The notes under the pieces: model-generated
What the model saw: only the letters and a program-made list of their open reading frames with translations
Told to the model about the DNA's origin: nothing
Databases searched by the model: none
Assembly (NCBI GenBank): GCA_020851415.1
Contig: JADZCU010000032.1
Coordinates: 38,379-102,378 of the forward strand
Direction: 5' to 3'
Length of the DNA stretch: 64,000 nucleotides
Source of the DNA: Candidatus Peregrinibacteria bacterium
GTDB lineage: Bacteria > Patescibacteriota > Gracilibacteria > UBA1369
In this document: in pieces, positions 1-64,000 of the stretch
How positions within the stretch are numbered: position 1 is the stretch's first letter
Layout of the letters: the number at the start of each line of letters is the position of its first letter
Position numbers and translations under genes: made by a program

Positions 1-2274
1 TATACCGCAATCGAATACACACAAAAAAATGGTATTTTTACCGGTTATCCGGACGGTACATTTCAACCAGATCGTGTACTCAATCGCGCTGAACAACTCA
101 AGGTATTCATGCTCCTCGACGGCGTCAGTCCGAATCCTGACACATACAAAAATTGCTTCCCCGATGTCACAACCGAATGGTTCGCAAAATACGTCTGCTA
201 CGCAAAAGAAAAAGGTATTGTACAAGGATACCCAGATGCCACATTCCGTCCATCACAGTTGGTCAACAAAGCCGAAACACTCAAAATGTTGGGTGAACTT
301 CAGAATTGGCCGTTCGTGCAAAGCACAAATACGACATTTGAAGATGTTCCTTTAGACGCTTGGTATGCTCCCTACGTAGCTTTTGCCAAAGAGCAGAATC
401 TGCTGGAAGAAACCGGTACAAAATTGGAACCGGGACAAGGAATATCACGTGCAAAAACAGCCGAACTCATCTTTAGATCATTGGCACCCGAATATCTCCA
501 AAAACCTTATTCAAGCCAAATAATTACTCAAATTCAGGAAATTATTCTTTCATTTTCAAACACTGAAAACAGCAAACAAATCATAACAGTTCAATCTATA
601 ACACCGGAAAATGGCTCACTAAAAGTAGACCAACCATACGAGATTATTTTCACGGCTGGCACGGATTTAGGAAAAGATGTTGATATTCAGGATCTGGAAA
701 TATTTTTCCTTCAACCCTACGTCAACACAGATGAAGCCGGGAACTCACCGCTGGAATATTTCACAGCCGAAAAACTGACAGATGATGCCTACAGTGTAAA
801 AGTACAAAATACCAAAAGTGGCACAGGTGCCATTGTTTTTAAAGATGCAATTTCAGGAACTACACAGAGTGTTGCCATAAACTACCTCCCCGGAACACCA
901 TCAAGAATTGATATTCACGAAACACATGGACTTGCTCAAAACTCCATCAAAACCAGAAAATATTCAGTGGCGCTGCATGACAATTACAACAACATCATTC
1001 CGGGTGCCGAAATCAAAGTAACATCAAATACCGGCAGCACAGCCGTAAAAAAGATGACAGACGGAACTGCGGAAGTAAGTTTTACGGCAGAAAAGTTTGG
1101 CATGGCCGAACTCAATATTTCCAGCTCATTCAACGGAATAACCAAACAGCAAAAAATACTCGTGGATGTGCTGCCTTTCGGCCTCGGCGGGGCGCCAGGA
1201 CATTTAACTGAAGCTGACTATTCTGCAGAAATACCGCTCTTACTTTTCATCCCAGAAAACCCAAGTGACGCAAACGAATTTCAAATCCAGCTAGAAATCC
1301 CTGCCGAACTTCCACTCATCGGGTTTAGTCCAACCGGTGTATTGAGTGATTTGGTAAACGTTGAAGTAATACTTTCAGAAACCAATTTTCATCAGATTTT
1401 CATAAGCGGGAATTATCCTTCAGAAGAAGGCGAATTCAGTGGAGTACTCGGCGATATCATGTTCGAAGAGATCCCTGAAGGTCAGCATGAAATAGCCGGT
1501 TCAATAACACTTTCATCAGAGCAACCGGATTACGCCGAAACTCTCTACATGCCAGGCAACGGTACCATAGTTCAGGCAGGTGAAAACTCAGTATATGTAC
1601 CAATCTATTCACGTCCGTTTTCGCCGATTACCGGTAAAACCCAAAAAACAATCTGCATTGATGCCTTCATAGAGCCTGGAATAGGAGTAACTCTCGATCA
1701 GGTAAAATCTGACGTTGCGCAGACGGAGGATATTTTTTACAAAAATGCACTCAACTGTAACTGCCCGCACTTCCTCAAAATCGATGTAAGTGGGATGACC
1801 CTAAGCCCTGCTGATTGGCAAACACTTACCGATAACGATAATCAAATTTCCCACGCCAATATCGCGGATATGGTAAAAAACAGGCTTCCAGTAGCACCAA
1901 GAAGCGCCTGCACACCGGTAATCTACACAGATGACATCACGGAACGTGGATCTAGTTTCCGTGACAGCGAAACAGATGATCTCAGTACACAGGGAAAAAT
2001 TGGCGCCAACATCATGGTAAACAACGCCAATGATATAGACGGAAGAACACTCGCTCATGAATTGGCACACCATTTAAGCGGCCAAAGAATCGAAGATCCA
2101 AAACGCGGAGCGGCACAGGGCGCAGGAAGCGACGATAATCTCATGTCCTATGACGAAGCTGACGAAGAGGGCAATATAACCAGAAAAGTCACCGGTGATG
2201 ATCTCACAAAAACCCAATGTGATCTCATCAGTTGGGATCATTGGCGCTTTGGTGCATATCCACCAAATCAATAA
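1..2274 (+). CDS. SLH-domain surface protein with Ig-like middle region and C-terminal metzincin-like zinc protease motif (5' partial; frame is open from nt 1)
   Basis: Frame 1 is open from position 1. It gives repeated SLH signatures (GYPDGTFQPD..NRAE, GYPDATFRPSQLVNKAE) and the C-terminal motif TLAHELAHHLSG followed by NLMSY (HExxH plus a Met-turn-like element). Confidence 0.75.
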   Translation, partial: YTAIEYTQKNGIFTGYPDGTFQPDRVLNRAEQLKVFMLLDGVSPNPDTYKNCFPDVTTEWFAKYVCYAKEKGIVQGYPDATFRPSQLVNKAETLKMLGELQNWPFVQSTNTTFEDVPLDAWYAPYVAFAKEQNLLEETGTKLEPGQGISRAKTAELIFRSLAPEYLQKPYSSQIITQIQEIILSFSNTENSKQIITVQSITPENGSLKVDQPYEIIFTAGTDLGKDVDIQDLEIFFLQPYVNTDEAGNSPLEYFTAEKLTDDAYSVKVQNTKSGTGAIVFKDAISGTTQSVAINYLPGTPSRIDIHETHGLAQNSIKTRKYSVALHDNYNNIIPGAEIKVTSNTGSTAVKKMTDGTAEVSFTAEKFGMAELNISSSFNGITKQQKILVDVLPFGLGGAPGHLTEADYSAEIPLLLFIPENPSDANEFQIQLEIPAELPLIGFSPTGVLSDLVNVEVILSETNFHQIFISGNYPSEEGEFSGVLGDIMFEEIPEGQHEIAGSITLSSEQPDYAETLYMPGNGTIVQAGENSVYVPIYSRPFSPITGKTQKTICIDAFIEPGIGVTLDQVKSDVAQTEDIFYKNALNCNCPHFLKIDVSGMTLSPADWQTLTDNDNQISHANIADMVKNRLPVAPRSACTPVIYTDDITERGSSFRDSETDDLSTQGKIGANIMVNNANDIDGRTLAHELAHHLSGQRIEDPKRGAAQGAGSDDNLMSYDEADEEGNITRKVTGDDLTKTQCDLISWDHWRFGAYPPNQ

Positions 2275-2281
2275 CAACAAA

Positions 2282-2309
2282 AGCCCCCTGTTTTCGAGGG
2301 GGCTTTTTT
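2282..2309 (+). terminator. Rho-independent terminator after the SLH/protease gene
   Basis: The stem AGCCCCCT / AGGGGGCT is followed by a T6 run directly after the stop codon at 2274. Confidence 0.7.
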
Positions 2310-2323
2310 GTTATCATCGCTTT

Positions 2324-3451
2324 ATGAATCAAAGAAATGTCACAACACTTTTTATTGTCTGCCTGTCCCTGGGACTAATGAGCGTGATCGAATTTTCCAT
2401 ACTCCAATCACAATCGCCTTTTCAACTTCAACCATTTCAGCAAATCAATATCGATGCACCTAACACGCAGCAGGATATCAATATTGATCAACAAATAAGC
2501 CAGGAAAACATAACAACAGAAATTGTATCAGCCGCAAAAATAGCAGAAGAATGCGCTCCGGAAATAACCCAGCAAGCCCGAAAAAACTGTTACGAATCCA
2601 AAATCCTCACTGCGATAAATCAAGACCCAACGAAGACCAACAAAATTTTCACAGACATTTGGGATCTCGCAGTAAAACAAAAAATCTCCGACGACCCCCG
2701 CATATTCCTAGACCCAGCCCACGAAGCCGGCATGATGCTAGCATCTGAAAAAATCCCTTTAGAAGAGGCTTTTGCATTCTGCGGTACAACCTTCAAACAA
2801 GGCTGTATGCACGGCTATATCATGGATTATATCGACGACAAATACCCAAACGAAATAGATCCCAAGTCACTCAAAACAATATGTGAAAACCTCAAAGATC
2901 CTCTCTCAAAAATAAACTGCATCCACGGTTTAGGCCACGAACTCACCGCCAAAATAAAAAAAGATTTACCGGAAGTACTTTCCACATGCAAAGACATTGC
3001 AGAAAACGCCAGCGAGTTATCCGCATGTCAAAGCGGTATTTTTATGGAATACACCAAGGGCAAACCAGGCACGGGCAGCCACTCCCACAACGCCGTTGGC
3101 CTCGTCCGCCTCCCCTGTACCACACTCCCGGACGAATACAAAAAAACATGCATAGCCTCAGAAGGAGCATACCGCCAATACAATCCGAGCCATGAAGATT
3201 TCAAAACCACCTACAACTTCTGCTTATCCAGCGATGCAGAATACATTCCAAGTTGCATGCTGGCAGTTTCCGAACGTGCGGTAATCGCCACAGCAGAAAA
3301 CGCCGAAAAAGAGATCACTCTCTGCAATGAACTGAAAAATGAACACCGTCCGCTATGCATAGACTCACTCATTCAAGTCAGCATTACTCAATTCAACAAC
3401 AAAAATCTCACTGCAAGATTGCAAGAGTACCAATCAGGAATTTCCAACTAA
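2324..3451 (+). CDS. Hypothetical membrane-anchored or secreted Cys-rich protein
   Basis: An ATG at 2324 follows the terminator. The N-terminal hydrophobic segment TTLFIVCLSLGLMSVIEF is followed by many spaced Cys residues. I recognise no family. Confidence 0.55.
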   Translation: MNQRNVTTLFIVCLSLGLMSVIEFSILQSQSPFQLQPFQQINIDAPNTQQDINIDQQISQENITTEIVSAAKIAEECAPEITQQARKNCYESKILTAINQDPTKTNKIFTDIWDLAVKQKISDDPRIFLDPAHEAGMMLASEKIPLEEAFAFCGTTFKQGCMHGYIMDYIDDKYPNEIDPKSLKTICENLKDPLSKINCIHGLGHELTAKIKKDLPEVLSTCKDIAENASELSACQSGIFMEYTKGKPGTGSHSHNAVGLVRLPCTTLPDEYKKTCIASEGAYRQYNPSHEDFKTTYNFCLSSDAEYIPSCMLAVSERAVIATAENAEKEITLCNELKNEHRPLCIDSLIQVSITQFNNKNLTARLQEYQSGISN

Positions 3452-3825
3452 GGCTTAAAAAACAAAAGCCCCAAAACCACCGAAACTAAATTCAAAACAA
3501 ACGAGAACACAATCGCCTCCCGCGTTTTTAACTTAAAACAGAAAGCATAAAAAACAGCTTCCATTAGCCACGCAAACAACTCAGCCACAACCTGAAAAAC
3601 AATCTTCGGCGCAAGAATATAAGGCAAAACAAACCACACATAAGGCAGAGTCATCACGCTTGCCATAGCAATCACCACAACAAACTTCCACCACTTCACT
3701 CCACCCAAAACCTTTTTCCTAAAAAAGCCGAGCTTGGTTTCAAGAATTCTAAATAAAATTCCAGCACCAAGCTCGGCAACGATGGTAAAAAGAAGACCCT
3801 TAAGAAAGATAATTTCGTAGTGCAA
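3448..3825 (-). CDS. Small integral membrane protein (about 4 TM segments)
   Basis: The 125-aa ORF is almost entirely hydrophobic helices and is tightly packed against the neighbouring minus-strand gene. Confidence 0.5.
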   Translation of the reverse strand: MHYEIIFLKGLLFTIVAELGAGILFRILETKLGFFRKKVLGGVKWWKFVVVIAMASVMTLPYVWFVLPYILAPKIVFQVVAELFAWLMEAVFYAFCFKLKTREAIVFSFVLNLVSVVLGLLFFKP

Positions 3826-3827
3826 TA

Positions 3828-4896
3828 TTACTGAAGTTCAAGTGCGTGATCCATGAAATTATACATCATCAAGCCCATTTCACCTCGTGTAATTTTCTGA
3901 TCTGGAGACTCAACAGTTGATGGTTTGCCATTGATAGAATCAAATACGTTTATGAACTGCAGATACCAAGGATCAGTAGTTTCGTTTGGTGCAGAATTGA
4001 AAGCATTCACAATAATTTTTGCCGCCTCTGCGTAATTAATATTTTGTTCTGGCTTAAAAGTACCATCACTATAACCTGCGATAATACCTTCATTAAATGC
4101 ATGACAAACAGGATCTCTGTACCATGTGTCTTCAGAAGTCGAAACATCCGAAAAGATTTTCACAGAGCAGTCATAGATTTTCAAAGACTGAGTGGCATTC
4201 CCCATCATGATTTTCGTAAATTCAGCTCGATTGATCAAGCTGTCGGGTTTATAAGTTCCATCATCATAGCCTTGGATTGAACCATTACGTTTAAGGCTTG
4301 CAAGAGCCAATGCATACGAGCTGGTGCTCGGAACGTCATCAAAAATCGGAGTGCTAATTTCCATGGAACTCTTATCTGCAGGAACAACAGCAGGTTCAGT
4401 TCGCGTATCTGTTGTATCAGTTTTTTCACCTAAGTAATCAAGGGTAATAACACGTTTTTCATTATCAATACCGCTTACGGCGTAAAAACGGTCTACATAA
4501 GTATCGTTACTGATAATGTCAACGTAAGTATCATAAACATTAAAAGCATATGCGCCGTCTCCTCCCAAAACCGGATAAGCATTCACATCTTTTGCAGGAT
4601 CATAACCCTGTGTATCGGCGTTTTTTTTCAAACTCATCCGCATCAACCGCAAACAACAAAACAGTTTCGTACTTACCACCCTCTGCACAAGTCTCATCAG
4701 TTAAAACCTCAATAGTAGGAAAAGTTGCATCCATATCCTTATGTGAAACAATAAACTTCACTCCCGCAAAAGCAGAAGTATTTTGCAAAACCGCACACCC
4801 GGCAAGAGATTTTTGGCCTTCAGGAAGCGCATCGGCATACGCCAAAGACGTACTCAAAAACAAGCTCAGTAAAACCAAAGGTAGAACTTTCTTCAT
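3828..4896 (-). pseudogene. SLH-domain secreted protein interrupted by a 1-nt frameshift in an A8 run
   Basis: ORF 4600-4896 encodes a signal peptide (MKKVLPLVLLSLFLSTSLAYA). ORF 3828-4697 encodes two SLH repeats (GYDDGTYKPDSLINRAE, GYSDGTFKPEQNINYAE). The two frames overlap at the T8/A8 run at 4621-4628, and removing one A joins them. Confidence 0.65.
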
Positions 4897-5141
4897 AGGG
4901 AAATGAGATTAAAAATGGTCGGGCGATTCGAGAGAATCGTACCCGGGTTACTATTTGTCGAAACAAATGGTCGGGGTGATGAGGCATACCTAGAACCACC
5001 GACCGCATGGTGTTCTGGCTTTATTGAAGACGCTATACGCGAACTCAAGGTTCATTTTGACCAAGCAAATTATACGGGTTTCATGGGATTTCTATTAAGA
5101 ATTAGTTATAATCACAAGCGGAATCTTAAACAATTTCCTTA

Positions 5142-5744
5142 ATGACAATAGTTAATAAGTTTATACAAGGGTTTATTATTGGATCACTATTTGCTGTGAT
5201 TTTAATAAATTGGAATATTAGACCTGAAGAAAATAGATTCCTAAAAGATAATCCAGCGTCCCCAGCTTATCAGTTATCAAACCTTTTATCTGTTCCAGAA
5301 GTCGATGTTTTAATTGCCCCTTTAACATGGCCCATTTCCCTAGTTGAAATTAATAGAATAAGCAATGGATGGTCATCGGATTGTGAAAATACCGGATTTC
5401 CAGTGTCAATGGCGGAAATTAATTCTATGAGACTTTCAATTATATTATTACTTGGATTATACGTTGGTTCACTATTTCTATTAATTACTAAAAAGGGGGG
5501 AAAGGACATAGCAATAATTCTAACCTCTGCTTCTGTAATGAGTATTTTTGTAGTAACTACAAATCTAAATTTTATCTTTTTATACTTAATTCTTCATTTA
5601 ATCAGCTTGAGCTCAGTAGCTGGTTATTTTCGAATAATAAAACACAAAAAATCATGGCAAATGATGGGCCTTGGTCTTATTATCCTGGCTACTCTGATTG
5701 ATTATATCCTTGTTTTTATGATTTTTGCAGGTTACCAATGCTAA
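5142..5744 (+). CDS. Hypothetical integral membrane protein
   Basis: The 200-aa ORF has several long hydrophobic segments. I recognise no family. Confidence 0.45.
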   Translation: MTIVNKFIQGFIIGSLFAVILINWNIRPEENRFLKDNPASPAYQLSNLLSVPEVDVLIAPLTWPISLVEINRISNGWSSDCENTGFPVSMAEINSMRLSIILLLGLYVGSLFLLITKKGGKDIAIILTSASVMSIFVVTTNLNFIFLYLILHLISLSSVAGYFRIIKHKKSWQMMGLGLIILATLIDYILVFMIFAGYQC

Positions 5745-5780
5745 TGATTGAACACTAAGCATGTTCATCAGTTTTGCCGG

Positions 5781-6140
5781 CTAAATGATACGATTATTGG
5801 TTTGATTTTTTATCAAACCGGATAGCAATCTTGAAACTTCTTCCAGCTCTAATTTTGTACTTTTGAGATTCTGGGCACTGATTATGTCTTCGTCATTAAG
5901 TAATTCTAAAATCGAAGCACATTCAAAAACAGAACCTCTAGCAATTACATAAAAGTTCTTACGATCTTGTTTGGTTAATTTGCCAGTACCCTCTGCTATA
6001 TTCAAAAGTATACTTGTTGAAGCTCGATACAATTGGTCTCGAAGAATACTGTTAATCTTATTATGGGATACAAAAATTTGTATTTTACGGTTTACGATTT
6101 TGGCTTTTTGATAAGCAATAAGCTTTTCATAATCGAACAT
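5781..6140 (-). CDS. Four-helix-bundle protein (23S rRNA intervening-sequence protein family)
   Basis: The motif pattern LLNIAEGTGK..KDRKNFYVIARGSVFECASILELL is typical of this family. Confidence 0.8.
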   Translation of the reverse strand: MFDYEKLIAYQKAKIVNRKIQIFVSHNKINSILRDQLYRASTSILLNIAEGTGKLTKQDRKNFYVIARGSVFECASILELLNDEDIISAQNLKSTKLELEEVSRLLSGLIKNQTNNRII

Positions 6141-6268
6141 ACTTGGAATTTATGATACAAACCAGTAAACCACACCAAGATGAAACCAAACTAAAATATA
6201 AACTAAAAAAACACTAGACTCTCGATTCTAGAATCTAGTTACTAGAGTCTAGTACAGCTTTGCTGTAC

Positions 6269-6345
6269 TGGTCGGGGTGAAAGGGCTCGAACCTTCGACC
6301 TCCTGGTCCCAAACCAGGCGCGCTAGCCAACTGCGCTACACCCCG
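6269..6345 (-). tRNA. tRNA-Pro (anticodon TGG), CCA encoded
   Basis: The reverse complement reads CGGGGTGTAGCGCAGTTGGCTAGCGCGCCTGGTTTGGGACCAGGAGGTCGAAGGTTCGAGCCCTTTCACCCCGACCA. It folds as a cloverleaf with anticodon loop TTTGGGA. Confidence 0.93.
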
Positions 6346-6461
6346 ATGTTTTTCTTTTTTATCTATTTTTCCAATTTTAAGACCCCTAACTTATAGACAA
6401 AAACCTCTCTAAAGTCAAACCCGCGTGTTTGCCTAACTTCGTGTTTCATGGCATTTTTCTT

Positions 6462-6998
6462 ATGCCTATGGAAAAACTCTACACTCAAACTATCGGTCAG
6501 CCCGTTGTCACCGAACACGGCCACGTAGTTGGTCGGGTTTTCGATATGATAATAAACCCCGATACCGGGAAAATTGTCGCTTTTGTCCTCGGTCCAACAG
6601 GACAAAAAATAGTATCGCCAATCGACGTTTTAGCCTGGAATAGCGCCCTCATCATTAACGACGAAGAATCAATCTTAGAGCCCGACGATATCCAAATAGT
6701 GAGCAAGATAATAGAGAAAAACATTCACATAAGAGGCACCAAAGTATTCACAAAAAGCGGAGAATACATGGGAAAAGTTGGCGACATAGCCTTCAATACC
6801 AAAACATTCATGCTCACCGTTTTGCTCATAGGAAAAAGCTTTCTGGGCTTCTATTACGACAAAAAAAATGTCGCCCACAAAGACATAATACAAATCACCG
6901 TCGAGAAAATTATCATCAAAGATCCCTTGCGTTTAACCCCGGTTAAAGCTAAAAAGTTAAGCCCAAAGCTCAGCACGGACGCTGCAACTTCAGCTTAA
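6462..6998 (+). CDS. PRC-barrel domain protein (two PRC-like repeats)
   Basis: The segments [32 protein letters not shown] and [20 protein letters not shown] resemble the PRC barrel (YlmC/YmxH-like). The start is uncertain: TTG at 6429, ATG at 6462 or ATG at 6468. Confidence 0.6.
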
Positions 6999-7006
6999 TC
7001 GAATCC

Positions 7007-8221
<1,215 letters not shown>

Positions 8222-8318
8222 GTATTAAAATCAACTTCTCACCATAGTGTCACCAAATCTCATTGAAGTCGCATTTACATATCAATAAGCTAAAATAGCA
8301 ATCAATAATAGAAGCCAA

Positions 8319-8909
8319 ATGGATACTCCTCGCGGACCAGAGCATGGAGCGCACGAAAACGTGCACCGTACCATAAATGGACTCAGGGCAACCACGTGCC
8401 TTGTTTTAGCGGTAAACACAGATGCTAATCGGGAAATTATAGCTCGTGCAAGTAAGGCATCATCAGCAGTCAATGAAAGAAAACATTTTCTCCATCATGA
8501 GGTTGAACTGCTAAACCAAATTGATGGATTGGTTGCAAAAGACCAAAAAATTGCCTATTTCAATACCCTCATAAAACGTCTGGTATCAAATGGTTGTTGC
8601 ACTTTAGCAAGCATCCTGATTGAAGAAATCGACAAACGTGCGATAAAAGTACGTCAAGATTTAGAACCTAAAGGAGCAAACAATCCACCTATAGTAATTC
8701 AAAGACGCCGTGATTCTCTTCTCGATCAAGTAAACAAAGTCCTCACTCCGCTGTTTGGCAATGATAAACGTTCCCCATCTTATCCGGACCTTGCCGATTC
8801 AGATAATCGCATCAGTAGTATTCCCGAGACACCAAAAAGCCAGCCGGGCACAACCAGCCCACCCTCCGTCAAAGCACCGGATAAAGATAAAACCCCGACA
8901 AAAAAGTAA
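8319..8909 (+). CDS. Hypothetical protein with Pro/Ser/Lys-rich tail
   Basis: This is only an ORF. I recognise no motif and the start is uncertain. Confidence 0.35.
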   Translation: MDTPRGPEHGAHENVHRTINGLRATTCLVLAVNTDANREIIARASKASSAVNERKHFLHHEVELLNQIDGLVAKDQKIAYFNTLIKRLVSNGCCTLASILIEEIDKRAIKVRQDLEPKGANNPPIVIQRRRDSLLDQVNKVLTPLFGNDKRSPSYPDLADSDNRISSIPETPKSQPGTTSPPSVKAPDKDKTPTKK

Positions 8910-8920
8910 CGCGGAAAATT

Positions 8921-9439
8921 TTACCTCAGTTCATCATAGGCCTTTTCAATCATCGGCCTCCAGCTCTTATTGCCAATGATTTTGTCCTGCAAATCGAACA
9001 TAAATTTACGCTCCTCCGGTATTTCGTGGTCATAACCAAAAACGTGCAAAACGCCATGCACAAACAAAAATTGCATCTCCTCCAATACAGTTTTTCCATG
9101 CTCTTTCGCTTGTTTTTTCGCCGTATCAACAGAAATAACTATCTCTCCAATTAAATTTTCACGCCCCCCATCTGGGAAATGTGGTTCATCAAAATAACTC
9201 AGAGAAATCACATCGGTAGGCTTATTCATCCCTCTATACTCCCGATTATATTTTTTGATATTCGCATCCGTCACCAACATCAACTGCAAAACACCCCCTG
9301 TCATTTTTTTCGCCAGCGCTTTTTGCAATTTCAAAACACGCACGGCCTTCTCCAAAAATTTTTCAAAATCTGAAGACCCCGCACGGGTAGTCAACTTTCC
9401 CTTACTAAATTCAAGTGTATATTTCGGCATTTCCCTCAT
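8921..9439 (-). CDS. ybeY: rRNA maturation endoribonuclease YbeY
   Basis: It carries the HGVLHVFGYDHE zinc-binding motif with the surrounding YbeY pattern. Confidence 0.9.
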   Translation of the reverse strand: MREMPKYTLEFSKGKLTTRAGSSDFEKFLEKAVRVLKLQKALAKKMTGGVLQLMLVTDANIKKYNREYRGMNKPTDVISLSYFDEPHFPDGGRENLIGEIVISVDTAKKQAKEHGKTVLEEMQFLFVHGVLHVFGYDHEIPEERKFMFDLQDKIIGNKSWRPMIEKAYDELR

Positions 9440-9485
9440 TTATTAAAGTACTCACTTTTTCATCGCACCGCACGAACAAAAATCC

Positions 9486-10040
9486 CTAACCTTTGCTTTG
9501 CCCATACTGCCACAAAATTTCATAACCCACTATCCCAAACGCCGTCGCCACATTCAAAGAGTTCGCCCGGCCCAGCATGGGAATTTGCACACACATATCC
9601 AAAAGTTCCATACATTCATCACTTACACCATCCACTTCGTTACCTAAAACCAAAGCCAAAGGAAAATCGTAACGCGCCTCCTTGTAATGCTGGCTTCCCT
9701 CAGCCAATTCCAGACCACAAATCCTAACCCCGTTTTCTTTGAGTTTAAGAAGCGTTTCTTGGGTAGTCGGAACATATTCCCACGGCACGGTTAAGTCCGC
9801 CCCCAGGGCAGCTTTTGCAATATCAGCGCGTGGCGGATGAGCGGTAATACCGCACAAAAATATTTTCGAAGCCATCAGCGCATCACAGCTCCGAAAAATA
9901 GCCCCCACATTGTGAGTGCTTCGAATATTATCCAGGACAACAAACAGCGGCATTCGTTCTTTTTTCAAAATCTCCTCAATTGAGGGTTTGCTCCATAGTG
10001 ACTGTTTGCTGCTGTGTTTCTTGAATTGCTTGTTCATCAA
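9486..10040 (-). CDS. SpoU/TrmH-family RNA 2'-O-methyltransferase
   Basis: SpoU motifs are present: LDNIRSTHNVGAIFRSCDA, LVLGNEVDGVS and IPMLGRANSLNVATAFGI. The true start may be the ATG at 9953, which would remove the overlap with the upstream gene. Confidence 0.85.
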   Translation of the reverse strand: MMNKQFKKHSSKQSLWSKPSIEEILKKERMPLFVVLDNIRSTHNVGAIFRSCDALMASKIFLCGITAHPPRADIAKAALGADLTVPWEYVPTTQETLLKLKENGVRICGLELAEGSQHYKEARYDFPLALVLGNEVDGVSDECMELLDMCVQIPMLGRANSLNVATAFGIVGYEILWQYGQSKG

Positions 10041-10821
10041 TTACGGTTGGTTGATCCATAAATTCTTTCGCCCTGTCCATAAATTCAGTCATTTCCGCTC
10101 CTGTTACAGCGTCATTCGGGCGGAAGTATTCTTGATCCACTATCAGTCCGGCGTCAATCGCAAAGGCTACATAACGTCCATACCACCATTCATCTTCACT
10201 ATTTGGGTCTATATCACCAATACTATATTTCTCATCCAGGCTTTGTGTATGCCAATAATCTTCATCCATTTCAAATTTTTCCTTCCACGAAAGTTGATTG
10301 GTTGCACCCAAAATCACCTTTAAAGCCTGAATTCTGGTCAGATAATGGTTCGGGTGAAAGGGTGTCTGGCTCTCGCTCAAATAGCCGTGAACCAGTCCCA
10401 AGAGAGTCGCTATGTGAATCGCTTCAGAATATTTATTCCCAATTTTTACATCAGGATACAAAGTCAAAGGGTCAAACGTAATCCCGTCAAAATCAGATAT
10501 TGCACTAAAAACAAAAAAACATTCGTCCGGAACTTGGAAGCAGCTCTCAATAAATTTTTCGTTCAATGTCTCCAAGTCAAAAAAATCCACAACTCTCTGA
10601 ACCGCCTCGCCGCGCGTAAGTGGTTCATCGCTATGAGTCGAACCATAAGAAACCGGAATGTCAGTGACATTGTCTACTGTCAAAACCTCATCTTCGAAGC
10701 TAAGAGCAGCAAAAGCCATCGGCATACTAGACAGACTAAGTAGACAGACGGTAGACAGTACGTTGACAATGGTTGGACGTAGTTTAAACAAGGCTTTTTG
10801 AGTTTCTAGGGCTTGCGTCAT
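9976..10821 (-). CDS. Secreted protein with degenerate SLH-like repeats
   Basis: The N-terminal signal peptide ends in ..MPMAFA. Repeated LTRGEAV, LTRIQALKVILGA and TGAEMTEFMDRA segments follow. Confidence 0.5.
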   Translation of the reverse strand: MTQALETQKALFKLRPTIVNVLSTVCLLSLSSMPMAFAALSFEDEVLTVDNVTDIPVSYGSTHSDEPLTRGEAVQRVVDFFDLETLNEKFIESCFQVPDECFFVFSAISDFDGITFDPLTLYPDVKIGNKYSEAIHIATLLGLVHGYLSESQTPFHPNHYLTRIQALKVILGATNQLSWKEKFEMDEDYWHTQSLDEKYSIGDIDPNSEDEWWYGRYVAFAIDAGLIVDQEYFRPNDAVTGAEMTEFMDRAKEFMDQPTVIDEQAIQETQQQTVTMEQTLN

Positions 10822-11300
10822 TATACCCTTTCAACCCTAAAAGTAAATAAAGGGAACAAGCCTACGTACAGGGAATAATAGCGAGTCGCTAAAGTTCTAT
10901 TGAGATGTAATTGCCCTTATAAGCATAAAAAAATAGCCAAAATCACTGTAGACAGAGAAATGGACACTGTCTACAATGCGAGCAAAGGATGTCCATTTCG
11001 TGTCCACTCTATGTCTATGGACATGGGTAGAGAGCTAACCGTTGTAATAGTATGTTCAATGTAGACAGAAAAACTGCTAGTAAATTATTAAAAGTTACCA
11101 CGCGCACAGTAGACAGATGGATCGCGGGTAACAGATTGTCTATAGAAAAAAGAGACGGAAGAATATGGCTCAGTAGAAAGGAAATTGATGACATGCGCAG
11201 CCGCGCCAAAGTAGACAGAGAATCTATGTCTACTACTGATTTGTCCATAGACAAATCAGTGTCCACTTCGGTAGACATGTCTATCGACTCTGTCCACGTC
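10727..11300. repeat. Dense array of GTAGACAG / TGTCTAC / TGTCCAY motifs spanning a divergent intergenic region and both flanking 5' coding ends
   Basis: Exact GTAGACAG occurs at 10740, 10751, 10948, 11061, 11109 and 11211, and GTAGACAT at 11271. The reverse form TGTCTAC occurs at 10968 and 11227. TGTCCAY occurs at 10990, 11001, 11242, 11260 and 11291, and ATGGACA at 10960 and 11017. Perfect inverted repeats are 10947-10955/10967-10975 and 10989-10996/11017-11024, and TAGACATGTCTA at 11272-11283 is a palindrome. Confidence 0.85.
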
Positions 11301-11687
11301 ATGTCGGACGATGAGAAATTACCAAAGTCTCCACGCGCTCAAAATAGCTATAAGGGTGAGGAGGGGGTTTATAAGAAACTTTTTGAAGAATCCCAGCAAG
11401 AACTCAAAGTAAAACAGGAGCGCCTGGAGGGCGCAAATTATAGGGTAGGACAACTTGAGGCGATGCTCAAGGAGGCCATTCCCCTGCTCGAGCACCAAAA
11501 AATGGTTATCCAGGAGCGCAGTCAAAAAGAACAGGCTCAAAATGCAATCATCGAATTAAGCGCAAATTTAAATACCACAGAAACCAAACTAAAGGATGAA
11601 AAGCTGAACAGAAAAGTATTCATGATCTTCCTTTTCATCATCATGCTCCTCCAGCCCCTCTGGTTATTATTGGCGCTCAAAAATTAA
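11052..11687 (+). CDS. HTH (excisionase/MerR-like) DNA-binding protein with coiled coil and C-terminal transmembrane anchor
   Basis: The N-terminus TASKLLKVTTRTVDRWIAGNRLSIEKRDGRIWLSRKEID looks like a helix-turn-helix. The middle region is a heptad-rich coiled coil. The C-terminus is VFMIFLFIIMLLQPLWLLLAL. Confidence 0.6.
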   Translation: MFNVDRKTASKLLKVTTRTVDRWIAGNRLSIEKRDGRIWLSRKEIDDMRSRAKVDRESMSTTDLSIDKSVSTSVDMSIDSVHVMSDDEKLPKSPRAQNSYKGEEGVYKKLFEESQQELKVKQERLEGANYRVGQLEAMLKEAIPLLEHQKMVIQERSQKEQAQNAIIELSANLNTTETKLKDEKLNRKVFMIFLFIIMLLQPLWLLLALKN

Positions 11688-12319
11688 AGCACTTTTTCCA
11701 TAGTAATCAGGTCCTTTTCCATTAGTTTCACTTCAAGTCCCGAAAGACTTTGATTGATACGCTGAAATATTCCTTGTGGCTGTTCCAGCGCGGATCTCAA
11801 AGTCGCTTTATCTCCAATCGCTTGAAACTCATATGGCGGTTTCAGAATAGATCCGTTCAGTACAATTTCGCCGTTTGGAATCGTGTCAAAGCCGTTGGTG
11901 GCATCAACCAGTCGGATATTGTTAATAGAAATAGCTTCAGCGCCCGCACTCAACAACTCATTTGTCATGTCAGTGAGCCATATATCCTGTACTTTTCCGT
12001 TAATGGTAACGCTTACTCCCGGTCCGGAAACATCTCTTCTTCCACTCAACATCTCGTACTTTTCAATCTCCTCACGAATTGCCTTCAGTGACTCTTCCTG
12101 ATCGTTTGTCTTGAAAAGCTGATTCTGCAAATCGGATATTTCGTCTTCCAGTTTCTCATTGGATTTTTTCAAAATCTGCAGCTCACGAAAAGCATCTGCG
12201 CGGGTATCACGTCCAAATACGGAAGCAACGTCGGTAAACGCCCTGGATTGAACTGCGATCAGCAACCCCACAACAATCGATGTAATCAATAATGATAATT
12301 CACGCTCACGAATGGTCAT
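11684..12319 (-). CDS. DUF881 domain protein (division-cluster associated family)
   Basis: It has an N-terminal TM segment, a coiled coil, then GPGVSVTING...LLSAGAEAISINNIRL...PPYEFQAIGD, which is typical of DUF881. Confidence 0.8.
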   Translation of the reverse strand: MTIRERELSLLITSIVVGLLIAVQSRAFTDVASVFGRDTRADAFRELQILKKSNEKLEDEISDLQNQLFKTNDQEESLKAIREEIEKYEMLSGRRDVSGPGVSVTINGKVQDIWLTDMTNELLSAGAEAISINNIRLVDATNGFDTIPNGEIVLNGSILKPPYEFQAIGDKATLRSALEQPQGIFQRINQSLSGLEVKLMEKDLITMEKVL

Positions 12320-13053
12320 GTAGGATTGTTAACTGGTTTCATATATTTAACCGAGAAATCTCCATTATAAACAGGAGCCAATAAGCCGTTTTTTATCGCA
12401 AAAGAAAATTGAATATTCTTGGATTTCTGGCGTTTATAAAGGTCTGGAAGTGCATTTACATCAGTAAGCCTCTGGCTCATGAGTTCAGTGTCACCAATCG
12501 CTACTACTGTAAATGGCGGGAGCAGATGAAAATTATTTACTAAAATGGTGTTACCAACAGAAGTAATGGACGTATTCGAAAGTATGCGCTGATCGTTAAT
12601 GGAAATAGCCTCAGCTCTTGCCGATCTCAGTACATTTATTAAATCACGAAGATCGGCTGCATGGATCAAAGATTGATCGATTGAGTCTACCTCATCACGT
12701 TTTACCAGTACCCCGTCATTGAGTGAAATCTCCACGCCATCGCCTTTCGCGGTTTCAAGTCCAACGCTTTTTTTCAATTCATTCAGTGTTTCAATCAATT
12801 TTTGATCGCCAAGGTTTTTAGACTGATCTTGAGTTTTTCCAATCTCATCACGCAAAACAACGATCTTACTTTTTAGCAAAGATTGATCATCAAGAAAATT
12901 CTTGATCAATTCCTTTTTAATGGCGAGTTCATCAGATGGATACGAGCTCGTAGGTACGGAACTCCTAAACTGTGAAGTTATGAGAAGTCCGATAAATACA
13001 CCGGATGCCACGAACACCAACTGCGTTCTAAAACTAGGTTCTGAGAATTTCAT
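12316..13053 (-). CDS. DUF881 domain protein (second paralog, 4-nt overlap with the downstream gene)
   Basis: It has the same architecture: GDGVEISLNDG..LRSARAEAISINDQRI..PPFTVVAIGD. Confidence 0.8.
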   Translation of the reverse strand: MKFSEPSFRTQLVFVASGVFIGLLITSQFRSSVPTSSYPSDELAIKKELIKNFLDDQSLLKSKIVVLRDEIGKTQDQSKNLGDQKLIETLNELKKSVGLETAKGDGVEISLNDGVLVKRDEVDSIDQSLIHAADLRDLINVLRSARAEAISINDQRILSNTSITSVGNTILVNNFHLLPPFTVVAIGDTELMSQRLTDVNALPDLYKRQKSKNIQFSFAIKNGLLAPVYNGDFSVKYMKPVNNPT

Positions 13054-13124
13054 AAATAAAAGAGAGTCTACTTAGAGTGTACTCAGGATCGCTCAAAAAG
13101 CAAAAGTATGTTTAAATTAAAAAG

Positions 13125-14240
13125 ATGCCATTCGCCTTCGATCAATCAGTCTTCGATTTTTTCCTGAGTACCCGAAACAACCAGCTGTTTAGCACCATGT
13201 TACTTCTGACGAACAATTTACTGTTCGTCGGCCTGGCCGGATTACTTGCCTATTTGGCGTTCCACAAAAAACGAAACGATCTGATTTTACTGGTTCTGTC
13301 AGTTTTTATTACCATCGCCTCAGCATACCTGCTCAAGAAAGTTTTTCAGATACCCCGCCCTTCCGCCACTGAAGATTTAGCTAAACTTCTCTTCACACAG
13401 GTAGCTCTTTACTCCTTTCCGAGCCTGCATGCCGCAGTTTGTTTTTCCGTGTGGCCGCTCTTCTGCAAACTTTTCAAAAATATCTGGCTTAAAATTTTTG
13501 TCTTCCTCTACATCATACTCATCATATTCAGTCGCCTCTATTTGGGCGTTCATTATGTAAGCGACTTGGTAGCGGGAGCGGCGCTCGGCTACCTGACAGG
13601 ATATTTCTTCCTCTACCTGCAAACAAAGTACAAAGCCATCGATTGGTTCATTCACCACGTAAAAGACAAACTTGAATTACGTCGTCAGATCGCCCACTTC
13701 GTCATGGGAATAACAATAGTCCTTTTACTGAAATACGGGATTTTAAATATTCCTATTATTACAGCCGTAATAGTTGTCGGCGGACTTATTTCAATCATAT
13801 CCAGATTCATAAAAGTACCGCTCGTATATCCAATTCTCCGCTTCTTCGAACGTCCAAAAGAGATGAAACTTTTCCCGGGCAAAGGAGCATTTTTCTTCGC
13901 GCTCGGAACACTCGTAGTTTTACATCTCTATGAAATAAACATCGCCATGGCTTCAATTGTCATAATGGCCGTAGGGGATTCAATAACCACAATCATTGGT
14001 ACATATTTTGGACGCCTCAAAAACCCCTTAAATCCGGAAAAGCATTTGGAAGGAACAGTGCTGGCCATTTTTGCCTCAACAATAGCCGCTTTCTACATAG
14101 TCGATTTTCATCAGGCATTTTTGGCAAGCACCATAGGCATGGCTTTTGAATCCATCACAAGCCGAAAAATAGATCGAATAATCGATGACAATCTCCTCAT
14201 CCCTTTGGTGGCAGGTGCGGTTATGACAGTACTCGGTTAA
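13125..14240 (+). CDS. Fusion protein: N-terminal PAP2 lipid phosphatase plus C-terminal polyprenol/dolichol-kinase-like (CTP_transf_1 family) domain
   Basis: The PAP2 motifs KKVFQIPRP, FPSLHAA and SRLYLGVHYVSD are present. The C-terminal half carries GDSITTIIGTYFGRLK..PEKHLEGTV, as in the CdsA/dolichol-kinase family. Confidence 0.7.
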   Translation: MPFAFDQSVFDFFLSTRNNQLFSTMLLLTNNLLFVGLAGLLAYLAFHKKRNDLILLVLSVFITIASAYLLKKVFQIPRPSATEDLAKLLFTQVALYSFPSLHAAVCFSVWPLFCKLFKNIWLKIFVFLYIILIIFSRLYLGVHYVSDLVAGAALGYLTGYFFLYLQTKYKAIDWFIHHVKDKLELRRQIAHFVMGITIVLLLKYGILNIPIITAVIVVGGLISIISRFIKVPLVYPILRFFERPKEMKLFPGKGAFFFALGTLVVLHLYEINIAMASIVIMAVGDSITTIIGTYFGRLKNPLNPEKHLEGTVLAIFASTIAAFYIVDFHQAFLASTIGMAFESITSRKIDRIIDDNLLIPLVAGAVMTVLG

Positions 14241-14256
14241 CCACTAACCTCTCACT

Positions 14257-16053
14257 CTACTCCCACTCAATCGTCCCCGGTGGTTTATTTGTCACATCAT
14301 AAAACACCGCAGTCACGCCGGGTATTTTCATCAATCGGTCGGATAACTCTTTCACCAATGCCAAATCCATTTGGTAAAAATTTGCCGTCATCGCCTCTTC
14401 AGATTCCACCGGACGAAGCACAATAGATTCACCGGCATCACTGTTTACGCTCATCGGTAAGAGCACGGTAGGAAACTGCCATATCGCTCGGCTCAATCCC
14501 TTTTCTACAATAAATTTCATCACCACATCATCAGCCTGCTGCAAAACAGCAATACGTTCGGGTGTTAAATACCTCTTATGTGCTTTCACATTTTGAATAG
14601 AATTCCCTGAGACAAACCACAAAACACGATTCAATTCTTTTTCTTCATTGATAATCACTGTAGCCAAACGCTCCAAAGTTTCAAAAGTAGTACTTCCCAT
14701 CATCACAACTGGATGACGATAAGTTCTAAAATCACCCTGCACACCAACACTCTGAATCGGCAAAATTTTAGTCTTCAATTTTTCCGCGGCAAAAGCTTTA
14801 TCCAATTTTTGTTCCAGCAAATTTGCATTATGCGGAAGGTTCGCTTCAAACGAACACAAACACCTCACGGCAAGCCCGGGACCAGGGAATGGATGTCGCC
14901 AAACCATGGCTTCTGGAAGACCTAATTTCATACCAACCTCACGCACTTCATCCTTGTAAAGTTGTGCCAAAGGCTCAATAATTTTCCCCTGTTTAATAAG
15001 CTCTTCAATCTCCGGAACACGATTATGGTGTGTCTTAATTTTCGCTGCATGTTTCGTTCCGCCGCTTTCAATCGTATCCGGATAAATCGTTCCCTGACCA
15101 AGCAGCCACTCTTCAGGATTTAATTCCAACTCTTTCGCAATATCCGCCTGAACCTTCAAAAACAGATCACCAATAATTTTACGTTTCGCTTCCGGATCAT
15201 AAATATCTTTCAAAGCATCAAAATATCTATCGCGCGCATCTTTCACATGCAGGTTATTAAAACCAAGAGCGATCAAACTTTCCTCTACCTGTTGTCGCTC
15301 ATTCAAGCGCAAAAAGCCAGTATCAACAAACAGCCCATACACACGATCCGCACCCAAAGCTTTATCCAAAAGAGCAAACGCCACAGTCGAATCCACACCA
15401 CCGCTCACCAACATAAACACCTTCTTATCACCAACCTTTTCCCGAACCTTTTTCATCTCATCATCAATAAACATCTGAATACTCCATTCACGTTTCACCT
15501 GGCAAATATCCAAAAAGTTTTCCAACATTTTCATACCATTTTTCGTATGAGTCACCTCAAAGTGAAACTGAAACCCATAAAAATTTTTCTCAAAATTTGC
15601 CATGGCCGCATTCTCACCAGGGGACTCACCAATCACTTCATATCCCTCAGGAAGAACCTTCACCGAATCCCCATGACTCATCCATACAGTTTCCGAAGGC
15701 CCCAAGCCCTTAAATACCCCCTCGGCCTTCAGCACTTTTACCTCCGCCAAGCCATATTCGCGAAAGTCCGCCGGCTCCACTTTAGCCCCTTGCAGGTATG
15801 CCAATAATTGATGCCCATAACAAATCCCCAAAATCGGAACACCCAACTTCAAAATTTCAGGATCACATTTCACAGAATCCGGATCATACACGCTCTGCGG
15901 CCCCCCCGAAAAAATAATCCCTTTATACTCTTTCAATTTTTCCGCAGGAGTTTCAGCTTCCAAAATCTCACTATACACATTCAGTCTTCTCACACGATTC
16001 GCAATCAAATGTGCATACTGTCCCCCAAAATCAAGAACTGCTATCTTATCCAT
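14257..16053 (-). CDS. guaA: GMP synthase (glutamine-hydrolysing)
   Basis: It has an N-terminal GATase (ILGICYGHQLL), an ATP-PPase P-loop (SGGVDSTV) and the C-terminal signature PPGTIEWE. Confidence 0.95.
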   Translation of the reverse strand: MDKIAVLDFGGQYAHLIANRVRRLNVYSEILEAETPAEKLKEYKGIIFSGGPQSVYDPDSVKCDPEILKLGVPILGICYGHQLLAYLQGAKVEPADFREYGLAEVKVLKAEGVFKGLGPSETVWMSHGDSVKVLPEGYEVIGESPGENAAMANFEKNFYGFQFHFEVTHTKNGMKMLENFLDICQVKREWSIQMFIDDEMKKVREKVGDKKVFMLVSGGVDSTVAFALLDKALGADRVYGLFVDTGFLRLNERQQVEESLIALGFNNLHVKDARDRYFDALKDIYDPEAKRKIIGDLFLKVQADIAKELELNPEEWLLGQGTIYPDTIESGGTKHAAKIKTHHNRVPEIEELIKQGKIIEPLAQLYKDEVREVGMKLGLPEAMVWRHPFPGPGLAVRCLCSFEANLPHNANLLEQKLDKAFAAEKLKTKILPIQSVGVQGDFRTYRHPVVMMGSTTFETLERLATVIINEEKELNRVLWFVSGNSIQNVKAHKRYLTPERIAVLQQADDVVMKFIVEKGLSRAIWQFPTVLLPMSVNSDAGESIVLRPVESEEAMTANFYQMDLALVKELSDRLMKIPGVTAVFYDVTNKPPGTIEWE

Positions 16054-16191
16054 AAAAAACAAAAGGTACTCCTAATATATTCACCAAACCCTCTTTATTC
16101 AATACAATAAATATAAAAAATAAAAACAAATGTGTCCTGCTGCCCCGAGCCGTACTGTAAGGAGTAGCCCCAAGTCTAAATTCTCCTCCAT

Positions 16192-16863
16192 ATGAACCCA
16201 ATTCAAAATACCAATATAAAACCCACTCAACCACCACAAAAAATCCGCACCTGGCCGCTCATACTCATTGCGCTTGCAGGTCTGGTTTCAGTCATAAGCT
16301 TGATTTTACTGATCCCTCAATATCTCCAAAAGCCGCTCTCCCAGCTCCAAACCAGCATTCTTCAAATCTCTTTTCAGGGTACCCCGCCCGGCACAACCCA
16401 AACTCCACCACTAACAGAAAGTGCATTATTCAGCGCCTCGGACGCCCCGCAGTACAAAGTCACCCGCGTCGTCGACGGCGACACCATAGTAGTAAACATC
16501 AACGGTCAGGATGAGAAAATCCGTCTCATCGGTGTGAACACCCCAGAATCCGTCGACCAGCGCCGCCCAGTTGAATGCTTCGGCCTCGAAGCCTCAAACT
16601 ACACCAAATCCCTCCTCGAAAACCAAAACGTCATCCTGGAATCCGATCCAACCCAGGGCAACACCGACAAATACGGCCGCCTTCTGCGATACATTTTCCT
16701 ACCAGACGGTACCAACATCAACCTCCACCTCATACAGTCCGGCTACGCCCACGAATACACCTACAACAAACCCTACAAATACCAAAACCAGTTCAAGCTC
16801 GCCCAAACCCAGGCCGAAGCCTCCCAAAAAGGTCTCTGGTCCCCGAACACCTGCAACCCCTAA
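16192..16863 (+). CDS. nuc: Membrane-anchored thermonuclease (staphylococcal nuclease homolog)
   Basis: An N-terminal TM segment is followed by VTRVVDGDTIVV..IRLIGVNTPES..YGRLLRYIF..GYAHEY, the SNase pattern. Confidence 0.85.
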   Translation: MNPIQNTNIKPTQPPQKIRTWPLILIALAGLVSVISLILLIPQYLQKPLSQLQTSILQISFQGTPPGTTQTPPLTESALFSASDAPQYKVTRVVDGDTIVVNINGQDEKIRLIGVNTPESVDQRRPVECFGLEASNYTKSLLENQNVILESDPTQGNTDKYGRLLRYIFLPDGTNINLHLIQSGYAHEYTYNKPYKYQNQFKLAQTQAEASQKGLWSPNTCNP

Positions 16864-17014
16864 AACACCACAAAATCCATTCAAATTGCTCAAGAAATCA
16901 ACTCGAAAACAGCTTACGGAAGCCAAAATAGCCAAATTGAAAAGAATATTGTAATACATTAGAAACCAAACCCGTTAACACTCACCAAACATCACTAATC
17001 TTAATTTCATTCAT

Positions 17015-18343
17015 ATGAAGTTTTATCGTTTTCTTTCCGTCGGCCTGGTACTCTGCACACTCATGGCTAACGTAGGCGTAACTCTTGCAGAAACAGAAAT
17101 GTTGCCCTTCAAAGATGTCACAATGGACAACCCAAATTTCCAGGCCATCGTCGCCCTAAAAGAAAAAGGCATCATCAGCGGTTATCCAGATGGTACTTTC
17201 AAACCAAACCAGGTAGTAAATCGTGCCGAGGCCCTCAAAATGATCTATGGCATTGATGATCTCAAAACTTGGAGCCCAGTAGATGGCGCAATCTTCGGTG
17301 GTGCAACAGTTGATGTTCCTTTCACAGACATCGACAAAAACGCCTGGTACTTTGAATACCTCCAACGCGCCATGAACGACGGAGTAGTAAAAGGATATCC
17401 AGATAACACCTTCAAACCAGAACAAACAGTAAACACCGTTGAAAATCTCAAAATGCTCATGGAACACACATTCCTTCGTGTAGACCCCGAAGCTTTGGAA
17501 GAACAAAAAGAAATACTTCCAGCATTCTCCGATGTTGCAAATGACTCTTGGTATGCTCGATATGTTTCCTATGCACGTGAAAAAGGAGTTATCAGTGCCG
17601 ATGCAAGCAACAAGCTCTATCCATCAGCAGGCATGACCCGTGGCAAACTCGCTCAGGCCATCTACAATATGTATAAAGTCGACGAAAAATCCACCAACTA
17701 CTCAGTAAGCCGTGACGCAGTTAAGAACAAATATGTTCTCTTCAATGATATTGGCGAAACAGAAGTTGCTGAACTCCCTGAAACAGTAACAGAAAACGAA
17801 GAAGTTGATGCCACAATCTCAAAAATCACCGATAAATACGCATACGTTTCACTCTGCGCTACAGGCTTCGGCGGATACATTTGGTACGGTTTCTGCTACG
17901 GCACTACCTACCGCATCGACCTTGCAACAGGTGAAGTAGTAAATGCTGACTCAAGAACAGACACAGCATTCCACCTCAACTTCATGGACGCATCTCCAGA
18001 TGGCATGTGGACAGCTTGGACAAGCCAGGATACAGAGCACAAGATCTACGTTTTACCAGCTCCAGGAAATGAAAGTGGCGTTATGAAAATCTTCAACGTA
18101 GACGAAATGTACGGACAATTCGGTGACGTAAAATTCTCACCAGATGGAAAACAATTAGCCTACGCAGCCATCGTTGCAAACCCTGAAGAAGAGTTTACTG
18201 CTATCTACACCATCGACATTGCTACAGAAGAACAAACCACAGTATTAGAAGGTCTCGGTGGCCCGGATCAGATCGTCGGTTGGGAAGGTGAAACTGTTCT
18301 CTATACAGACGCCAGCTTCGATTTCCCTCCAATGGCTCTCTAA
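17015..18343 (+). CDS. SLH-domain surface protein with C-terminal TolB/beta-propeller-like region
   Basis: It has a signal peptide and three SLH repeats (GYPDGTFKPNQVVNRAE, GYPDNTFKPEQTVNTVE, ...). The C-terminus contains FSPDGKQLAY. Confidence 0.7.
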   Translation: MKFYRFLSVGLVLCTLMANVGVTLAETEMLPFKDVTMDNPNFQAIVALKEKGIISGYPDGTFKPNQVVNRAEALKMIYGIDDLKTWSPVDGAIFGGATVDVPFTDIDKNAWYFEYLQRAMNDGVVKGYPDNTFKPEQTVNTVENLKMLMEHTFLRVDPEALEEQKEILPAFSDVANDSWYARYVSYAREKGVISADASNKLYPSAGMTRGKLAQAIYNMYKVDEKSTNYSVSRDAVKNKYVLFNDIGETEVAELPETVTENEEVDATISKITDKYAYVSLCATGFGGYIWYGFCYGTTYRIDLATGEVVNADSRTDTAFHLNFMDASPDGMWTAWTSQDTEHKIYVLPAPGNESGVMKIFNVDEMYGQFGDVKFSPDGKQLAYAAIVANPEEEFTAIYTIDIATEEQTTVLEGLGGPDQIVGWEGETVLYTDASFDFPPMAL

Positions 18344-18382
18344 TAGCAAATTCCAAGAATCAACTAAGTCTCAAATATACAC

Positions 18383-18409
18383 AAAAGCCCTGCACACAGC
18401 AGGGCTTTT
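18383..18409. terminator. Bidirectional rho-independent terminator between convergent genes
   Basis: The stem GCCCTGC / GCAGGGC is flanked by A4 upstream and T4 downstream. Confidence 0.65.
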
Positions 18410-18435
18410 CTTATAACAACCAAATCATGCAAAAA

Positions 18436-19791
18436 CTACATCGCCAACTTTTTTTCATGATGATGCTCGGTCTTTTTTTCCTCTTTCTGAATAACTTTTA
18501 TTTCAAACAGATAACATAATCCAACCATAATCCAGAACGCATAAGCAATCTCCTGCTGCCAATAATAAGAATCAATAAGCCCATGAATCATAATCGCCAG
18601 TAGCACAAAAACCGCAGGTGAATGCGAAGAAAATTTAAATCTCCAAAAAATACCACATACCAAAACAAACATCGCCAGAACTCCAAATATACCTAAATTC
18701 GTCCAAAAACTCATAAAGAAATTATGGGCATGAGGTGGAACATGTGACTCATTTAACTTATGCCCCAAAACTTTTTCCTGATGCGAAGCAAAATAACTTT
18801 GATACTGATTCAACCCCACACCAAGCAGCGGATTTGAGCTAATAATAGCCAAATTCATCTTATAAATGTCCACCCGGCTGGTTGCCGAAGTATCAAACCG
18901 GAACTCCTGCTGTCCCGTTAAAATTTGAAATTTCTTCGTCTGCATCACAACCCCAAGACCTACGGCTCCCACCAAAAAACATGCAACAAAAATCACCAAA
19001 AATTTCTTCCATGGCAGTGCCCTCAAACAATAAAAAAGCGATACAAAACCGACCGCAACAAATCCACCATAAGACTGCGTAAGAGCTAAAACCATCGAAC
19101 TAACAACAAGAGCACTTATCCAAAAAAACACGTCCTTCTTTTTTTTTGGCATTTTCGCCTCGTACATTTGCACCAGTTTGGCAAATGAGAGAATCACCGT
19201 TGGCATAACAAAAAACGCCGCCCAGTTGGCGCTCCCAGATTTTAGCGTAAGAAAATCAATATATGGCCACGTCAGGCGACCAGTGAAATCCCGCATAGCG
19301 CCGGGAAAAATCCCGCTTACAAACTGTAACAAAGCCAGTAATCCAAATGTCATCACCATACCCACGTAACTTTTCAATAACCTCTCCACCATCGATTCAT
19401 TCAATGTTCGAATCAATAAAACAGTTACCAACATCGGATACAAAAACAACCCTCTAAAATACTCCGAAGGTGTCGTAAGAATCGGCTCATAAGTAGCCTG
19501 AAAAACCAGTTCCAAAACGCCAGCCAACAACAATAAACCAATGGCAATCAGCAACTCTAACGGCAACTTCCGTTCAGTAAATCCTATTTTTTTTGTCGCA
19601 ATACCAACCACTACAAACGCCAACAAAAAAGAAACAAAAACATCCGTAACCGTAAAATAATCAAAAAAATAAGCACCTTTAAAAATCCGTTGGAACGGCA
19701 AAAATTTCTGGAAATTCACCTGAAAAACCCCAAGCAGGATTGCCCACGGCAGAAATAAAACCAGTTTTTCATACATTTTTTTCACCCACAC
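18436..19791 (-). CDS. O-antigen ligase (Wzy_C) family polytopic membrane protein
   Basis: It has roughly 10-12 TM helices and a periplasmic loop followed by PPHAHNFFMSFWTNLGIFG, which is typical of the family. Confidence 0.7.
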   Translation of the reverse strand: MWVKKMYEKLVLFLPWAILLGVFQVNFQKFLPFQRIFKGAYFFDYFTVTDVFVSFLLAFVVVGIATKKIGFTERKLPLELLIAIGLLLLAGVLELVFQATYEPILTTPSEYFRGLFLYPMLVTVLLIRTLNESMVERLLKSYVGMVMTFGLLALLQFVSGIFPGAMRDFTGRLTWPYIDFLTLKSGSANWAAFFVMPTVILSFAKLVQMYEAKMPKKKKDVFFWISALVVSSMVLALTQSYGGFVAVGFVSLFYCLRALPWKKFLVIFVACFLVGAVGLGVVMQTKKFQILTGQQEFRFDTSATSRVDIYKMNLAIISSNPLLGVGLNQYQSYFASHQEKVLGHKLNESHVPPHAHNFFMSFWTNLGIFGVLAMFVLVCGIFWRFKFSSHSPAVFVLLAIMIHGLIDSYYWQQEIAYAFWIMVGLCYLFEIKVIQKEEKKTEHHHEKKLAM

Positions 19792-19831
19792 ATCTTAATT
19801 CATCCCTGATAAAAAGCCAAAACGAACATAT

Positions 19832-19860
19832 TTGACATAAATGCTAAAATATTATACAAT
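19832..19860 (+). promoter_or_regulatory. Sigma70-type promoter (TTGACA, 17-nt spacer, TACAAT)
   Basis: TTGACA lies at 19832-19837 and TACAAT at 19855-19860, with an exact 17-nt spacer. The promoter sits about 365 nt upstream of the lysyl-tRNA synthetase start. Confidence 0.45.
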
Positions 19861-20225
19861 AACATGATAGTAAAACTAACACCAAAGCTTATGGCATTTG
19901 GATCAAGCAACTCCTCGCCACAAGAAGGAGCGGGCGATAGAGCACCGGAAAGCAGCCGTACACCAACAACAGATGTGCGAACTATGCTTCCAAAAAATGG
20001 TGAAGTACTTAATGGTATGCGTAAAATGCGGACTAAAATTTCAGGCATCTTCGCAGCTGTTAATGAACCAAAGGATAACGGTTAGAAAAATAGTAGAACT
20101 TCACCAGGACTAATCCCCAAAAGCTAACTGCCCGGACTAAGTCAAATCTGCGCGGTTCTTAGCCCTTGCCCATACACTAGGCCTAGAGTACACTTGTGCC
20201 TGCGCTTATTACCTAGTTATTTTTT

Positions 20226-21851
20226 ATGTTTTGGGCAGATCAAATCGTTGAGGATATCGAAAAAGCATTCCCAGGAAAAAAGTCATTTATCGTTCGTGAC
20301 GAAAAAACACCGTCAGGTCGTGTACACATTGGTTCACTCCGCGGCGTGGTTATCCATGCAATTATTGCCCAGGCACTCTGTGAAAAAGGCTACGATGCCA
20401 AGTTCTACTACGAAATGAACGATGCCGACCCAATGGACGGTTTACCAAGTAATCTCAGCAAAAATTTTGAAAAATTTATGGGACGCCCATTAAAAGATGT
20501 CCCCCCACCGGATGAAAAAGGTGAACCAAACGAAGCAGCATTTGAAAAAGATCCCACCAACAACTTTGCCAACTTCTACGCGGCGGAGTTTATGGAAGTA
20601 ATAACAAACCTTGGCTTCAAACCAATTTTCTACAAAAGCAGCGACCTCTACAAAGAAGGAAAATACGATTCGTGGATAGACACGGTTTTAGAAAAACCAA
20701 ATGAAATCAGACTCGCATATAAAGAGATCAGCGGTTCGGAAAAACGCGAAGAATGGAATCCACTCCAAATAGTATGCGAAAATTGCGGCAGAGTAGGAAC
20801 AACTACAGTGGTATCTTCCACCGGCGAAGCAGGCAACAAAAAAGTTGTCTACGAATGCGAACCACATAAAGTAAAATGGGCTGTAGGATGCGGACATAAA
20901 GGCGAAACCACACCCTACAAAGGTCGCGGAAAACTCCCATGGAAAGTTGAGTGGGCGGTAAAATGGAACATTTGGCCGGTTGACGTAGAAGGCGCCGGAA
21001 AAGATCACTCAGCATCTGGCGGCTCGCACGATGTCGCAGAAAAACTTTGTCGTGAAATATTAGGCAAAGAACCACCATTCTATTTCCCCTACGAATTCTT
21101 CACTTTTGGCGGAGCAAAAATGAGCTCAAGTAAAGGCCTAGGCGCATCCGCAAAAGAAGTAGCCGACACACTCCCCCCGGAATTACTACGCTTCTTAATG
21201 GTAAGAACATGGCCACACCAAACAATCGATTTCGATCCATCAGGTCAAACCATGCTTCGCCTATACGACCGTCATGACGAATCTGCGGAAGCCTATTTCG
21301 GCAGATCAAAGCTCGAAAATATCAGTCTGGATGACCTCAAACGCGCCTACCATTTCTCCCAGGTCGATCCACAAAACGTTCCAAACAGATTCTTCCCAAG
21401 ATTCTCCCGTGTAGCATTCCTCCTTCAAATTCCAAGTCTCATTTTTGAAGAAGAAATAAAAAAACTCAAGGGTAGTGAACTGACTGCTGAAGATTTGAAA
21501 GAGGCTCAGCAGCGCAAAGAGTACGCTCAAATCTGGCTCAAAAAATTTGCCGACGAAAACTCACTCTTCACTGTTCAAGATAGTCTCCCGGAAAAAGCTA
21601 AAGACCTTACTGCTGACCAAAAAGATTTCCTTCACAAAATAGCAGATCTCTTGGAGAGCAAAAAATGGCAAGGAGAAGAGCTTCACGGCGCTATTCACGA
21701 ACTTCGCAAAGCCTCCCCACTCGAGGCAAAAACAGCTTTCCAGGCAATTTATATAGCATTGCTCGGCAAAGAGTCCGGCCCTCAAGCCGGTTGGTTCCTC
21801 GACGCTCTCGACAAAAAATTCGTCGTAACCCGATTCCGCACAGTGAGCTAA
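20226..21851 (+). CDS. lysK: Lysine--tRNA ligase, class I
   Basis: The class I LysRS pattern is present: a HIGH-like motif (PSGRVHIGSLRG) and KMSSSKG (KMSKS). Confidence 0.9.
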   Translation: MFWADQIVEDIEKAFPGKKSFIVRDEKTPSGRVHIGSLRGVVIHAIIAQALCEKGYDAKFYYEMNDADPMDGLPSNLSKNFEKFMGRPLKDVPPPDEKGEPNEAAFEKDPTNNFANFYAAEFMEVITNLGFKPIFYKSSDLYKEGKYDSWIDTVLEKPNEIRLAYKEISGSEKREEWNPLQIVCENCGRVGTTTVVSSTGEAGNKKVVYECEPHKVKWAVGCGHKGETTPYKGRGKLPWKVEWAVKWNIWPVDVEGAGKDHSASGGSHDVAEKLCREILGKEPPFYFPYEFFTFGGAKMSSSKGLGASAKEVADTLPPELLRFLMVRTWPHQTIDFDPSGQTMLRLYDRHDESAEAYFGRSKLENISLDDLKRAYHFSQVDPQNVPNRFFPRFSRVAFLLQIPSLIFEEEIKKLKGSELTAEDLKEAQQRKEYAQIWLKKFADENSLFTVQDSLPEKAKDLTADQKDFLHKIADLLESKKWQGEELHGAIHELRKASPLEAKTAFQAIYIALLGKESGPQAGWFLDALDKKFVVTRFRTVS

Positions 21852-23218
21852 TCCTCCATGCCGTAATCGCCTGACTTGCGGTGTTTTTCCAAAGTCATAA
21901 AGCGCATCTGCTCTTTCTTGAACGCCAGTTCCACGCGCCCGATCGGACCGTTACGATGCTTGCGGATATACAGATCAGTAATACCTTTTCTATCTGTATC
22001 TTCTTCATAATAATCTTCACGGTACATCATCATAACCACATCAGCATCCTGCTCAATCGCACCGGATTCACGCAAATCAGAAAGCTGAGGTACTTTACTT
22101 GGACGCAATTCCACAGCACGGGAAAGCTGAGAAAGAGCAATAATCGGAATCTTCAACTCACGCGCCAAACCTTTCAGTGCACGCGAAATCTCAGAAATTT
22201 CCTGCACGCGATTCGTCTGTTGTCCCGGTTTACCGCCGGCCGTCATCAACTGCAAGTAATCGATAATCAATACATGCAAACTATTTTCCATCTGCAATCT
22301 ACGCGCCTTTGCACGAAGTTCAGCTATGGAGTTACCCACTGAATCATCAATAAAAATCTTCATCGAATACAGCTCATCCATAACACCGCCAATGCGCATA
22401 AAGTCTTCTTCAGTCAGTTTACCGGTTCGAAGCTTCCACGAATCCACCTCAAGCAAAGAACAGAACATACGTTCAACCAGCTGCTCTTTGGACATTTCCA
22501 GAGAAATCACGCCAACAGTATAACCCTTTTTTCCCACGTTTTGGGCAATATTCAGCGCTAAAGCAGTCTTACCCATAGAAGGACGTGCCGCCAAAATAAC
22601 CAAATCAGCCGGCTGTAATCCCGAAAGAATATTATCCAAATCATGGAAACCGGTGGGAATACCACGATACTTATCTTTAGTAGCCGGATCATGTAACTCG
22701 GTAATTTTGTCATACGTCGCATTCAAAACCTCTTTAATATGAACAAATTTATCTTTCAAAAACGTCTGTGATACGCCAAATAAAGATTTTTCAGCCTGTT
22801 CCAAAAGATCTTCGATATTATCCGTTTCGTTGTAACCCAAGCCACTCACAATATCTCCGGCTTTAATCAGTTTACGCAGAGTCGACTTATGCTTCACGAT
22901 CATCGCATACTGAAAAACGTGAGTCGAAGTCGGTACTTCATTCATAAGTCCTGCCACATAAGACGCCCCCCCGACTTGATCAAGAGCCTTTCTCTCAGCC
23001 AATAAATTCGTCACCGTCAAAAGATCAATCGGCGTTCGTCGCTCATATAAATCAAACATCGTCTGATAAATCGCACCATGGCTTTCATGGTAAAAATCCT
23101 CAGCAGACACAATATCGGCAATCTTAATAATGGCTTCCTTATCAATCAGCAAACTACCGAGCGTAGATCTTTCCACGTCCAGGCTGTGCGGCGGAACTTT
23201 TAAAAACGATTCACTCAT
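21848..23218 (-). CDS. dnaB: Replicative DNA helicase DnaB
   Basis: It has the PPHSLDVERSTLGSLL N-terminus, Walker A (ARPSMGKTA), and the IIDYLQL and LSQLSR motifs. Confidence 0.95.
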   Translation of the reverse strand: MSESFLKVPPHSLDVERSTLGSLLIDKEAIIKIADIVSAEDFYHESHGAIYQTMFDLYERRTPIDLLTVTNLLAERKALDQVGGASYVAGLMNEVPTSTHVFQYAMIVKHKSTLRKLIKAGDIVSGLGYNETDNIEDLLEQAEKSLFGVSQTFLKDKFVHIKEVLNATYDKITELHDPATKDKYRGIPTGFHDLDNILSGLQPADLVILAARPSMGKTALALNIAQNVGKKGYTVGVISLEMSKEQLVERMFCSLLEVDSWKLRTGKLTEEDFMRIGGVMDELYSMKIFIDDSVGNSIAELRAKARRLQMENSLHVLIIDYLQLMTAGGKPGQQTNRVQEISEISRALKGLARELKIPIIALSQLSRAVELRPSKVPQLSDLRESGAIEQDADVVMMMYREDYYEEDTDRKGITDLYIRKHRNGPIGRVELAFKKEQMRFMTLEKHRKSGDYGMED

Positions 23219-23355
23219 ATGAAAAATATGTAGATCTCATTAAGAAACTTTTAACCTCCCACGGTACGCTCTATGGGATTGGAATAATTACACAAATCCT
23301 CCCATTTTTCAAAAGATTTTCCAAATACGCACCTCCAACAATCAAAACCGTATTT

Positions 23356-23733
23356 ATGGCTAACAAAAAAGCTCAAATATCCTACAGCAGGGGCCACGAA
23401 TCTGAAAAAATAGCCGCCTATTTTCTCACAAACAAGGGATATCGGCTCATCCAGAAAAATTTCCGTATACCCGGTGGAGAAATCGACCTCATAATGCAAA
23501 AAGATGGTATACTGACCTTCGTTGAAGTAAAGTCGCGCGCCCAGAGTCATTTCGGCACGGCACTTGAGTCCATAACCCGCCAAAAAAAACGTCTGTTACT
23601 GCGCGCAGCTGCAACCTATCTCATCAAAAACAAAGTGCAGATCCCTTGGCAAATTCATGTGGTAACCATTCAATACCAACCGGGCAATAAGGCGCACATC
23701 ACACATTATAAAAATATTTTCACCTGCGAATAA
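23356..23733 (+). CDS. yraN: YraN-family endonuclease (UPF0102)
   Basis: GHESEKIAAYFL..GYRLIQKNFRIPGGEIDLIM..LTFVEVKSR is present. Confidence 0.85.
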   Translation: MANKKAQISYSRGHESEKIAAYFLTNKGYRLIQKNFRIPGGEIDLIMQKDGILTFVEVKSRAQSHFGTALESITRQKKRLLLRAAATYLIKNKVQIPWQIHVVTIQYQPGNKAHITHYKNIFTCE

Positions 23734-24896
23734 TGGAATTAGCTCCTGAAGTAAAAAAGCGAATTACAATCATCGGCCTGATAGTTATCGGAATCAGTGC
23801 TGTGTTGTTTCTCATCTTCGCCGTATTTCTCAACCGCGCCACTTTAACAATAGTACAAAAAGCACCCTTCACAGTTCAGATAAACGATTTCAAAAACGAA
23901 TTTTGTACGGAAGAAACTTGCGTTATAGATCTCGCCCCAGGCAAATATCACATCGAAATCAGCAAGGACGGTTACAAGCCATTTGAGCAGGATATTGAGT
24001 TGGGTATTTTCGGCAAAGTCACGGAAAACCCTGTGCTTGAATTCATCCCACTTATGCGTGAAGTAAGTGAAGCTTCGGTTACCGAAATGTTCAAAAAACT
24101 TTCCGTACCAGATGAACTCAAAGATTTTGAACCCGTTTTCGTCGGTGAAAGTTACCTCGCCTATCTCAAAAACAACCCGGACACACATCGCCAAACACTC
24201 TATGTCCGCGGAACAGAAGGTGGAACAATCGGTCCGGAAACCGCTGTAACATCGTTCACCAGATCACTCAAAAACTACCGCATAATCCTCAATCTCAAGG
24301 ACAACACAAAAATCGGAGTCATTGACGACACCAATGACGGCTCAACATTTTACGTTATCGACACAACAGAAAAATCCCGCACCAATCTCTTCAGTTATCC
24401 ATACATAAAAGACGTAAAATGGTTTCCGGAAAGTAACAACTTTATCTTCGAAGCTCGTGAAACGGGCGACTTAAGCACCTCAATTTTTCACTACCAGGAG
24501 GCCGATACGGAAAATAAAATTCCTGAAAAAATCACCAAACTCAGTCTTCAGGCAGATCTAACAAACGTTACAATCGAAAACGACGATAATCTCCTGGCCG
24601 TCACAAAGCAGTTTATTGTAGGCAACAACGACCCAACAGAGCTCGAAGGAGAACTGGTAATACTCAGTGAAAACGAAGCAACAGCCAATATTTCACCTGT
24701 AATATCTTCAGTCATTACAGTCAACGCCGACAGTCCGAAAATAGTTGAATACTCACTCATCAGCAACCAGGTGCGTCTCATTAAAAATATCCCGGACATC
24801 GCCGACATCGAAGAAGTCAGGCTGAGTGAAACCAAAAAAAGCATATATCTCAAAACCGCCGACAAAATACTCGAATTCATTTTTCGCGACGAATGA
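23733..24896 (+). CDS. Membrane-anchored protein with PEGA-like domain
   Basis: It has an N-terminal TM segment and LAPGKYHIEISKDGYKPFEQDIEL (PEGA-like). The rest is unassigned. Confidence 0.5.
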   Translation: MELAPEVKKRITIIGLIVIGISAVLFLIFAVFLNRATLTIVQKAPFTVQINDFKNEFCTEETCVIDLAPGKYHIEISKDGYKPFEQDIELGIFGKVTENPVLEFIPLMREVSEASVTEMFKKLSVPDELKDFEPVFVGESYLAYLKNNPDTHRQTLYVRGTEGGTIGPETAVTSFTRSLKNYRIILNLKDNTKIGVIDDTNDGSTFYVIDTTEKSRTNLFSYPYIKDVKWFPESNNFIFEARETGDLSTSIFHYQEADTENKIPEKITKLSLQADLTNVTIENDDNLLAVTKQFIVGNNDPTELEGELVILSENEATANISPVISSVITVNADSPKIVEYSLISNQVRLIKNIPDIADIEEVRLSETKKSIYLKTADKILEFIFRDE

Positions 24897-26092
24897 GTAT
24901 AAACAGAATCGAGCAAACCCGTAGAAAGCTCCTTTCACAGGGCAAAAAAATCATCAACCTCTCTTCGGGTAATCCCAATGAGTGGGGCATTTTTTTCAAA
25001 AACAAAACCGTAAACTCCTTCATAAAAAAATATTTTGCATCTTCGCCTGCATACGAACCACTCCCATTTGGCAATTATGGAACAAGGCTCTCACTACAAA
25101 ATTTCACGTCGCCCCCCAGCCCTCTGGCCGTACTTAAAGGTGTACCTAAGAAAACCAACCAAATAAAAGCCGAAAACATAGCGCTCACTTCCGGAACCAG
25201 CGAAAGCTATTTCCATCTTTTTCGTATACTAAACGGCGAAATTTTACTCCCGCGCCCCGGCTACCCGCTTTTCAATGAAATCGCGCGCTTAAGCCAAACA
25301 AATCTCAAATGGTACGACCTTGATCCTCAAAGCCGTTGGCAAATAAACGAAGCAAACCTCACCAAAAATATTACCGATAAAACCAAAGCCATAGTCCTGG
25401 TCTCACCGAACAATCCAACCGGAACAGTACTCAACAAAAAATCACTTCAAACAGTGATTAAAATAGCCGAACAAAAAAATCTCAGCATCATCAGCGATGA
25501 AGTTTTCTGCGAATACTTTTTTGAAAAAGGAAAATTTCCCCACATCATGTCACTCAAAACAAACGTCCCCATTTACACACTCAACGGCATTTCCAAAACC
25601 TACGCTCTCCCCGGTTACAAACTCGGTTGGATCATGATGAAAAACGTCACGGAAGAAACAAAGGAAGAACTCGAACGTTCATTGGATGCCCTGCTCTCAA
25701 GCAACCAAATAGCCCAGGCATTACTGCCCGTATTGCTCAAAAACGGCGCAAATTTCATTGCGAAAAATACCCAAAGACTAAAGCAAAATCGCCAAACAAT
25801 GAAAGATGTTTTCAGCCAAATAAAAGACCTGAACTATCAACCCTGCCAAGGCGGATTTTACACATTTATCCACATAAAAAATCTCCCGACAGACGACGAA
25901 ACATTCACCATAAAACTCATGGAAAAAACAGGAATTTTTGTACACCCGGGATATTTCTACGACTACGACAATCAAGGTCACAACAACAAAGAAAATATCT
26001 ACATTGTGATTTCACTCCTGCCGCCACCCGCCCAATTTAAAAAATATCTCACTCAAATAAAAAATTTCATCCAGGAAGTAAGAATGTCATAA
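24893..26092 (+). CDS. Class I/II PLP-dependent aminotransferase
   Basis: VSPNNPTGTV, the PLP lysine context GISKTYALPGYKLGW, and the overall length support the call. Confidence 0.85.
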   Translation: MSINRIEQTRRKLLSQGKKIINLSSGNPNEWGIFFKNKTVNSFIKKYFASSPAYEPLPFGNYGTRLSLQNFTSPPSPLAVLKGVPKKTNQIKAENIALTSGTSESYFHLFRILNGEILLPRPGYPLFNEIARLSQTNLKWYDLDPQSRWQINEANLTKNITDKTKAIVLVSPNNPTGTVLNKKSLQTVIKIAEQKNLSIISDEVFCEYFFEKGKFPHIMSLKTNVPIYTLNGISKTYALPGYKLGWIMMKNVTEETKEELERSLDALLSSNQIAQALLPVLLKNGANFIAKNTQRLKQNRQTMKDVFSQIKDLNYQPCQGGFYTFIHIKNLPTDDETFTIKLMEKTGIFVHPGYFYDYDNQGHNNKENIYIVISLLPPPAQFKKYLTQIKNFIQEVRMS

Positions 26093-26147
26093 GAAAAATT
26101 TTAACCCGCCGTGGTTAACTTGGGACATTCTTTTTCAAAAACAGTTC

Positions 26148-27680
26148 ATGCCATGCAAACTTTTTTCAGCGTACTCCATCGGACTTGAGGCCGACATCAT
26201 TGAAGTCGAAGTAGATATTTTCGCCGGCCTGCCGGCTTTTACCATAGTGGGGCTTGGCGATACGGCGGTTCAGGAAGCCAAAGAACGCATCAGGTCCGCC
26301 ATAAAAAACAGCGGTTTTGACTACCCGCAAAACAAAAAAGTCGTCAACCTTGCTCCCGCACATTTAAAAAAACACGGCCCGCAATTTGACCTCCCCATGG
26401 CACTTGGAATCCTTCTGGCTTCAAAGCAAATTCCGCAAAATCAAGATACTCAAAATCGCCTCAACCAAACATTACTGTTCGGCGAACTGGCGCTGGACGG
26501 AACATTGCGCCCGGTGGGTGGAATCCTTACCATGGCTTTGGCCGCAAAGCAAAACGGCTGGAAAAATATCCTTGTTCCGGCTGAAAATTCCAACGAAGCG
26601 AATTGCATTGAGGGGCTGCAAGTAGTGGCGGCATCAGATCTAAAACAGGCAGTTTCATGGTGTCTGAGCGGTGAACAACCACTTCAAAATACAGCGCCAA
26701 TAACAACCATCACAGAAACAAAAATGGCGGAACGCACCATTGACTTCGCCGATATAGTAGGACAGGAAAGTGCCAAAAGGGGACTCATGATCGCGGCGGC
26801 AGGAAGCCACCACATCCTACTTCACGGACCACCGGGCGTCGGCAAAACACTCCTCGCCCGGGCCCTCCCCACAATACTGCCGCCGCTCACTCATGATGAA
26901 CAACTCCAGGTCACCCAGATCTATTCATGCGCGGGTCTTACCAACAATTTGCACAGCCTCATCTCTGCCCGCCCCTTTCGTGAGGTACACCAAAGCACGA
27001 CAAATATAGCAATGCTCGGTGGCGGCAACCGACTCACTCCGGGAGAAATTTCACTCGCACATCAGGGTATTCTCTTCCTGGACGAAATAGCCGAATTTCC
27101 CAGATCAATGTTAGAAGCGCTCCGTCAGCCGCTCGAAGAACGCGCCATACATATTTCCCGCATCAACGGATCCATAAAATTTCCAGCACACTTCACACTC
27201 GTCGCCAGCATGAATCCCTGCCCGTGCGGCTACTTTGGCGACAGCAAAAAAGCCTGTACCTGTCGACCATCGCAAATTCTCAGTTATCAAAAAAAACTCT
27301 CCGGACCGCTGCTCGACCGCCTCGATGTCACTGTCCGCCTCGAACGCCCCATCAATAAATTCCGCACATCCACCTTCAGTTCAAAAGATGCCCGCAAAAA
27401 AGTTCTCTCGGCTCGCGCCAGACAGCAAGCGCGCTTCGCCAAAACAACCATCCAAACCAACAGCCAAATGAACGTAAAAGAGCTCACGCAATTTTCCTCA
27501 CTCACACTTTCTTGCCAAAATCTGCTCAAAACCGCCAGCGAAAAACTTCATCTCTCCATGCGTCAGCAACACCAAATCATCAAAGTTGCCAGAACCATCG
27601 CCGACCTGGAAGACCGCGACCACATCCAAGAACCGCAACTCGCCGAAGCTCTGCAATTTCGTCATCATAACAGTTTATAA
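26148..27680 (+). CDS. comM: YifB/ComM family Mg-chelatase-like AAA+ ATPase
   Basis: It has a Lon-like N-terminal domain, Walker A (GPPGVGKT), Walker B (GILFLDE), and the Cys cluster NPCPCGY..CTC. Confidence 0.92.
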   Translation: MPCKLFSAYSIGLEADIIEVEVDIFAGLPAFTIVGLGDTAVQEAKERIRSAIKNSGFDYPQNKKVVNLAPAHLKKHGPQFDLPMALGILLASKQIPQNQDTQNRLNQTLLFGELALDGTLRPVGGILTMALAAKQNGWKNILVPAENSNEANCIEGLQVVAASDLKQAVSWCLSGEQPLQNTAPITTITETKMAERTIDFADIVGQESAKRGLMIAAAGSHHILLHGPPGVGKTLLARALPTILPPLTHDEQLQVTQIYSCAGLTNNLHSLISARPFREVHQSTTNIAMLGGGNRLTPGEISLAHQGILFLDEIAEFPRSMLEALRQPLEERAIHISRINGSIKFPAHFTLVASMNPCPCGYFGDSKKACTCRPSQILSYQKKLSGPLLDRLDVTVRLERPINKFRTSTFSSKDARKKVLSARARQQARFAKTTIQTNSQMNVKELTQFSSLTLSCQNLLKTASEKLHLSMRQQHQIIKVARTIADLEDRDHIQEPQLAEALQFRHHNSL

Positions 27681-28502
27681 CTTATCCCCAATCACACTTA
27701 CAAACCCGCCCCAAATCGGGAATTTCCCTCCGACAGTTAATCGTTTCCCGTCATCACTCACGAACTTCATATCACTTGAGTCCAAAAATCCAATCTGTAA
27801 TCTGTCACCGGCAACCGCTTCATTACCCATCGTCCCATGAACCTTCAAAAACAATTGTTCACCCGGTTGCACTTCAAGCTTCAAAGATAAAAACTGGGCT
27901 TTCCCTTCAAAAACCGGAGCTTCGGAAACAAACTTGCCATTCACATACAACTGCATAGATGCAACATCATAAGGCCGTGCGTAACCTTCGGTACGAAAAG
28001 TAATTTCACGCAAAGAGGCATCCTGCAAACTGCTTATTATAGCGTCAAAAAGCAAAACATCTTTCTGTCCGCGGGCACCAAAACTTTTGAACTCCTTAGT
28101 CTCCACAAAAACATCCCCACCGGTAACAACAGCATTTTGTTTATCACTTTCCTGAGTAGATTCAATATTTTCCACATCAACATTACTGGTATAAGTTTCC
28201 AGAAAATTATTTTCATTTTGCTTTTCCTTCACTAAATCACTCACCTGTTCTACCACCGGGGCAGCACCTTTTAAATCTGCTACCTTCGGCAATCTCCATG
28301 ATCCATACAGCACAATTTCCAAAAGTGCAGTCACCACAATCAATGCGCAAATAGTTGCTCCGCCAAAAACCAAAATAGCATCACTCAACCGAAACGGAAC
28401 AGAATCAAAATGGTACTCGCGCGCTTTTTTCAGATTTCCCGCGCGCTCCGATCGGACTTTTTTTACCAGACTCTTAATTGAAGTTTTTTTTATTTTTTTC
28501 AC
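27675..28502 (-). CDS. Hypothetical membrane-anchored protein
   Basis: It has a basic N-terminus, a single TM segment (ILVFGGATICALIVVTALLEIVLY) and a beta-rich C-terminus. Confidence 0.45.
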   Translation of the reverse strand: MKKIKKTSIKSLVKKVRSERAGNLKKAREYHFDSVPFRLSDAILVFGGATICALIVVTALLEIVLYGSWRLPKVADLKGAAPVVEQVSDLVKEKQNENNFLETYTSNVDVENIESTQESDKQNAVVTGGDVFVETKEFKSFGARGQKDVLLFDAIISSLQDASLREITFRTEGYARPYDVASMQLYVNGKFVSEAPVFEGKAQFLSLKLEVQPGEQLFLKVHGTMGNEAVAGDRLQIGFLDSSDMKFVSDDGKRLTVGGKFPIWGGFVSVIGDKL

Positions 28503-28610
28503 GTCGCTACGTTGCTATGAATCTAGCAATTATACACCTTTTCTTTGATTTCTTGTAGGTCTATAATCTCGTCTGCTATCCGGTTCGGCCAAAGGCATAA
28601 TAAAACACCC

Positions 28611-29876
28611 ATGAACGATCAGAATCAAAAATTTGAAGTAATCGGCGGGAAACTATTGAACGGCACTGTACGTGTTTCTGGAGCCAAAAACGCCACTTTA
28701 CCTATCATGTGTGCAGCCTTGTTAAGCAAGGAACAAATCACCCTCAAGAACGTCCCAAACATAGCCGATATCAGAACACTCCTGGCTATATTTGACCACT
28801 TAAATGTAAAAACCAGCTTCCGGGACAACACAGTAACCATAGATGCCAGCAACCTCAGCACCAATAAAATCCCCGAGGATCTCATCTGCAGTATGCGCGC
28901 CTCAATCCTTCTCCTTGGACCATTGCTTGCCCGCACAGGTGAAGCCAATCTCCCCTTTCCGGGTGGTTGTGTACTCGGCAAACGCTCAGTAGCTGCTCAC
29001 ACGTTGGCGCTCCGTAAACTCGGTGCCGAGATACTCGATGAAACTCAAAAATTACACCTCAAAGTAAATAAATTACAGGGTACAACGGTCATCATGCCAG
29101 AGCTCAGCGTTACCGGTACAGAAAACGCCCTTATGCTGGCTTCAATTACGCCGGGTATTACAGAGATTCGTCTTGCCGCGGCAGAACCTCACGTCCAGGA
29201 TTTATGCCACTTCCTCAACTCCATGGGAGCAAAAATTACTGGCATAGGTACGCACTTCTTGATAGTCGAGGGAGTAGATTCATTACATTCAACAGATTAC
29301 GGCATTACCGGTGATTACCTCGAAGCCGGAACTTTTGCTATCGCCGCTTTGGTAACCAAAGGTGAGCTCAAAATCGAAGGGATAGATGTAAATCAGCTCG
29401 ATAGCTTCTGGGAAAAGCTGGATGAAGCAGGCGCCAACTACAAATTAGAAAAGGAAAGTGTAATAATATCGCCAAGTAAAAAATTACAGGCAATTAGAAG
29501 TCTCCGTACAGCAGTATACCCAAGTTTCGCCACCGACCTCCAGGCTCCAATGGCAGTCCTCCTCACCCAAGCGGAAGGTGAAAGCCGAATTTTCGAAACA
29601 CTCTTTGATGGCCGCCTCAGTTACCTCATTGAACTGGAAAAAATGGGTGCCAAAGTACAAATTCTCAATCCGCATCAAGCCATCGTAAATGGGCCAACCT
29701 CACTTCACGGTGTACCCGTAGCCAGCTCCGATCTTCGCGCCGGCGCCGCAATGGTTTTAGCAGCACTCTGCGCAGAAGGAACCACCGAAATTTCCAACAT
29801 CCGCTACATAGATCGCGGCTACGAAAATCTGGATCAGAAGCTCACGACCCTCGGCGCCAACATTAAGCGTTGTTAA
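28611..29876 (+). CDS. murA: UDP-N-acetylglucosamine 1-carboxyvinyltransferase
   Basis: VSGAKNATLPIM and the catalytic-loop Cys (PGGCVLGKRS) are present, and the similarity pattern is full length. ATG at 28611 is preferred over the upstream alternative start. Confidence 0.95.
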   Translation: MNDQNQKFEVIGGKLLNGTVRVSGAKNATLPIMCAALLSKEQITLKNVPNIADIRTLLAIFDHLNVKTSFRDNTVTIDASNLSTNKIPEDLICSMRASILLLGPLLARTGEANLPFPGGCVLGKRSVAAHTLALRKLGAEILDETQKLHLKVNKLQGTTVIMPELSVTGTENALMLASITPGITEIRLAAAEPHVQDLCHFLNSMGAKITGIGTHFLIVEGVDSLHSTDYGITGDYLEAGTFAIAALVTKGELKIEGIDVNQLDSFWEKLDEAGANYKLEKESVIISPSKKLQAIRSLRTAVYPSFATDLQAPMAVLLTQAEGESRIFETLFDGRLSYLIELEKMGAKVQILNPHQAIVNGPTSLHGVPVASSDLRAGAAMVLAALCAEGTTEISNIRYIDRGYENLDQKLTTLGANIKRC

Positions 29877-29907
29877 TTACAAAGATATTTGCAACCTTCA
29901 AAAAGTT

Positions 29908-30777
29908 TCAAGGAGGTCTTTTTTGATTTTCTGTTTCAATAAAAAATTGCCCTGCTTCAGCGGTAATATCCACCCGTCCATCCATATCGGTCCGAAAAAA
30001 CTCAATTCCCCGTTCGGCAAAATGCTGCAAAGTTTCCGGATGCGGATGTTTGAAAGTATTATTGATCCCACAGGAAATAACGGCAATTTGCGGCCTAATG
30101 GCCTCCAAAAGTGCTTCGCTGCTGCTCGTCCTGCTGCCATGGTGCCCCGCCTTCAAAACACCAGCGTGTAAATTTTGCCCGCTTCTCAAAAGTTCCTCTT
30201 CGCCCTCTTTTTCCAGGTCGCCCGAAAAATAAATAGTTCCATCGCGACTCAAGAGTCGAAAACTGATGGAACTATTATTCAGGTTTTCATATCTGTCACC
30301 CTGCGCCAGTTTGAGCGGATACACCATATCCAAAGCAACGGTCCCTAAACGGTAATCGGTATCCGAGTGGGCAAAGAAGATGGAAATTTTCTTCCGGGCA
30401 ATCTGATCCATAAACTCTTCATACGCAGAGCTTTTATAAAAAACACCCGTAATAATGACATTCGAAACCTGGTAATGCTGAAAAACCTCCAGCAACCCGT
30501 TCATATGATCAGCATGAGGATGAGTCAAAATCATTACGTCAATTTTTCTTTCATATAAAGGCAAAACCTTTGCCAGTTCACGCAGCACAGTTCCATCCGG
30601 CCCGCCATCAATCAAAATATTTTCTCCAGTATCAAGTCTCACCAAAATTGAATCACCCTGACCAATATTCAAAACATACACATGCAATGCATGATCAGTT
30701 ATGCCGCCGAGGATTTTCCAAAGCAAAAAAAATAAAACCACGGCAGCCGCAAAAAATATTCCAAGTAATTTTTTCAT
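29908..30777 (-). CDS. Stand-alone ComEC-type metallo-beta-lactamase domain protein
   Basis: It has an N-terminal TM segment, VLNIGQGDSILV, THPHADHMNGL and LKAGHHGSRTSS. These match the C-terminal domain of ComEC/Rec2. Confidence 0.85.
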   Translation of the reverse strand: MKKLLGIFFAAAVVLFFLLWKILGGITDHALHVYVLNIGQGDSILVRLDTGENILIDGGPDGTVLRELAKVLPLYERKIDVMILTHPHADHMNGLLEVFQHYQVSNVIITGVFYKSSAYEEFMDQIARKKISIFFAHSDTDYRLGTVALDMVYPLKLAQGDRYENLNNSSISFRLLSRDGTIYFSGDLEKEGEEELLRSGQNLHAGVLKAGHHGSRTSSSEALLEAIRPQIAVISCGINNTFKHPHPETLQHFAERGIEFFRTDMDGRVDITAEAGQFFIETENQKRPP

Positions 30778-30850
30778 GCCACCACACTGCCAGCATGACC
30801 TAAAATTTTTCTAACAACATCCACACTTCCTTTTTCGGGTATACACCAAA

Positions 30851-30878
30851 GAAAAAAGCCGTTATGACGGACGGCTTT
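30851..30878 (-). terminator. Rho-independent terminator of the LPXTG protein gene
   Basis: The minus strand reads AAAGCCGUCCGUCAUAACGGCUUUUUU, just after the stop codon at 30957. Confidence 0.6.
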
Positions 30879-30956
30879 CTTCTATCGTATTTTTTGCTTT
30901 TTATTTTCCCTGTTTAAAAATATGGTTATCAACCGGACCTCGCCCGGTTTACGCAA

Positions 30957-32582
30957 TTATTTGCACATTTTCTTACGACGTTGCATAAGTTTTCCAAGAC
31001 CCATTGAACCAAGTCCAAGGAACAAAAGTTCAGGACCAGTGCCAGGAAGAATCAAACTTGCTACAACACCGACACTTTCATTGCCTGCGCTGTCACGTGT
31101 CGTGAGTTTGAAGAAATATTTTACCCCCGGAACAAGATCAAGTACTTCCAAATTTGAAGCAGCTGCATCTACAAGTACGCCAGGACCATAAGTTGTTCCA
31201 TCTGTACTCTTATAAAGAACGTAGTTAGCAAGATCACCTGCTGAGTTCAAGCTGGCAACCCATGTAAGTTTTGCCATCAATTTACCCATGGCGGCTGCAG
31301 TGAACAGAGTTGCATCTTCTGGAGCAACGGTGTCAGAAACCACCTGTGTTTCTTGGGTTTCCTGAGTCCCTTGTGTAGGAGTGACCACCTGTGTCTCCTG
31401 TGTGGCAGGGGCACTGGTGTCAAACCAACCAAAGAATGTCGTAGCGTTATTATCTACGTTGATAAGATTGCCTGCTACATCTTTAACATCCAAAGCAATC
31501 AAATTATAGTTCATCTGTTTTTGAGGAGCCGTAGCGATAGTAATAGTTTTACCATCTTCGCTTAACTCGGCGCTCACAATATCAAGTGAGTTTTCAATAT
31601 TCTGTTCTTCAGTGATAACAAAGTTCAAAGGAGATGCTGAAGCAGCTTCAATAACTTCTGAGAAAGTAACAACAACATGTTGAGCGTCAGGTACGCTTAC
31701 CGCAACAAGTTCCGGTGGAACAGTATCGGCTGCGGCAGCTTCCTGGGTTGTTTGCTGTGTCACAAAAGGCATAGTTGTTGCAGATCCTTTAAATACTGCT
31801 GTATCTGAAGTTCCGCTTACAATAGGATTACCGGATTTGTCTTTAATTTGAATGCTGGCTGTAACAATATAGTTAACGTTTAATTCCTGATTACCTGTTG
31901 TTAAAACAACAGTTTTCCCGGAAACATCGGAAGCATCAATAAGTGCTTCTTGAACAACCAAAGCTACCTGAGTACTATCATTCTTAATAGAGAAAGCATT
32001 TTCAGGTTGAGTAGTCGGAAGAGTTACCGGTTCAGAAAAGACAACTCTCACCATATTCATATACGGAGCTTCTGCCTTAACAAGTTTTGGAGCTTCACTG
32101 TCAGCTGCAGCATGTGCAGGAGTAGCGCTTACTTCAGAACTGTAACTGGTACTTTCGTTACCTGCCTCATCATAGGCTGTAACGGCAAAGTAATAAGTTA
32201 CACCGTTTGTAAGTCCGCCAACGGTAAAGGCAATCTTATTGCCGGCGTCGATCGGGCCAAACTGGTAATCACAACCATCGCAGTTAACAGACTCCTTACC
32301 ATAATATACTCTGTATCCTTTTACAGCAGCATTATCAGTAGTAACATTCCAGGTAAGGTTTACCTGGGCGTTACCTGCGGAAGCTTTGACGTTTTCAACA
32401 TCTGCCGGAGGCGTTGTGTCTGCAAGAGCTACTACATCGCTCTTATCAGGAATCACATCTTCCTGCGCGTATGTTGCCGGAGCAACTAATACCAAAAGAA
32501 GAAGTGAAGTCAGTACAAATGCCAGTGTGCCAAACACGGAAGAACGGTGTGTTGCAGCGAGTGCAGATACTTTGTTTTTCAT
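30957..32582 (-). CDS. Surface protein with FN3 and Ig-like repeats and a C-terminal LPXTG-type sorting signal
   Basis: It has a signal peptide and FN3-like segments (GYRVYYG..., TYYFAVTAYDEAGNES; KYFFKLTTRDSAGNES). The C-terminus is LPGTG, then a hydrophobic stretch, then RRKK. Confidence 0.7.
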   Translation of the reverse strand: MKNKVSALAATHRSSVFGTLAFVLTSLLLLVLVAPATYAQEDVIPDKSDVVALADTTPPADVENVKASAGNAQVNLTWNVTTDNAAVKGYRVYYGKESVNCDGCDYQFGPIDAGNKIAFTVGGLTNGVTYYFAVTAYDEAGNESTSYSSEVSATPAHAAADSEAPKLVKAEAPYMNMVRVVFSEPVTLPTTQPENAFSIKNDSTQVALVVQEALIDASDVSGKTVVLTTGNQELNVNYIVTASIQIKDKSGNPIVSGTSDTAVFKGSATTMPFVTQQTTQEAAAADTVPPELVAVSVPDAQHVVVTFSEVIEAASASPLNFVITEEQNIENSLDIVSAELSEDGKTITIATAPQKQMNYNLIALDVKDVAGNLINVDNNATTFFGWFDTSAPATQETQVVTPTQGTQETQETQVVSDTVAPEDATLFTAAAMGKLMAKLTWVASLNSAGDLANYVLYKSTDGTTYGPGVLVDAAASNLEVLDLVPGVKYFFKLTTRDSAGNESVGVVASLILPGTGPELLFLGLGSMGLGKLMQRRKKMCK

Positions 32583-32770
32583 ATTTTTTTTGTTTAAAAA
32601 TTTTGTTTAATCAGGAAATTATAGCAAAAAAAAGAGATTTATTGAAGTCCACAAGCCCACAAACCTCAGTATTCATATTGACATATTTTTCAAATGTTGA
32701 ATTGCAAAGTGTGTATTCCTCTCATATAATAGGTCCAATAAATAAGACTTTGCTTAGATAAGTACCTGCC

Positions 32771-35326
32771 ATGAAACTCCTGCTCAACTCTGAAGTCATC
32801 CAGTCAATTCCGGGCGTTACCGTTGCCGCTGTGGTAATGAAAAACGTAAAAAACCTCCGCAAAACATCAACTATTGCGTCATTACTCCGTGGTGTGTGCG
32901 CAGAAAAAAAACGCGAGCTCAAAGACGAAGATAAGAAAAAAATGATTCAGAACCTGCTGAAGACGGGTACCCAGGAAGGAAAAACTCTTTCTGAAGTTCA
33001 GCTCATTAAGAACCTCCTTAATAAAATTGGTACTGGCAAAGACGTAGATTCAATGAACAATCTTGCCGATCTGCTGCACTTTTTAAGTATTAAATATCTG
33101 ATCCCCACATTCGCGCGGGACCTGGATCAGGTTGAAAAGGACTTGGAGGTCGCATTTATCGTGCCGAAAAAAGGCAAGAAGGTAGAGGATTACGATATAG
33201 TTCCTGAAACGAATCATATCGTATTTTGGTTGGTAGACATCGGTTCACACCTGAAGGAAGATTTCCTCCGGATGCCCGATATGTTTGCTGCATCTGTTCA
33301 AAAATATTGTGGTGGAGAAAAAGAAGCGGTTTATTGGCTGAATGCAGATTTAAAAGAAATTGATCTGCAGTACACTTCGGAAAAAGAAAAAGAGTATAAA
33401 GAAACCGAAGCACAAAAAGCTCAGGAACAGGAAATTATTGAACAAATCAAAACAACCGACACAGTTCCATTCATAGAAGAAACAGTACCGGAACCGGAAG
33501 GAGTCCCTGCGGAAGCGGAAGTTTCAGTAAAAGAAATTATTTCTGAACAGCTGCTCAAGGCACTGAAGTCTTACCTAGCTGCAGAAAATTTGCAGGTGCC
33601 GGAATATGAACAAAAAGTTCAGTTGGAAAACCCTCACGATCTCACCCATGGTGACATTGCCTGCAACATAGCAATGAAGTTATCCAAAATTCTGGGCAGA
33701 TCGCCGCGTGAACTTGCAGAAGGGATTCTCAAACACTTGGAACCGTTAAGTCAGGTGGAAGGTACGGAAATTGCCGGCCCCGGCTTTATCAATTTCAAAC
33801 TTTCCAAATCTTATCTCGAGCATGAACTGGAAAATATCATCAAGCAAAAACAGCATTTCGGTCGCTCAAATGTGGGAGCAGGGCACAAAATCATGATCGA
33901 ATATTCATCTCCGAATATTGCAAAACCGTTGGGGGTTCACCATTTGCTTTCAACAATTATTGGTCAAACGTTGGTGGACATCTATCGCTATCTCGGCTAC
34001 GAGGTAATGGCAGTGAACTATCCGGGAGACTGGGGGACTCAATTCGGTAAGCTTTTATACGCATACAAAAATTGGGGCAATATGGAAGTCGTCCAGAAAG
34101 ACCCCCTCAACGAATTACTCAAACTCTACGTTCAGTTCCACAATGAAGCCGAAAAAGATCCAACCCTGGACGACAGGGGACGCGAAGAGTTTAAAAAACT
34201 TGAAGAAGGAGATGAAGAAAATCATCGTTTATGGCAGTGGATGAAAGACCTCAGCATTAAAGAAATCGAACGCCTCTATCAAAAACTCGGCGTGAAATTC
34301 GATCTGTATCTGGGTGAACAAATGTATCTGGAAGCCGCCAAAGATGTGATCAAAGAAGGCTTGGATAAAGCAATAATCACACTCGGAGAACGCGATGCGC
34401 TCATCGTAAAATACGAAAACGATAAATATCCTCCATCAATCGTTCAAAAATCCGACGGCACAACCATGTATTCCACTCGTGATTTAGCAAGCATCAAAGA
34501 CCGTATCGAAAAATATCACCCGGAAAAAATTGTCTATGTAGTGGATGTTGCCCAAACGCTGCATTTCAATCAACTGTTTGAAACGGCAAGTTTACTCGGT
34601 TATACGGGAACAGATTTGGTGCATGTAGTTTTCGGCCGCATGCAAATGCCGGAAGGCCGCATGAGTACACGTAAAGGTGAAGTAATTTTATTAGATGAAG
34701 TAATCAGCGAAGCGGAACAAAAAACCAAAGAGCTGACTGCGGAAAAAAGTTCTGAACTTTCCGAGAATGAACGCAAAGATGTAGCGGAAAAAATGGCAAT
34801 AAGTGCTATCAAATACAACATCATTTCTCAGAATCGCGAAACCAATATTACATTTGAATGGGATAAGATCCTTTCATTGGAAGGGAACAGCGGCCCATAT
34901 CTGGAGTACGCCTACGCGCGCGCGCGCAGTATTTTAAGAAAATACCGTGAAAGTCTCCGCGCCCAGCCAAAGCCACTCTTAAGTAAAGACGGACAAACAT
35001 CTCTCTTCAGCGCCGCAGAGGAGTCAAAGCCCACAGAGCCGGATACGGAACCGTTCATGCACCCAAGTGAGCAAAGGCTCATGCGCATGCTCTACAAATT
35101 CCCGGAAGTAATAGAAAGAGCCGCCGCCGACTTCAAGCCAAATCATCTCTGCACATATTTATACGACCTCTCTCGCGCCTTTAGCAGCTTTTACAATGAA
35201 GCCCCAGTTCTAAGCGCTAGCCGTGATGACGTCAAGCAGGCGCGTCTGAAATTGGTAGAAGGTTTTAGTCACGTCCTGGGCAATGGGTTAAAAGTTTTAG
35301 GCATCGCAACATTTGAACGGATGTAA
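32771..35326 (+). CDS. argS: Arginine--tRNA ligase with an N-terminal extension of about 250 aa that contains a B3/4-like domain
   Basis: The ArgRS core runs from about aa 255: HGDIACNIAMKLSK, SSPNIAKPLGVHHL (HIGH) and MSTRKG. The N-terminus SEVIQSIPGVTVAAVVMKNV...NNLADLLHFLSIKYLIPTFARDLDQVEKDLEV resembles B3/4 domain proteins. Confidence 0.9.
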   Translation: MKLLLNSEVIQSIPGVTVAAVVMKNVKNLRKTSTIASLLRGVCAEKKRELKDEDKKKMIQNLLKTGTQEGKTLSEVQLIKNLLNKIGTGKDVDSMNNLADLLHFLSIKYLIPTFARDLDQVEKDLEVAFIVPKKGKKVEDYDIVPETNHIVFWLVDIGSHLKEDFLRMPDMFAASVQKYCGGEKEAVYWLNADLKEIDLQYTSEKEKEYKETEAQKAQEQEIIEQIKTTDTVPFIEETVPEPEGVPAEAEVSVKEIISEQLLKALKSYLAAENLQVPEYEQKVQLENPHDLTHGDIACNIAMKLSKILGRSPRELAEGILKHLEPLSQVEGTEIAGPGFINFKLSKSYLEHELENIIKQKQHFGRSNVGAGHKIMIEYSSPNIAKPLGVHHLLSTIIGQTLVDIYRYLGYEVMAVNYPGDWGTQFGKLLYAYKNWGNMEVVQKDPLNELLKLYVQFHNEAEKDPTLDDRGREEFKKLEEGDEENHRLWQWMKDLSIKEIERLYQKLGVKFDLYLGEQMYLEAAKDVIKEGLDKAIITLGERDALIVKYENDKYPPSIVQKSDGTTMYSTRDLASIKDRIEKYHPEKIVYVVDVAQTLHFNQLFETASLLGYTGTDLVHVVFGRMQMPEGRMSTRKGEVILLDEVISEAEQKTKELTAEKSSELSENERKDVAEKMAISAIKYNIISQNRETNITFEWDKILSLEGNSGPYLEYAYARARSILRKYRESLRAQPKPLLSKDGQTSLFSAAEESKPTEPDTEPFMHPSEQRLMRMLYKFPEVIERAAADFKPNHLCTYLYDLSRAFSSFYNEAPVLSASRDDVKQARLKLVEGFSHVLGNGLKVLGIATFERM

Positions 35327-35409
35327 ATATTTCAAATGATAATTCGTTTGAGCCAAATTGTGTTGTAAAAAAATTTAGCGCAGCAGGAATAAGCCAGCGT
35401 TAACAATAT

Positions 35410-35438
35410 TTGACATCAGACCTATTAAAAGCTTTAAT
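35410..35438 (+). promoter_or_regulatory. Sigma70-type promoter upstream of the pentapeptide-repeat gene
   Basis: TTGACA lies at 35410-35415 and TTTAAT at 35433-35438, with a 17-nt spacer. Confidence 0.4.
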
Positions 35439-35515
35439 ACAGCCTTCTCTAAGACTTGTCTTTTGACTGTGTCCAAGAGAGTTACTTAACAACCGGATAA
35501 ACGTTTAGACCGAAA

Positions 35516-36250
35516 GTGAGGGAGGGCATGCCCCCCAAGGCTACAGGAAAATCCCGCAGTCGCAGAGTTTCAGCCAAAGAGATGCTGGTCATCTTTTCTG
35601 AGCTTCGAAACGGTTCCCTTCAGAAAGCCGATCTTTCGAGGTTAGATCTCACCGGTCTTGACCTCGCCGGCATCAACCTGTGCAGCGCCAACATGACTCG
35701 TGTGGTGCTTGCCGACGCTGACCTCAGGTTGGCAAGATTCGATGGTGCCGTGCTGAAAAGCGCAGATTTCACCAGCGCGAGACTTGAGCGAGCCAGCTTC
35801 AAGTACGCGCAAATCAACAAGGCCAGTTTCCGCCATGCAAAAATGCAGCACGCATGTTTTCGTATGGCGCAGATGACCGGCGTCGACCTGATCCAGGCGG
35901 TACTGTTTGAAGCCGACCTGGAGTGTGCCATTTTGGATCAGGCCGTATTGGACATGGCCGATCTGCAGAAGGCGCACATGCCGGGGATTCAGGCAAGGAT
36001 GGCCAAACTCCAGGGAGCAAATCTCCGGGGGGCGAACCTGTCGCAAGCCAAGCTCCGCGAAGCAGATTTGGCCGGCGCAAATCTTGCGAAGGCAAACCTC
36101 TACGACGCAGACCTCTCCAGCTCCAACCTTTCCGGCGCCAATCTCTGTGGTGCCAGAATGGAAGAAGCCAGACTCGACGACGCTAAGCTTGAAGGAGCGC
36201 AGTGGGACAAAACCACTGAGTGGCCTCTGGGTTTCGGCCCTCCTCGCTAA
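35516..36250 (+). CDS. Pentapeptide-repeat protein
   Basis: A(D/N)LXX quintets run through most of the protein (ADLSRLDLTGLDLAGINLCSANMTRVVLADADLRLARFDGAVL...). The start is either GTG at 35516 or ATG at 35528. Confidence 0.85.
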   Translation: MREGMPPKATGKSRSRRVSAKEMLVIFSELRNGSLQKADLSRLDLTGLDLAGINLCSANMTRVVLADADLRLARFDGAVLKSADFTSARLERASFKYAQINKASFRHAKMQHACFRMAQMTGVDLIQAVLFEADLECAILDQAVLDMADLQKAHMPGIQARMAKLQGANLRGANLSQAKLREADLAGANLAKANLYDADLSSSNLSGANLCGARMEEARLDDAKLEGAQWDKTTEWPLGFGPPR

Positions 36251-36390
36251 ACGTCAAATATCCGGTAATGCTCACCGCTTGATTATGCTGCAAAGCAAAA
36301 TCGCGGTGGGCTTCCCAAATTACAAAGCGCAAGAAGCATGAGAGTATAAAAAAACTCCTTGGTTTCTTAAATGTATCCCAGCAAAATTTT

Positions 36391-36465
36391 TGGAGGCGGC
36401 ACCCGGGTTCGAACCGGGGAATGACGGTTTTGCAAACCGTTGCCTTACCACTTGGCTATACCGCC
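36391..36465 (-). tRNA. tRNA-Cys (anticodon GCA), CCA encoded
   Basis: The reverse complement reads GGCGGTATAGCCAAGTGGTAAGGCAACGGTTTGCAAAACCGTCATTCCCCGGTTCGAACCCGGGTGCCGCCTCCA. The anticodon loop is TTGCAAA. Confidence 0.93.
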
Positions 36466-36470
36466 TAATA

Positions 36471-36713
36471 TTATGTAAGGATTTGAATAATCGCCACCAG
36501 GGCAATGACTGTCCAAACCGCATTCAGAGCTGCCGGCTGGTAAGTTTTTTTCTTGTAAGAAATATACGTTACGCCAACCGCACCGGTTAGGTTCAACATT
36601 TGATAAATAAGTGTTTCACTAGCTATCACATTGAAACTCAGCAATCCATAAGCCCCAACAATTGCCACAGCACCATACCATCCAATGACTTCATCTACGA
36701 TATTCGTTTTCAT
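36471..36713 (-). CDS. Small 3-TM membrane protein (80 aa) sandwiched between two tRNA genes
   Basis: It has three hydrophobic helices. The gene lies 5 nt from the tRNA-Cys 5' end and 17 nt from the tRNA-Ser 3' end. Confidence 0.55.
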   Translation of the reverse strand: MKTNIVDEVIGWYGAVAIVGAYGLLSFNVIASETLIYQMLNLTGAVGVTYISYKKKTYQPAALNAVWTVIALVAIIQILT

Positions 36714-36730
36714 AGAAAATTGATTATGTA

Positions 36731-36823
36731 TGGCGGAGAGGGAGAGATTCGAACTCTCGCTAGGGCCGAAACCCTACTACAGGATTAGCAATCCCGCCCC
36801 TTCAGCCACTTGGGTACCTCTCC
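36731..36823 (-). tRNA. tRNA-Ser (anticodon GCT), long variable arm, CCA encoded
   Basis: The reverse complement reads GGAGAGGTACCCAAGTGGCTGAAGGGGCGGGATTGCTAATCCTGTAGTAGGGTTTCGGCCCTAGCGAGAGTTCGAATCTCTCCCTCTCCGCCA. Confidence 0.92.
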
Positions 36824-36943
36824 GCATCAGCTGAACTATACATGCTTTCATAGGCCAATAAATGACCAAAAAGCCCCAAGATCATATAGTCTTCAATTAA
36901 AAAAATCAACAGCCTCTTCGCCAGCAAAGCCCACCTGAGTGTA

Positions 36944-36972
36944 TTGACTAGCAATATAATCTGTGCTATAAG
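36944..36972 (+). promoter_or_regulatory. Sigma70-type promoter upstream of the 37083 gene
   Basis: TTGACT lies at 36944-36949 and TATAAG at 36967-36972, with a 17-nt spacer. Confidence 0.4.
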
Positions 36973-37082
36973 GCGGGCGTCATTGAGGCAGCAGACACAC
37001 GTGCGGCCGCTTTTGCGTGTATCTGAATAATAAAAAGGTAAGAAAAAGCGGACTAATAAGCCAATTCATAACCAAAATTACT

Positions 37083-37961
37083 ATGGAAAACCAAATCCAC
37101 ACTCACCACGAAGACGCAACTCCAGATATTGCGGTAACAATTCCACGCGTTACCCCTGAAATTGTAACACCGGACACAGGAATATCCGCCCCCCAAGCAA
37201 ACCATTTTGAAGGATTACGCAAATATCTTGCTGGAGCATTGGCAGCGGCAGCTATTATCTCTGAATCAAATCCCGCACACGGAGATGAACCCAAAAAAGA
37301 TCCACAAGTACAGCAAGACAAAATAGTAAAAGTAGCTCGAATTGGGGGCAACCCATCCGAGACAGGCGACTCCATTGTGAAGCCGGTTCCCCAAAAAAAC
37401 GAAAAGCCACATGAAAGCCACCTCAAGCATCACACCATCAAAGTTGGAGCCATTGGATCTATCGACAAACATCCATCCTTTGGAACAGAAGTTTCTTGGT
37501 CATATATGCCAAATCTCGATGAAAACAGTAAACTGCACCTCACAATTACACCAATAAATTTTTTTGCTGCACAACACCACTTGGAATACGAAGGAAAAGG
37601 TGAAGTCCCGGGTGGTATTAAAACTGAACCAAAATATTTTGTCGGATCCATGGCAGGTTTCGTCTACAATATTACTCCACACGTAGAACTCGAATTCGAG
37701 GTAGGTGGCGGTATGGCGGCAATACCTTACTACAAAAGGTTTGAAAATAACGCATTCCAGAATTTTAGTTACCAGTTAGCGCCTGTTCTGAAAGCGGATT
37801 TACAAATGGACTTTGTAGTGAACCCTCATTTTCGTACGTATTTAGCATACTCACCTGAATATGTTCCAATGCCAATTCCGCACGCGATCAAAGACGATAA
37901 AATTGAAACAGCACCACATCTGTCACACGTAGTTGCAGTCGGAATAGGAACAGAATTCTAA
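37083..37961 (+). CDS. Hypothetical protein with an internal hydrophobic anchor and a C-terminal beta-barrel-like region ending in Phe
   Basis: The hydrophobic segment is YLAGALAAAAIISES. The C-terminal ~170 aa have an alternating beta-strand pattern and end in VAVGIGTEF. An alternative GTG start lies at 37017. Confidence 0.5.
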   Translation: MENQIHTHHEDATPDIAVTIPRVTPEIVTPDTGISAPQANHFEGLRKYLAGALAAAAIISESNPAHGDEPKKDPQVQQDKIVKVARIGGNPSETGDSIVKPVPQKNEKPHESHLKHHTIKVGAIGSIDKHPSFGTEVSWSYMPNLDENSKLHLTITPINFFAAQHHLEYEGKGEVPGGIKTEPKYFVGSMAGFVYNITPHVELEFEVGGGMAAIPYYKRFENNAFQNFSYQLAPVLKADLQMDFVVNPHFRTYLAYSPEYVPMPIPHAIKDDKIETAPHLSHVVAVGIGTEF

Positions 37962-37977
37962 AAGCCACAGCGAAAAA

Positions 37978-38010
37978 CAAAACCCCGGTCATCACTGACG
38001 CGGGGTTTTT
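37978..38010. terminator. Bidirectional terminator between convergent genes
   Basis: AAAACCCCGGTC...GACGCGGGGTTTTT forms the hairpin with flanking A and T runs. Confidence 0.65.
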
Positions 38011-38025
38011 AAAAATCAAAAAACA

Positions 38026-38454
38026 CTATACCCAGGCAGCCAAAACTGCACCCATAATCATCATGTTCACCAGCTGATAACCGGTATCAATTAAATACAG
38101 TTTTACCGGTTTATTGCTGAACATATGATTCATCAACATGGTTGTGGTACTAAAACCAAGCCAGCACCAAAATCCTGTTATCATGCCGGCAATCGCAGTT
38201 GTCGATCCGGTATAATCAACAAAATGTGAAAGCACAAAAGCAATAACAAAAGCGGCAATCAGGCTCATCACATAAGCCGGCCCGGCCTCTTTTTGCATTT
38301 TCTTCACATCGTCCTTTGATTTCAGATTATATCCCATCAGCTTCGACCATTGCTTGCCAAAAAGTACTGGCGAATACCAAAGCATACCAAGACCCATTTG
38401 CGTTATTGCACAAACAAGAATAGCCAAATAATTAATTGAGATAATGGTATTCAT
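38026..38454 (-). CDS. DUF1761 family membrane protein
   Basis: The N-terminus LAILVCAITQMGLGMLWYSPVLFGKQW and a 4-TM layout are typical of DUF1761. Confidence 0.75.
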   Translation of the reverse strand: MNTIISINYLAILVCAITQMGLGMLWYSPVLFGKQWSKLMGYNLKSKDDVKKMQKEAGPAYVMSLIAAFVIAFVLSHFVDYTGSTTAIAGMITGFWCWLGFSTTTMLMNHMFSNKPVKLYLIDTGYQLVNMMIMGAVLAAWV

Positions 38455-38552
38455 AAAGGTAAAAAATTAATGAAAGAGTGAATCAAACTCATTTTCAGCA
38501 AATACTCACACACTATATATGCGTATCACGGGGAAATAAACAAAAAGCGGCT

Positions 38553-39497
38553 CTAAGTCTTTTTTAAAATTGGTATTTCGATAACAAAAGAAGCTCCTTT
38601 GCTCGGGCGGCAATCATCATCAATATCATCACAATCAGTATTGTTCATAATATCCCAGTTACCATCCATCGCTTCAATCAACTGATTACATCGAATAAGT
38701 CCAATACCGTGTCCCCCTTTGGTGGTAAAACCTGGAGTCAAAAGTTTTAGCTTTTCATCCATAGTAATTCCGGGTCCATTATCCTGCACAATAATCTGAA
38801 CCAGATCACGAAAAACACGTGCCTGAATATGGATTTGCGGAAACGCACCGCCCCTTTTTTCACATATTTCAACGGCATTGATAAAAATATTATGCAAAAT
38901 TTCATGCAGGGCACGTTTGTTTCCAAGGACAGAGAGTCCTGGACTAATATCAGAAGTAATTTTTGCATGATCATCAAAAAGCTCATGCCATCCCTGAACC
39001 AGATTATTCAAAAAATCGGAAATATGAATATCTTTCATTTCATCAACAACCGCAGCAGTTTGCTCAACCCTGTTTCTTGTGGAATCACGAAGTTCTCTCA
39101 CCAGCCCGATCATAGTTTCAAGACTGGATTTCAAAGGACTTAGCAGCGATTTAACCTGTTCGGGATCAACTTGATCCTCAGAAAGAGCTGCCTTTGCCGC
39201 AAGCCGACTTAAGGCAGATTCTGTCATTGAAGCCACAGCAAGCTGCTGATTGATTTCATGGACAAAAACCTGCACATCACCCGCCAGAGGTTGTCTCATA
39301 GGTTGAATATCCCTGAGCGCGCGCACTTCTGTAGATGCTCTTGGAACAACATCAGATTTACGCCCATTTCCCGCATAACGGTTACCGGGATTTTCCGCCC
39401 CATTTTCTGCATCATTACCAAAAACACCCCCTGCTTCACCACCCGATGTTGCATCAGTGTCTAAACCTGGAGTTGTTGTAAGTTTTTCTGCTCCCAT
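38553..39497 (-). CDS. Soluble sensor histidine kinase (HisKA-like plus HATPase_c), no adjacent response regulator
   Basis: It has an H-box-like FVHEINQQLAV, an N-box HEILHNIFINAVE, and G-boxes QDNGPGI and GGHGIGL. There is no TM segment. Confidence 0.7.
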   Translation of the reverse strand: MGAEKLTTTPGLDTDATSGGEAGGVFGNDAENGAENPGNRYAGNGRKSDVVPRASTEVRALRDIQPMRQPLAGDVQVFVHEINQQLAVASMTESALSRLAAKAALSEDQVDPEQVKSLLSPLKSSLETMIGLVRELRDSTRNRVEQTAAVVDEMKDIHISDFLNNLVQGWHELFDDHAKITSDISPGLSVLGNKRALHEILHNIFINAVEICEKRGGAFPQIHIQARVFRDLVQIIVQDNGPGITMDEKLKLLTPGFTTKGGHGIGLIRCNQLIEAMDGNWDIMNNTDCDDIDDDCRPSKGASFVIEIPILKKT

Positions 39498-39571
39498 CGC
39501 TGAGCTTAGGGAAAGTAAATCTAATCACCTTTCCATGGATTTGGCAAGGTTTTTATATGCTTGCCGGGGGA

Positions 39572-39982
39572 CTACTCCTTTTTAGCTTCCTTTGGCTGAA
39601 ATTTAAGGGCGACAGAGTTGATGCAGTACCGCTGATGTGTTGGCGCAGGGCCATCGTCAAATACATGCCCCAGATGAGAGCCACACTTTTTACAAAGGAC
39701 TTCGGTGCGCACCATTCCCAGACTGTCATCCTCTCTAAACTCCACATTTTCTTTATTCACAGCGTCCCAAAAGCTTGGCCAGCCTGTCCCCGAATCAAAC
39801 TTATTTTGTGAAGAAAAGAGTTCAGAGCCGCAAGCGATGCACACATACATACCCGGATCGTGTTTATCATAAAGATCACCGCTAAAAGGGGCCTCCGTAC
39901 CCTTTCTTCTGCAGACATGAAACTGTTCTGCAGTCAGCTTTTCCTTCCAGTAATTTTCATCTTTTTTGTTATCCTCAGCCAT
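39572..39982 (-). CDS. msrB: Peptide-methionine (R)-S-oxide reductase
   Basis: It has two CxxC pairs ([21 protein letters not shown]) and GTGWPSF. ATG at 39982 is preferred. Confidence 0.92.
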
Positions 39983-40049
39983 AAAAATCAATATTACAAA
40001 ACACTGACAATCTACCATTTTCAATCAATAAAAAATAGTGTAGAAAGTC

Positions 40050-40658
40050 ATGGCCTTAATTTTTGACGAAACAATGACAGACTTAGAAACAACACAGGAA
40101 TCACCAGTTTACGACCCGGAAGCGGATGAAATCACTATTCGTGAACGCTGTGTCCCAATCACCAGTTTAGACGGTACGACTCAGTTGATGAAAATCTCGC
40201 CTCCGGTTATACCTTTTGAAGCTCAAACCAAAACTCAAAGCCTTGAATGTACACCATCCCAGGCTTTTGACGCATTCCTCTATATGCTCTTCGATAAATA
40301 CGCAGAAATTTATAAACAAGCCATGTATGCCGGCCTTGCCGAACAGCATATTCGAATATCGGCAAAAGTCGAATATAACCAATCCACGGAAACCAGAGAA
40401 ATTAGCTATCAGCTAATCTGCGGGCAAAAATCCTCACCCATTGCCATCACGCCACCAATGAAAAATTGGAACGCTTTTCTGGACAAAACGGAAGAGCAAA
40501 TCAGAAATCTTTGCAAAGTGCATATAAATAGAAAAAGACAGCAGGAAAGGGCAAAAAGAGATTTTGAGCACGCAGTTGAATCGGATCCTACTGTTTCAGC
40601 GCGCGTTTCTCAAACTCTTGTCACCGGCTTGGCACCGATACAAAAAAATCTCAGTTAA
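40050..40658 (+). CDS. Hypothetical protein
   Basis: This is only an ORF. I recognise no motif. Confidence 0.35.
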   Translation: MALIFDETMTDLETTQESPVYDPEADEITIRERCVPITSLDGTTQLMKISPPVIPFEAQTKTQSLECTPSQAFDAFLYMLFDKYAEIYKQAMYAGLAEQHIRISAKVEYNQSTETREISYQLICGQKSSPIAITPPMKNWNAFLDKTEEQIRNLCKVHINRKRQQERAKRDFEHAVESDPTVSARVSQTLVTGLAPIQKNLS

Positions 40659-40786
40659 AAAATCAGCAACTAAATTAGACCGATTTTTTATATTTACACA
40701 ACACCAAGAAAAATACCCCTGTAATATCGGGGTCACTTTCGGTTATAATCTACCGGAATAACCCAATTTTTTTTACCCCTTATCCT

Positions 40787-43495
40787 ATGAAACGTCAGAT
40801 CGCATCGTTTGCGCTCTTGAGCGTTCTGCTAAGTCTCAACGGCATTGCCATTGCAGCAGAAACCTCAACAACGACAACGACAGGTGTCTTCTCCGACGTT
40901 CCAAGAGAGTCTTTCAGTACAGACTCATTGGAATACCTAAAGGAGAACAATATTGTCAGCGGCTACCCCGATGGCACATTCAAACCCACGGCTGAAATCA
41001 ATCGCGCCGAATTCACAAAAATTATCGTTGGCGCATTAACGGACAGCCCAAAAGGTTCAAACTGTTTTTCTGACGTAAAAGATGAATGGTTTGCCCCTTA
41101 TGTATGTGAGGCAAAAGAACGAAAAATTATCGATGGTTACGCAGATGGAACCTTTAAACCTGCGGAAAACATCAATTTCTCAGAGGCATCAAAGATCGTT
41201 GCTAACGCTTTTGGTGTAACTCCAGATAACGGCGGCGACCCAAATGCGGAAAACTGGTATCAGCCGTTTGTAGTTGGTTTGGAAACCCAAAAAGCAATCC
41301 CACTCTCTGTAGATTTCTTTGACGAAAAAATCACTCGTGATGAAATGGCCGAGATGACATATCGTCTCAAAGCAAAAGTTACAGACAAAGGTTCACGCAG
41401 CTATAAAGAAATCGAAGGAGACAGTTTTGTCACCGTCGATTCCTGCAAACAACTTGAGGACCGTTATGAACACTACCTTTACAAGAGCGGTTCATACAAC
41501 ACCCCGGGAGACGTATATTACATGGAAGGAATGGGCGCCGGTGAACCGGCAGCAGCTCCAGCTCCAACCACTGACGCTACAAAATCTGCTGAAGAATCAT
41601 CAAGTTCAGGTTCAGCCGACTACTCAACAACCAACGTTCAGGTCGAAGGTGTAGATGAAGCAGACATTATCAAAAACGATGGAAAATACATCTATCTTAT
41701 CAAAGGAAATTCGGTTCGTATTATCGAAGCATACCCTGCTGACAACATGAAAGAATTGGTAAGTTTCCAGCTTGGTGACGCAGATGAAACTTTCTATCCA
41801 AGTGAAATGTATGTTGATGGGAACAAATTGGTAGTAGTTGGAAGCAAGAGCTTCTACTACACATACCCAATGGTAGAAGATACTTCAACGATGGACACAA
41901 AAATGATTTCACCTTCATACTACGGCAGTGGCAGAACAAAAGTTTTCATCGTAGATGTTACAGACCACAGCAAACCAACAGTGAAACGTTCAGTGGAGTT
42001 TGACGGTAACTACTCAACATCACGTAAAGTAGACGGAACACTCTACATGGTAATGAACAAATACCCATACTATCCTGTTATCTACAACGAGACGACAGGC
42101 GAATATGATCGCGACACAACTGGCTTCATCCCAATGATGAAAGATTCAAAAAACACAACTGAAGAGATTATCGTTCCATGTAATAAAGTAATGTTATTAC
42201 CAAAACCACAGAACTTTAATTTCCTCATTACCGCTGCAATCCCGGTAAACGACGAAACAAAAGATGTTTCCCGTGCAATGATTCTCGGTGACACACAAAA
42301 CGTGTATGCATCAAAAGAAAGCCTTTATGTAGCTGCAACAGACTGGGGTAACGGCTACTATCAGCCATACGGCTCATTTGGCACACAGGTCTACCGTTTC
42401 GCTTTGGGTGATGGAACCATCGAGTACGCAAGCAAAGGAAAAGTACCGGGCAACATCATCAATCAGTTCAGCATGGATGAATCAAACAAAACATTCCGCA
42501 TTGCTACAACAAAAAATGAATACGACCCGGACGATGAAATGAGCAACGGAGTATATGTTTTTGATCAATCAATGAAACAGCTTGGAAAAATTGAAGGCAT
42601 CGCTCCAGGCGAAAAAATCTACTCAACTCGTTTCATGGGTAACCGTCTGTACATGGTAACTTTCAAAACAGTAGATCCGCTTTTTGTTATCGATCTCTCC
42701 AACAGCGCCAGTCCAAAGATCCTTGGCAAGCTCAAGGTTCCTGGCTACTCAACATATCTCCACCCATACGACGAAACCCATTTAATCGGCTTTGGTAACG
42801 ACGTAGACGAAAGCATCGATGCAGACAAAGTTCACTCAGAGGACGCTATCTATTACACAGCGGTACTCGGTATGAAGATCGCCATGTTCGATGTAACGGA
42901 CGTCAATCATCCAAAAGAAATGTTCAAAGAAGTAATCGGTGACAGAGGTACAACAAGTGATGTTCTCTATAATCACAAAGCATTACTCTTCGACAAAGAA
43001 AAAGGCCTCATGGCATTCCCATTAACAGTTTATGAAATCGAAGATCCAAAAAACTGCAGCGAAAATACCTACTCAACATGTCAGGAAGGTTGCCAGAAAA
43101 TATGCGTACCAAAAACCTGTACATACGACAATGGAATCAAAGTTTGCAGCGCTGATTGTGATGGCGAAAACAGCTGCGTCCAGCAAGAATACACCTATGG
43201 CAAACCAACATTCCAGGGTGCTTACGTATACAACGTAGATCTCACAAACGGCTTCTCTCTCAAGGGTAAAGTAAGCCACTATACAGATGAAGAAACAGCC
43301 GAGGCAGTAACTCAAGGCTGGTTCAGTGACTACGAAAAAACCATCATGCGCGCTCTCTACATCGGTGAAAACTTATACACAGTTTCATCGGGCTATGTAA
43401 AAGCAAACGCCCTTTCCGATTTGGCTGAAAAAAGCATGTTGAAACTCGCAGACGCTACATACGATCTCGGTTACGACAAACCAATGCCTCTCTAA
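40787..43495 (+). CDS. SLH-domain surface protein fused to a secreted beta-propeller domain (PF09826-like)
   Basis: It has a signal peptide and two SLH repeats (GYPDGTFKPTAEINRAE, GYADGTFKPAENINFSE). TNVQVEGVDEADIIKNDGKYIYLI and VDPLFVIDLS..P follow, which are typical of the beta-propeller domain family. Confidence 0.8.
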   Translation: MKRQIASFALLSVLLSLNGIAIAAETSTTTTTGVFSDVPRESFSTDSLEYLKENNIVSGYPDGTFKPTAEINRAEFTKIIVGALTDSPKGSNCFSDVKDEWFAPYVCEAKERKIIDGYADGTFKPAENINFSEASKIVANAFGVTPDNGGDPNAENWYQPFVVGLETQKAIPLSVDFFDEKITRDEMAEMTYRLKAKVTDKGSRSYKEIEGDSFVTVDSCKQLEDRYEHYLYKSGSYNTPGDVYYMEGMGAGEPAAAPAPTTDATKSAEESSSSGSADYSTTNVQVEGVDEADIIKNDGKYIYLIKGNSVRIIEAYPADNMKELVSFQLGDADETFYPSEMYVDGNKLVVVGSKSFYYTYPMVEDTSTMDTKMISPSYYGSGRTKVFIVDVTDHSKPTVKRSVEFDGNYSTSRKVDGTLYMVMNKYPYYPVIYNETTGEYDRDTTGFIPMMKDSKNTTEEIIVPCNKVMLLPKPQNFNFLITAAIPVNDETKDVSRAMILGDTQNVYASKESLYVAATDWGNGYYQPYGSFGTQVYRFALGDGTIEYASKGKVPGNIINQFSMDESNKTFRIATTKNEYDPDDEMSNGVYVFDQSMKQLGKIEGIAPGEKIYSTRFMGNRLYMVTFKTVDPLFVIDLSNSASPKILGKLKVPGYSTYLHPYDETHLIGFGNDVDESIDADKVHSEDAIYYTAVLGMKIAMFDVTDVNHPKEMFKEVIGDRGTTSDVLYNHKALLFDKEKGLMAFPLTVYEIEDPKNCSENTYSTCQEGCQKICVPKTCTYDNGIKVCSADCDGENSCVQQEYTYGKPTFQGAYVYNVDLTNGFSLKGKVSHYTDEETAEAVTQGWFSDYEKTIMRALYIGENLYTVSSGYVKANALSDLAEKSMLKLADATYDLGYDKPMPL

Positions 43496-43524
43496 AAAAC
43501 ATAGCAAAAAATAGTAAGTTATCA

Positions 43525-43556
43525 AAAAGGGCTTCCATTATTTGGAAGCCCTTTTT
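43525..43556. terminator. Bidirectional terminator between convergent genes
   Basis: AAAAGGGCTTCC ATTATTT GGAAGCCCTTTTT forms the hairpin with flanking A and T runs. Confidence 0.7.
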
Positions 43557-43573
43557 CGTCAATGAACGCGCGA

Positions 43574-43918
43574 CTATTTTTTTGTCTTTTTCTTATCCTT
43601 CGCGTCCTCCTTCTTTTTATCCAGCTTATCCAGTTTCAAAAGTTTCACGCCAAAATAAACCACCAGAGCCACCACCATAAAATCAATAAAAACACTCACA
43701 AAATTCCCCCACATAATTTTAGCCGTACCAATCTCAAAATACGCTTCCTTAAGCCCTGAAGTCGCCCCAAGCACAAGCCCGATCATCGGATTGATCAAGT
43801 CGTTCACAACTGAACTGACAACTTTCGCAACTGACCCACCAAGGATAAAACCCACAGCCAGCCCCACTACTCCCTGTTCCCTGATAAAATCTGAAAATCC
43901 CTTCAAATGTTTTTTCAT
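43574..43918 (-). CDS. mscL: Large-conductance mechanosensitive channel
   Basis: FIREQGVVGLAVGFILGGSVAKVVSSVVNDLINPMIG matches the MscL TM1 pattern. The size and basic C-terminus also fit. Confidence 0.92.
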   Translation of the reverse strand: MKKHLKGFSDFIREQGVVGLAVGFILGGSVAKVVSSVVNDLINPMIGLVLGATSGLKEAYFEIGTAKIMWGNFVSVFIDFMVVALVVYFGVKLLKLDKLDKKKEDAKDKKKTKK

Positions 43919-44006
43919 ATGTATTTTTTAGGAAATGCAGCAATCAGTGTAACACGATTGTTATGATTTCATCGATGGTGAAATGAAAAACGTATATCCT
44001 GAGCGA

Positions 44007-44438
44007 TCAAACCTTCCCCATCCAGTCGCTTTTTTCAGCTTTCAATAAAATCTCTTTCAAAATATCAAAATCAATATCCTCAAACTTTTTAAACCGAATA
44101 CAACTTTTTCCGGTGCTCGCTTTCGGCAATTTATCCTTATAAGTTTCCGCAAGATACTTATCGCCAATTAAAGAGCAAACGTAAATTGAGATATAGTTTT
44201 TTTGGCTCGCCAAAGACACTAAACACCATTCCCCCTCGCGGCCGCTTTTTGATTTATAGTGATATTTCCCATAGCCGGGCATATTATAAAGAAATGTCGG
44301 TTTCAAATTCGGCACAGTTTTACGAATAAAAGCATCAATCTTTTTGATCTCACTTTTCCTCGGTTCTGCCAGCAGATCAAAATACTCCTGAGTACTTGTG
44401 GCCTTAACAGGCTTAAACATATTCATAAAAATTTCCAA
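44007..44438 (-). CDS. DUF1801 (YdhG-like) domain protein
   Basis: The size and the pattern ..IRKTVP.L.P....MPGYG...KNYISIY..CIRFKKFEDID.. are consistent with DUF1801. Confidence 0.6.
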   Translation of the reverse strand: MEIFMNMFKPVKATSTQEYFDLLAEPRKSEIKKIDAFIRKTVPNLKPTFLYNMPGYGKYHYKSKSGREGEWCLVSLASQKNYISIYVCSLIGDKYLAETYKDKLPKASTGKSCIRFKKFEDIDFDILKEILLKAEKSDWMGKV

Positions 44439-44456
44439 AAAATATAAAAAACGGAA

Positions 44457-44822
44457 CTAGCGTATTTTTTTCTTAACCGGTTTTTTCGTTAATTTTGCTT
44501 TCAGGGATATTTCCTCTGCCTCCCCAACCCACGTACGTAACTCCTCCGCATCGTCCAATATCGGCTCGGGAACAAGCCAGTAAGGCATAGAAGATTTTTT
44601 GCCCTTCATTTCATATTCAAACGGCTTACTGCCGGCATCTTTATACTTTTCTACCGTTGTCTCATCAACCTTAAAATACAACTGATTTTCTACAATAATG
44701 CCAAAAATAACTCCATCTTTATACATACCAAAACCGCCAAACATGGCCCGTGCAGAAATACCATCAATACCCGACATCAAATCTTCTGTCACATATTGAG
44801 CGTAATCTTTAGATGAACTCAT
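44457..44822 (-). CDS. TfoX/Sxy N-terminal domain protein
   Basis: ARAMFGGFGMYKDGVIFGIIVENQLYFKVDE is typical of TfoX_N. Confidence 0.8.
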   Translation of the reverse strand: MSSSKDYAQYVTEDLMSGIDGISARAMFGGFGMYKDGVIFGIIVENQLYFKVDETTVEKYKDAGSKPFEYEMKGKKSSMPYWLVPEPILDDAEELRTWVGEAEEISLKAKLTKKPVKKKIR

Positions 44823-44852
44823 AAATAAAAATTACCGAAAATACAAATATTT

Positions 44853-45212
44853 CTAATTGAGATATTTTTTCGCGTACGTCTCAATAGCCAACAGCACCGG
44901 CAACATTCCCTCCCCTTTTTTTGTCAGTGAATAACTCACGGAGAGCTTATCAATCAACTCTTTTTTCCTTTCAATAAAACCCATTTTTTCCAATTTCTTC
45001 AGTCTTGAAGTAAGTGTCACCGGATTAACTCCTCCAACTTTTCTTTGAATTTCACAAAACCTTTTCTCCCCATCCGACAACGAACGAATAATAAATAAAG
45101 TCCACACATCGCCAAAAACTTCATGTCCCTTCCCAACGCACTGTGGAATAGAGCAGCTATCAGCCGCCTTTTTCACATTCTCCAATTTGTCAGGTTTGTG
45201 TCCTTGACTCAT
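44853..45212 (-). CDS. HxlR-family winged-helix transcriptional regulator
   Basis: FGDVWTLFIIRSL..GEKRFCEIQR...VNPVTLTSRLKKLEKMGFIER is present. Confidence 0.88.
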   Translation of the reverse strand: MSQGHKPDKLENVKKAADSCSIPQCVGKGHEVFGDVWTLFIIRSLSDGEKRFCEIQRKVGGVNPVTLTSRLKKLEKMGFIERKKELIDKLSVSYSLTKKGEGMLPVLLAIETYAKKYLN

Positions 45213-45223
45213 AAGGCGTATAT

Positions 45224-45247
45224 CACTATACTTTTTATAGTACTATA
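45224..45247. promoter_or_regulatory. Candidate HxlR operator in the divergent intergenic region
   Basis: A perfect 12-bp palindrome TATAGTACTATA lies at 45236-45247. An extra ACTATA half-site lies at 45225-45230. Confidence 0.4.
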
Positions 45248-45289
45248 TAAATTATAGCACCAAATCCTATTTCTAGTAAATAACATACT

Positions 45290-45925
45290 ATGCAAGAAAA
45301 AATTTTGAAAGCTTTGAACTGGCGTTACGCGGTAAAAGTCTTTGACCCAACCAAAAAAATAACCGAAGAAGAACTACATACAATTCTTGAAAGTGGCAGA
45401 CTCGCGCCAAGTTCAATTGGTATTGAGCCATGGAAATTCATCGTCGTAGAAAATAAAGAGTTGCGCCAAAAATTACGCGCAGCCGGCTATGACCAGTCAA
45501 AAATCACAGATGCCTCTTACCTGATAATCATCGCCCGCCGAACGGATGTACGCCAAAATATAGCTAACGAGTTAATTGAACGAACAGCAGACATACAGAA
45601 AGTAAAACACGAAGACCTGGGCGGCCTCCGACAAATGGCGGAAGGTGGCATCTCCAGACATGACGATCAATCTTTAGACACATGGGCAAGATCTCAAACA
45701 TACATCCCGTTCGGCATTATGATCCATACGGCTGCGCTCCTGGGAATCGACGCCGGCCCCATGGAAGGCTTTAGCGCGGAACAGGTAGATGAAATCCTCG
45801 GTCTCAAAGAAAAAAATCTCAAATCAACCACCATGCTCACACTCGGCCACCGCGGTGAAGACCCCGCCGCAGAACGTCCAAAAGTCCGTCGCAAATTCGA
45901 GGACGTAGTCGAATTCATCAAATAA
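45290..45925 (+). CDS. NAD(P)H-dependent nitroreductase family oxidoreductase
   Basis: LNWRYAVKVFDP, GRLAPSSIGIEPWKFIVV and the overall length fit an NfsB-like fold. Confidence 0.88.
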   Translation: MQEKILKALNWRYAVKVFDPTKKITEEELHTILESGRLAPSSIGIEPWKFIVVENKELRQKLRAAGYDQSKITDASYLIIIARRTDVRQNIANELIERTADIQKVKHEDLGGLRQMAEGGISRHDDQSLDTWARSQTYIPFGIMIHTAALLGIDAGPMEGFSAEQVDEILGLKEKNLKSTTMLTLGHRGEDPAAERPKVRRKFEDVVEFIK

Positions 45926-45992
45926 TCTGAGCAGCAAAAAAATCCTCATTCTCTCAGCCGGACAACCAACAACCAACCCCGATAAAAATTTC

Positions 45993-46082
45993 TGGCGGAG
46001 AGACTGAGATTCGAACTCAGGAGGGGCTTGCGCCCCTGACAGTTTTCAAGACTGTTGCCTTCAACCACTCGGCCATCTCTCC
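45993..46082 (-). tRNA. tRNA-Ser (anticodon TGA), long variable arm, CCA encoded
   Basis: The reverse complement reads GGAGAGATGGCCGAGTGGTTGAAGGCAACAGTCTTGAAAACTGTCAGGGGCGCAAGCCCCTCCTGAGTTCGAATCTCAGTCTCTCCGCCA. Confidence 0.93.
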
Positions 46083-46318
46083 GTATAAACTGCTACTCGC
46101 TGCTTAGGCGAGCTTTTACAATCTCATCAAGCGAGGCTCACTATACAAAAAAAGTTTCGCAGACTCAAGGCAAAAAAAGTCCCACTTTAGCGAACCTTTA
46201 AAACAATATTAAGGCAACATCAGGCAATATTTAAATATTCCTCATAACAAAATCACAGTTGGATAATATTTTTGTTAGCGGCACTCATGAATAATAGTGC
46301 CCCTTAACCAAAACCAAT

Positions 46319-46651
46319 ATGAACCAATGCACATCTAAACACGATCCCACTGGAAAAGATCTCAGTTCAGGCCAAAAAACAATCCTGTGCGGCCGTGGAA
46401 TTAACCTCAAAGAGCGTGAACATGAGCTGCTCATATTCCTCTTAAAAAATCGCAACAAGCTCATAAATCGTTTAACACTCTTGGAATGTGTGTGGAATTT
46501 CCATTCGCCAAACAGCAAAGGAACCCTGGAAAACCACATCGGATCCCTAAGAAAAAAACTCAGTCATCTCAAAAACGAAATGCAAATAGAGACCGTTTAC
46601 GGCCATGGTTATCGCCTCAAAACAGAGTGGAATATTACTGCAAATCCTTAA
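46319..46651 (+). CDS. Stand-alone OmpR/PhoB-type winged-helix DNA-binding domain protein (no receiver domain)
   Basis: LKEREHELLIFLLKNRNKLINRLTLLECVW......TLENHIGSLRKKL......IETVYGHGYRLK matches Trans_reg_C. Confidence 0.7.
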   Translation: MNQCTSKHDPTGKDLSSGQKTILCGRGINLKEREHELLIFLLKNRNKLINRLTLLECVWNFHSPNSKGTLENHIGSLRKKLSHLKNEMQIETVYGHGYRLKTEWNITANP

Positions 46652-47876
46652 GATATTTTACGGCGGCATCCAGTTGGGGATCTGTACCACTTTCAGCATC
46701 CTCATCAGTAAATTTCACTTCAATATCGGGAGTAATTCCAACATGATCGATACTCTTACCATTTGGTGTGTACCACTTGGCAATAGTCATACGCAGGCTC
46801 GAATCATCAGGCAATTTAGCAACCTCCTGTACGCTGCCCTTACCAAAAGAGGTCTCTCCCATAATAATACCTCGTTTATGATCCTGAATTGCCCCGGCAA
46901 CGATTTCAGAAGCGGAAGCCGTTCCGTCATTGATCAAAACCACCATCGGTACGGTAGCAAGTTTTGCTGCACCGCTCACATACAGAGTTTCATTGTCCTC
47001 TTCTAATCTTCGTTTAATGGTAACAGCAGGAATCTGGCCCGGTAAAAGTTCCGAAAGAATATCAACAGAAATATCCAGGTATCCACCCCCGTTATTACGC
47101 AGATCCAGAACAACCCCCTTTGGATCATGAAGAATAACATCTTTCAATATATCTTCAAATTCAGGCTTAGTAGAGTCATTAAACTGATTGATACTAATAT
47201 AATAAACTCCATCATCTTTCTCTTCCACAGAAACACTTTCCACATTGACCTTGTCACGGGTAAGAACAACATCAAAAGGTTCTTTCTCGCCGCGAACTAT
47301 AGTTAAAGTAACATTCGTCCCTTTTTCTCCGCGAATCTTCATAATCGCATCAAAAAGAGTCAATTCAGAGGTCAACGCTCCGTCAATTTTATAAACAATA
47401 TCTCCAGGTTGAAGTCCGGCTTTCTCCGCTGGTGAATCCTTCAGAGGCGTAACAACCACCAAAGATCCCTCACGTACAGTAAGCTCCGCGCCAATACCCT
47501 CAAGTTCACCATTCAGGCTCTGATCAAACTCTTTCGTTTCATCAGGTGTCATATAAGAAGTAAACGGATCATCAAGAGCCGAAACCATACCCTTAATAGC
47601 TCCATAAACCATCTTTTGCTTATTCAGGGCGGTCTCATCAACATAAGACTCGGAAAGCATCCCCCAGACCTGCCAGAAAATCGTTAAGTCAGCTTCAGGT
47701 TTATCCGATGAGTTTATAAGCGAAGTAAGTGCCGCAACCGGCGAAACCTCTGACTCATCAATATTCTGCGTACCCGCAGCGGTTTTATGAATCAAATAAT
47801 AACTGGAGCTCTCCCACCCGAAGGTAAAGATAACTGCAAAAATAAGAACGTATTTGAGAAATTTTGGGAACTTCAT
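46635..47876 (-). CDS. S41-family carboxy-terminal processing peptidase
   Basis: It has a PDZ domain (GLQPGDIVYKIDG) and the catalytic region LINDGTASASEIVAGAIQDHKRGIIMGETSFGKGSVQ. ATG at 47876 is preferred. Confidence 0.9.
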   Translation of the reverse strand: MKFPKFLKYVLIFAVIFTFGWESSSYYLIHKTAAGTQNIDESEVSPVAALTSLINSSDKPEADLTIFWQVWGMLSESYVDETALNKQKMVYGAIKGMVSALDDPFTSYMTPDETKEFDQSLNGELEGIGAELTVREGSLVVVTPLKDSPAEKAGLQPGDIVYKIDGALTSELTLFDAIMKIRGEKGTNVTLTIVRGEKEPFDVVLTRDKVNVESVSVEEKDDGVYYISINQFNDSTKPEFEDILKDVILHDPKGVVLDLRNNGGGYLDISVDILSELLPGQIPAVTIKRRLEEDNETLYVSGAAKLATVPMVVLINDGTASASEIVAGAIQDHKRGIIMGETSFGKGSVQEVAKLPDDSSLRMTIAKWYTPNGKSIDHVGITPDIEVKFTDEDAESGTDPQLDAAVKYLKDLQ

Positions 47877-47923
47877 CTGTATATTATACAATATAATCAA
47901 TATTTAATCAAATTTTCAACCGA

Positions 47924-48715
47924 TCAATTAAAATACCTTTGCAGACGCTCAATCGAAACAGCTTTGCGGGTTTTATCATCAACTTCAATCAAACAACTGT
48001 TAAAAACCGTTGGTCCGCTGGCAACCTCATGTTTCACGGGCATTTGGCTTAGAAAGTGCTCAATAATACCTTTTTTTTCAGCACCAATAACAGAATCAAT
48101 CGGGCCGGTAAACCCCGCATCGCTCTGAAAAGCTGTTCCACCGGATAAGACCCTTTCATCCGCCGTTGGAACGTGAGTATGGGTACCCACAACCGCAGTC
48201 ACTCGTCCGTCCAAATAATGTGCCAGTGCCATTTTTTCAGACGTAGTTTCAGCGTGAAAATCAACAAAAATAGCAGCCAGTTGCTCATGTCTTGTCTCCT
48301 CCAAAATCTTATCCGCGGCGCGGAAAGGGCAATCCAAATGCATCGGCATAAAAATACGTCCCATCAGGTTAATCACCAAAACACGCTGTTTCAAGCCACC
48401 TTCAACGATCTCATATCCACGCCCCGGCACATTCTGCGGATAATTCGCAGGCCGCACCAGCGGAACCCTTTTACTATCCATAAAAGGAATAATCGCACGT
48501 TCCTTAAAAACATGATTACCCGAAGTAAAAAAATCCACACCCGCCTTTTGCATCTCATGCAGATCATCTTCGGTAATCCCTTTCCCGTGATGAATGTTTT
48601 CCGCATTGGCAATCACCAAATGTGCACCATATTTCTCACGATATTCAGGTAAAGCCTTCTTTACCGCTTCACGTCCCGGTCTTCCAAAAATGTCCCCGAT
48701 AAAAATAATTTTCAT
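47924..48715 (-). CDS. ymdB: YmdB-type (TIGR00282) metallophosphoesterase
   Basis: MKIIFIGDIFGRPGREAV...VIANAENIHHGKGIT...GNH...HAETTSEK is present. ATG at 48715 is preferred. Confidence 0.9.
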   Translation of the reverse strand: MKIIFIGDIFGRPGREAVKKALPEYREKYGAHLVIANAENIHHGKGITEDDLHEMQKAGVDFFTSGNHVFKERAIIPFMDSKRVPLVRPANYPQNVPGRGYEIVEGGLKQRVLVINLMGRIFMPMHLDCPFRAADKILEETRHEQLAAIFVDFHAETTSEKMALAHYLDGRVTAVVGTHTHVPTADERVLSGGTAFQSDAGFTGPIDSVIGAEKKGIIEHFLSQMPVKHEVASGPTVFNSCLIEVDDKTRKAVSIERLQRYFN

Positions 48716-48956
48716 AAAATTAAGTGCAAAAGCCTGCGTAGAATAGCACAAAAATCCGAAAAGTGAGAATCCATTTAAGATTCTTTTAAGGGTGAGTGAT
48801 ATTTTCACCTCGATCATCTCAATGAGTATTTTGCACCAAACAGCGCTGGCCCCACAATCAAAACCCTAAAGCCATTATTTGGCTAATCCGAGCGCACGGC
48901 GCGAGGGCGCAGGCGCGTGTCTTTGCCACCGCCGGAGCGTATATGAGTAAATGCAC

Positions 48957-48985
48957 TTGACGGTGAGTATATACTCACCTATCAT
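48957..48985 (+). promoter_or_regulatory. recA promoter with an embedded 18-bp perfect palindrome (candidate SOS-type operator)
   Basis: TTGACG lies at 48957-48962 and TATCAT at 48980-48985. The palindrome GGTGAGTATATACTCACC (48962-48979) spans the spacer between them. Confidence 0.55.
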
Positions 48986-49026
48986 TGCGAATGATCACAA
49001 ATTTCTATTTTTTTATTTTCTAAACC

Positions 49027-50142
49027 ATGTCAACACTCACAGAAAAACAGAAGGCCGTAGAACTCGCTCTTTCACAAATTGAAAGAAATTTTGGCAAAGG
49101 CGCCATCATGAAACTCGGCGAATCACAAAAAGTTGCCATCGAAACCATACCAACAGGTTGCATGTCACTTGATATAGCCATCGGTGGAGGCATTCCACGT
49201 GGTCGTATTATCGAAATTTTTGGACCGGAAAGTTCAGGAAAAACAACCCTTACGCTGCATATTGTTGCCCAGGCGCAAAAATTGGGCGGACAGGCTGCTT
49301 TCATTGACGCTGAGCACGCACTCGACCCTGAATATGCACGCAAAATCGGCGTAGATATAGATAATCTTTTAGTTTCACAGCCGGACAGCGGTGAACAAGC
49401 ATTAGAAATTACCGAAGCTCTGGTACGCAGCAACGCGGTAGACGTAATAGTTGTGGACTCAGTTGCGGCTCTTACTCCACGCGCAGAAATCGAAGGCGAA
49501 ATGGGGGATTCACACATGGGTTTACAGGCTCGCCTTATGAGTCAGGCACTCCGCAAACTCACCAGCACAATCAGCAAATCCAAAACCACAGTTATTTTCA
49601 TCAACCAGCTCCGCATGAAAATTGGCGTGATGTTTGGTAACCCGGAAACAACCACAGGTGGTAACGCTCTCAAATTCTACGCATCCGTTCGTATGGATAT
49701 TCGCAGCATCGGAAAAATCGAGGAGGGCAGCGGCGAAACAAAAGAGGTAATCGGTAATCGTGTGCGCGTAAAGGTAGTAAAAAATAAAATCGCTCCACCA
49801 TTCAAAATGGCCGAATTCGACATTATGTATAACCGTGGTATCTCCTACACAGGGGATCTTATTGACCTCTCAACAAAATATGAGATCACCAGAAAGAGCG
49901 GCGCCTTCTACACATATAAAGATCTCAAACTTGGTCAGGGTCGTGAAAACGCCAAAGAGTTTCTCTCTACAAATGAAAAGGTCCTGCGCGCAATGGAAAA
50001 AGACGTACTGGAGTATGTTGCTAATGCCAAAAAGGCAGAAGATGTAAAAAATGAAAATTACATTCAGCAGCAACAGCCACAGTTAACAAAAGCCGCACCG
50101 GTAGCCGCTAAAGCAGCTCGTTCTGCAAAAGATGAAGACTAA
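49027..50142 (+). CDS. recA: Recombinase RecA
   Basis: [10 protein letters not shown], Walker A (GPESSGKTT), IVVDSVAAL and [32 protein letters not shown] are present. Confidence 0.97.
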
Positions 50143-50671
50143 AAAAGAACTCACAAACGCTCTCATGCTATACGCCGTCAACCTTCTGGCTCGACGGCGT
50201 TATAGTGTGCACAAAATGCAACAGAAGCTCTTTGAAAAATGCAAAAAAATAAATCGAACGGAAAATCTCACCGAAGAAATGACCGGCGATCAACAAGAAG
50301 CTTCGCAGGAGGTAATAAGTTTTCTCCTCTCAAAAAAATATTTAAACGACACAGAGTACGCAGAACTCTATGTAATTTCAGAACTCAGAAGAAAACCATC
50401 CGGCAAGTTTGTAATAAAGAATAAGCTCAAGCAGCGCGGTATCAGTAATAACATTATTTCCGCAGCCCTAAGCAAATATACCGAACATGGCGAATACGAA
50501 TTAGCCATCGAGGCACTCAAAAAAAAACTGGTAATATTACGCGAATCCGACCCTAGAAAAAAGCAGGAAAAACTCACCAGATTTTTAGTCTCCAGAGGAT
50601 TCCCGTTTACAATAATTCAATCTGCGATAAAAGAGATTCTCAAAGAAGAAATTACTGAACAAAGCGACTAA
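50132..50671 (+). CDS. recX: RecX-like regulatory protein
   Basis: It sits immediately after recA with an 11-nt overlap. The helical-repeat composition and size fit RecX. Confidence 0.75.
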
Positions 50672-50741
50672 ACAATGAATTTCTAAAGACATTATTACCA
50701 TCATCAAGTCGAGTAAAACTCACTTCAATCAAATTAAAAAT

Positions 50742-51365
50742 TTACTCTTCCTCTATTTCTTGGGCCAATTTAGCCAACCTCTTCTCATGATGAGCAATCT
50801 TTTTGTTATGAATAGGATCATCAATTTCTTGCACTTCCTTCAGGTATTTTTTAATTCTTTTCGTCAGCAAATCATAACTTGATTCATCAATTTTCCCACT
50901 CTTTAACTGATCTTCAATCAAATCTTCAATTCGATAAAGCTCCGCTTCGCAACGCTTGGATTTCCATTTAAATGAAGCAAAAGTGTCATCAATCTGGTTA
51001 ATAAATTTTGCTACAGATTTTTTCTTTTTCTGGCCGGCAAAAGTAAATCCAGTAACTGCAAAAAACACTCCAATCAAAGAAACCAGTAATGCCAGGAACT
51101 GAACCCAATATTCAGAAATAAAGCTCTGCACGCCACGTTGAGGTTTATCATCAATTCTTGTGGCACTAGCAAGTTTCTCCTTCAGAGCCTGCTTATCAAT
51201 AGTTGTTGAATCGGGGGAGTTTGCCAAAGCCATATATCTAAACGTTTTACCAGAATAATCTGACCCTTCAGTTGAGTTATTCTGAGCAAAACAAAAAGTT
51301 GAAAATCCAATGACTGAAATGGTCAACACAAAACCCAAAACGTGGCTAAATCGAGACTTTTTCAT
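50742..51365 (-). CDS. Hypothetical secreted/membrane protein
   Basis: It has a signal peptide, an internal TM segment (FLALLVSLIGVFFAVTGFTFAG) and a helical C-terminus. Confidence 0.45.
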   Translation of the reverse strand: MKKSRFSHVLGFVLTISVIGFSTFCFAQNNSTEGSDYSGKTFRYMALANSPDSTTIDKQALKEKLASATRIDDKPQRGVQSFISEYWVQFLALLVSLIGVFFAVTGFTFAGQKKKKSVAKFINQIDDTFASFKWKSKRCEAELYRIEDLIEDQLKSGKIDESSYDLLTKRIKKYLKEVQEIDDPIHNKKIAHHEKRLAKLAQEIEEE

Positions 51366-51516
51366 AATTCAAATGATAGAAAATTGCACCCATCAGCATA
51401 AGGGAGCGCTTTACAAAAATCAAAACAAAGTATACTATAGTACCAGAACAGGATCTGAATTGAAGATCCTGGCCTTTCCGTAATCAATTAAATAATTAAT
51501 TTCATTATTAACATAT

Positions 51517-52767
51517 ATGCAATCTCAATTCTTTGCTGCCATCAATCAGCTCTGTGACGAAAAAGGGATTCCAAAAGATAAAATTTTGGACACCATCAAA
51601 GCGGCTATCCGTGCGGCTTACCGTAAGGATTACGGTAACCGTGACCAGAATATCGACGTCGGCCTCGATGAAAAAACCGAGAGATTTACAGTATTACTCG
51701 TAAAAAAGGTGGTAAAAACTGTAGAAAACCCGGAATTGGAGATCACTTTAGCTGAAGCAAAAAAATATCGAAAAGATGCAAAAATCGATGAAGAAATTCA
51801 AATCGATGTAACTCCAATCGAATACGGACGCATCGCTGCACAATCGGCAAAACAGGTTATTATTCAGCGTATTCAGGAAGCTGAACGCGACATCATGTAC
51901 GATACATTCAAAGATCGTGAAAATGAGCTCATTAACGCTCTGGTTCACCGTGTAGAAGGTCAAAACGTTTACGTTAACCTCGATAACAAAATCACTACAA
52001 ACTTATCACGTGACCAGCAGATCCCCCGTGAACGCTACTACGGCGGCCAACGTTTAAAACTCTACCTGGATAAAGTAATCAAAACTACTAAAGGACCACA
52101 ACTCCTTATTTCCCGTACTCACTCAAGTTTAGTACGCAAATTGATGGAACTTGAAATACCTGAAATTAAAGCCGGTTTGGTGGAAATCAAAGGCATCGCA
52201 CGTGAGCCTGGTGTTCGTTCAAAAGTAGCCGTTTCATCTTCAGACCCAAAGATCGATCCAATCGGTTCATGCGTAGGTCAAAAAGGTGTGCGCGTTACCA
52301 ACGTAATGGATGAACTCAACGGCGAGCGTATAGATATCATTCTCTGGCATGACAACCCAATTGAATACATCAAGACGGCACTCGCTCCGGCCAAGGTTGC
52401 TCACATCGAGCTTTCTACAGAATCACGCCGCGCCAAGGTCTATGTAAACCCCGATCAGCGCCCGCTCGCCATTGGTAAAGAAGGTCAAAACGTTAGACTC
52501 GCTTCAAGACTCACAGACTACGAAATAGACATTCTTGATATCGGAGAACTCTCAGCAGAAGCTGCCAAAGCACTCGAAAAGAAAAAAGTTGATACCATTG
52601 ATCAACTTGAAGGTGTAACACCGGAACTGGTCGCAAAACTTGCTACTGCCAACCTGAGCCAGCCGGAACAGTTAAAGGGTTTGAGCATGAAAGACTTCAT
52701 GGGTATTGAAGGCGTAACGGAAGAAGAAGCAAACTACCTGGTGGAAGTTATGAAAAAAGTTGCGTAA
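51517..52767 (+). CDS. nusA: Transcription termination/antitermination factor NusA
   Basis: It has the NusA N-terminus, an S1 domain, KH domains (IGSCVGQKGVRV, AIGKEGQNVRLAS) and a C-terminal HhH region. Confidence 0.95.
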   Translation: MQSQFFAAINQLCDEKGIPKDKILDTIKAAIRAAYRKDYGNRDQNIDVGLDEKTERFTVLLVKKVVKTVENPELEITLAEAKKYRKDAKIDEEIQIDVTPIEYGRIAAQSAKQVIIQRIQEAERDIMYDTFKDRENELINALVHRVEGQNVYVNLDNKITTNLSRDQQIPRERYYGGQRLKLYLDKVIKTTKGPQLLISRTHSSLVRKLMELEIPEIKAGLVEIKGIAREPGVRSKVAVSSSDPKIDPIGSCVGQKGVRVTNVMDELNGERIDIILWHDNPIEYIKTALAPAKVAHIELSTESRRAKVYVNPDQRPLAIGKEGQNVRLASRLTDYEIDILDIGELSAEAAKALEKKKVDTIDQLEGVTPELVAKLATANLSQPEQLKGLSMKDFMGIEGVTEEEANYLVEVMKKVA

Positions 52768-52790
52768 TCAAGTTGTAAAACATCCAATCA

Positions 52791-52820
52791 AAAAGGCCTC
52801 CACACGGGAGGCCTTTTTTG
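52791..52820. terminator. Bidirectional terminator between nusA and the giant-protein operon
   Basis: AAAAGGCCTCC ACACG GGAGGCCTTTTTT forms the hairpin with flanking A and T runs. Confidence 0.75.
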
Positions 52821-52877
52821 TATCAAAATTACCGATAACAATTTCTCATTCGCTTCACCTGAACTTTTGAATCGAAA

Positions 52878-53507
52878 TCAATTGAGGTCTTTGGAATCAC
52901 TTCTTTTGCCAGCCGCTTTGATTCCTTTACCCAGCAGTGTCAGTAAATTGCTGTAAGCAATTCGACACTGTCTCATAAACCATTCACGGTCTTTTGTGCT
53001 GGAAAGATTCCTTGGGTCACTATACTCAACATCAAAAGTACAACCTCCCAGAGAGATATCCTTCTGAATTTCCTCAGGCATATAGGCAAAATAACGGCCA
53101 GGTGGCTCCGCCATATCTCCATAACCCAAAGTCAAAGCATTAATATAAGAAACCGAAAATAAACGGATGAATTTTTTAGATGCCAAAAAACTATCCCACT
53201 TACCTTCAGTCATTTGCTCATCTTTATTCTTGCCACCATAATCAAATGGTAACAAAGCGATACAGCACTTGGTATCTTGAGGCCATCGCATCTTAAAATC
53301 AGATGTTACAAGAGTATCCCAATCTATATTCGAAAGTGCTTCATTTGGAATCGCCTCACATTCAGCAGCATAATCATCAAGAGCCTGATCTTCTCCATGC
53401 ACTGCTGGTAACGGCTTCTTCATTCTGGAAGCGGCCACGGCCTGTGCACGTTCATTGTCAAAACGGTTCTGAAGACTGATAGCAATAATTGGTTCTCTTT
53501 CTGACAT
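52878..53507 (-). CDS. Partner protein 1 (209 aa) of the giant-kinase cassette; paralog of 58271-58921
   Basis: It begins 27 nt downstream of giant gene 1. It shares motifs with the other partner: TKCCIALLPF / GGTCCLTAIPT, GGCTFDVEYSDPRNL / KNCSFKVEGMRDLN, and the C-terminal IAYSNLLTLLG / KAFNALRSFFG. Confidence 0.6.
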   Translation of the reverse strand: MSEREPIIAISLQNRFDNERAQAVAASRMKKPLPAVHGEDQALDDYAAECEAIPNEALSNIDWDTLVTSDFKMRWPQDTKCCIALLPFDYGGKNKDEQMTEGKWDSFLASKKFIRLFSVSYINALTLGYGDMAEPPGRYFAYMPEEIQKDISLGGCTFDVEYSDPRNLSSTKDREWFMRQCRIAYSNLLTLLGKGIKAAGKRSDSKDLN

Positions 53508-53534
53508 ATAAATAGATTACAGTTTGATTATAAC

Positions 53535-56500
53535 TTAGTGTGAAACATGGACACCAGGGGACTCTGAGGCAGATTGGAATCTTTTCTTTATAGCATTAAG
53601 CTTTTCGATGGTTTCAGTAATAGTAATGGCGTCATGGGCATCCATGAGTCGAGTTGATAATGCATCAAGTTCGGCTATGGCGCTATCGATCACACCTTCA
53701 GAAATACCCCATTTTTTAGCCCATTCAGACTTATTTTCAGTCAGAGCTTTTCTATAACGCTGCAAAGAAACTCCAACCTGATTTTTATCTGCAAGAGCCA
53801 AAATTTCCTTTGGCATTTTAGGTACTGGTGTACCGGCAGCCTTTGCTTCCGCAACGACGCGTTTTGCCTGTGCAATCATTTCATTGATATGTTCAGCAGA
53901 AAAATAACTTGGTGTAATACCAATCTGTCTGGAATCGGAGATTGAACCAGTAGGTGACATACGTACAACAGCATAACTCTGTGAACGACCGTCGGCACCC
54001 TTTGGACCGGTTGGAATAACGCGAAGTTGAGATATTTCTTCAACGGAAGTAAGCGATAGATCACCCAGGAAGCCACCTTCAGTACCATGTGATTTACCAA
54101 CAAAAACGTTTTCCGGCTTATAATCCAGATGAATCCAGCCATTCTCATGCAGTCTATCAAGACCTTCAAGAGAATCCAAAAAATAGCTCAAAACAGAATG
54201 AGGATTTTCACCCGCATATAATCGACCTTTGAGCGATATATCTTTTCCCGGTGCGCCTTCGACCTTTTCAAAAATTATTACTGGAGAAGATCCTGGTTTA
54301 GAAACAAGGCGAGGTTTAATCAGGCCGGTACTGTCCGGGAAATCAATGACTGCCTGAAGTGCAGTACGTTCATTATCAAAAATTCTGCGAATCGAATCCA
54401 ATTCAAAATTCATACTGGCCATTCGTGATCTCAGTGATGTCTTCATCTCTTCAGTTAAACTCTTTGAGTGAAGCCATTCTTCGAGTTGACTTATCTCTTC
54501 AGCAATAACTTTAGCCTTCTTGTTGGTATCCTCAATATTAGCAAGTCTATCACGTGCATCAGTTAATTGATCCTGAATTTTTTTCGCCTCTGCCGTATTT
54601 GCCTTTGCCGTTTTGAGCTGTTCATCCAGTTTTCGGATCTGCATACGAAGATCGATCGCATTATCCATTTCAGCAAGTTTCGCTCGCTTCGCAGCAATCT
54701 TCCCCTGTAATCTTTCTATCTCTGCAGCACTCAGTTTTCCTTCATCCAGCATCTTGGCAATATCATGAATCTCCAATGACATTGCTTCAACATTTTTCGG
54801 ACGCTTCATGGCTGCTGTTTCTAAACGTGAGCCGTCACCTACTACATAGGCACAATCTGAAACAATTCCAAATCCACCTTCACCAAGTGTTTCACCGACA
54901 TAATAACGAACCTTATTACCCTTTGAATCTCGAACAAATTGGTACTCTTGTTTTAAAATTCGTTCAATGAGAGTTGCGTCAAGGTTCTCAAGACTTGAGT
55001 GCAATAATCGCAGCTCTTCGTCTGGTAATGCTTCAAGTAATCTGTAAAACTCATTTGGATTCATCTTCTTTGCCGCAGCCTGAAGTGGCTTACTGCCTGC
55101 GGCGGAAGTTTCAATTTTCGCTACCAGATTTCTTCTTTCAGGAGTTCTTGGCTTTGGAGAAAAATCAGGCTTCGCCTGCAAAGCAGCAGCTTCTTCCGCT
55201 TCGGAAAAACGCTCCTTCGATTTTCTTTCAGCATTCTCTTTACCAAGTTTACCTGCGGGTTTTGTTGAGCTGTCGTCAACAGACGATTTTGCTTTACCCT
55301 CTGACGGCTCTTCTTTTTTAGGCTTCGCTGGAGCTTCATCAGAAGTTTTCTTTTTGACAGGTTTTGATTCGGTGACAGTGGCTGAAGTAGTTTTTTCACC
55401 CTTTTTATCAGGTGCCACTTTTTTACCAGTATCAGCTTTTACAGGTTTTCCTATTTCTTTTGAATATTTTCTATGTAAATCCAGATATTCGGGATGTTCA
55501 CGTACAATTTTCTGAAACTCAGCCGGCTTACCGCGTGTCGCTTCGATTGCCTTATAAGCCTCTTCTGCAGTAACAACCTTTTTCGCATTTGCAGTTGCGG
55601 CACCCTCAACAACTTCAAGTTTTTTCCCACCTCTGGCGATTGTTAAAGCCAGGTTACCGGCTCCCTTCGCCAAAGTAGCGGGGAGTTTCACAACACCCAC
55701 AACCACGCCTGAAATATCTTTAATAAACACCTCAACAAAAGTACGGGCACCCAAAAGCGCAGCGCGGCCGGCACCCATGCCGCCGATCTTCACGGCTGCA
55801 ATAGAAGTCTTCACCGCTGTGGCTGTTGCACCTGCTCCACTTAAAGTAGCGACAACGTCAACCATCATTCTACCGATAATTTTACTGGTACTTTCCTTGT
55901 CCCATTTATCCTTTTGCAAAAGCGCATCAACAATCATGCCCGGATGATTGATCAAATGGCCAATGCCTTTTACTGCATCAATAGGATTACGCACCATCAT
56001 GCCAAGTCCTTGAATCAAATCTTTACATCCTTCCGTCACGCCGGCAAAAACCTCAATAATCGTCCCAAGCCCGCCACCACTAAACGTGTCCAAAATAGTA
56101 TCAACAAGATTATTACCGGTTGGATTTCCTATACTCAAATGTTTCGAAGCTTCACTCATCCAATCCCACGCCTCTTGCAAATGCATTTTGCCACCTATCC
56201 ATGTAAATCCGGAACCGATTGCATCCCAAGCCTTTACCCAGCCTTCACCCATGTAACCGACAATTTCAATTGCGGCACCCAAACCGGGTGCTTTTTTAGC
56301 CCAATCCCAGGTGGCACCCGCCTTCTTTGAAACCCAGCTGGAACCGGCTTCAACTCCTGGAATACCTCTCAAAGCAGCACCGGCAGTATCTATAAGCCCG
56401 GGACCTTTGATATCCATTTGTTTCAACATTTTCAAATAACTTTCAGCTTTCTTGATCAGCTCAAAGTTAGACGTATCAACCTCAAGAACAGCTCCTGAAA

Positions 56501-57947
56501 CTGATTCATCAAGCGAATCAATCATAGCCAACTCGGCTTTCTCACCTTCGTTGATAGTTTTAAGATTTTCATCAAGTTGGGTAATAGTTGCAGTTACAGA
56601 TTTGTCAGTTGCAATAATTTCAGTTTGAGCCCTTTTTGTGCGGGACGTATCTGCAATAAGCTTACTCAGCTGACCCTGCATTCCGGAAAGTGTGGAGTCC
56701 ATTTTTATTTGCTCGCCCGCAACACCTTGGCTACCCTCACGCAACTGGTGTGCCGCGTCACCTGCTTTCCGCTGCCCTTCTTCAATCTGCTGAACAACGT
56801 TCGCCGGTGCGGCATTTCCCTCCTGCTTTCTCTTTTCAACCTCACCCTTGGCCGCCGCCAGACCTTCTTCTGCTTTTTCGATCTCACCGGTTTTTTCTTC
56901 CATTTCCCGCTTACGCTCAGCGACCATTCGCATTTTGGAGACCATCACATCATACTGGTGTTGGATGTCCTGTCTGGCTTTTTCATTTTGAACAATACGA
57001 TCTTCCGCCTCCTTCTTTTTCTTATCATTTTCTGCCTTCTTTTTCTTCGCCAGACTCAGATTCTCTGTCACCTTATCGCGTGCCTCTTTATATTTTTTTT
57101 CAGTTTTAGCTTTTACTTTTTCAGGAGCGCCGTTTAAATCATCACCACGTTTTTGACGTTCCTTCTGTTTCTTTTTCATTTCAGTCAGCTTGGTCTGGAA
57201 ATCCTTGACGGCGTTTTCTTTAGCCTCCTTCGCCGCTTTAACTTCAGGGATATCTTCAGTCCACGGAGCCAAACTCACCAGATACTCACCAACAGCAGTT
57301 GCTCCGGTATTATGAGGTTTATTGGCGTCATCAACTTTTTGTTTTGCATCTCCAAATGTAACTGCGAGTTTTCCAAAATCTTCAGCTTCATTCTCAAAAT
57401 CCTTTTGATATTTCAAAAGTTCTGTATAAACACCATCGGCGGTTTCCATGTTCGCGGTATCGATTTTCGTCACATCTACGCCCTTCAACCGCTTCTGTGC
57501 TTCAGCCGCAGCTTCAGCATTTTCCTTGGTTTTTTCAGCCTCGGCTTTTTTCTCCTTTTTCAATTCAGCTAAACGATCCAGAATTTCACGAACCTTTTTC
57601 GTCAGTTCCTCCTTGAAGGTTTTGTATTCAGCTGCATCAATACCCGAATTGGAATCCTTGTCATATTTAGATATATTTCCATCTATCCATTGTCCAAAAT
57701 TTTTCTTCATCCGATCCTTAAAATCCTGTGGTAAAGAACGGAAATTATAGACCTTATAATCATCGAGCTCATAAATTGCATCCACCTCTTTTCTCGCTTC
57801 AGTTTTGCGGGCATCAATCTTTTCTTCATCAGGTACGGCAGACTCTTTCGGTGCCTTTTCTTTTGATTGTTCATTTTCAAAAACAAAACGTTTCGTTTTC
57901 AAAAGCGAATCATCAAAGAATTTAAATTGTGAGCATTTGATTACCAT
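53535..57947 (-). CDS. Giant protein 1 (1470 aa): coiled coil, Gly/Ala/Trp-rich hydrophobic core, Lys/Pro-rich linker, C-terminal Ser/Thr-kinase-like domain
   Basis: A 4.4-kb uninterrupted ORF. Kinase motifs are the G-loop GETLGEGGFGIV (54867-54884), AAMK, HLDYKPEN (54108-54131), LGDLS and TPSYFSAE. The N-terminal ~450 aa are Lys/Glu-rich heptads. Confidence 0.8.
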   Translation of the reverse strand: MVIKCSQFKFFDDSLLKTKRFVFENEQSKEKAPKESAVPDEEKIDARKTEARKEVDAIYELDDYKVYNFRSLPQDFKDRMKKNFGQWIDGNISKYDKDSNSGIDAAEYKTFKEELTKKVREILDRLAELKKEKKAEAEKTKENAEAAAEAQKRLKGVDVTKIDTANMETADGVYTELLKYQKDFENEAEDFGKLAVTFGDAKQKVDDANKPHNTGATAVGEYLVSLAPWTEDIPEVKAAKEAKENAVKDFQTKLTEMKKKQKERQKRGDDLNGAPEKVKAKTEKKYKEARDKVTENLSLAKKKKAENDKKKKEAEDRIVQNEKARQDIQHQYDVMVSKMRMVAERKREMEEKTGEIEKAEEGLAAAKGEVEKRKQEGNAAPANVVQQIEEGQRKAGDAAHQLREGSQGVAGEQIKMDSTLSGMQGQLSKLIADTSRTKRAQTEIIATDKSVTATITQLDENLKTINEGEKAELAMIDSLDESVSGAVLEVDTSNFELIKKAESYLKMLKQMDIKGPGLIDTAGAALRGIPGVEAGSSWVSKKAGATWDWAKKAPGLGAAIEIVGYMGEGWVKAWDAIGSGFTWIGGKMHLQEAWDWMSEASKHLSIGNPTGNNLVDTILDTFSGGGLGTIIEVFAGVTEGCKDLIQGLGMMVRNPIDAVKGIGHLINHPGMIVDALLQKDKWDKESTSKIIGRMMVDVVATLSGAGATATAVKTSIAAVKIGGMGAGRAALLGARTFVEVFIKDISGVVVGVVKLPATLAKGAGNLALTIARGGKKLEVVEGAATANAKKVVTAEEAYKAIEATRGKPAEFQKIVREHPEYLDLHRKYSKEIGKPVKADTGKKVAPDKKGEKTTSATVTESKPVKKKTSDEAPAKPKKEEPSEGKAKSSVDDSSTKPAGKLGKENAERKSKERFSEAEEAAALQAKPDFSPKPRTPERRNLVAKIETSAAGSKPLQAAAKKMNPNEFYRLLEALPDEELRLLHSSLENLDATLIERILKQEYQFVRDSKGNKVRYYVGETLGEGGFGIVSDCAYVVGDGSRLETAAMKRPKNVEAMSLEIHDIAKMLDEGKLSAAEIERLQGKIAAKRAKLAEMDNAIDLRMQIRKLDEQLKTAKANTAEAKKIQDQLTDARDRLANIEDTNKKAKVIAEEISQLEEWLHSKSLTEEMKTSLRSRMASMNFELDSIRRIFDNERTALQAVIDFPDSTGLIKPRLVSKPGSSPVIIFEKVEGAPGKDISLKGRLYAGENPHSVLSYFLDSLEGLDRLHENGWIHLDYKPENVFVGKSHGTEGGFLGDLSLTSVEEISQLRVIPTGPKGADGRSQSYAVVRMSPTGSISDSRQIGITPSYFSAEHINEMIAQAKRVVAEAKAAGTPVPKMPKEILALADKNQVGVSLQRYRKALTENKSEWAKKWGISEGVIDSAIAELDALSTRLMDAHDAITITETIEKLNAIKKRFQSASESPGVHVSH

Positions 57948-58264
57948 TCTTCCATGCCTTTAAGAATATCTTCCGCCTGTTCTGTTTTTCTTTGTTTATT
58001 TTCGGTCTCCTTTTGATATTTTTTAATCTCATCCTTTTTAAACTGTTTCACACGGCCTACAAAAGTCTCATCATAAGTAACAATCTTATCAATGAGCTTA
58101 TCCTGCTTTTTTTCCGCACGACCAAAGAGGGACGCCAACACTCGATAATCATGATCATCAAGCTTATCAAAAGACTCCAACAGTTCTTTCTTTACGTTTT
58201 CTTCAAGAAAAATACTGTGTTGGATCTCTTTTTTGAGTTTTTGTTTTGATTTTTGTGTATGCAT
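57941..58264 (-). CDS. Small helical protein (107 aa) translationally coupled to giant gene 1
   Basis: Its stop codon overlaps the giant-1 start in ATGGTAA (7-nt overlap). The composition is Lys/Glu-rich and helical. Confidence 0.55.
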   Translation of the reverse strand: MHTQKSKQKLKKEIQHSIFLEENVKKELLESFDKLDDHDYRVLASLFGRAEKKQDKLIDKIVTYDETFVGRVKQFKKDEIKKYQKETENKQRKTEQAEDILKGMEEW

Positions 58265-58270
58265 ATATTT

Positions 58271-58921
58271 TTATGTGATCGCCCTGTCTGCTTTTTCCTC
58301 ATCGGATTCGCTAAGTTCCACCTCGGTTATCTCGGACAGTCCAAAAAAAGAACGTAAAGCATTGAAAGCTTTTGTATATTGAGTAATAAAAGTTCCCATT
58401 GTATTCAAATCACGCATACCTTCAACTTTAAAAGAACAATTTTTTCTGATGAAGTCCGGCAACAATTCAAAGTATGGAGCTGCGGTCGATGCAAAATCAT
58501 AAGTCTTACCATCAACACCACTCTTATAAAAAACCTTCATGTATTCGCCTTTATGGATCTCTTCCGACTTCAATGTGTGCCCCAGTGGGCTGGTAGGGAT
58601 TGCAGTAAGACAGCAGGTACCGCCATCGGGGTATAGCTGAACAATATCGCTCCAGTTACGGACAATATATCTACGTGCGTTTTTGAGCATCTGTGCATTC
58701 AGCAATCCTTTGCCATATCTTTTCAAGTCCTCTGGCGACATTTTTTTCGCAGCTAAACTCAATTCCTCCTTTATATATGAACAAGCATCACGATAATCGC
58801 TTTCATCAATAGATTTGACATTCTCGGGAGCAGGCATCGGATTACTATTCGTCAAATCTTCAAATCGTTTACCGACTTGCTTCAGTGGTGGATTTAAAAT
58901 TTTGTCAAAATCATCTGTCAT
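58271..58921 (-). CDS. Partner protein 2 (216 aa) of the giant-kinase cassette; paralog of 52878-53507
   Basis: It begins 19 nt downstream of giant gene 2. The motifs it shares with partner 1 are listed under that feature. Confidence 0.6.
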   Translation of the reverse strand: MTDDFDKILNPPLKQVGKRFEDLTNSNPMPAPENVKSIDESDYRDACSYIKEELSLAAKKMSPEDLKRYGKGLLNAQMLKNARRYIVRNWSDIVQLYPDGGTCCLTAIPTSPLGHTLKSEEIHKGEYMKVFYKSGVDGKTYDFASTAAPYFELLPDFIRKNCSFKVEGMRDLNTMGTFITQYTKAFNALRSFFGLSEITEVELSESDEEKADRAIT

Positions 58922-58940
58922 ATACTTGTAAGGATAAATA

Positions 58941-61900
58941 TTATTGAATGTAAGGTTTCATATCGCGTGCTGCATCAGCTGGAGTATAAGTGAAGTTATT
59001 GGGATCTTTCAATTTATTTACAATTTCCATAAGTTTTGCCTTTGCTACGGGGTCAGCTGGAGAGCGATCAATACCATAATCCATGGGCACTGAGCTGGTA
59101 GGGTCATATTTGTGATCTGGAGCGGCTTTTGGCATATGTATTTTTCCCGTTACTATGGCCTCAAGTTGAACTCCCAACGCATAGGCATCTATTTTCCACG
59201 CGTACTGCGGGCCCTTTGCAATGACTGCATCTGTAACTGCACCAGAATAGAACATCGGCGATACTTGAGACGGAACGCGACCTAAATAGACAGGTTCTGT
59301 ACTGCCATTAAAAGTATATCCCGGTATATGTCCACTCAACCCCTGAAAAAACGCATCATTCGGTGTGACAGTTCCAAAGTCACCTAATCTACCACCATTA
59401 TCCGTTGGAAATATTTGTGATGATTTAAAGTCACCATGAATCAAGCCATTTCTATGGAGGAAAGAAAGTCCAATTGCCCCATCATGAAGACCATGAAGTA
59501 ATCTACTCAATGGCACATTCGGATCATCCCCCAAAGCATCATAATCACCGGATTTTTTCTTGCCGTCAGCGCCAGTATAGTCAACAAGTTCATAAAGTAT
59601 AGATTTTCCATCCGGGCTAATCGCAATAGGTTTTACAAAAACATTATCAGCGCCATTCGCTTTTTCCTTCTGTACAACATCGACTACATATCCAGCTCCA
59701 ACAGCCTCTGATCCCAGTGTTATGCCTTGTGCGGCAGCATCAGGTTTCACCACTTTCATACCTGCAAATCGAACCTCTTTTGTCACAGGATCAATGAGCG
59801 CTACTCGGTAAAAGGCACCAATACCACCTTCTCCGGCGCTCTTCGACATGTCCGGATAGTACTCATAACTGACACCATTAATATCAATTTTTTCAGATTT
59901 GCCCGAAGCCATTCGATCCACCATGTCCTTGTTCATATATGGTGAATTAATATTTTTCCCCAAAAACTCAAACATCGGAGCAGATATTTGATTGGTAGCC
60001 ATGACTTTTTCCACAATATCCTGAGTGATGTTTTGTGAATCCAAACTACGCTCCAGGAATTTTTGTTTTTCAGGTGAGATACTGGCACTAAAAGTACTCG
60101 GAGAATTTAAGATAATATCAACATAATTTTCCAAATGACCGTTAACGTCACGACTCAACAACTTCATAAGTTTAGGGTCGGGATGATTTAATATTGTATC
60201 AACATCTTGAGAGTCACTTGCAAATCTTTTCAGCACTTCAACTTTATCAGGAGTAAGCAAATGAGCATTCTTGATGAGCTTCTGTTTCATAGCCGGAGGT
60301 CCGCCAAGGCCTGATATCATATCCAGAGCACGCTGTTGATCTTTTGTTGCCTGGAATTTTTCCATCAAATCAAAATAGCTCTTATACTTTTGATAAATTG
60401 GATGTTTGCCCACAATTTGGACTGCATCGGCAAATTCACCTCTGCCTAAAGCAGCAAATAACCTATCACGTAAGGCTTCAAAAGCCTGTCTGTCCTTAGG
60501 ATCAACTTTGTATACTGCATCCTGCAACTGTTTACCAATTGCCAGACTGGCCGCCTCAACAACTGCTGAACGGTCATATAACTGCTTCGCAACATGATAT
60601 TCTGACAATAGCTGATATGCTTTATCTCCAAGAATCTTACGAATTTCAGCATTGTTCCCCTGTAAATCAGGGCGTTGCTTCATTAAGAATGTATAATCGG
60701 CATAAGCCTGTTGATGTGCCGAACTATCCAAAGCTGGATCGCGCACATGGAAAGCATCCGCAGTTGAACGTACCAGGTCTTCGGGACTTGTAAATTTCAA
60801 TTTCATAGTGTCCACTTGAGCCACCTTATCAAAAGTAAACCCAGGTATATCTGCCGAAATAGAAGTTTCGAGCAGTATCCTGGTGATTGGTGCTAATCCC
60901 TGGACACGCCCATCTGCAATTTCAGCCATAAACTCTTCCGCATTTCGTGGCGTTAATTCTTGTCCTCGTCTGGCAAAAAGTTCAGAAAGTTGTGGATCTG
61001 CCTGAACAAGTTTTACAAGTTTTTCGCCAATCTTTGCCGCACCAATAACACGATGTGCTCGTTCGTGTTTACCTTCTGTTTTCATCTCGGCAAGAATCTC
61101 TTTTCCCTGTGGATGAGATTTAAAGAACTCTTTGGCACTCATCTCAACTCCATCTACCACAAATACATTCACAGGTTTTCCATCTTTACCCTCAACTTGT
61201 TTCATCTCAACACCATATTTAGCTTCAAAATATTCGCTGTTGTAATGAATTTTTCCCTCCTTATCAATCCAAGCTGGAACATCTTTAGACTCTTTTTTCT
61301 TTCCATCAACGCCTTCTTCACCAAGCATTTCTTCAGGAATACCCTTCGAGAAAACAGAATAAAAATGTGTTTCTGCCGCAGTTTTTTCCATGTACTGCAA
61401 TTTACCGTTTTTATCTATAATAAGAACGCCTCTTCCCTCACCAAGTACTGCAACAATCTGAGGTTCACCTTCTGCTACAGGTTTATTATTTGCATTGTAT
61501 TTATCAACATACTCGGCAATTTCAGCCGGAGTATTCAGCTTTTTGCCCGCAACTGCGCTTCCAACTTCACCGGCAATCAACAAAACCACAGCATCACGCG
61601 GAGTATTAACTGAGTTGGCCTGTTTTTCAATAATTCCAAAAAGCTCAGCATGTTGAGGATATCGGCTTCTAAGTGAAGCAAGCTCCGTAGCATCATGCCC
61701 CAAAAGCGCGGTCGTATATTTTTCAAATATACCCAAAGTTTCAACATCAATTTTAACACCACCCGGAGATCGGTAAGGTCCCTTGTCTGCACCTTCTGAT
61801 CCGCCAAGAGAACCCAGAATAGCTTCAGCAATCTTTAATTGTGCAACCAAATTTGGATCAATTTTTCCCTCTTTTTGTTGTTCGGCAATCTTTGCCTCAA

Positions 61901-64000
61901 GGTCTGTTTTTCGTTTTTCAATATTTGATTTATGAGCTTCACCTTCAACTTTTTCGGCTTCCGCCACTTTGACTTCAGCACCTTCAGCCGCCTTCTTTTT
62001 TGCAACAAGATCAGCCTCAAGTTTTTCCGTAGGTAAGCCCTCGGCTTTTGCTTTATTGAGTTTTGACTGAGCTATATCAATCTCTACCTTTGCTTTTGAA
62101 TATTTCCCAATAGCTTCAGCCGTACTGATTTCTTCGACCATTTTCTTTTCTGTAGGCCCTTCATGAGCGCCATGCCCCATGAATGAGTGAACTCCACCAA
62201 CCGTTGCAGAGAATAAGAAATTTTCTCCAAAAGATTTCATGGCTTCCTTGCCAGTAAAATGTCGTCCGGATAGGAATGCCATTCCTGCATCCAGACCAAC
62301 CATGGCTCCGCCTTCAAGTGAAGTTTTTCCAAGCCACCATGCGGCATCCTTTGCCATAGCTCCCATACCACCTTCAATAAACGAAGGAGCTTTGCCAGCT
62401 TCGGCTAAGTTTCTCAATTTTCCAACACCAGTACCAACACCCTTCAAAATACCCATAGTAGCAACACTATGTCCCATGGCTTTCCAGTATTCTGCACTGA
62501 AACGCTCATAACCATTGCCCATTAACATGTTATTAAATTCATATTGAGCAGCTGAGAAAGCCGCACCTTCAACCGCAGCACCGCCGGCCCACGCGAGTGC
62601 GCGTCCACTACCAGTCGCCAAGACACGTCCAATAATAGCTTCACCAAGCACTGCACGAGCCGCCATACCTGTTCCGGCAACAGCAGCGGATCCAACGCCG
62701 GCTGATGCAATAGTCACAGCCGTAAACACACCGACTTTCACCGGTAATGCGTTCCATTCTTCATCAGTCCAGAATGCCGTTAACACACCTCCCTGACCAA
62801 AATTTTCTATGGCTACTGTGCCGCCATATACTTTTCTCCATTCTTCGGCTTCAGGTCCGCTGGCACCTTCCAACATGCTATATGTGGAAAGCTTCACTTC
62901 TTTGTTGTATGCCTCTGAGACCACCATATTTTGCATTTTCCCTCGGGCTTCCTGTATCTCCGCATCTTCCGCATCTCTGCCCCATTGTTTTTTGTACTCT
63001 TCTTTCCATTTCGTTATTCCCTCTTCCAACCTCTTTTTCACATCTCCATTATTTAATGTTTTTTCCCGTACTTTTGCCTTATCAACAAGTTTGGCTCCCT
63101 CTTGTAACTGCTTGGCAAAGTACGATTCATACAGTTGCCTTGAAAGACCAGTGAGCCCACGATCACGAGCTTTTTGAGCCTCTTCAAGAGTCGCCTGTTT
63201 GCGTTTTTCCGGATCAGCGTCGTTTAGTTTGCGCTGTTGCACAAACATATCAAACACTTCCCAGGAATTGGAGTTCATATCCACCGGGAATCCCAGTTTC
63301 CAGGATTTTAACGCGCGATCCAATTTCGCTTTTTTGAGCTCGCGTTCCGCTGGTACAAGTTGTGCTTGTCGTTCATCTTCCAGTGACATTCCTTCAACCT
63401 TTGTCACTTTTTCTCTCTGTAATTTTAACTGCTCTTTCCTTTTTTCTATGTACTCAGTTGTAATTGGCTGTCCATCGAGCGTGGCCTGAATTTCTCCGGA
63501 TTCCAGTTGTTGAATAGACCTTTCCAGACGGGTAACCTCATCTTTCTCACGCTTAATGCGTTCCTCTTTTCCTTTCTGCAATTCATCGTTTCCCTTTTCT
63601 TTAATTCCGGCCACTTTTTCATCCATGGCCTGAACGCTTTGAACACTGTTTGGTGGAAACTCAAATTTGCGCAGCAGTGCTTCCGCTCCCTCAATCGTGA
63701 CACATTTCCCTGATTCAATCATCTCTTCAGCCGCGTCAATCACGCGCGCCATATTTTCAATATTGTCGTATGCCTGATCGTATGTATGCGTCCCAAAATC
63801 TGTTTTCTCTCCAGGGATAATTTTATTATTATATCGTTCCTTAATGGACGCTTTCATCGCCGCCAATCTCTGTACCATTTGCGACAGTTCCATCTTGGCA
63901 ATTTGCTTCAGCATCTCTTTGGCCTGCTCAAACCGCACCGGATCCCGTTCAGCATTTTTGGCTTCTTGATTGTAATATGAAAGCAGATCTTCTTTCGCTC
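58941..64000 (-). CDS. Giant protein 2 (more than 1685 aa, 5' end beyond the window): coiled coil, Gly/Ala-rich hydrophobic core, helical middle region, C-terminal kinase-like domain
   Basis: The frame stays open from 63938 up to the window edge at 64000. Kinase motifs are the G-loop GEGGIGAFY (59814-59837), AGMKVV, HGDFKSSQ (59415-59438) and GDFG (59373-59384). Confidence 0.8.
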   Translation of the reverse strand, partial: AKEDLLSYYNQEAKNAERDPVRFEQAKEMLKQIAKMELSQMVQRLAAMKASIKERYNNKIIPGEKTDFGTHTYDQAYDNIENMARVIDAAEEMIESGKCVTIEGAEALLRKFEFPPNSVQSVQAMDEKVAGIKEKGNDELQKGKEERIKREKDEVTRLERSIQQLESGEIQATLDGQPITTEYIEKRKEQLKLQREKVTKVEGMSLEDERQAQLVPAERELKKAKLDRALKSWKLGFPVDMNSNSWEVFDMFVQQRKLNDADPEKRKQATLEEAQKARDRGLTGLSRQLYESYFAKQLQEGAKLVDKAKVREKTLNNGDVKKRLEEGITKWKEEYKKQWGRDAEDAEIQEARGKMQNMVVSEAYNKEVKLSTYSMLEGASGPEAEEWRKVYGGTVAIENFGQGGVLTAFWTDEEWNALPVKVGVFTAVTIASAGVGSAAVAGTGMAARAVLGEAIIGRVLATGSGRALAWAGGAAVEGAAFSAAQYEFNNMLMGNGYERFSAEYWKAMGHSVATMGILKGVGTGVGKLRNLAEAGKAPSFIEGGMGAMAKDAAWWLGKTSLEGGAMVGLDAGMAFLSGRHFTGKEAMKSFGENFLFSATVGGVHSFMGHGAHEGPTEKKMVEEISTAEAIGKYSKAKVEIDIAQSKLNKAKAEGLPTEKLEADLVAKKKAAEGAEVKVAEAEKVEGEAHKSNIEKRKTDLEAKIAEQQKEGKIDPNLVAQLKIAEAILGSLGGSEGADKGPYRSPGGVKIDVETLGIFEKYTTALLGHDATELASLRSRYPQHAELFGIIEKQANSVNTPRDAVVLLIAGEVGSAVAGKKLNTPAEIAEYVDKYNANNKPVAEGEPQIVAVLGEGRGVLIIDKNGKLQYMEKTAAETHFYSVFSKGIPEEMLGEEGVDGKKKESKDVPAWIDKEGKIHYNSEYFEAKYGVEMKQVEGKDGKPVNVFVVDGVEMSAKEFFKSHPQGKEILAEMKTEGKHERAHRVIGAAKIGEKLVKLVQADPQLSELFARRGQELTPRNAEEFMAEIADGRVQGLAPITRILLETSISADIPGFTFDKVAQVDTMKLKFTSPEDLVRSTADAFHVRDPALDSSAHQQAYADYTFLMKQRPDLQGNNAEIRKILGDKAYQLLSEYHVAKQLYDRSAVVEAASLAIGKQLQDAVYKVDPKDRQAFEALRDRLFAALGRGEFADAVQIVGKHPIYQKYKSYFDLMEKFQATKDQQRALDMISGLGGPPAMKQKLIKNAHLLTPDKVEVLKRFASDSQDVDTILNHPDPKLMKLLSRDVNGHLENYVDIILNSPSTFSASISPEKQKFLERSLDSQNITQDIVEKVMATNQISAPMFEFLGKNINSPYMNKDMVDRMASGKSEKIDINGVSYEYYPDMSKSAGEGGIGAFYRVALIDPVTKEVRFAGMKVVKPDAAAQGITLGSEAVGAGYVVDVVQKEKANGADNVFVKPIAISPDGKSILYELVDYTGADGKKKSGDYDALGDDPNVPLSRLLHGLHDGAIGLSFLHRNGLIHGDFKSSQIFPTDNGGRLGDFGTVTPNDAFFQGLSGHIPGYTFNGSTEPVYLGRVPSQVSPMFYSGAVTDAVIAKGPQYAWKIDAYALGVQLEAIVTGKIHMPKAAPDHKYDPTSSVPMDYGIDRSPADPVAKAKLMEIVNKLKDPNNFTYTPADAARDMKPYIQ

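Follow-up and report, generated by a model that had tools for sequence, protein, structure and literature searches.

Here we describe a dense array of short repeated motifs, at positions 10671-11296 of a 64 kb window (the whole stretch of Candidatus Peregrinibacteria DNA that was analysed), which runs across the promoter and the first half of a gene for an HTH protein. Comparison with orthologous loci shows that it is a conserved cis array, and it probably serves as the docking platform of the protein encoded by the overlapping gene; that the HTH protein is the binder we infer from co-location and conservation. The first-pass annotation had proposed a multi-site platform under DNA-level constraint and tied to this gene, and the comparative sequence evidence supports that proposal.

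Layout of the array

Within these 626 bp (~630 bp) there are about 25 copies of RTRGACA, and the recognition word can be written W-R-T-N-G-A-C-A, 7-8 bp in length, with an invariant GACA core. The 8-mer GTAGACAG occurs seven times in the window, every time within 10740-11218: by exact 8-mer count, six copies lie on the plus strand (10740, 10751, 10948, 11061, 11109 and 11211), just where the first-pass annotation had placed them, and a further one lies on the minus strand (10967-10974). The expectation from shuffles is 0.73, and seven copies were reached in 0 of 100. The core hexamer TRGACA occurs 54 times in the window, and 22 of these copies fall in 10671-11296, against 0.46 expected in 626 bp (from 47.1 per 64 kb in shuffles; Poisson P ~2e-29); the array is far above chance expectation. 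Copies in the same orientation are spaced 9-12 bp apart, while inverted copies adjoin directly and are as frequent as direct ones. On recount, the other elements listed earlier were also found in the sequence, namely GTAGACAT at 11271, TGTCTAC at both 10968 and 11227, all seven TGTCCA/TGGACA variant copies, and the inverted repeats TGTAGACAG-11 nt-CTGTCTACA and TAGACATGTCTA. The earlier total of about 20 motifs described a real array, but it missed copies at 10671, 11012, 11137, 11248 and 11278.

The array begins inside the divergent gene for a secreted SLH-domain protein (9976-10821, minus strand), which is a neighbour in 59 of 80 orthologous loci and is possibly a co-regulated target. An outlying copy, TGTCTAC, lies in this gene (10671-10676, minus strand, from the motif count), followed by sub-array A (10728-10790, plus strand), six direct copies in the 5' coding region that specifies the signal peptide. 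Its members are TAGACA at 10728, 10741 and 10752 and the degenerate copies TTGACA at 10763, TGGACG at 10774 and TAAACA at 10785, which the earlier motif list had overlooked. From 10741 on the phasing is exactly 11 bp, the degenerate copies completing the run, and in the 93% and 75% relatives these degenerate copies read TAGACA. The promoter predicted for the SLH gene, TTTACT-16-TATAAT (10820-10847, minus strand), is a consensus match only and is kept in close relatives; sub-array A follows immediately downstream of it.

The promoter predicted for the HTH gene (10949-10977, plus strand) consists of a -35 element TAGACA (10949-10954), a 17-bp spacer and a -10 element TACAAT (10972-10977). Its -35 hexamer is itself a motif copy, and the spacer contains TGGACA (10961) and TGTCTA (10968). 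The 5'UTR holds sub-array B (10990-11023), with TGTCCA at 10990 and 11001 and TGTCTA at 11012 at 11-bp spacing, the last of them abutted by an inverted TGGACA at 11018; between relatives its sites are kept and its spacers have diverged. The HTH gene (11052-11687, plus strand) encodes a protein of 211 amino acids, and three copies lie in its HTH-coding part (11062-11142), at 11062 (V4-D5-R6), 11110 (V20-D21-R22) and 11137 (L29-S30-I31), the second of which falls in the codons of the recognition helix (RTVDR). Sub-array C (11212-11296), eight copies in both orientations, encodes residues 54-83 of a disordered linker, VDRESMSTTDLSIDKSVSTSVDMSIDSVHV. The HTH gene converges with two DUF881 genes (11684-13053, minus strand), which are neighbours in 63-64 of 80 loci and are given as context only.

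Uniqueness of the cluster was assessed over the window and ~480 kb of flanking sequence, ~540 kb in all, and dense arrays in this span occur essentially only at the own locus of the HTH gene family. Depletion of TAGACA outside the cluster, as would reflect avoidance of titration, was not found, the frequency there being at or slightly above Markov expectation. A metagenome-wide scan for three phased TAGACA copies returned, among the matches listed, unrelated tandem repeats; among those same matches only locus L162 had a distant homologue of the protein, using genetic code 25, and there the match lies 2.3 kb from the gene.

Conservation and selection on the DNA

The orthologue sample comprises 80 loci from Peregrinibacteria and Peribacteria genome bins, with protein identities of 33-52%, and the array is found at the same place in most of them, with this layout shared by about 70 related uncultured bacteria; a comparison of orthologous loci had been suggested by the first-pass annotation. 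TRGACA reaches 18 per kb near the gene start as compared with 0.96 per kb in the flanks, with maxima at -150 to 0 and at +150 to +250 relative to the gene start. TAGACA ranks first among de novo 6-mers in 57 of the 80 loci, and at least 10 motif copies are present in 68. The two-cluster arrangement recurs from locus to locus, and the layout is fixed: a promoter with a copy at -35, a 5'UTR array, two or three sites in the HTH-coding part and an array in the linker-coding part. The promoter pattern T[ACG]GAC[AT]-N16-18-TAnnWT occurs in 64 of 78 loci, 43 of which carry an extra copy in the spacer. Footprinting against the 93% and 75% relatives tells the same story at close range, with motif sites kept while the spacers between them have diverged. 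Eight loci have no array at the gene itself (L036, L048, L054, L056, L066, L070, L072 and the code-25 L162), and their recognition helix is unchanged. Since such distant homologues keep the helix without the array, protein function does not strictly require the array in cis. Coevolution between helix and motif variants was not found, the recognition helix RT[VIL]DRY being as invariant across loci as the GACA core; judged by inspection of individual loci, whether motif position 2 is A, C or G appears to depend on their GC content and not on helix residues.

Where the array enters the coding sequence, it leaves its mark on codon choice. The codon for D21 is GAC in 60 of 81 loci (74%, against a background of 30%), that for V20 is GTA in 28 of 37, that for R22 is AGR in 79% against 47%, and that for S30 is TCY in 54 of 64. 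In the linker, [VI]-D dipeptides spell the full motif in 74% of cases, against 11% in control ORFs, and [MLV]-S dipeptides do so in 78% against 9%. The motifs are read in more than one reading frame; the in-frame readings reported earlier (VDR, VDM, MST and SID) are correct. VDMSID and MSIDK are conserved peptides in the protein alignment (A1), so it might be argued that the DNA repeats are the by-product of a repeated, functional linker peptide (VD/MSID), but we find this scarcely conceivable. The identical motif fills upstream noncoding DNA, the synonymous sites are constrained, the residue following V-D can be any amino acid whose codon begins with A, and the linker (residues 55-97) is predicted to be disordered, with pLDDT below 50. 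Moreover, 11 loci, forming a sublineage that lacks the VDMSID linker, still have two arrays, both of them upstream and noncoding. Because synonymous codon bias and this peptide-less sublineage with its two noncoding arrays point the same way, selection on comparative evidence acts on the DNA itself, with the VDMSID peptide carried along as a passenger. The first-pass annotation had left the direction open, the protein being shaped around a DNA signal or the reverse; the codon bias and the relocated noncoding array settle this for the former and against the latter.

The HTH protein and its structural relatives

The 211-aa protein is predicted to consist of a winged HTH (residues 1-57), a disordered linker (55-97), a long helix or coiled coil (103-185) and a C-terminal transmembrane helix (~186-207), the hydrophobic segment of which, VFMIFLFIIMLLQPLWLLLAL, can be read directly from the sequence. 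In the AF2 model pLDDT is ~90 over residues 1-50, and the helix is 108 residues long. The model, together with Foldseek, shows a beta-alpha-alpha-beta-beta(-alpha) winged-HTH fold, and the top matches are RacA-DNA, Pukovnik Xis, BldC-DNA, GlnR, the DNA-binding domain of pSK1 Par with its centromere and the N-terminal domains of MerR-family proteins. Profile matches are weak (HTH_17, PF12728, 17.5 bits against a cut-off of 27; TIGR01764, 16.4 bits against 28.8; the PHROG excisionase family, E = 0.003), and several orthologues have precomputed PF12728 matches. On the modelled fold, the domain is of the MerR/excisionase-type winged-HTH class. A search of the family profile against PDB sequences found nothing relevant, PADLOC gave no match, and we found no literature on DUF881 or on division and segregation in Peregrinibacteria that bears on this locus.

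The order of parts in Par and RocS (winged HTH, coiled coil, C-terminal membrane element) appears to be matched by the predicted architecture of the 211-aa protein. Par of pSK1, a single-protein plasmid partition system of staphylococci (DUF536), likewise has an N-terminal MerR-type winged HTH, its DNA-binding domain with centromere (8csh) being a fold match at TM 0.72, and shares the central coiled coil and a C-terminal membrane-binding stretch. The repeated sites that pSK1 Par binds lie upstream of its own gene, divergent from the neighbouring gene. Unlike pSK1 Par, to which it has no detectable sequence homology, the present protein has no DUF536 and carries a predicted transmembrane helix rather than an amphipathic one, its locus is chromosomal with housekeeping synteny rather than plasmid-borne, and its array runs on through the coding sequence. 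A tblastn search found no match to the family among 72,556 plasmids, so it is not a plasmid partition gene. Membership in the Par/RocS (DUF536) family is likewise excluded: the DUF536 module (PF04394) was not found in the window protein, and hhalign of A1 with a staphylococcal Par homologue from pN315, which served as the DUF536 reference (its own DUF536 match being 7e-11), gave a probability of 0.3%.

RocS of Streptococcus pneumoniae resembles the present protein in its winged HTH, oligomerising coiled coil and C-terminal membrane anchor, but differs in its DUF536 module and MinD-like amphipathic helix, and no sequence relationship was found; nor are we aware of a cluster of cognate sites at the rocS gene. 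The RocS protein is encoded on the chromosome and has been connected with segregation and division; RocS, Par and RacA all join a MerR-type winged HTH to a coiled coil, and the C-terminal amphipathic helix by which RocS binds the membrane is practically identical, as is that of MinD, to the C-terminus of Par (PMC11500499). RacA of Bacillus subtilis gives the best HTH fold match (5i44 and 5i41, probability 1.00, TM ~0.6) and shares the combination of winged HTH and coiled coil; it binds repeated centromere-like sites, fixing DNA to the envelope. Those sites are some 25 GC-rich 14-bp inverted repeats across the origin region, and anchoring is mediated by DivIVA. Unlike the dispersed GC-rich 14-bp sites of RacA-ram, the array described here packs its 7-8 bp word into a single dense cluster of 0.6 kb, and unlike RacA its putative binder has a direct, predicted transmembrane anchor.

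Two further groups of DNA-binding proteins offer parallels for the array itself. In plasmid centromere-operators such as ParR-parC and the omega heptads, short phased repeats, direct or inverted, over the promoter of the binder's operon act both as centromere and as autoregulatory operator. There the binder is a ribbon-helix-helix protein, unlike a winged HTH, and has an NTPase as its partner; no ParA, ParM or similar gene was found adjoining the HTH gene. As to ParABS, no ParB or ParA domains were found among the neighbours or elsewhere in the window, and the motif is unrelated to parS. BldC and Xis are fold matches (TM 0.72-0.81), with weak HTH_17 and excisionase profile matches, and they are small single-domain proteins without the coiled coil or membrane anchor of the 211-aa protein. 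On its DNA, BldC forms head-to-tail multimers over 9-bp direct repeats that vary in number (PMC5859096), and by analogy this period would be compatible with the 9-12 bp same-orientation spacing of the array. The sites of BldC are AT-rich and read by shape, and, unlike its direct repeats, inverted copies in the array are as common as direct ones.

Competing readings and a possible membrane tether

Three roles had been suggested for the array at the outset, and of these the autoregulatory operator is the best supported, the -35 hexamer and spacer of the conserved promoter being motif copies. A centromere-like or tethering role is plausible from the predicted protein architecture and its fold neighbours. 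The third, a replication-type iteron set or a part of the chromosomal origin, we consider extremely improbable and have rejected, despite the iteron-like look of the array, its ~11-bp phasing, and the mention of unspecified 'short repeats' near the skew-defined origin in the Peribacter genomes paper (PMC4736985). GC skew, which the first-pass annotation had proposed as a check for an origin or terminus, is negative throughout the window and shows no switch, and both flanks share negative skew in 44 of 58 orthologous loci. DnaA boxes are at chance level, with none at 10-12 kb; the window has no dnaA, dnaN, rep or par genes; the locus is chromosomal, in housekeeping synteny; and no relatives of the protein are found on plasmids. 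Action at the level of RNA, in which inverted UAGACA/UGUCUA would fold the mRNA of the 5'UTR and linker into hairpins that control translation or stability, is highly improbable. The RNA of 11205-11300 does fold at -34.6 kcal/mol (z = -5.2), with a perfect 11-bp stem at 11235-11260, but the 5'UTR has no excess structure (z = +0.47), many sub-arrays consist solely of direct repeats, some arrays are placed ahead of the predicted promoter or on the strand of the other gene, and an Rfam search gave no match. We rejected this reading as well, as there is one strong local hairpin but, beyond the motif, the flanks of inverted pairs in orthologues are complementary at no more than chance level.

The two readings that keep the array as protein-binding DNA deserve more weight. 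It is improbable, though less so than the foregoing, that another trans-acting factor, such as a global regulator or nucleoid protein, binds the array, the HTH gene being no more than the target that it regulates most heavily. The pairing of HTH protein and motif does rest on co-location and conservation, homologues without a local array keep the same recognition helix, and TAGACA resembles the -35 consensus TTGACA; against this, the near-confinement of dense arrays in ~540 kb to the family's own locus, the embedding of sites even in recognition-helix codons, and the placing of an array upstream of the binder's own gene, which is the Par-type centromere pattern familiar from pSK1, all count against this reading. 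Somewhat unlikely, but clearly the stronger of these two, is that the array is a transcriptional operator only, with the HTH protein or a partner repressing the divergent HTH and SLH promoters and no structural or tethering role; the high copy number would then provide tight cooperative feedback and an elongation roadblock for a potentially toxic tail-anchored protein. Consistent with this, the -35 hexamer and the spacer consist of copies and the 5'UTR is full of them, sub-array A lies just below the predicted SLH promoter, the SLH gene is a conserved divergent neighbour, and seven array-less loci are likewise without an SLH match. However, the 15-30 sites spread here over 0.4-0.6 kb greatly exceed the number in a typical bacterial autorepressor operator; simple repression gives no evident use for the conserved two-array layout, the coiled coil or the conserved transmembrane anchor; and the loci L069, L074 and L079 have arrays without a detectable SLH neighbour.

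We therefore return to the docking platform. HTH domains would load side by side on copies about one helical turn apart (9-12 bp), direct or inverted, in a manner comparable to BldC and Xis filaments and to the pSK1 Par centromere complex. Given the copies in the -35 hexamer, spacer and 5'UTR and those of sub-array A below the SLH promoter, occupancy of the array would repress the HTH gene itself, and probably the SLH gene too; autorepression by the HTH protein is what the layout suggests. The predicted coiled-coil oligomer would be anchored in the membrane and would keep the occupied 0.6 kb platform there as well, as a single-locus tether like those of Par, RocS and RacA, and this membrane tethering of the locus is the least certain step of the model. 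Tentatively, and with more doubt than we attach to docking as such, we suggest that Peregrinibacteria and Peribacteria may possess a minimal one-gene chromosome-to-membrane tether, with ~20-30 sites spanning the gene's own promoter and coding sequence, which would serve segregation or nucleoid positioning. The protein would possibly load in cis during its own synthesis, and the fixed locus would adjoin envelope- and division-associated genes (SLH, DUF881).

If this is true, the locus would offer a clear example from bacteria of a binding-site code laid over a protein code, with sites that have rewritten the disordered linker and one placed even in recognition-helix codons. Whatever its function, it shows dual coding in nature with unusual clarity, a motif dictating codons and linker amino acids across a bacterial class, and it comes with a natural control, the one sublineage whose array has left the gene and whose peptide is gone. 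It also carries a caution, that conserved short peptides in disordered regions can be shadows of selection on DNA. The chromosome biology of the uncultured CPR/Patescibacteria is scarcely explored, and a conserved cis element with a candidate trans factor provides a testable pair for single-protein, Par/RocS-like chromosome anchoring in minimal cells.

The hexamer array in the window and in orthologous loci

The cluster of short motifs that the first-pass annotation had described around the start of the HTH gene (11052-11687, + strand; 211-aa product) is borne out by the counts: the 8-mer GTAGACAG occurs seven times in the 64 kb window, every time within 10740-11218, against 0.73 copies expected, and seven copies were attained in 0 of 100 shuffles. 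The core common to the copies is the hexamer TRGACA, preceded by a purine. The interval 10671-11296 holds 22 of the window's 54 copies of TRGACA, and 10600-11400 holds 21 of the 40 copies of RTRGACA; with 47 TRGACA per 64 kb in shuffled sequence, 0.46 would be expected in these 626 bp (Poisson probability about 2e-29), and no further 500-bp bin across the whole 64 kb contains more than two. The inverted repeats listed in that annotation are found in the sequence, together with copies beyond its list at 10671, 11012, 11137, 11248 and 11278, and with degenerate copies at 10763, 10774 and 10785. Counting the degenerate copies, the left-hand run amounts to six repeats, which from 10741 onward follow one another at exactly 11 bp; in relatives whose protein identity is 93% and 75%, the degenerate copies are TAGACA. 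Neighbours in the same orientation are spaced 9-12 bp, close to a single turn of the helix; copies in inverted orientation directly adjoin each other (TAGACATGTCTA, TGTCTATAGACA) or, in TCGACA-rich lineages, overlap as the palindrome TGTCGACA. From this geometry, the half-site would be GACA, and the reading face of the protein could be presented in either orientation.

The array recurs around the gene start when orthologous loci are aligned, a comparison that the first-pass annotation had proposed. In 80 such loci taken from species-level genome bins (protein identity 33-52%), TRGACA reaches 18 per kb at -400 to +300 from the gene start and 0.96 per kb in the remaining ~480 kb, with density peaks at -150 to 0 and +150 to +250 and lesser peaks both across the stretch that codes for the HTH and farther upstream. 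With no prior, a ranking of the 6-mers in the 770-bp region puts TAGACA/TGTCTA first in 57 of the 80 loci and one of the variants TCGACA, TGGACA, ATAGAC or ATCGAC first in 11 more; at least 10 copies of TNGACA are present in 68. As a consensus the copies give W-R-T-(A>G,C)-G-A-C-A; the bases that follow are unconstrained. Seven distant orthologues (L036, L048, L054, L056, L066, L070 and L072) keep the recognition helix without a local array, as does a distant homologue (L162) at its own gene; having the array in cis is therefore an elaboration of particular lineages, and in the array-less genomes the protein's sites presumably lie elsewhere.

Several further observations concern the distribution of the motif and the sampled loci. 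Both in the window outside 10600-11400 and in the flanks of the orthologous loci, TAGACA is at or above expectation, and no avoidance of the motif was found; TTGACA, the -35 consensus of which TAGACA is a one-base variant, is about 2-fold under-represented there (13 copies vs 32-50 expected in the window, 158 vs about 300 in the pooled flanks). The sole phased pair outside the cluster in the window, two isolated copies of TGGACA 9 bp apart (18008-18022, inside the SLH gene 17015-18343), is probably due to chance. Secondary small clusters of 3-7 copies lie at -1000 to -650 from the HTH start, inside a large divergent SLH gene, in L014, L018, L024, L043, L044, L046, L057, L067 and L076. Three bins labelled Nitrospirota/Nitrospirae (L029, L041, L052) contain the complete locus of the Peregrinibacteria type, its gene order and array included, and these contigs are probably mis-binned. 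L162 is a metagenome contig of 26% GC whose homologue has an in-frame TGA (SVL*VSTRTIDRYVK), and it probably belongs to a code-25 Gracilibacteria lineage.

DNA or peptide as the selected feature

Since part of the array is coding, the first-pass annotation had left open whether the protein was shaped around a DNA-level signal or the reverse. Several independent lines concur that the selected feature is the DNA. The same word fills noncoding DNA, the intergenic regions holding about 7 copies on average, and it is found in the second and third reading frames too. Where it is coding, codon choice follows it: the invariant Asp21 is GAC in 60 of 81 loci (30% background), Val20 is GTA in 28 of 37, Arg22 is AGR in 79% vs 47%, and Ser30 is TCY in 54 of 64 vs 35%. 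In the linker (residues 55-97), 74% of [VI]-D dipeptides are encoded by the complete motif, as are 78% of [MLV]-S dipeptides; the corresponding values for control ORFs at these loci are 11% and 9%. Being conditioned on the dipeptide, this test is non-circular. Common descent links the loci, so for all of these comparisons binomial P values would exaggerate significance, and it is the effect sizes that count. The residue following V-D can be any amino acid with a codon starting in A, the linker itself is predicted to be disordered (AlphaFold2), and in close relatives the sites stay constant as the spacers and the remaining intergenic region diverge. In eleven loci (L047, L060-L064, L068, L069, L074, L075 and L079) the VDMSID peptides are wholly absent and two arrays are kept, about 200-250 bp apart, both noncoding and upstream; these loci supply the decisive natural experiment for selection on DNA. 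It is thus the DNA-first half of the earlier proposal that holds, by the codons and by these eleven loci.

Predicted promoters, neighbouring genes and the HTH protein

At 10949-10977 the sequence matches a sigma-70-type promoter (TAGACA-17-TACAAT), so the -35 hexamer of the predicted promoter is itself a motif copy. The layout T[ACG]GAC[AT]-N16-18-TAnnWT is present in 64 of 78 loci, mostly 103-125 bp before the start codon and with a 17-bp spacer, and in 43 of the 64 the spacer carries a further copy, set off by 4 nt from the -35 hexamer. The 5'UTR contains a run of inverted, then direct copies. On the opposite strand, a conserved TTTACT-16-TATAAT match precedes the divergent gene for a secreted SLH-domain protein (9976-10821, - strand), and the six-copy left-hand run (10728-10790) is directly downstream of this predicted promoter. 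From these positions, occupancy of the array should shut both predicted promoters, that of the HTH gene and that of the SLH gene.

Synteny is conserved: YbeY and SpoU methylase genes to the left of the SLH gene, the HTH gene, and then two DUF881 genes on the - strand (11684-13053). The first of these is convergent with the HTH gene, their 3' ends overlapping by 4 bp (11684-11687), and the DUF881 products each have a hydrophobic segment at the N-terminus. In many orthologous loci the divergent SLH gene comes in a ~700-aa form that is greatly extended at the N-terminus. Elsewhere the window is ordinary chromosome (LysRS, DnaB, ArgRS, RecA, RecX, NusA, several SLH proteins). At least five SLH-domain proteins in 64 kb (109-2274, 3828-4697, 9976-10821, 17015-18343 and 40787-43495) imply an S-layer or cell-wall-anchored surface proteome. 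For two very large ORFs, 1470 and 1665 aa in length (53535-57947 and 58941-63938, - strand), Pfam gives no match at 1e-5.

In the AlphaFold2 model of the HTH protein, residues 1-57 form a confident beta-alpha-alpha-beta-beta-alpha domain, residues 55-97 have pLDDT < 50, and residues 103-210 form one long helix whose hydrophobic end, VFMIFLFIIMLLQPLWLLLAL, is the predicted C-terminal transmembrane anchor, with almost nothing after it. Matches to the excisionase/HTH_17 class are weak but concordant in three profile libraries. The top structures from Foldseek against the PDB, all MerR-superfamily winged HTH domains, are B. subtilis RacA-DNA, S. aureus GlnR, mycobacteriophage Pukovnik Xis, Streptomyces BldC-DNA and the pSK1 Par DNA-binding domain with its centromere; no sequence-level relative was found in the PDB. 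Detectable members of the family number 519, and every one comes from a Patescibacteria bin labelled Peregrinibacteria, Peribacteria or 'Gracilibacteria'. The family alignment has three strongly conserved modules (the HTH with helix RT[VIL]DRY, ERLEGANYRVGQLE and LLQPLW) along with the odd conserved linker peptides VD..MSIDK..S..VDMSID. The near-invariant ERLEGANYRVGQLE starts the long helix (residues 123-136, 11418-11459) and the near-invariant LLQPLW lies inside the transmembrane helix (residues 199-204, 11646-11663), a conservation that hints at a specific partner protein, perhaps one inside the membrane.

Possible roles of the array

A replication origin at the array, for which the first-pass annotation had proposed a GC-skew check, finds no support: skew is negative throughout the window, 44 of 58 orthologous loci have negative skew on each flank, DnaA boxes are at chance level with none nearby, and no dnaA, dnaN, parA, parB or rep gene is present in the window. 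Nor is the locus mobile: its synteny is housekeeping, and neither plasmid relatives of the HTH protein nor a defence-system match were found. The array matches no known RNA. It is probably not an RNA structure either: the 5'UTR has no excess folding energy, and complementarity ends at the motif across orthologues. One strong hairpin is predicted in the linker region (RNA fold of 11205-11300, z = -5.2), because of inverted motif copies and a local 11-bp palindrome. This perfect inverted repeat (ACTGATTTGTC/GACAAATCAGT, 11235-11260) reaches beyond the motif, and its structure is not conserved in orthologues.

The array is almost certainly a selected DNA-level platform for protein binding. The simplest account is that the protein which it encodes would have it as cognate platform, and the adjacent HTH protein is probably the binder; we lean, somewhat less firmly, towards autoregulation. 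HTH domains of this class are known for coating phased repeats: on direct repeats of 9 bp, BldC assembles into head-to-tail multimers (PMC5859096). Centromere-like repeats are another known target of the class, bound by RacA, and Par is a single-protein plasmid partition system; in RocS, Par and RacA a MerR-type winged HTH is followed by an oligomerising coiled coil, RocS ending in a membrane-binding amphipathic helix to which the Par C-terminus is practically identical (PMC11500499). The HTH protein has this same order of parts, but its anchor is a true transmembrane helix. It is not a member of the DUF536 family: it has no DUF536 match, whereas the pN315 Par homologue does, the hhalign probability is 0.3%, and its anchor is not an amphipathic helix. 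BldC and Xis share the fold class and the repeat period, yet lack the coiled coil and membrane anchor.

On these fold-class precedents and the RocS/Par/RacA-like order of parts, a three-step mechanism is proposed, in which cooperative loading on ~25 sites would lead to autorepression, and probably to repression of the SLH gene, and a membrane-held nucleoprotein complex would then fix the locus to the membrane. A tethering or segregation role for the protein is rather doubtful, and only tentatively, by analogy, might the locus act in the manner of a DNA-membrane tether of the Par/RocS/RacA type that has a centromere-operator. No description of the protein family or of the array was found in the searchable literature. 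Unusually, part of the putative binder's own coding sequence has in addition been overwritten by the array of sites.

Follow-up and report, generated by a model that had tools for sequence, protein, structure and literature searches.

The 64,000-nt stretch of "Candidatus Peregrinibacteria" DNA analyzed here (the window) carries two tandem triads of a lineage-specific gene module, the second copy being cut by the window edge. The repeat unit is a triad of genes encoding a small protein of about 105 aa, a giant protein, and a partner protein of about 200 aa. Our analysis establishes the anatomy of this module, the homology of its C-terminal domains to kinases, the paralogy of its partners, a strict kinase-partner linkage, domain swapping among relatives, and a mosaic divergence at odds with the genome backbone. 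It is quite possible, if somewhat short of probable, that this is a polymorphic effector locus in which the kinase is the payload and each partner is cognate to its own kinase.

Organization of the triads and genomic setting

The module comprises the following genes in the window.

52878..53507, (-), partner 1, 209 aa (ORF call)
53535..57947, (-), giant 1, 1470 aa (ORF call), with a conserved carrier and, after it, a variable kinase tail
57941..58264, (-), small helical protein 1, 107 aa (ORF call), first gene of triad 1
58271..58921, (-), partner 2, 216 aa (ORF call), a paralogue of partner 1
58941..64000, (-), giant 2, C-terminal 1685 of 2096 aa inside the window

A previous sequence-only reading described five minus-strand genes with gaps of 27, -7, 6, and 19 nt, each giant gene being followed directly by a partner gene of about 210 aa; the gaps proved exact when the ORFs were rechecked, and the gene order is true of both giants. 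The small helical protein, which had been taken for an odd fifth gene, is actually the opening gene of each module. The giant 2 ORF is still open at base 64000; its full product (P0014) has 2096 aa, so that 411 N-terminal residues and the upstream small gene fall beyond the window.

The small protein is translationally coupled to the giant (the small protein 1 gene overlaps the start of giant 1 by 7 nt in ORF coordinates) and coevolves with its front half, small-protein identity tracking carrier identity across loci with a rho of 0.96. It matches no Pfam family (the giants and 11 small proteins were searched) and no PDB entry. We infer that it is a chaperone or adaptor.

In all relatives, the locus occupies one fixed chromosomal position, beside nusA/recX/recA and not on a mobile element. 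A neighboring PilB-like ATPase is part of the conserved synteny and carries an MshEN domain, which is of a c-di-GMP-binding type. The nearest named genome, L003, has the same recA-recX-nusA context but lacks the cassette. A phage tape-measure/tail module was considered because of the chaperone-giant-200-aa gene order and was rejected, since PHROGs gave no tail match, no relative was found on viral contigs, and the flanking genes are housekeeping genes.

Both giant proteins end in divergent kinase domains

53538..54995, (-), Hanks-type kinase domain of giant 1, aa 985-1470 (Pfam Pkinase, E 5e-4; A4 profile; motifs)
58944..59864, (-), kinase-like domain of giant 2, P0014 aa 1790-2096 (Pfam Pkinase, E 6e-4; hhalign; motifs)

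The full set of protein kinase motifs that had been noted at both C termini was recovered in the translations. Those of giant 1 follow in canonical order: GEGGFG (1022), AAMK (1045-1048), an alphaC NE (1193), HLDYKPEN (1273), LGDLS (1294), and TPSYFS (1345, extended TPSYFSAE). A coiled-coil-like insert of about 135 aa (54393-54794) separates the beta3 Lys from the alphaC Glu, and a variable helical tail belongs to the same domain. Giant 2 has GEGGIG (1800), AGMK, HGDFKSSQ (1932), and LGDFG (1949) in P0014 numbering, the catalytic-loop Asn being replaced by Gln. We found 13 homologues of giant 1, aligned as A1, of which 12 bear a kinase; most of these keep the motifs, and the columns of the catalytic Lys, Glu, Asp, and GD are conserved throughout the alignment. 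In some orthologues, the catalytic loop has degenerated (HGDFNGRQ, NTDVKPDN, and QVDTKIEQ).

Against Pfam PF00069 (Pkinase), the giants score 20.0 and 19.7 bits, below the gathering threshold of 31.7 bits, and in both the match is confined to the catalytic-loop region (E about 5e-4). The A4 kinase profile retrieved 1537 PDB matches at E<=1 (best E, 5e-8). The best 60 of these are all protein kinases, with the catalytic loop and G-loop aligned, and the top match is twitchin kinase. The two kinase domains also match each other by hhalign (98.6% probability, E 8e-16). Judged from profiles and motifs, both C termini are thus divergent members of the Hanks-type (eukaryotic-like) kinase superfamily that the curated Pfam model misses; an assignment that had been put forward as refutable was returned as kinase by the profile searches.

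Two other candidates were rejected. A HipBA-type toxin-antitoxin does not fit, as the kinase matches the Hanks type and not HipA and there is no DNA-binding antitoxin. For a known anti-phage system, PADLOC gives weak catalytic-loop matches only (E 2e-5 to 7e-2); those to mad6 (2e-5) and PD-T4-6 cover just the generic catalytic loop. Among the partners and the small protein, the sole PADLOC match is a weak one of partner 2 to Drt4 (E 0.027).

The carriers are alike in composition and show no detectable homology

57048..57947, (-), N-terminal conserved domain of giant 1, aa 1-300 (invariant columns in A1)
57627-57662, (-), EF-hand-like loop DKDSNSGIDAAE in that domain (A1, invariant)
55578..56510, (-), Gly/Ala/Trp-rich, weakly hydrophobic domain of giant 1, aa 480-790 (alignment A1, composition, hydropathy)
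54996..55550, (-), Lys/Glu/Pro-rich variable linker of giant 1, aa 800-984 (A1 and comparison with L084)
62172..62834, (-), Gly/Ala-rich region of giant 2, P0014 aa 800-1020 (alignment, composition), non-homologous to the giant 1 region
60732..61304, (-), conserved domain of giant 2 with HExxHR (alignments of giant-2-type proteins)

One architecture had been proposed for both giants. The compositional likeness stands: the N-terminal parts contain 13 to 17% K and 12 to 14% E, and the supposedly hydrophobic regions contain 16 to 18% G, 12 to 17% A, and 3% W. The two carriers are not equivalent, however, as hhalign finds homology in the kinase domain only and none between the N-terminal or the Gly/Ala-rich regions. 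Likewise, the description of the latter as Gly/Ala/Trp-rich and hydrophobic is correct as to composition, but by Kyte-Doolittle they are barely hydrophobic (maximum 19-residue means of 1.65 and 1.74).

In giant 1, the Gly/Ala/Trp-rich domain is the best-conserved part, with 64 to 84% identity among orthologues and motifs such as AWDWM and GWVKAWD. Its AF2 model is all-helical with a pLDDT of 35. The carrier has Trp-rich motifs of the interfacial type, and its transmembrane scores are marginal; since the carrier model is of low confidence (pLDDT 35), it is composition that points to membrane activity. The N-terminal domain of giant 1 gave only subthreshold matches to EF-hand proteins. In the comparison with the close relative L084, similarity begins to collapse at the Lys/Glu/Pro-rich linker.

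In giant 2, the Gly/Ala-rich region includes one plausible transmembrane segment (62694-62750). The HExxHR (61053-61067) and a downstream Glu (within 60906-60938) are both invariant in giant-2-type proteins and make up a candidate zincin-like peptidase motif. The surrounding domain has no match in Pfam or the PDB, to a peptidase family or structure, and giant 1 lacks an HExxH-type motif.

In keeping with the earlier impression that neither carriers nor partners belong to a known family, which profile and structure searches upheld, the kinase is the only component of the module that the profile libraries assign. No known trafficking, secretion, or pretoxin domain was detected outside the kinase in Pfam, NCBIfam, PHROGs, or PADLOC. 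The N termini of the giants, including full-length giant 2, lack a hydrophobic signal segment, and our gene survey of the window found no secretion-system genes, both in agreement with the first reading.

Partners form a family linked to this kinase type

The partners of the two triads are 25% identical in a pairwise comparison (E 2e-7), and profile-profile comparison (99.6% probability, E 6e-24) bore out the suggestion that they are paralogues. The family comprises about 110 clusters at 50% identity, with members of about 200 aa. Conserved residues are C50, C82, C156, P87, P144, F158, and T126; a GLTxGF motif carries the conserved Thr/Ser. The AF2 model of the partner is confident (pLDDT 92.5), and that of partner 1 matches no PDB or BFVD (viral) structure. 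Pfam and structure searches revealed no helix-turn-helix and no known fold, and Pfam gave no match to PP2C or another known phosphatase.

In every context examined, the partner gene lies directly after a kinase of the giant type; this holds for both copies in the window and for L093, L094, and L096. L092 offers a further case, in which the kinase is a stand-alone protein of 584 aa that lacks a carrier. The pairing seen in the window is therefore conserved elsewhere, in every related locus surveyed.

Domain swapping and mosaic divergence in related loci

The triad is conserved in L001, L084, L085, L086, and L087 and, judging from a gene table without DNA, on the P0007 contig. Related loci contain one to three triads: one in L083, apparently one in L091 (whose contig holds only the start of the giant), and three in L093, while the P0020 contig seems to hold the beginning of a third.

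Swapping of the C-terminal domain, as would be looked for in a polymorphic system, occurs in relatives, and the downstream gene changes along with the domain. In L083, a GGDEF domain (Pfam, 1.6e-12) replaces the kinase on a giant-1-type carrier and is followed by an unrelated gene of 158 aa. A 1547-aa protein of L092 has a giant-1-type carrier with a non-kinase C terminus, followed by an unrelated gene of 131 aa. The protein L093_gA is a mosaic of a giant-1-like Gly/Trp domain with the HExxH domain and kinase of the giant 2 type.

Between close relatives, the blocks made up of kinase and partner have diverged much further than the carriers, and how similar they are does not follow the genome backbone. 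Identity to L084 is 98% for RecA, 96% for NusA, 89% for the small protein, and 83% for the carrier, but drops to 46% for kinase 1, 39% for partner 1, and 23% for partner 2. At the nucleotide level, identity to L084 is 84 to 91% for nusA and recA, about 67 to 83% for the carrier and small-protein regions, and mostly 40 to 60% over 61900-58300 and 55300-52900. In the more distant L086 (RecA, 90%), kinase 1 is 77% and partner 1 is 65% identical. Kinase identity exceeds 60% in only two locus pairs, the same two that alone have a partner identity above 60%. Such mosaic divergence is a comparative signature of polymorphic toxin/immunity loci and supports that assignment.

Possible functions of the module

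The effector-immunity grammar proposed at the outset is thus retained in part: pairing is conserved, C-terminal domains are swapped, and divergence is mosaic, but no known trafficking domain, signal peptide, or secretion system was found with the genes. If the locus is an effector system, the small helical protein of about 105 aa would act as chaperone or adaptor of the giant. The carrier, consisting of a helical Lys/Glu-rich N-terminal part, the Gly/Ala/Trp-rich weakly hydrophobic domain, and the variable linker, would carry the enzyme at its C terminus up to a membrane or through it; in the type 2 giant, the conserved HExxH domain stands between the linker and the exchangeable enzyme. The payload would be a Hanks-type Ser/Thr-like kinase here and a diguanylate cyclase or another kind of domain in relatives. 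Finally, the partner may bind its own kinase, as an immunity/inhibitor protein or a dedicated regulator. Membrane activity and export are thus putative for the carrier, as are chaperoning by the small protein and inhibition or immunity conferred by the partner.

Several observations speak against this reading. Loci of polymorphic toxins tend to be mobile or dispersed, but the chromosomal slot occupied here is fixed; kinase and GGDEF domains typify signaling outputs and are not usual as toxins; and the catalytic loop of some orthologues is degenerate. In addition, the conserved Cys and Thr of the partner could mean that it is itself an enzyme, or else a substrate, and not a passive inhibitor. 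A serious rival, though a somewhat less likely one, is that the triads instead encode a resident membrane-associated signaling scaffold, with a Gly/Ala-rich anchor, N-terminal sensing (possibly of Ca2+ via the EF-hand-like loop), an exchangeable kinase or diguanylate cyclase as its output within the producer cell, and a partner dedicated to it as a substrate, an activator, or a regulator of the phosphatase kind. Replacement of a kinase by GGDEF is typical of signal transduction proteins, and the fixed position with conserved synteny, the MshEN domain next door, the invariance of the EF-hand-like loop, the missing secretion signal, and the partner's three Cys and GLTxGF Thr/Ser all suit a scaffold. 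Rapid divergence would then insulate paralogous kinase-partner pairs from cross talk, as two to three pairs per genome would need. However, backbone-incongruent kinases and partners that are 23 to 46% identical at a RecA identity of 98% are unusual for housekeeping signaling. A scaffold is also hard to reconcile with a copy number of one to three and a nearest named relative without the cassette, with Gly/Ala/Trp regions unlike classical transmembrane helices, with the lack of a recognized sensor domain, and with a kinase-partner pair that exists without any scaffold.

Two other explanations are less likely still. The tight linkage and fast evolution of the kinase and its small cognate gene, the variable copy number, and the weak kinase-loop matches to the defense kinases mad6 and PD-T4-6 might indicate an intracellular conflict module (toxin-antitoxin-like or anti-phage/abortive infection), with a self-directed kinase toxin checked by the partner and the putatively coiled-coil part of the giant as sensor or scaffold. 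We consider this improbable, given that the PADLOC matches represent the generic loop without a system-level match, phage or viral relatives are absent, the kinase is not HipA-like and lacks a DNA-binding antitoxin, and the size and conserved Gly/Trp domain have no precedent in toxin-antitoxin or defense kinases. Giant membrane proteins have been reported in Vampirococcus, and CPR relatives are rich in such proteins, which are thought to mediate host attachment (PMC8080830). By that analogy, the giants could serve an episymbiont as structural proteins of its surface or in attachment, with the kinase-like domain as a degenerate binding module and the partner as an accessory structural subunit. 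The degenerate loops of some copies and the fast diversification common in surface molecules would fit, but the catalytic residues are complete in most copies, an ATP-dependent kinase or GGDEF cyclase has no obvious extracellular role, and signal peptide, sortase motif, SLH domain, and adhesin repeats are all lacking, which makes this explanation very improbable.

An extension of the effector hypothesis, unlikely but worth stating, is that the triads form an unrecognized, self-contained delivery system of Peribacteria-like CPR episymbionts. The chaperoned carrier would use its Trp/Gly-rich domain to enter a host bacterium's membrane, unaided by any known secretion machine, and deliver a host-reprogramming Hanks kinase or diguanylate cyclase, which the novel-fold partner would silence in the producer.

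Comparison with known systems

Members of the twitchin/titin family likewise are very long structural proteins with a kinase embedded close to the end; however, only the generic catalytic core is matched and Ig or Fn3 repeats are absent here, so that the resemblance is an analogy and not membership. PknB/PrkC-type receptor kinases with PP2C are comparable in that a Hanks-type kinase is joined to a region associated, here putatively, with the membrane and that a small cognate gene shares the operon. Their kinase is N-terminal, whereas that of the giants is C-terminal; moreover, sensor domains such as PASTA are missing from the giants, the partner is neither a PP2C nor another known phosphatase, and the divergence rate is extreme.

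The effector kinases YpkA/YopO, LegK, and NleH/OspG resemble the giants in that a eukaryotic-like kinase ends a larger protein of a host-dependent bacterium. They are substrates of T3SS or T4SS machines, which are absent here, and a downstream family of cognate partners is not known for them. CPR bacteria, moreover, probably have other prokaryotes as hosts.

T7SSb LXG toxins have small helical Lap/WXG100 partners and downstream immunity genes. The gene order is identical here (first a gene for a helical protein of about 100 aa, next one for a large protein whose N terminus is helical and whose C-terminal enzyme varies, and last a small cognate gene), and the organisms are inferred to be Gram-positive-like. 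In contrast, the window lacks an EssC or FtsK-type ATPase, the carriers are five to ten times longer, and Pfam searches of the giants and 11 small proteins gave no LXG or WXG100 match at E<=1, nor was there a PDB match. We know of no LXG protein with a Gly/Ala/Trp-rich domain like that of the carriers.

Polymorphic toxin systems, in which kinase toxin domains and pretoxin metallopeptidases are documented (Zhang, Aravind et al. 2012, PMC3482391), differ from the triads in several respects. The module contains no T5SS/CdiA, RHS, T6SS PAAR/VgrG, T7SS LXG/WXG, PVC, or Sec/lipobox component; its payloads are Hanks kinases and GGDEF domains instead of nucleases, deaminases, or pore formers; and its locus is fixed beside nusA, with a putative immunity role for the partner. 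The similarities are that a conserved N-terminal carrier bears a C-terminal enzyme exchanged between close relatives (PMC3482391), that the gene directly downstream changes with the C-terminal domain, and that one relative has a stand-alone cassette of C-terminal domain plus partner; the HExxH domain ahead of the payload in giant-2-type proteins would be a further one if it serves in processing. Taken at the level of sequence, these similarities support a polymorphic, effector/immunity-like grammar for the kinase/partner triad.

Organization and distribution of the cassette

Open reading frame (ORF) calling recovered five minus-strand genes at the positions reported in the sequence-only reading, with the same spacing of 27, -7, 6, and 19 nt.

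52878-53507, minus strand, partner 1
53535-57947, minus strand, giant 1 (1470 aa)
57941-58264, minus strand, small helical protein 1
58271-58921, minus strand, partner 2
58941 to the window end, minus strand, giant 2

The frame of giant 2 is still open at base 64000, and its full product, matched in the database at 100% identity (P0014), has 2096 aa; the window thus lacks the first 411 residues and anything before them. On related contigs, the genes occur in the order small protein (105-120 aa), giant 2, partner 2, small protein (~105 aa), giant 1, partner 1, and nusA, the last being convergent with the cassette. Because these contigs show a small protein-giant-partner order, the small gene of the window, previously taken as an odd fifth gene, is instead the first gene of triad 1. 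Its end overlaps the start of giant 1 by 7 nt (ATGGTAA). The small proteins of triads 1 and 2 are weakly related (hhalign, 60.6%, E 8e-5), and both are linked through an intermediate sequence, with scores of 88.6% and 81.0%. The number of triads varies among related loci: L083 has a single triad, as apparently does L091, where the giant is only partly on the contig (start only), while L093 has three, and a third appears to begin on the contig of P0020. The L085 contig starts inside giant 2. Within the window, no further copies of the cassette were found, and promoter and terminator scans gave results no better than shuffled sequence.

Both giant families look rare in the data covered. A word-index search of 5.8 billion clusters, with capped candidate numbers, identified at least 13 relatives of giant 1 and at least 8 of giant 2, and JGI metagenome contigs contained five related loci, three of them cut by contig ends. 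No relatives of the giant families were found in viral contigs, nor were any found by pattern scans of species-representative genomes. The nearest RecA among the latter genomes belongs to a "Candidatus Peribacteria" metagenome-assembled genome (74%), followed by those of Saccharibacteria and other Patescibacteria; the "Ca. Peribacteria" genome has the same recA-recX-nusA arrangement and no cassette. Judged by RecA as the one marker, the window probably derives from a Peregrinibacteria-like CPR bacterium. Full-text literature searches with in-text checks returned no description of this module, and no component save the kinase core matches a described family.

Kinase domains

The protein-kinase motifs listed in the sequence-only reading are all legible in the translations of both giants, and profile searches bear out its assignment of the C-termini as kinase domains. 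A profile of ten giant-1 C-termini matched 1537 PDB sequences at E<=1; the best 60 of these 1537 are all protein kinases, led by twitchin (5e-8), and the alignment is colinear through the Gly-rich loop and the alphaE/catalytic-loop/DFG segment. Scores of the giants against Pfam Pkinase (~20 bits) are below the gathering score of 31.7. All 13 aligned giant-1-type sequences have the catalytic Asp, and none of the 12 kinase-bearing giant-1 homologues lacks the beta3 Lys, the alphaC Glu, or the LGDL Asp; the catalytic-loop Lys and Asn are kept save in two sequences with HGDFNGRQ. Giant-2-type catalytic loops are more varied (HGDFKSSQ in the window; VHRDIKPEN, NTDVKPDN, and QVDTKIEQ elsewhere). Judging from these alignments, most kinase copies appear fit for catalysis; some could be pseudokinases. 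In the N-lobe of the giant 1 kinase, a Lys/Glu-rich helical insert of coiled-coil composition (aa 1052-1185; window 54393-54794) separates the beta3 Lys from the alphaC Glu and ranges from 0 to about 135 aa across orthologues; in Hanks kinases, large insertions at this site are unusual.

Carriers and internal domains

The proposal that both giants share one architecture holds for the kinase domains, which are homologous (hhalign, 98.6%, E 8e-16), but no signal links the N-terminal or the Gly/Ala-rich regions. Homology of the two carriers was rejected, hhalign being negative for every region pair except the kinases. The Gly/Ala/Trp richness of the regions described as hydrophobic is real (G, 16-18%; A, 12-17%; W, 3%), whereas their hydrophobicity is marginal (highest Kyte-Doolittle 19-residue means, 1.65 for giant 1 and 1.74 for giant 2). 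An AlphaFold2 model of giant 1 aa 470-800, built from 13 sequences, reached a pLDDT of 35 and was kept out of the fold search. Because structure prediction of the carrier failed, we infer from composition that this conserved Trp-rich, Gly/Ala-rich domain would lend itself more to associating with membranes conditionally than to anchoring the protein permanently across them.

Giant 2 contains an HExxHR motif (window 61053-61067; P0014 aa 1389-1393) followed ~43 residues on by a Glu (within 60906-60938; aa 1432-1442). Both are invariant in 7/7 aligned giant-2-type sequences and are placed between carrier and kinase, and this region could be a zincin-like self-processing peptidase. As a known metallopeptidase it was rejected: neither a profile search against the PDB nor Pfam scans of the 7 members returned a peptidase, the matches that came up being weak FliG-like and designed-protein ones. 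In giant 1, a 12-residue loop, DKDSNSGIDAAE (aa 96-107; window 57627-57662), fits the EF-hand Ca2+-binding pattern, with D1, D3, G7, I8, and E12 invariant across 13 homologues. Assignment to the EF-hand family was rejected, as matches to the EF-hand proteins calbindin, calmodulin, and polycystin-2 are subthreshold (E 0.2-0.6); the resemblance is at the motif level only. A further N-terminal motif, [KR]R-x-[VA]-[FY]-F/x-E, lies at about aa 18-26 of giant 1 (window ~57870-57896) and recurs at locus L092 both in a carrier with another C-terminus (3321-7964) and in a stand-alone 584-aa kinase (599-2353). It may be a targeting signal or a relic of internal carrier deletion.

The partner family

The two partners had been called paralogous, and profile comparison confirms it (hhalign, 99.6%, E 6e-24). 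No named family was found for them in Pfam, NCBIfam, PHROGs, or PADLOC. When 1.84 billion representatives were searched exhaustively with a profile, 110 clusters were obtained at E<=1e-3, with members nearly all 170-240 aa long. Conserved positions include Cys 50, 82, and 156, Pro 87 and 144, Phe158, and the Thr/Ser in a GLTxGF motif. The AlphaFold2 model (111 sequences) is an alpha/beta domain predicted with a pLDDT of 92.5 and a pTM of 0.86. Foldseek searches with it found nothing in the PDB (best E 1.4, TM 0.15) or in BFVD (best E 0.55), and the sequence profile had no match in the PDB. The predicted fold is therefore unmatched among solved structures (PDB) and viral models (BFVD).

C-terminal swaps and divergence of the kinase-partner block

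In every context examined, a partner gene directly follows this kinase type, so that the pairing noted in the window is conserved in related genomes. Besides the two pairs of the window, it occurs at L093, L094, L096, and L092. The partner at L094 is distant (E 3e-8) and again adjoins nusA, that at L096 matches at E 3e-5, and at L092 the 584-aa kinase, which has no carrier, is followed by a partner homologue (99.9%).

A survey for C-terminal domain swapping, as the sequence-only reading had advised, found swaps at L083 and L092, with the downstream gene differing too. At L083, the C-terminus behind a giant-1-type carrier is a GGDEF domain (Pfam, 1.6e-12) with a GGEEF motif, and the 158-aa gene downstream is unrelated to the partners. 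At L092, a 1547-aa protein has N-terminal (94.5%) and Gly/Trp (96.3%) domains of the giant-1 type joined to a nonkinase C-terminus that has no match in Pfam or the PDB; an unrelated 131-aa gene is next downstream. At L093, the giant L093_gA fuses a giant-1-like Gly/Trp domain to a giant-2-type HExxH domain and kinase.

A separate observation concerns an ATPase of the PilB type (T2SSE) that carries an MshEN domain and is encoded upstream of the cassette on the opposite strand (at L083, ATPase 7308-9518 and giant 10001-14860). It is directly upstream in L083, L084, and L086 and a few genes off in L001 and the P0007 contig. The L083 giant ends in a diguanylate cyclase of the GGEEF type, and a c-di-GMP link to pilus control would be conceivable.

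Divergence from the window is mosaic in two related loci.

Amino acid identity to the window
Locus: RecA, NusA, small protein 1, carrier 1; kinase 1, partner 1, partner 2
L084: 98%, 96%, 89%, 83%; 46%, 39%, 23%
L086: 90%, 94%, 73%, 72%; 77%, 65%, 48%

At the nucleotide level, L084 is 84-91% identical over nusA and recA and about 67-83% where the carriers and small proteins are encoded. Identity is mostly 40-60% over window positions 61900-58300 (C-terminal half of giant 2 and partner 2) and 55300-52900 (giant 1 linker, kinase, and partner 1). It jumps back to 83% at the small gene and, in nusA, to about 85%. L086 has a more distant backbone, yet it is closer in both variable blocks (60-76% nucleotide identity). 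Kinase identity exceeds 60% in two of 15 locus pairs, and the same two alone have a partner identity above 60%. Because the L084 and L086 identities are incongruent with the backbone and because kinase and partner identities covary, these comparisons argue that the kinase-plus-partner block evolves, or is exchanged, as a unit independent of carrier and genome. The identity of the small protein follows that of the carrier (rho 0.96), which suggests that it functionally belongs with the carrier.

Genomic surroundings

The flanking housekeeping genes of the window encode NusA, RecX, RecA, a YmdB-like phosphoesterase, a CtpB-like protease, ArgS, class I LysRS, DnaB, and GuaA. The argS ORF (32771-35326, plus strand) has about 260 residues ahead of the model start, which may be a true N-terminal extension or an artefact of first-start-codon choice. 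Between recX and nusA, an ORF (50742-51365, minus strand) encodes 207 aa that start like a signal peptide, include one transmembrane segment, and end in a charged helical tail; when it was tested as an orphaned cassette member (partner, small protein, or kinase), it proved unrelated to the cassette. This slot holds differently sized genes in each relative, and nucleotide identity to L084 dips there.

Two SLH-domain proteins (109-2274 and 17015-18343, both plus strand) suggest that this CPR-like organism has an S-layer attached to polymers of its cell wall. A 902-aa protein (40787-43495, plus strand) weakly matches a NEAT-domain leucine-rich-repeat protein family, and a 541-aa protein (30957-32582, minus strand) weakly matches MXYO-CTERM-like and exoglucanase-like families; both may belong to the large surface proteins as well. 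Almost all 2-kb bins of window 1-64000 have a negative GC skew (cumulative, -5.0), whatever the gene strand. A single replichore therefore probably spans the window, with the plus strand on the lagging-strand template side.

Possible function and comparison with known systems

The locus resembles polymorphic effector-like loci; scans of Pfam, NCBIfam, PHROGs, and PADLOC recognized no trafficking domain in it. In the reading that we tentatively favor, since its parts fit polymorphic toxin grammar, the conserved carrier, recombining C-terminal enzyme, and cognate downstream gene would form a polymorphic effector module. The small protein would act in a chaperone-like manner, the partner would serve as an inhibitor or immunity-like protein for the kinase, and the HExxH domain of giant 2 could be a processing domain before the kinase. 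The main rival, which we regard as only somewhat less likely, is a signaling scaffold resident in the producer, whose output domain can be exchanged and whose partner is its dedicated substrate or regulator. The replacement of kinase by GGDEF, the unchanging chromosomal slot, the invariant EF-hand-like loop (with its subthreshold EF-hand matches), the Thr and Cys residues conserved in the partner, and the failure to find an export signal on the giants are all in keeping with a scaffold, whereas the extreme and incongruent divergence and the variable copy number speak against it. Membership tests for defense systems and toxin-antitoxin systems failed, and both assignments were rejected, as was a phage or tape-measure (phage-tail) origin, for which the test failed and no viral-contig relative exists among those searched; the membership test for an adhesin failed too.

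A large part of bacterial diversity falls within the CPR (Patescibacteria), whose members are believed to live on other cells; to our knowledge, almost nothing is known of the molecules that they use on their hosts. The locus offers a concrete, testable candidate for such a host-directed molecule, a modular giant whose tip and partner are exchanged between near-identical genomes, a pattern that is a signature of genes in conflict or of host specificity. It also defines three protein families to which no relatives are known (that of the small protein, the carriers with their two types, and the ~110-cluster partner family), and the Hanks-type kinase is here a swappable cassette. Were the signaling scaffold true, the unusual kinase-partner pairing would stand, and its rapid diversification would need explanation.

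Under the favored reading of an effector module, the likeness to polymorphic toxin/effector systems lies in a shared grammar of conserved carrier, recombining C-terminal enzyme, and cognate downstream gene, as set out in a polymorphic toxin survey (PMC3482391). The same survey lists, among the domains of such systems, a toxin domain of the kinase type as well as processing domains that are metallopeptidases (PMC3482391).
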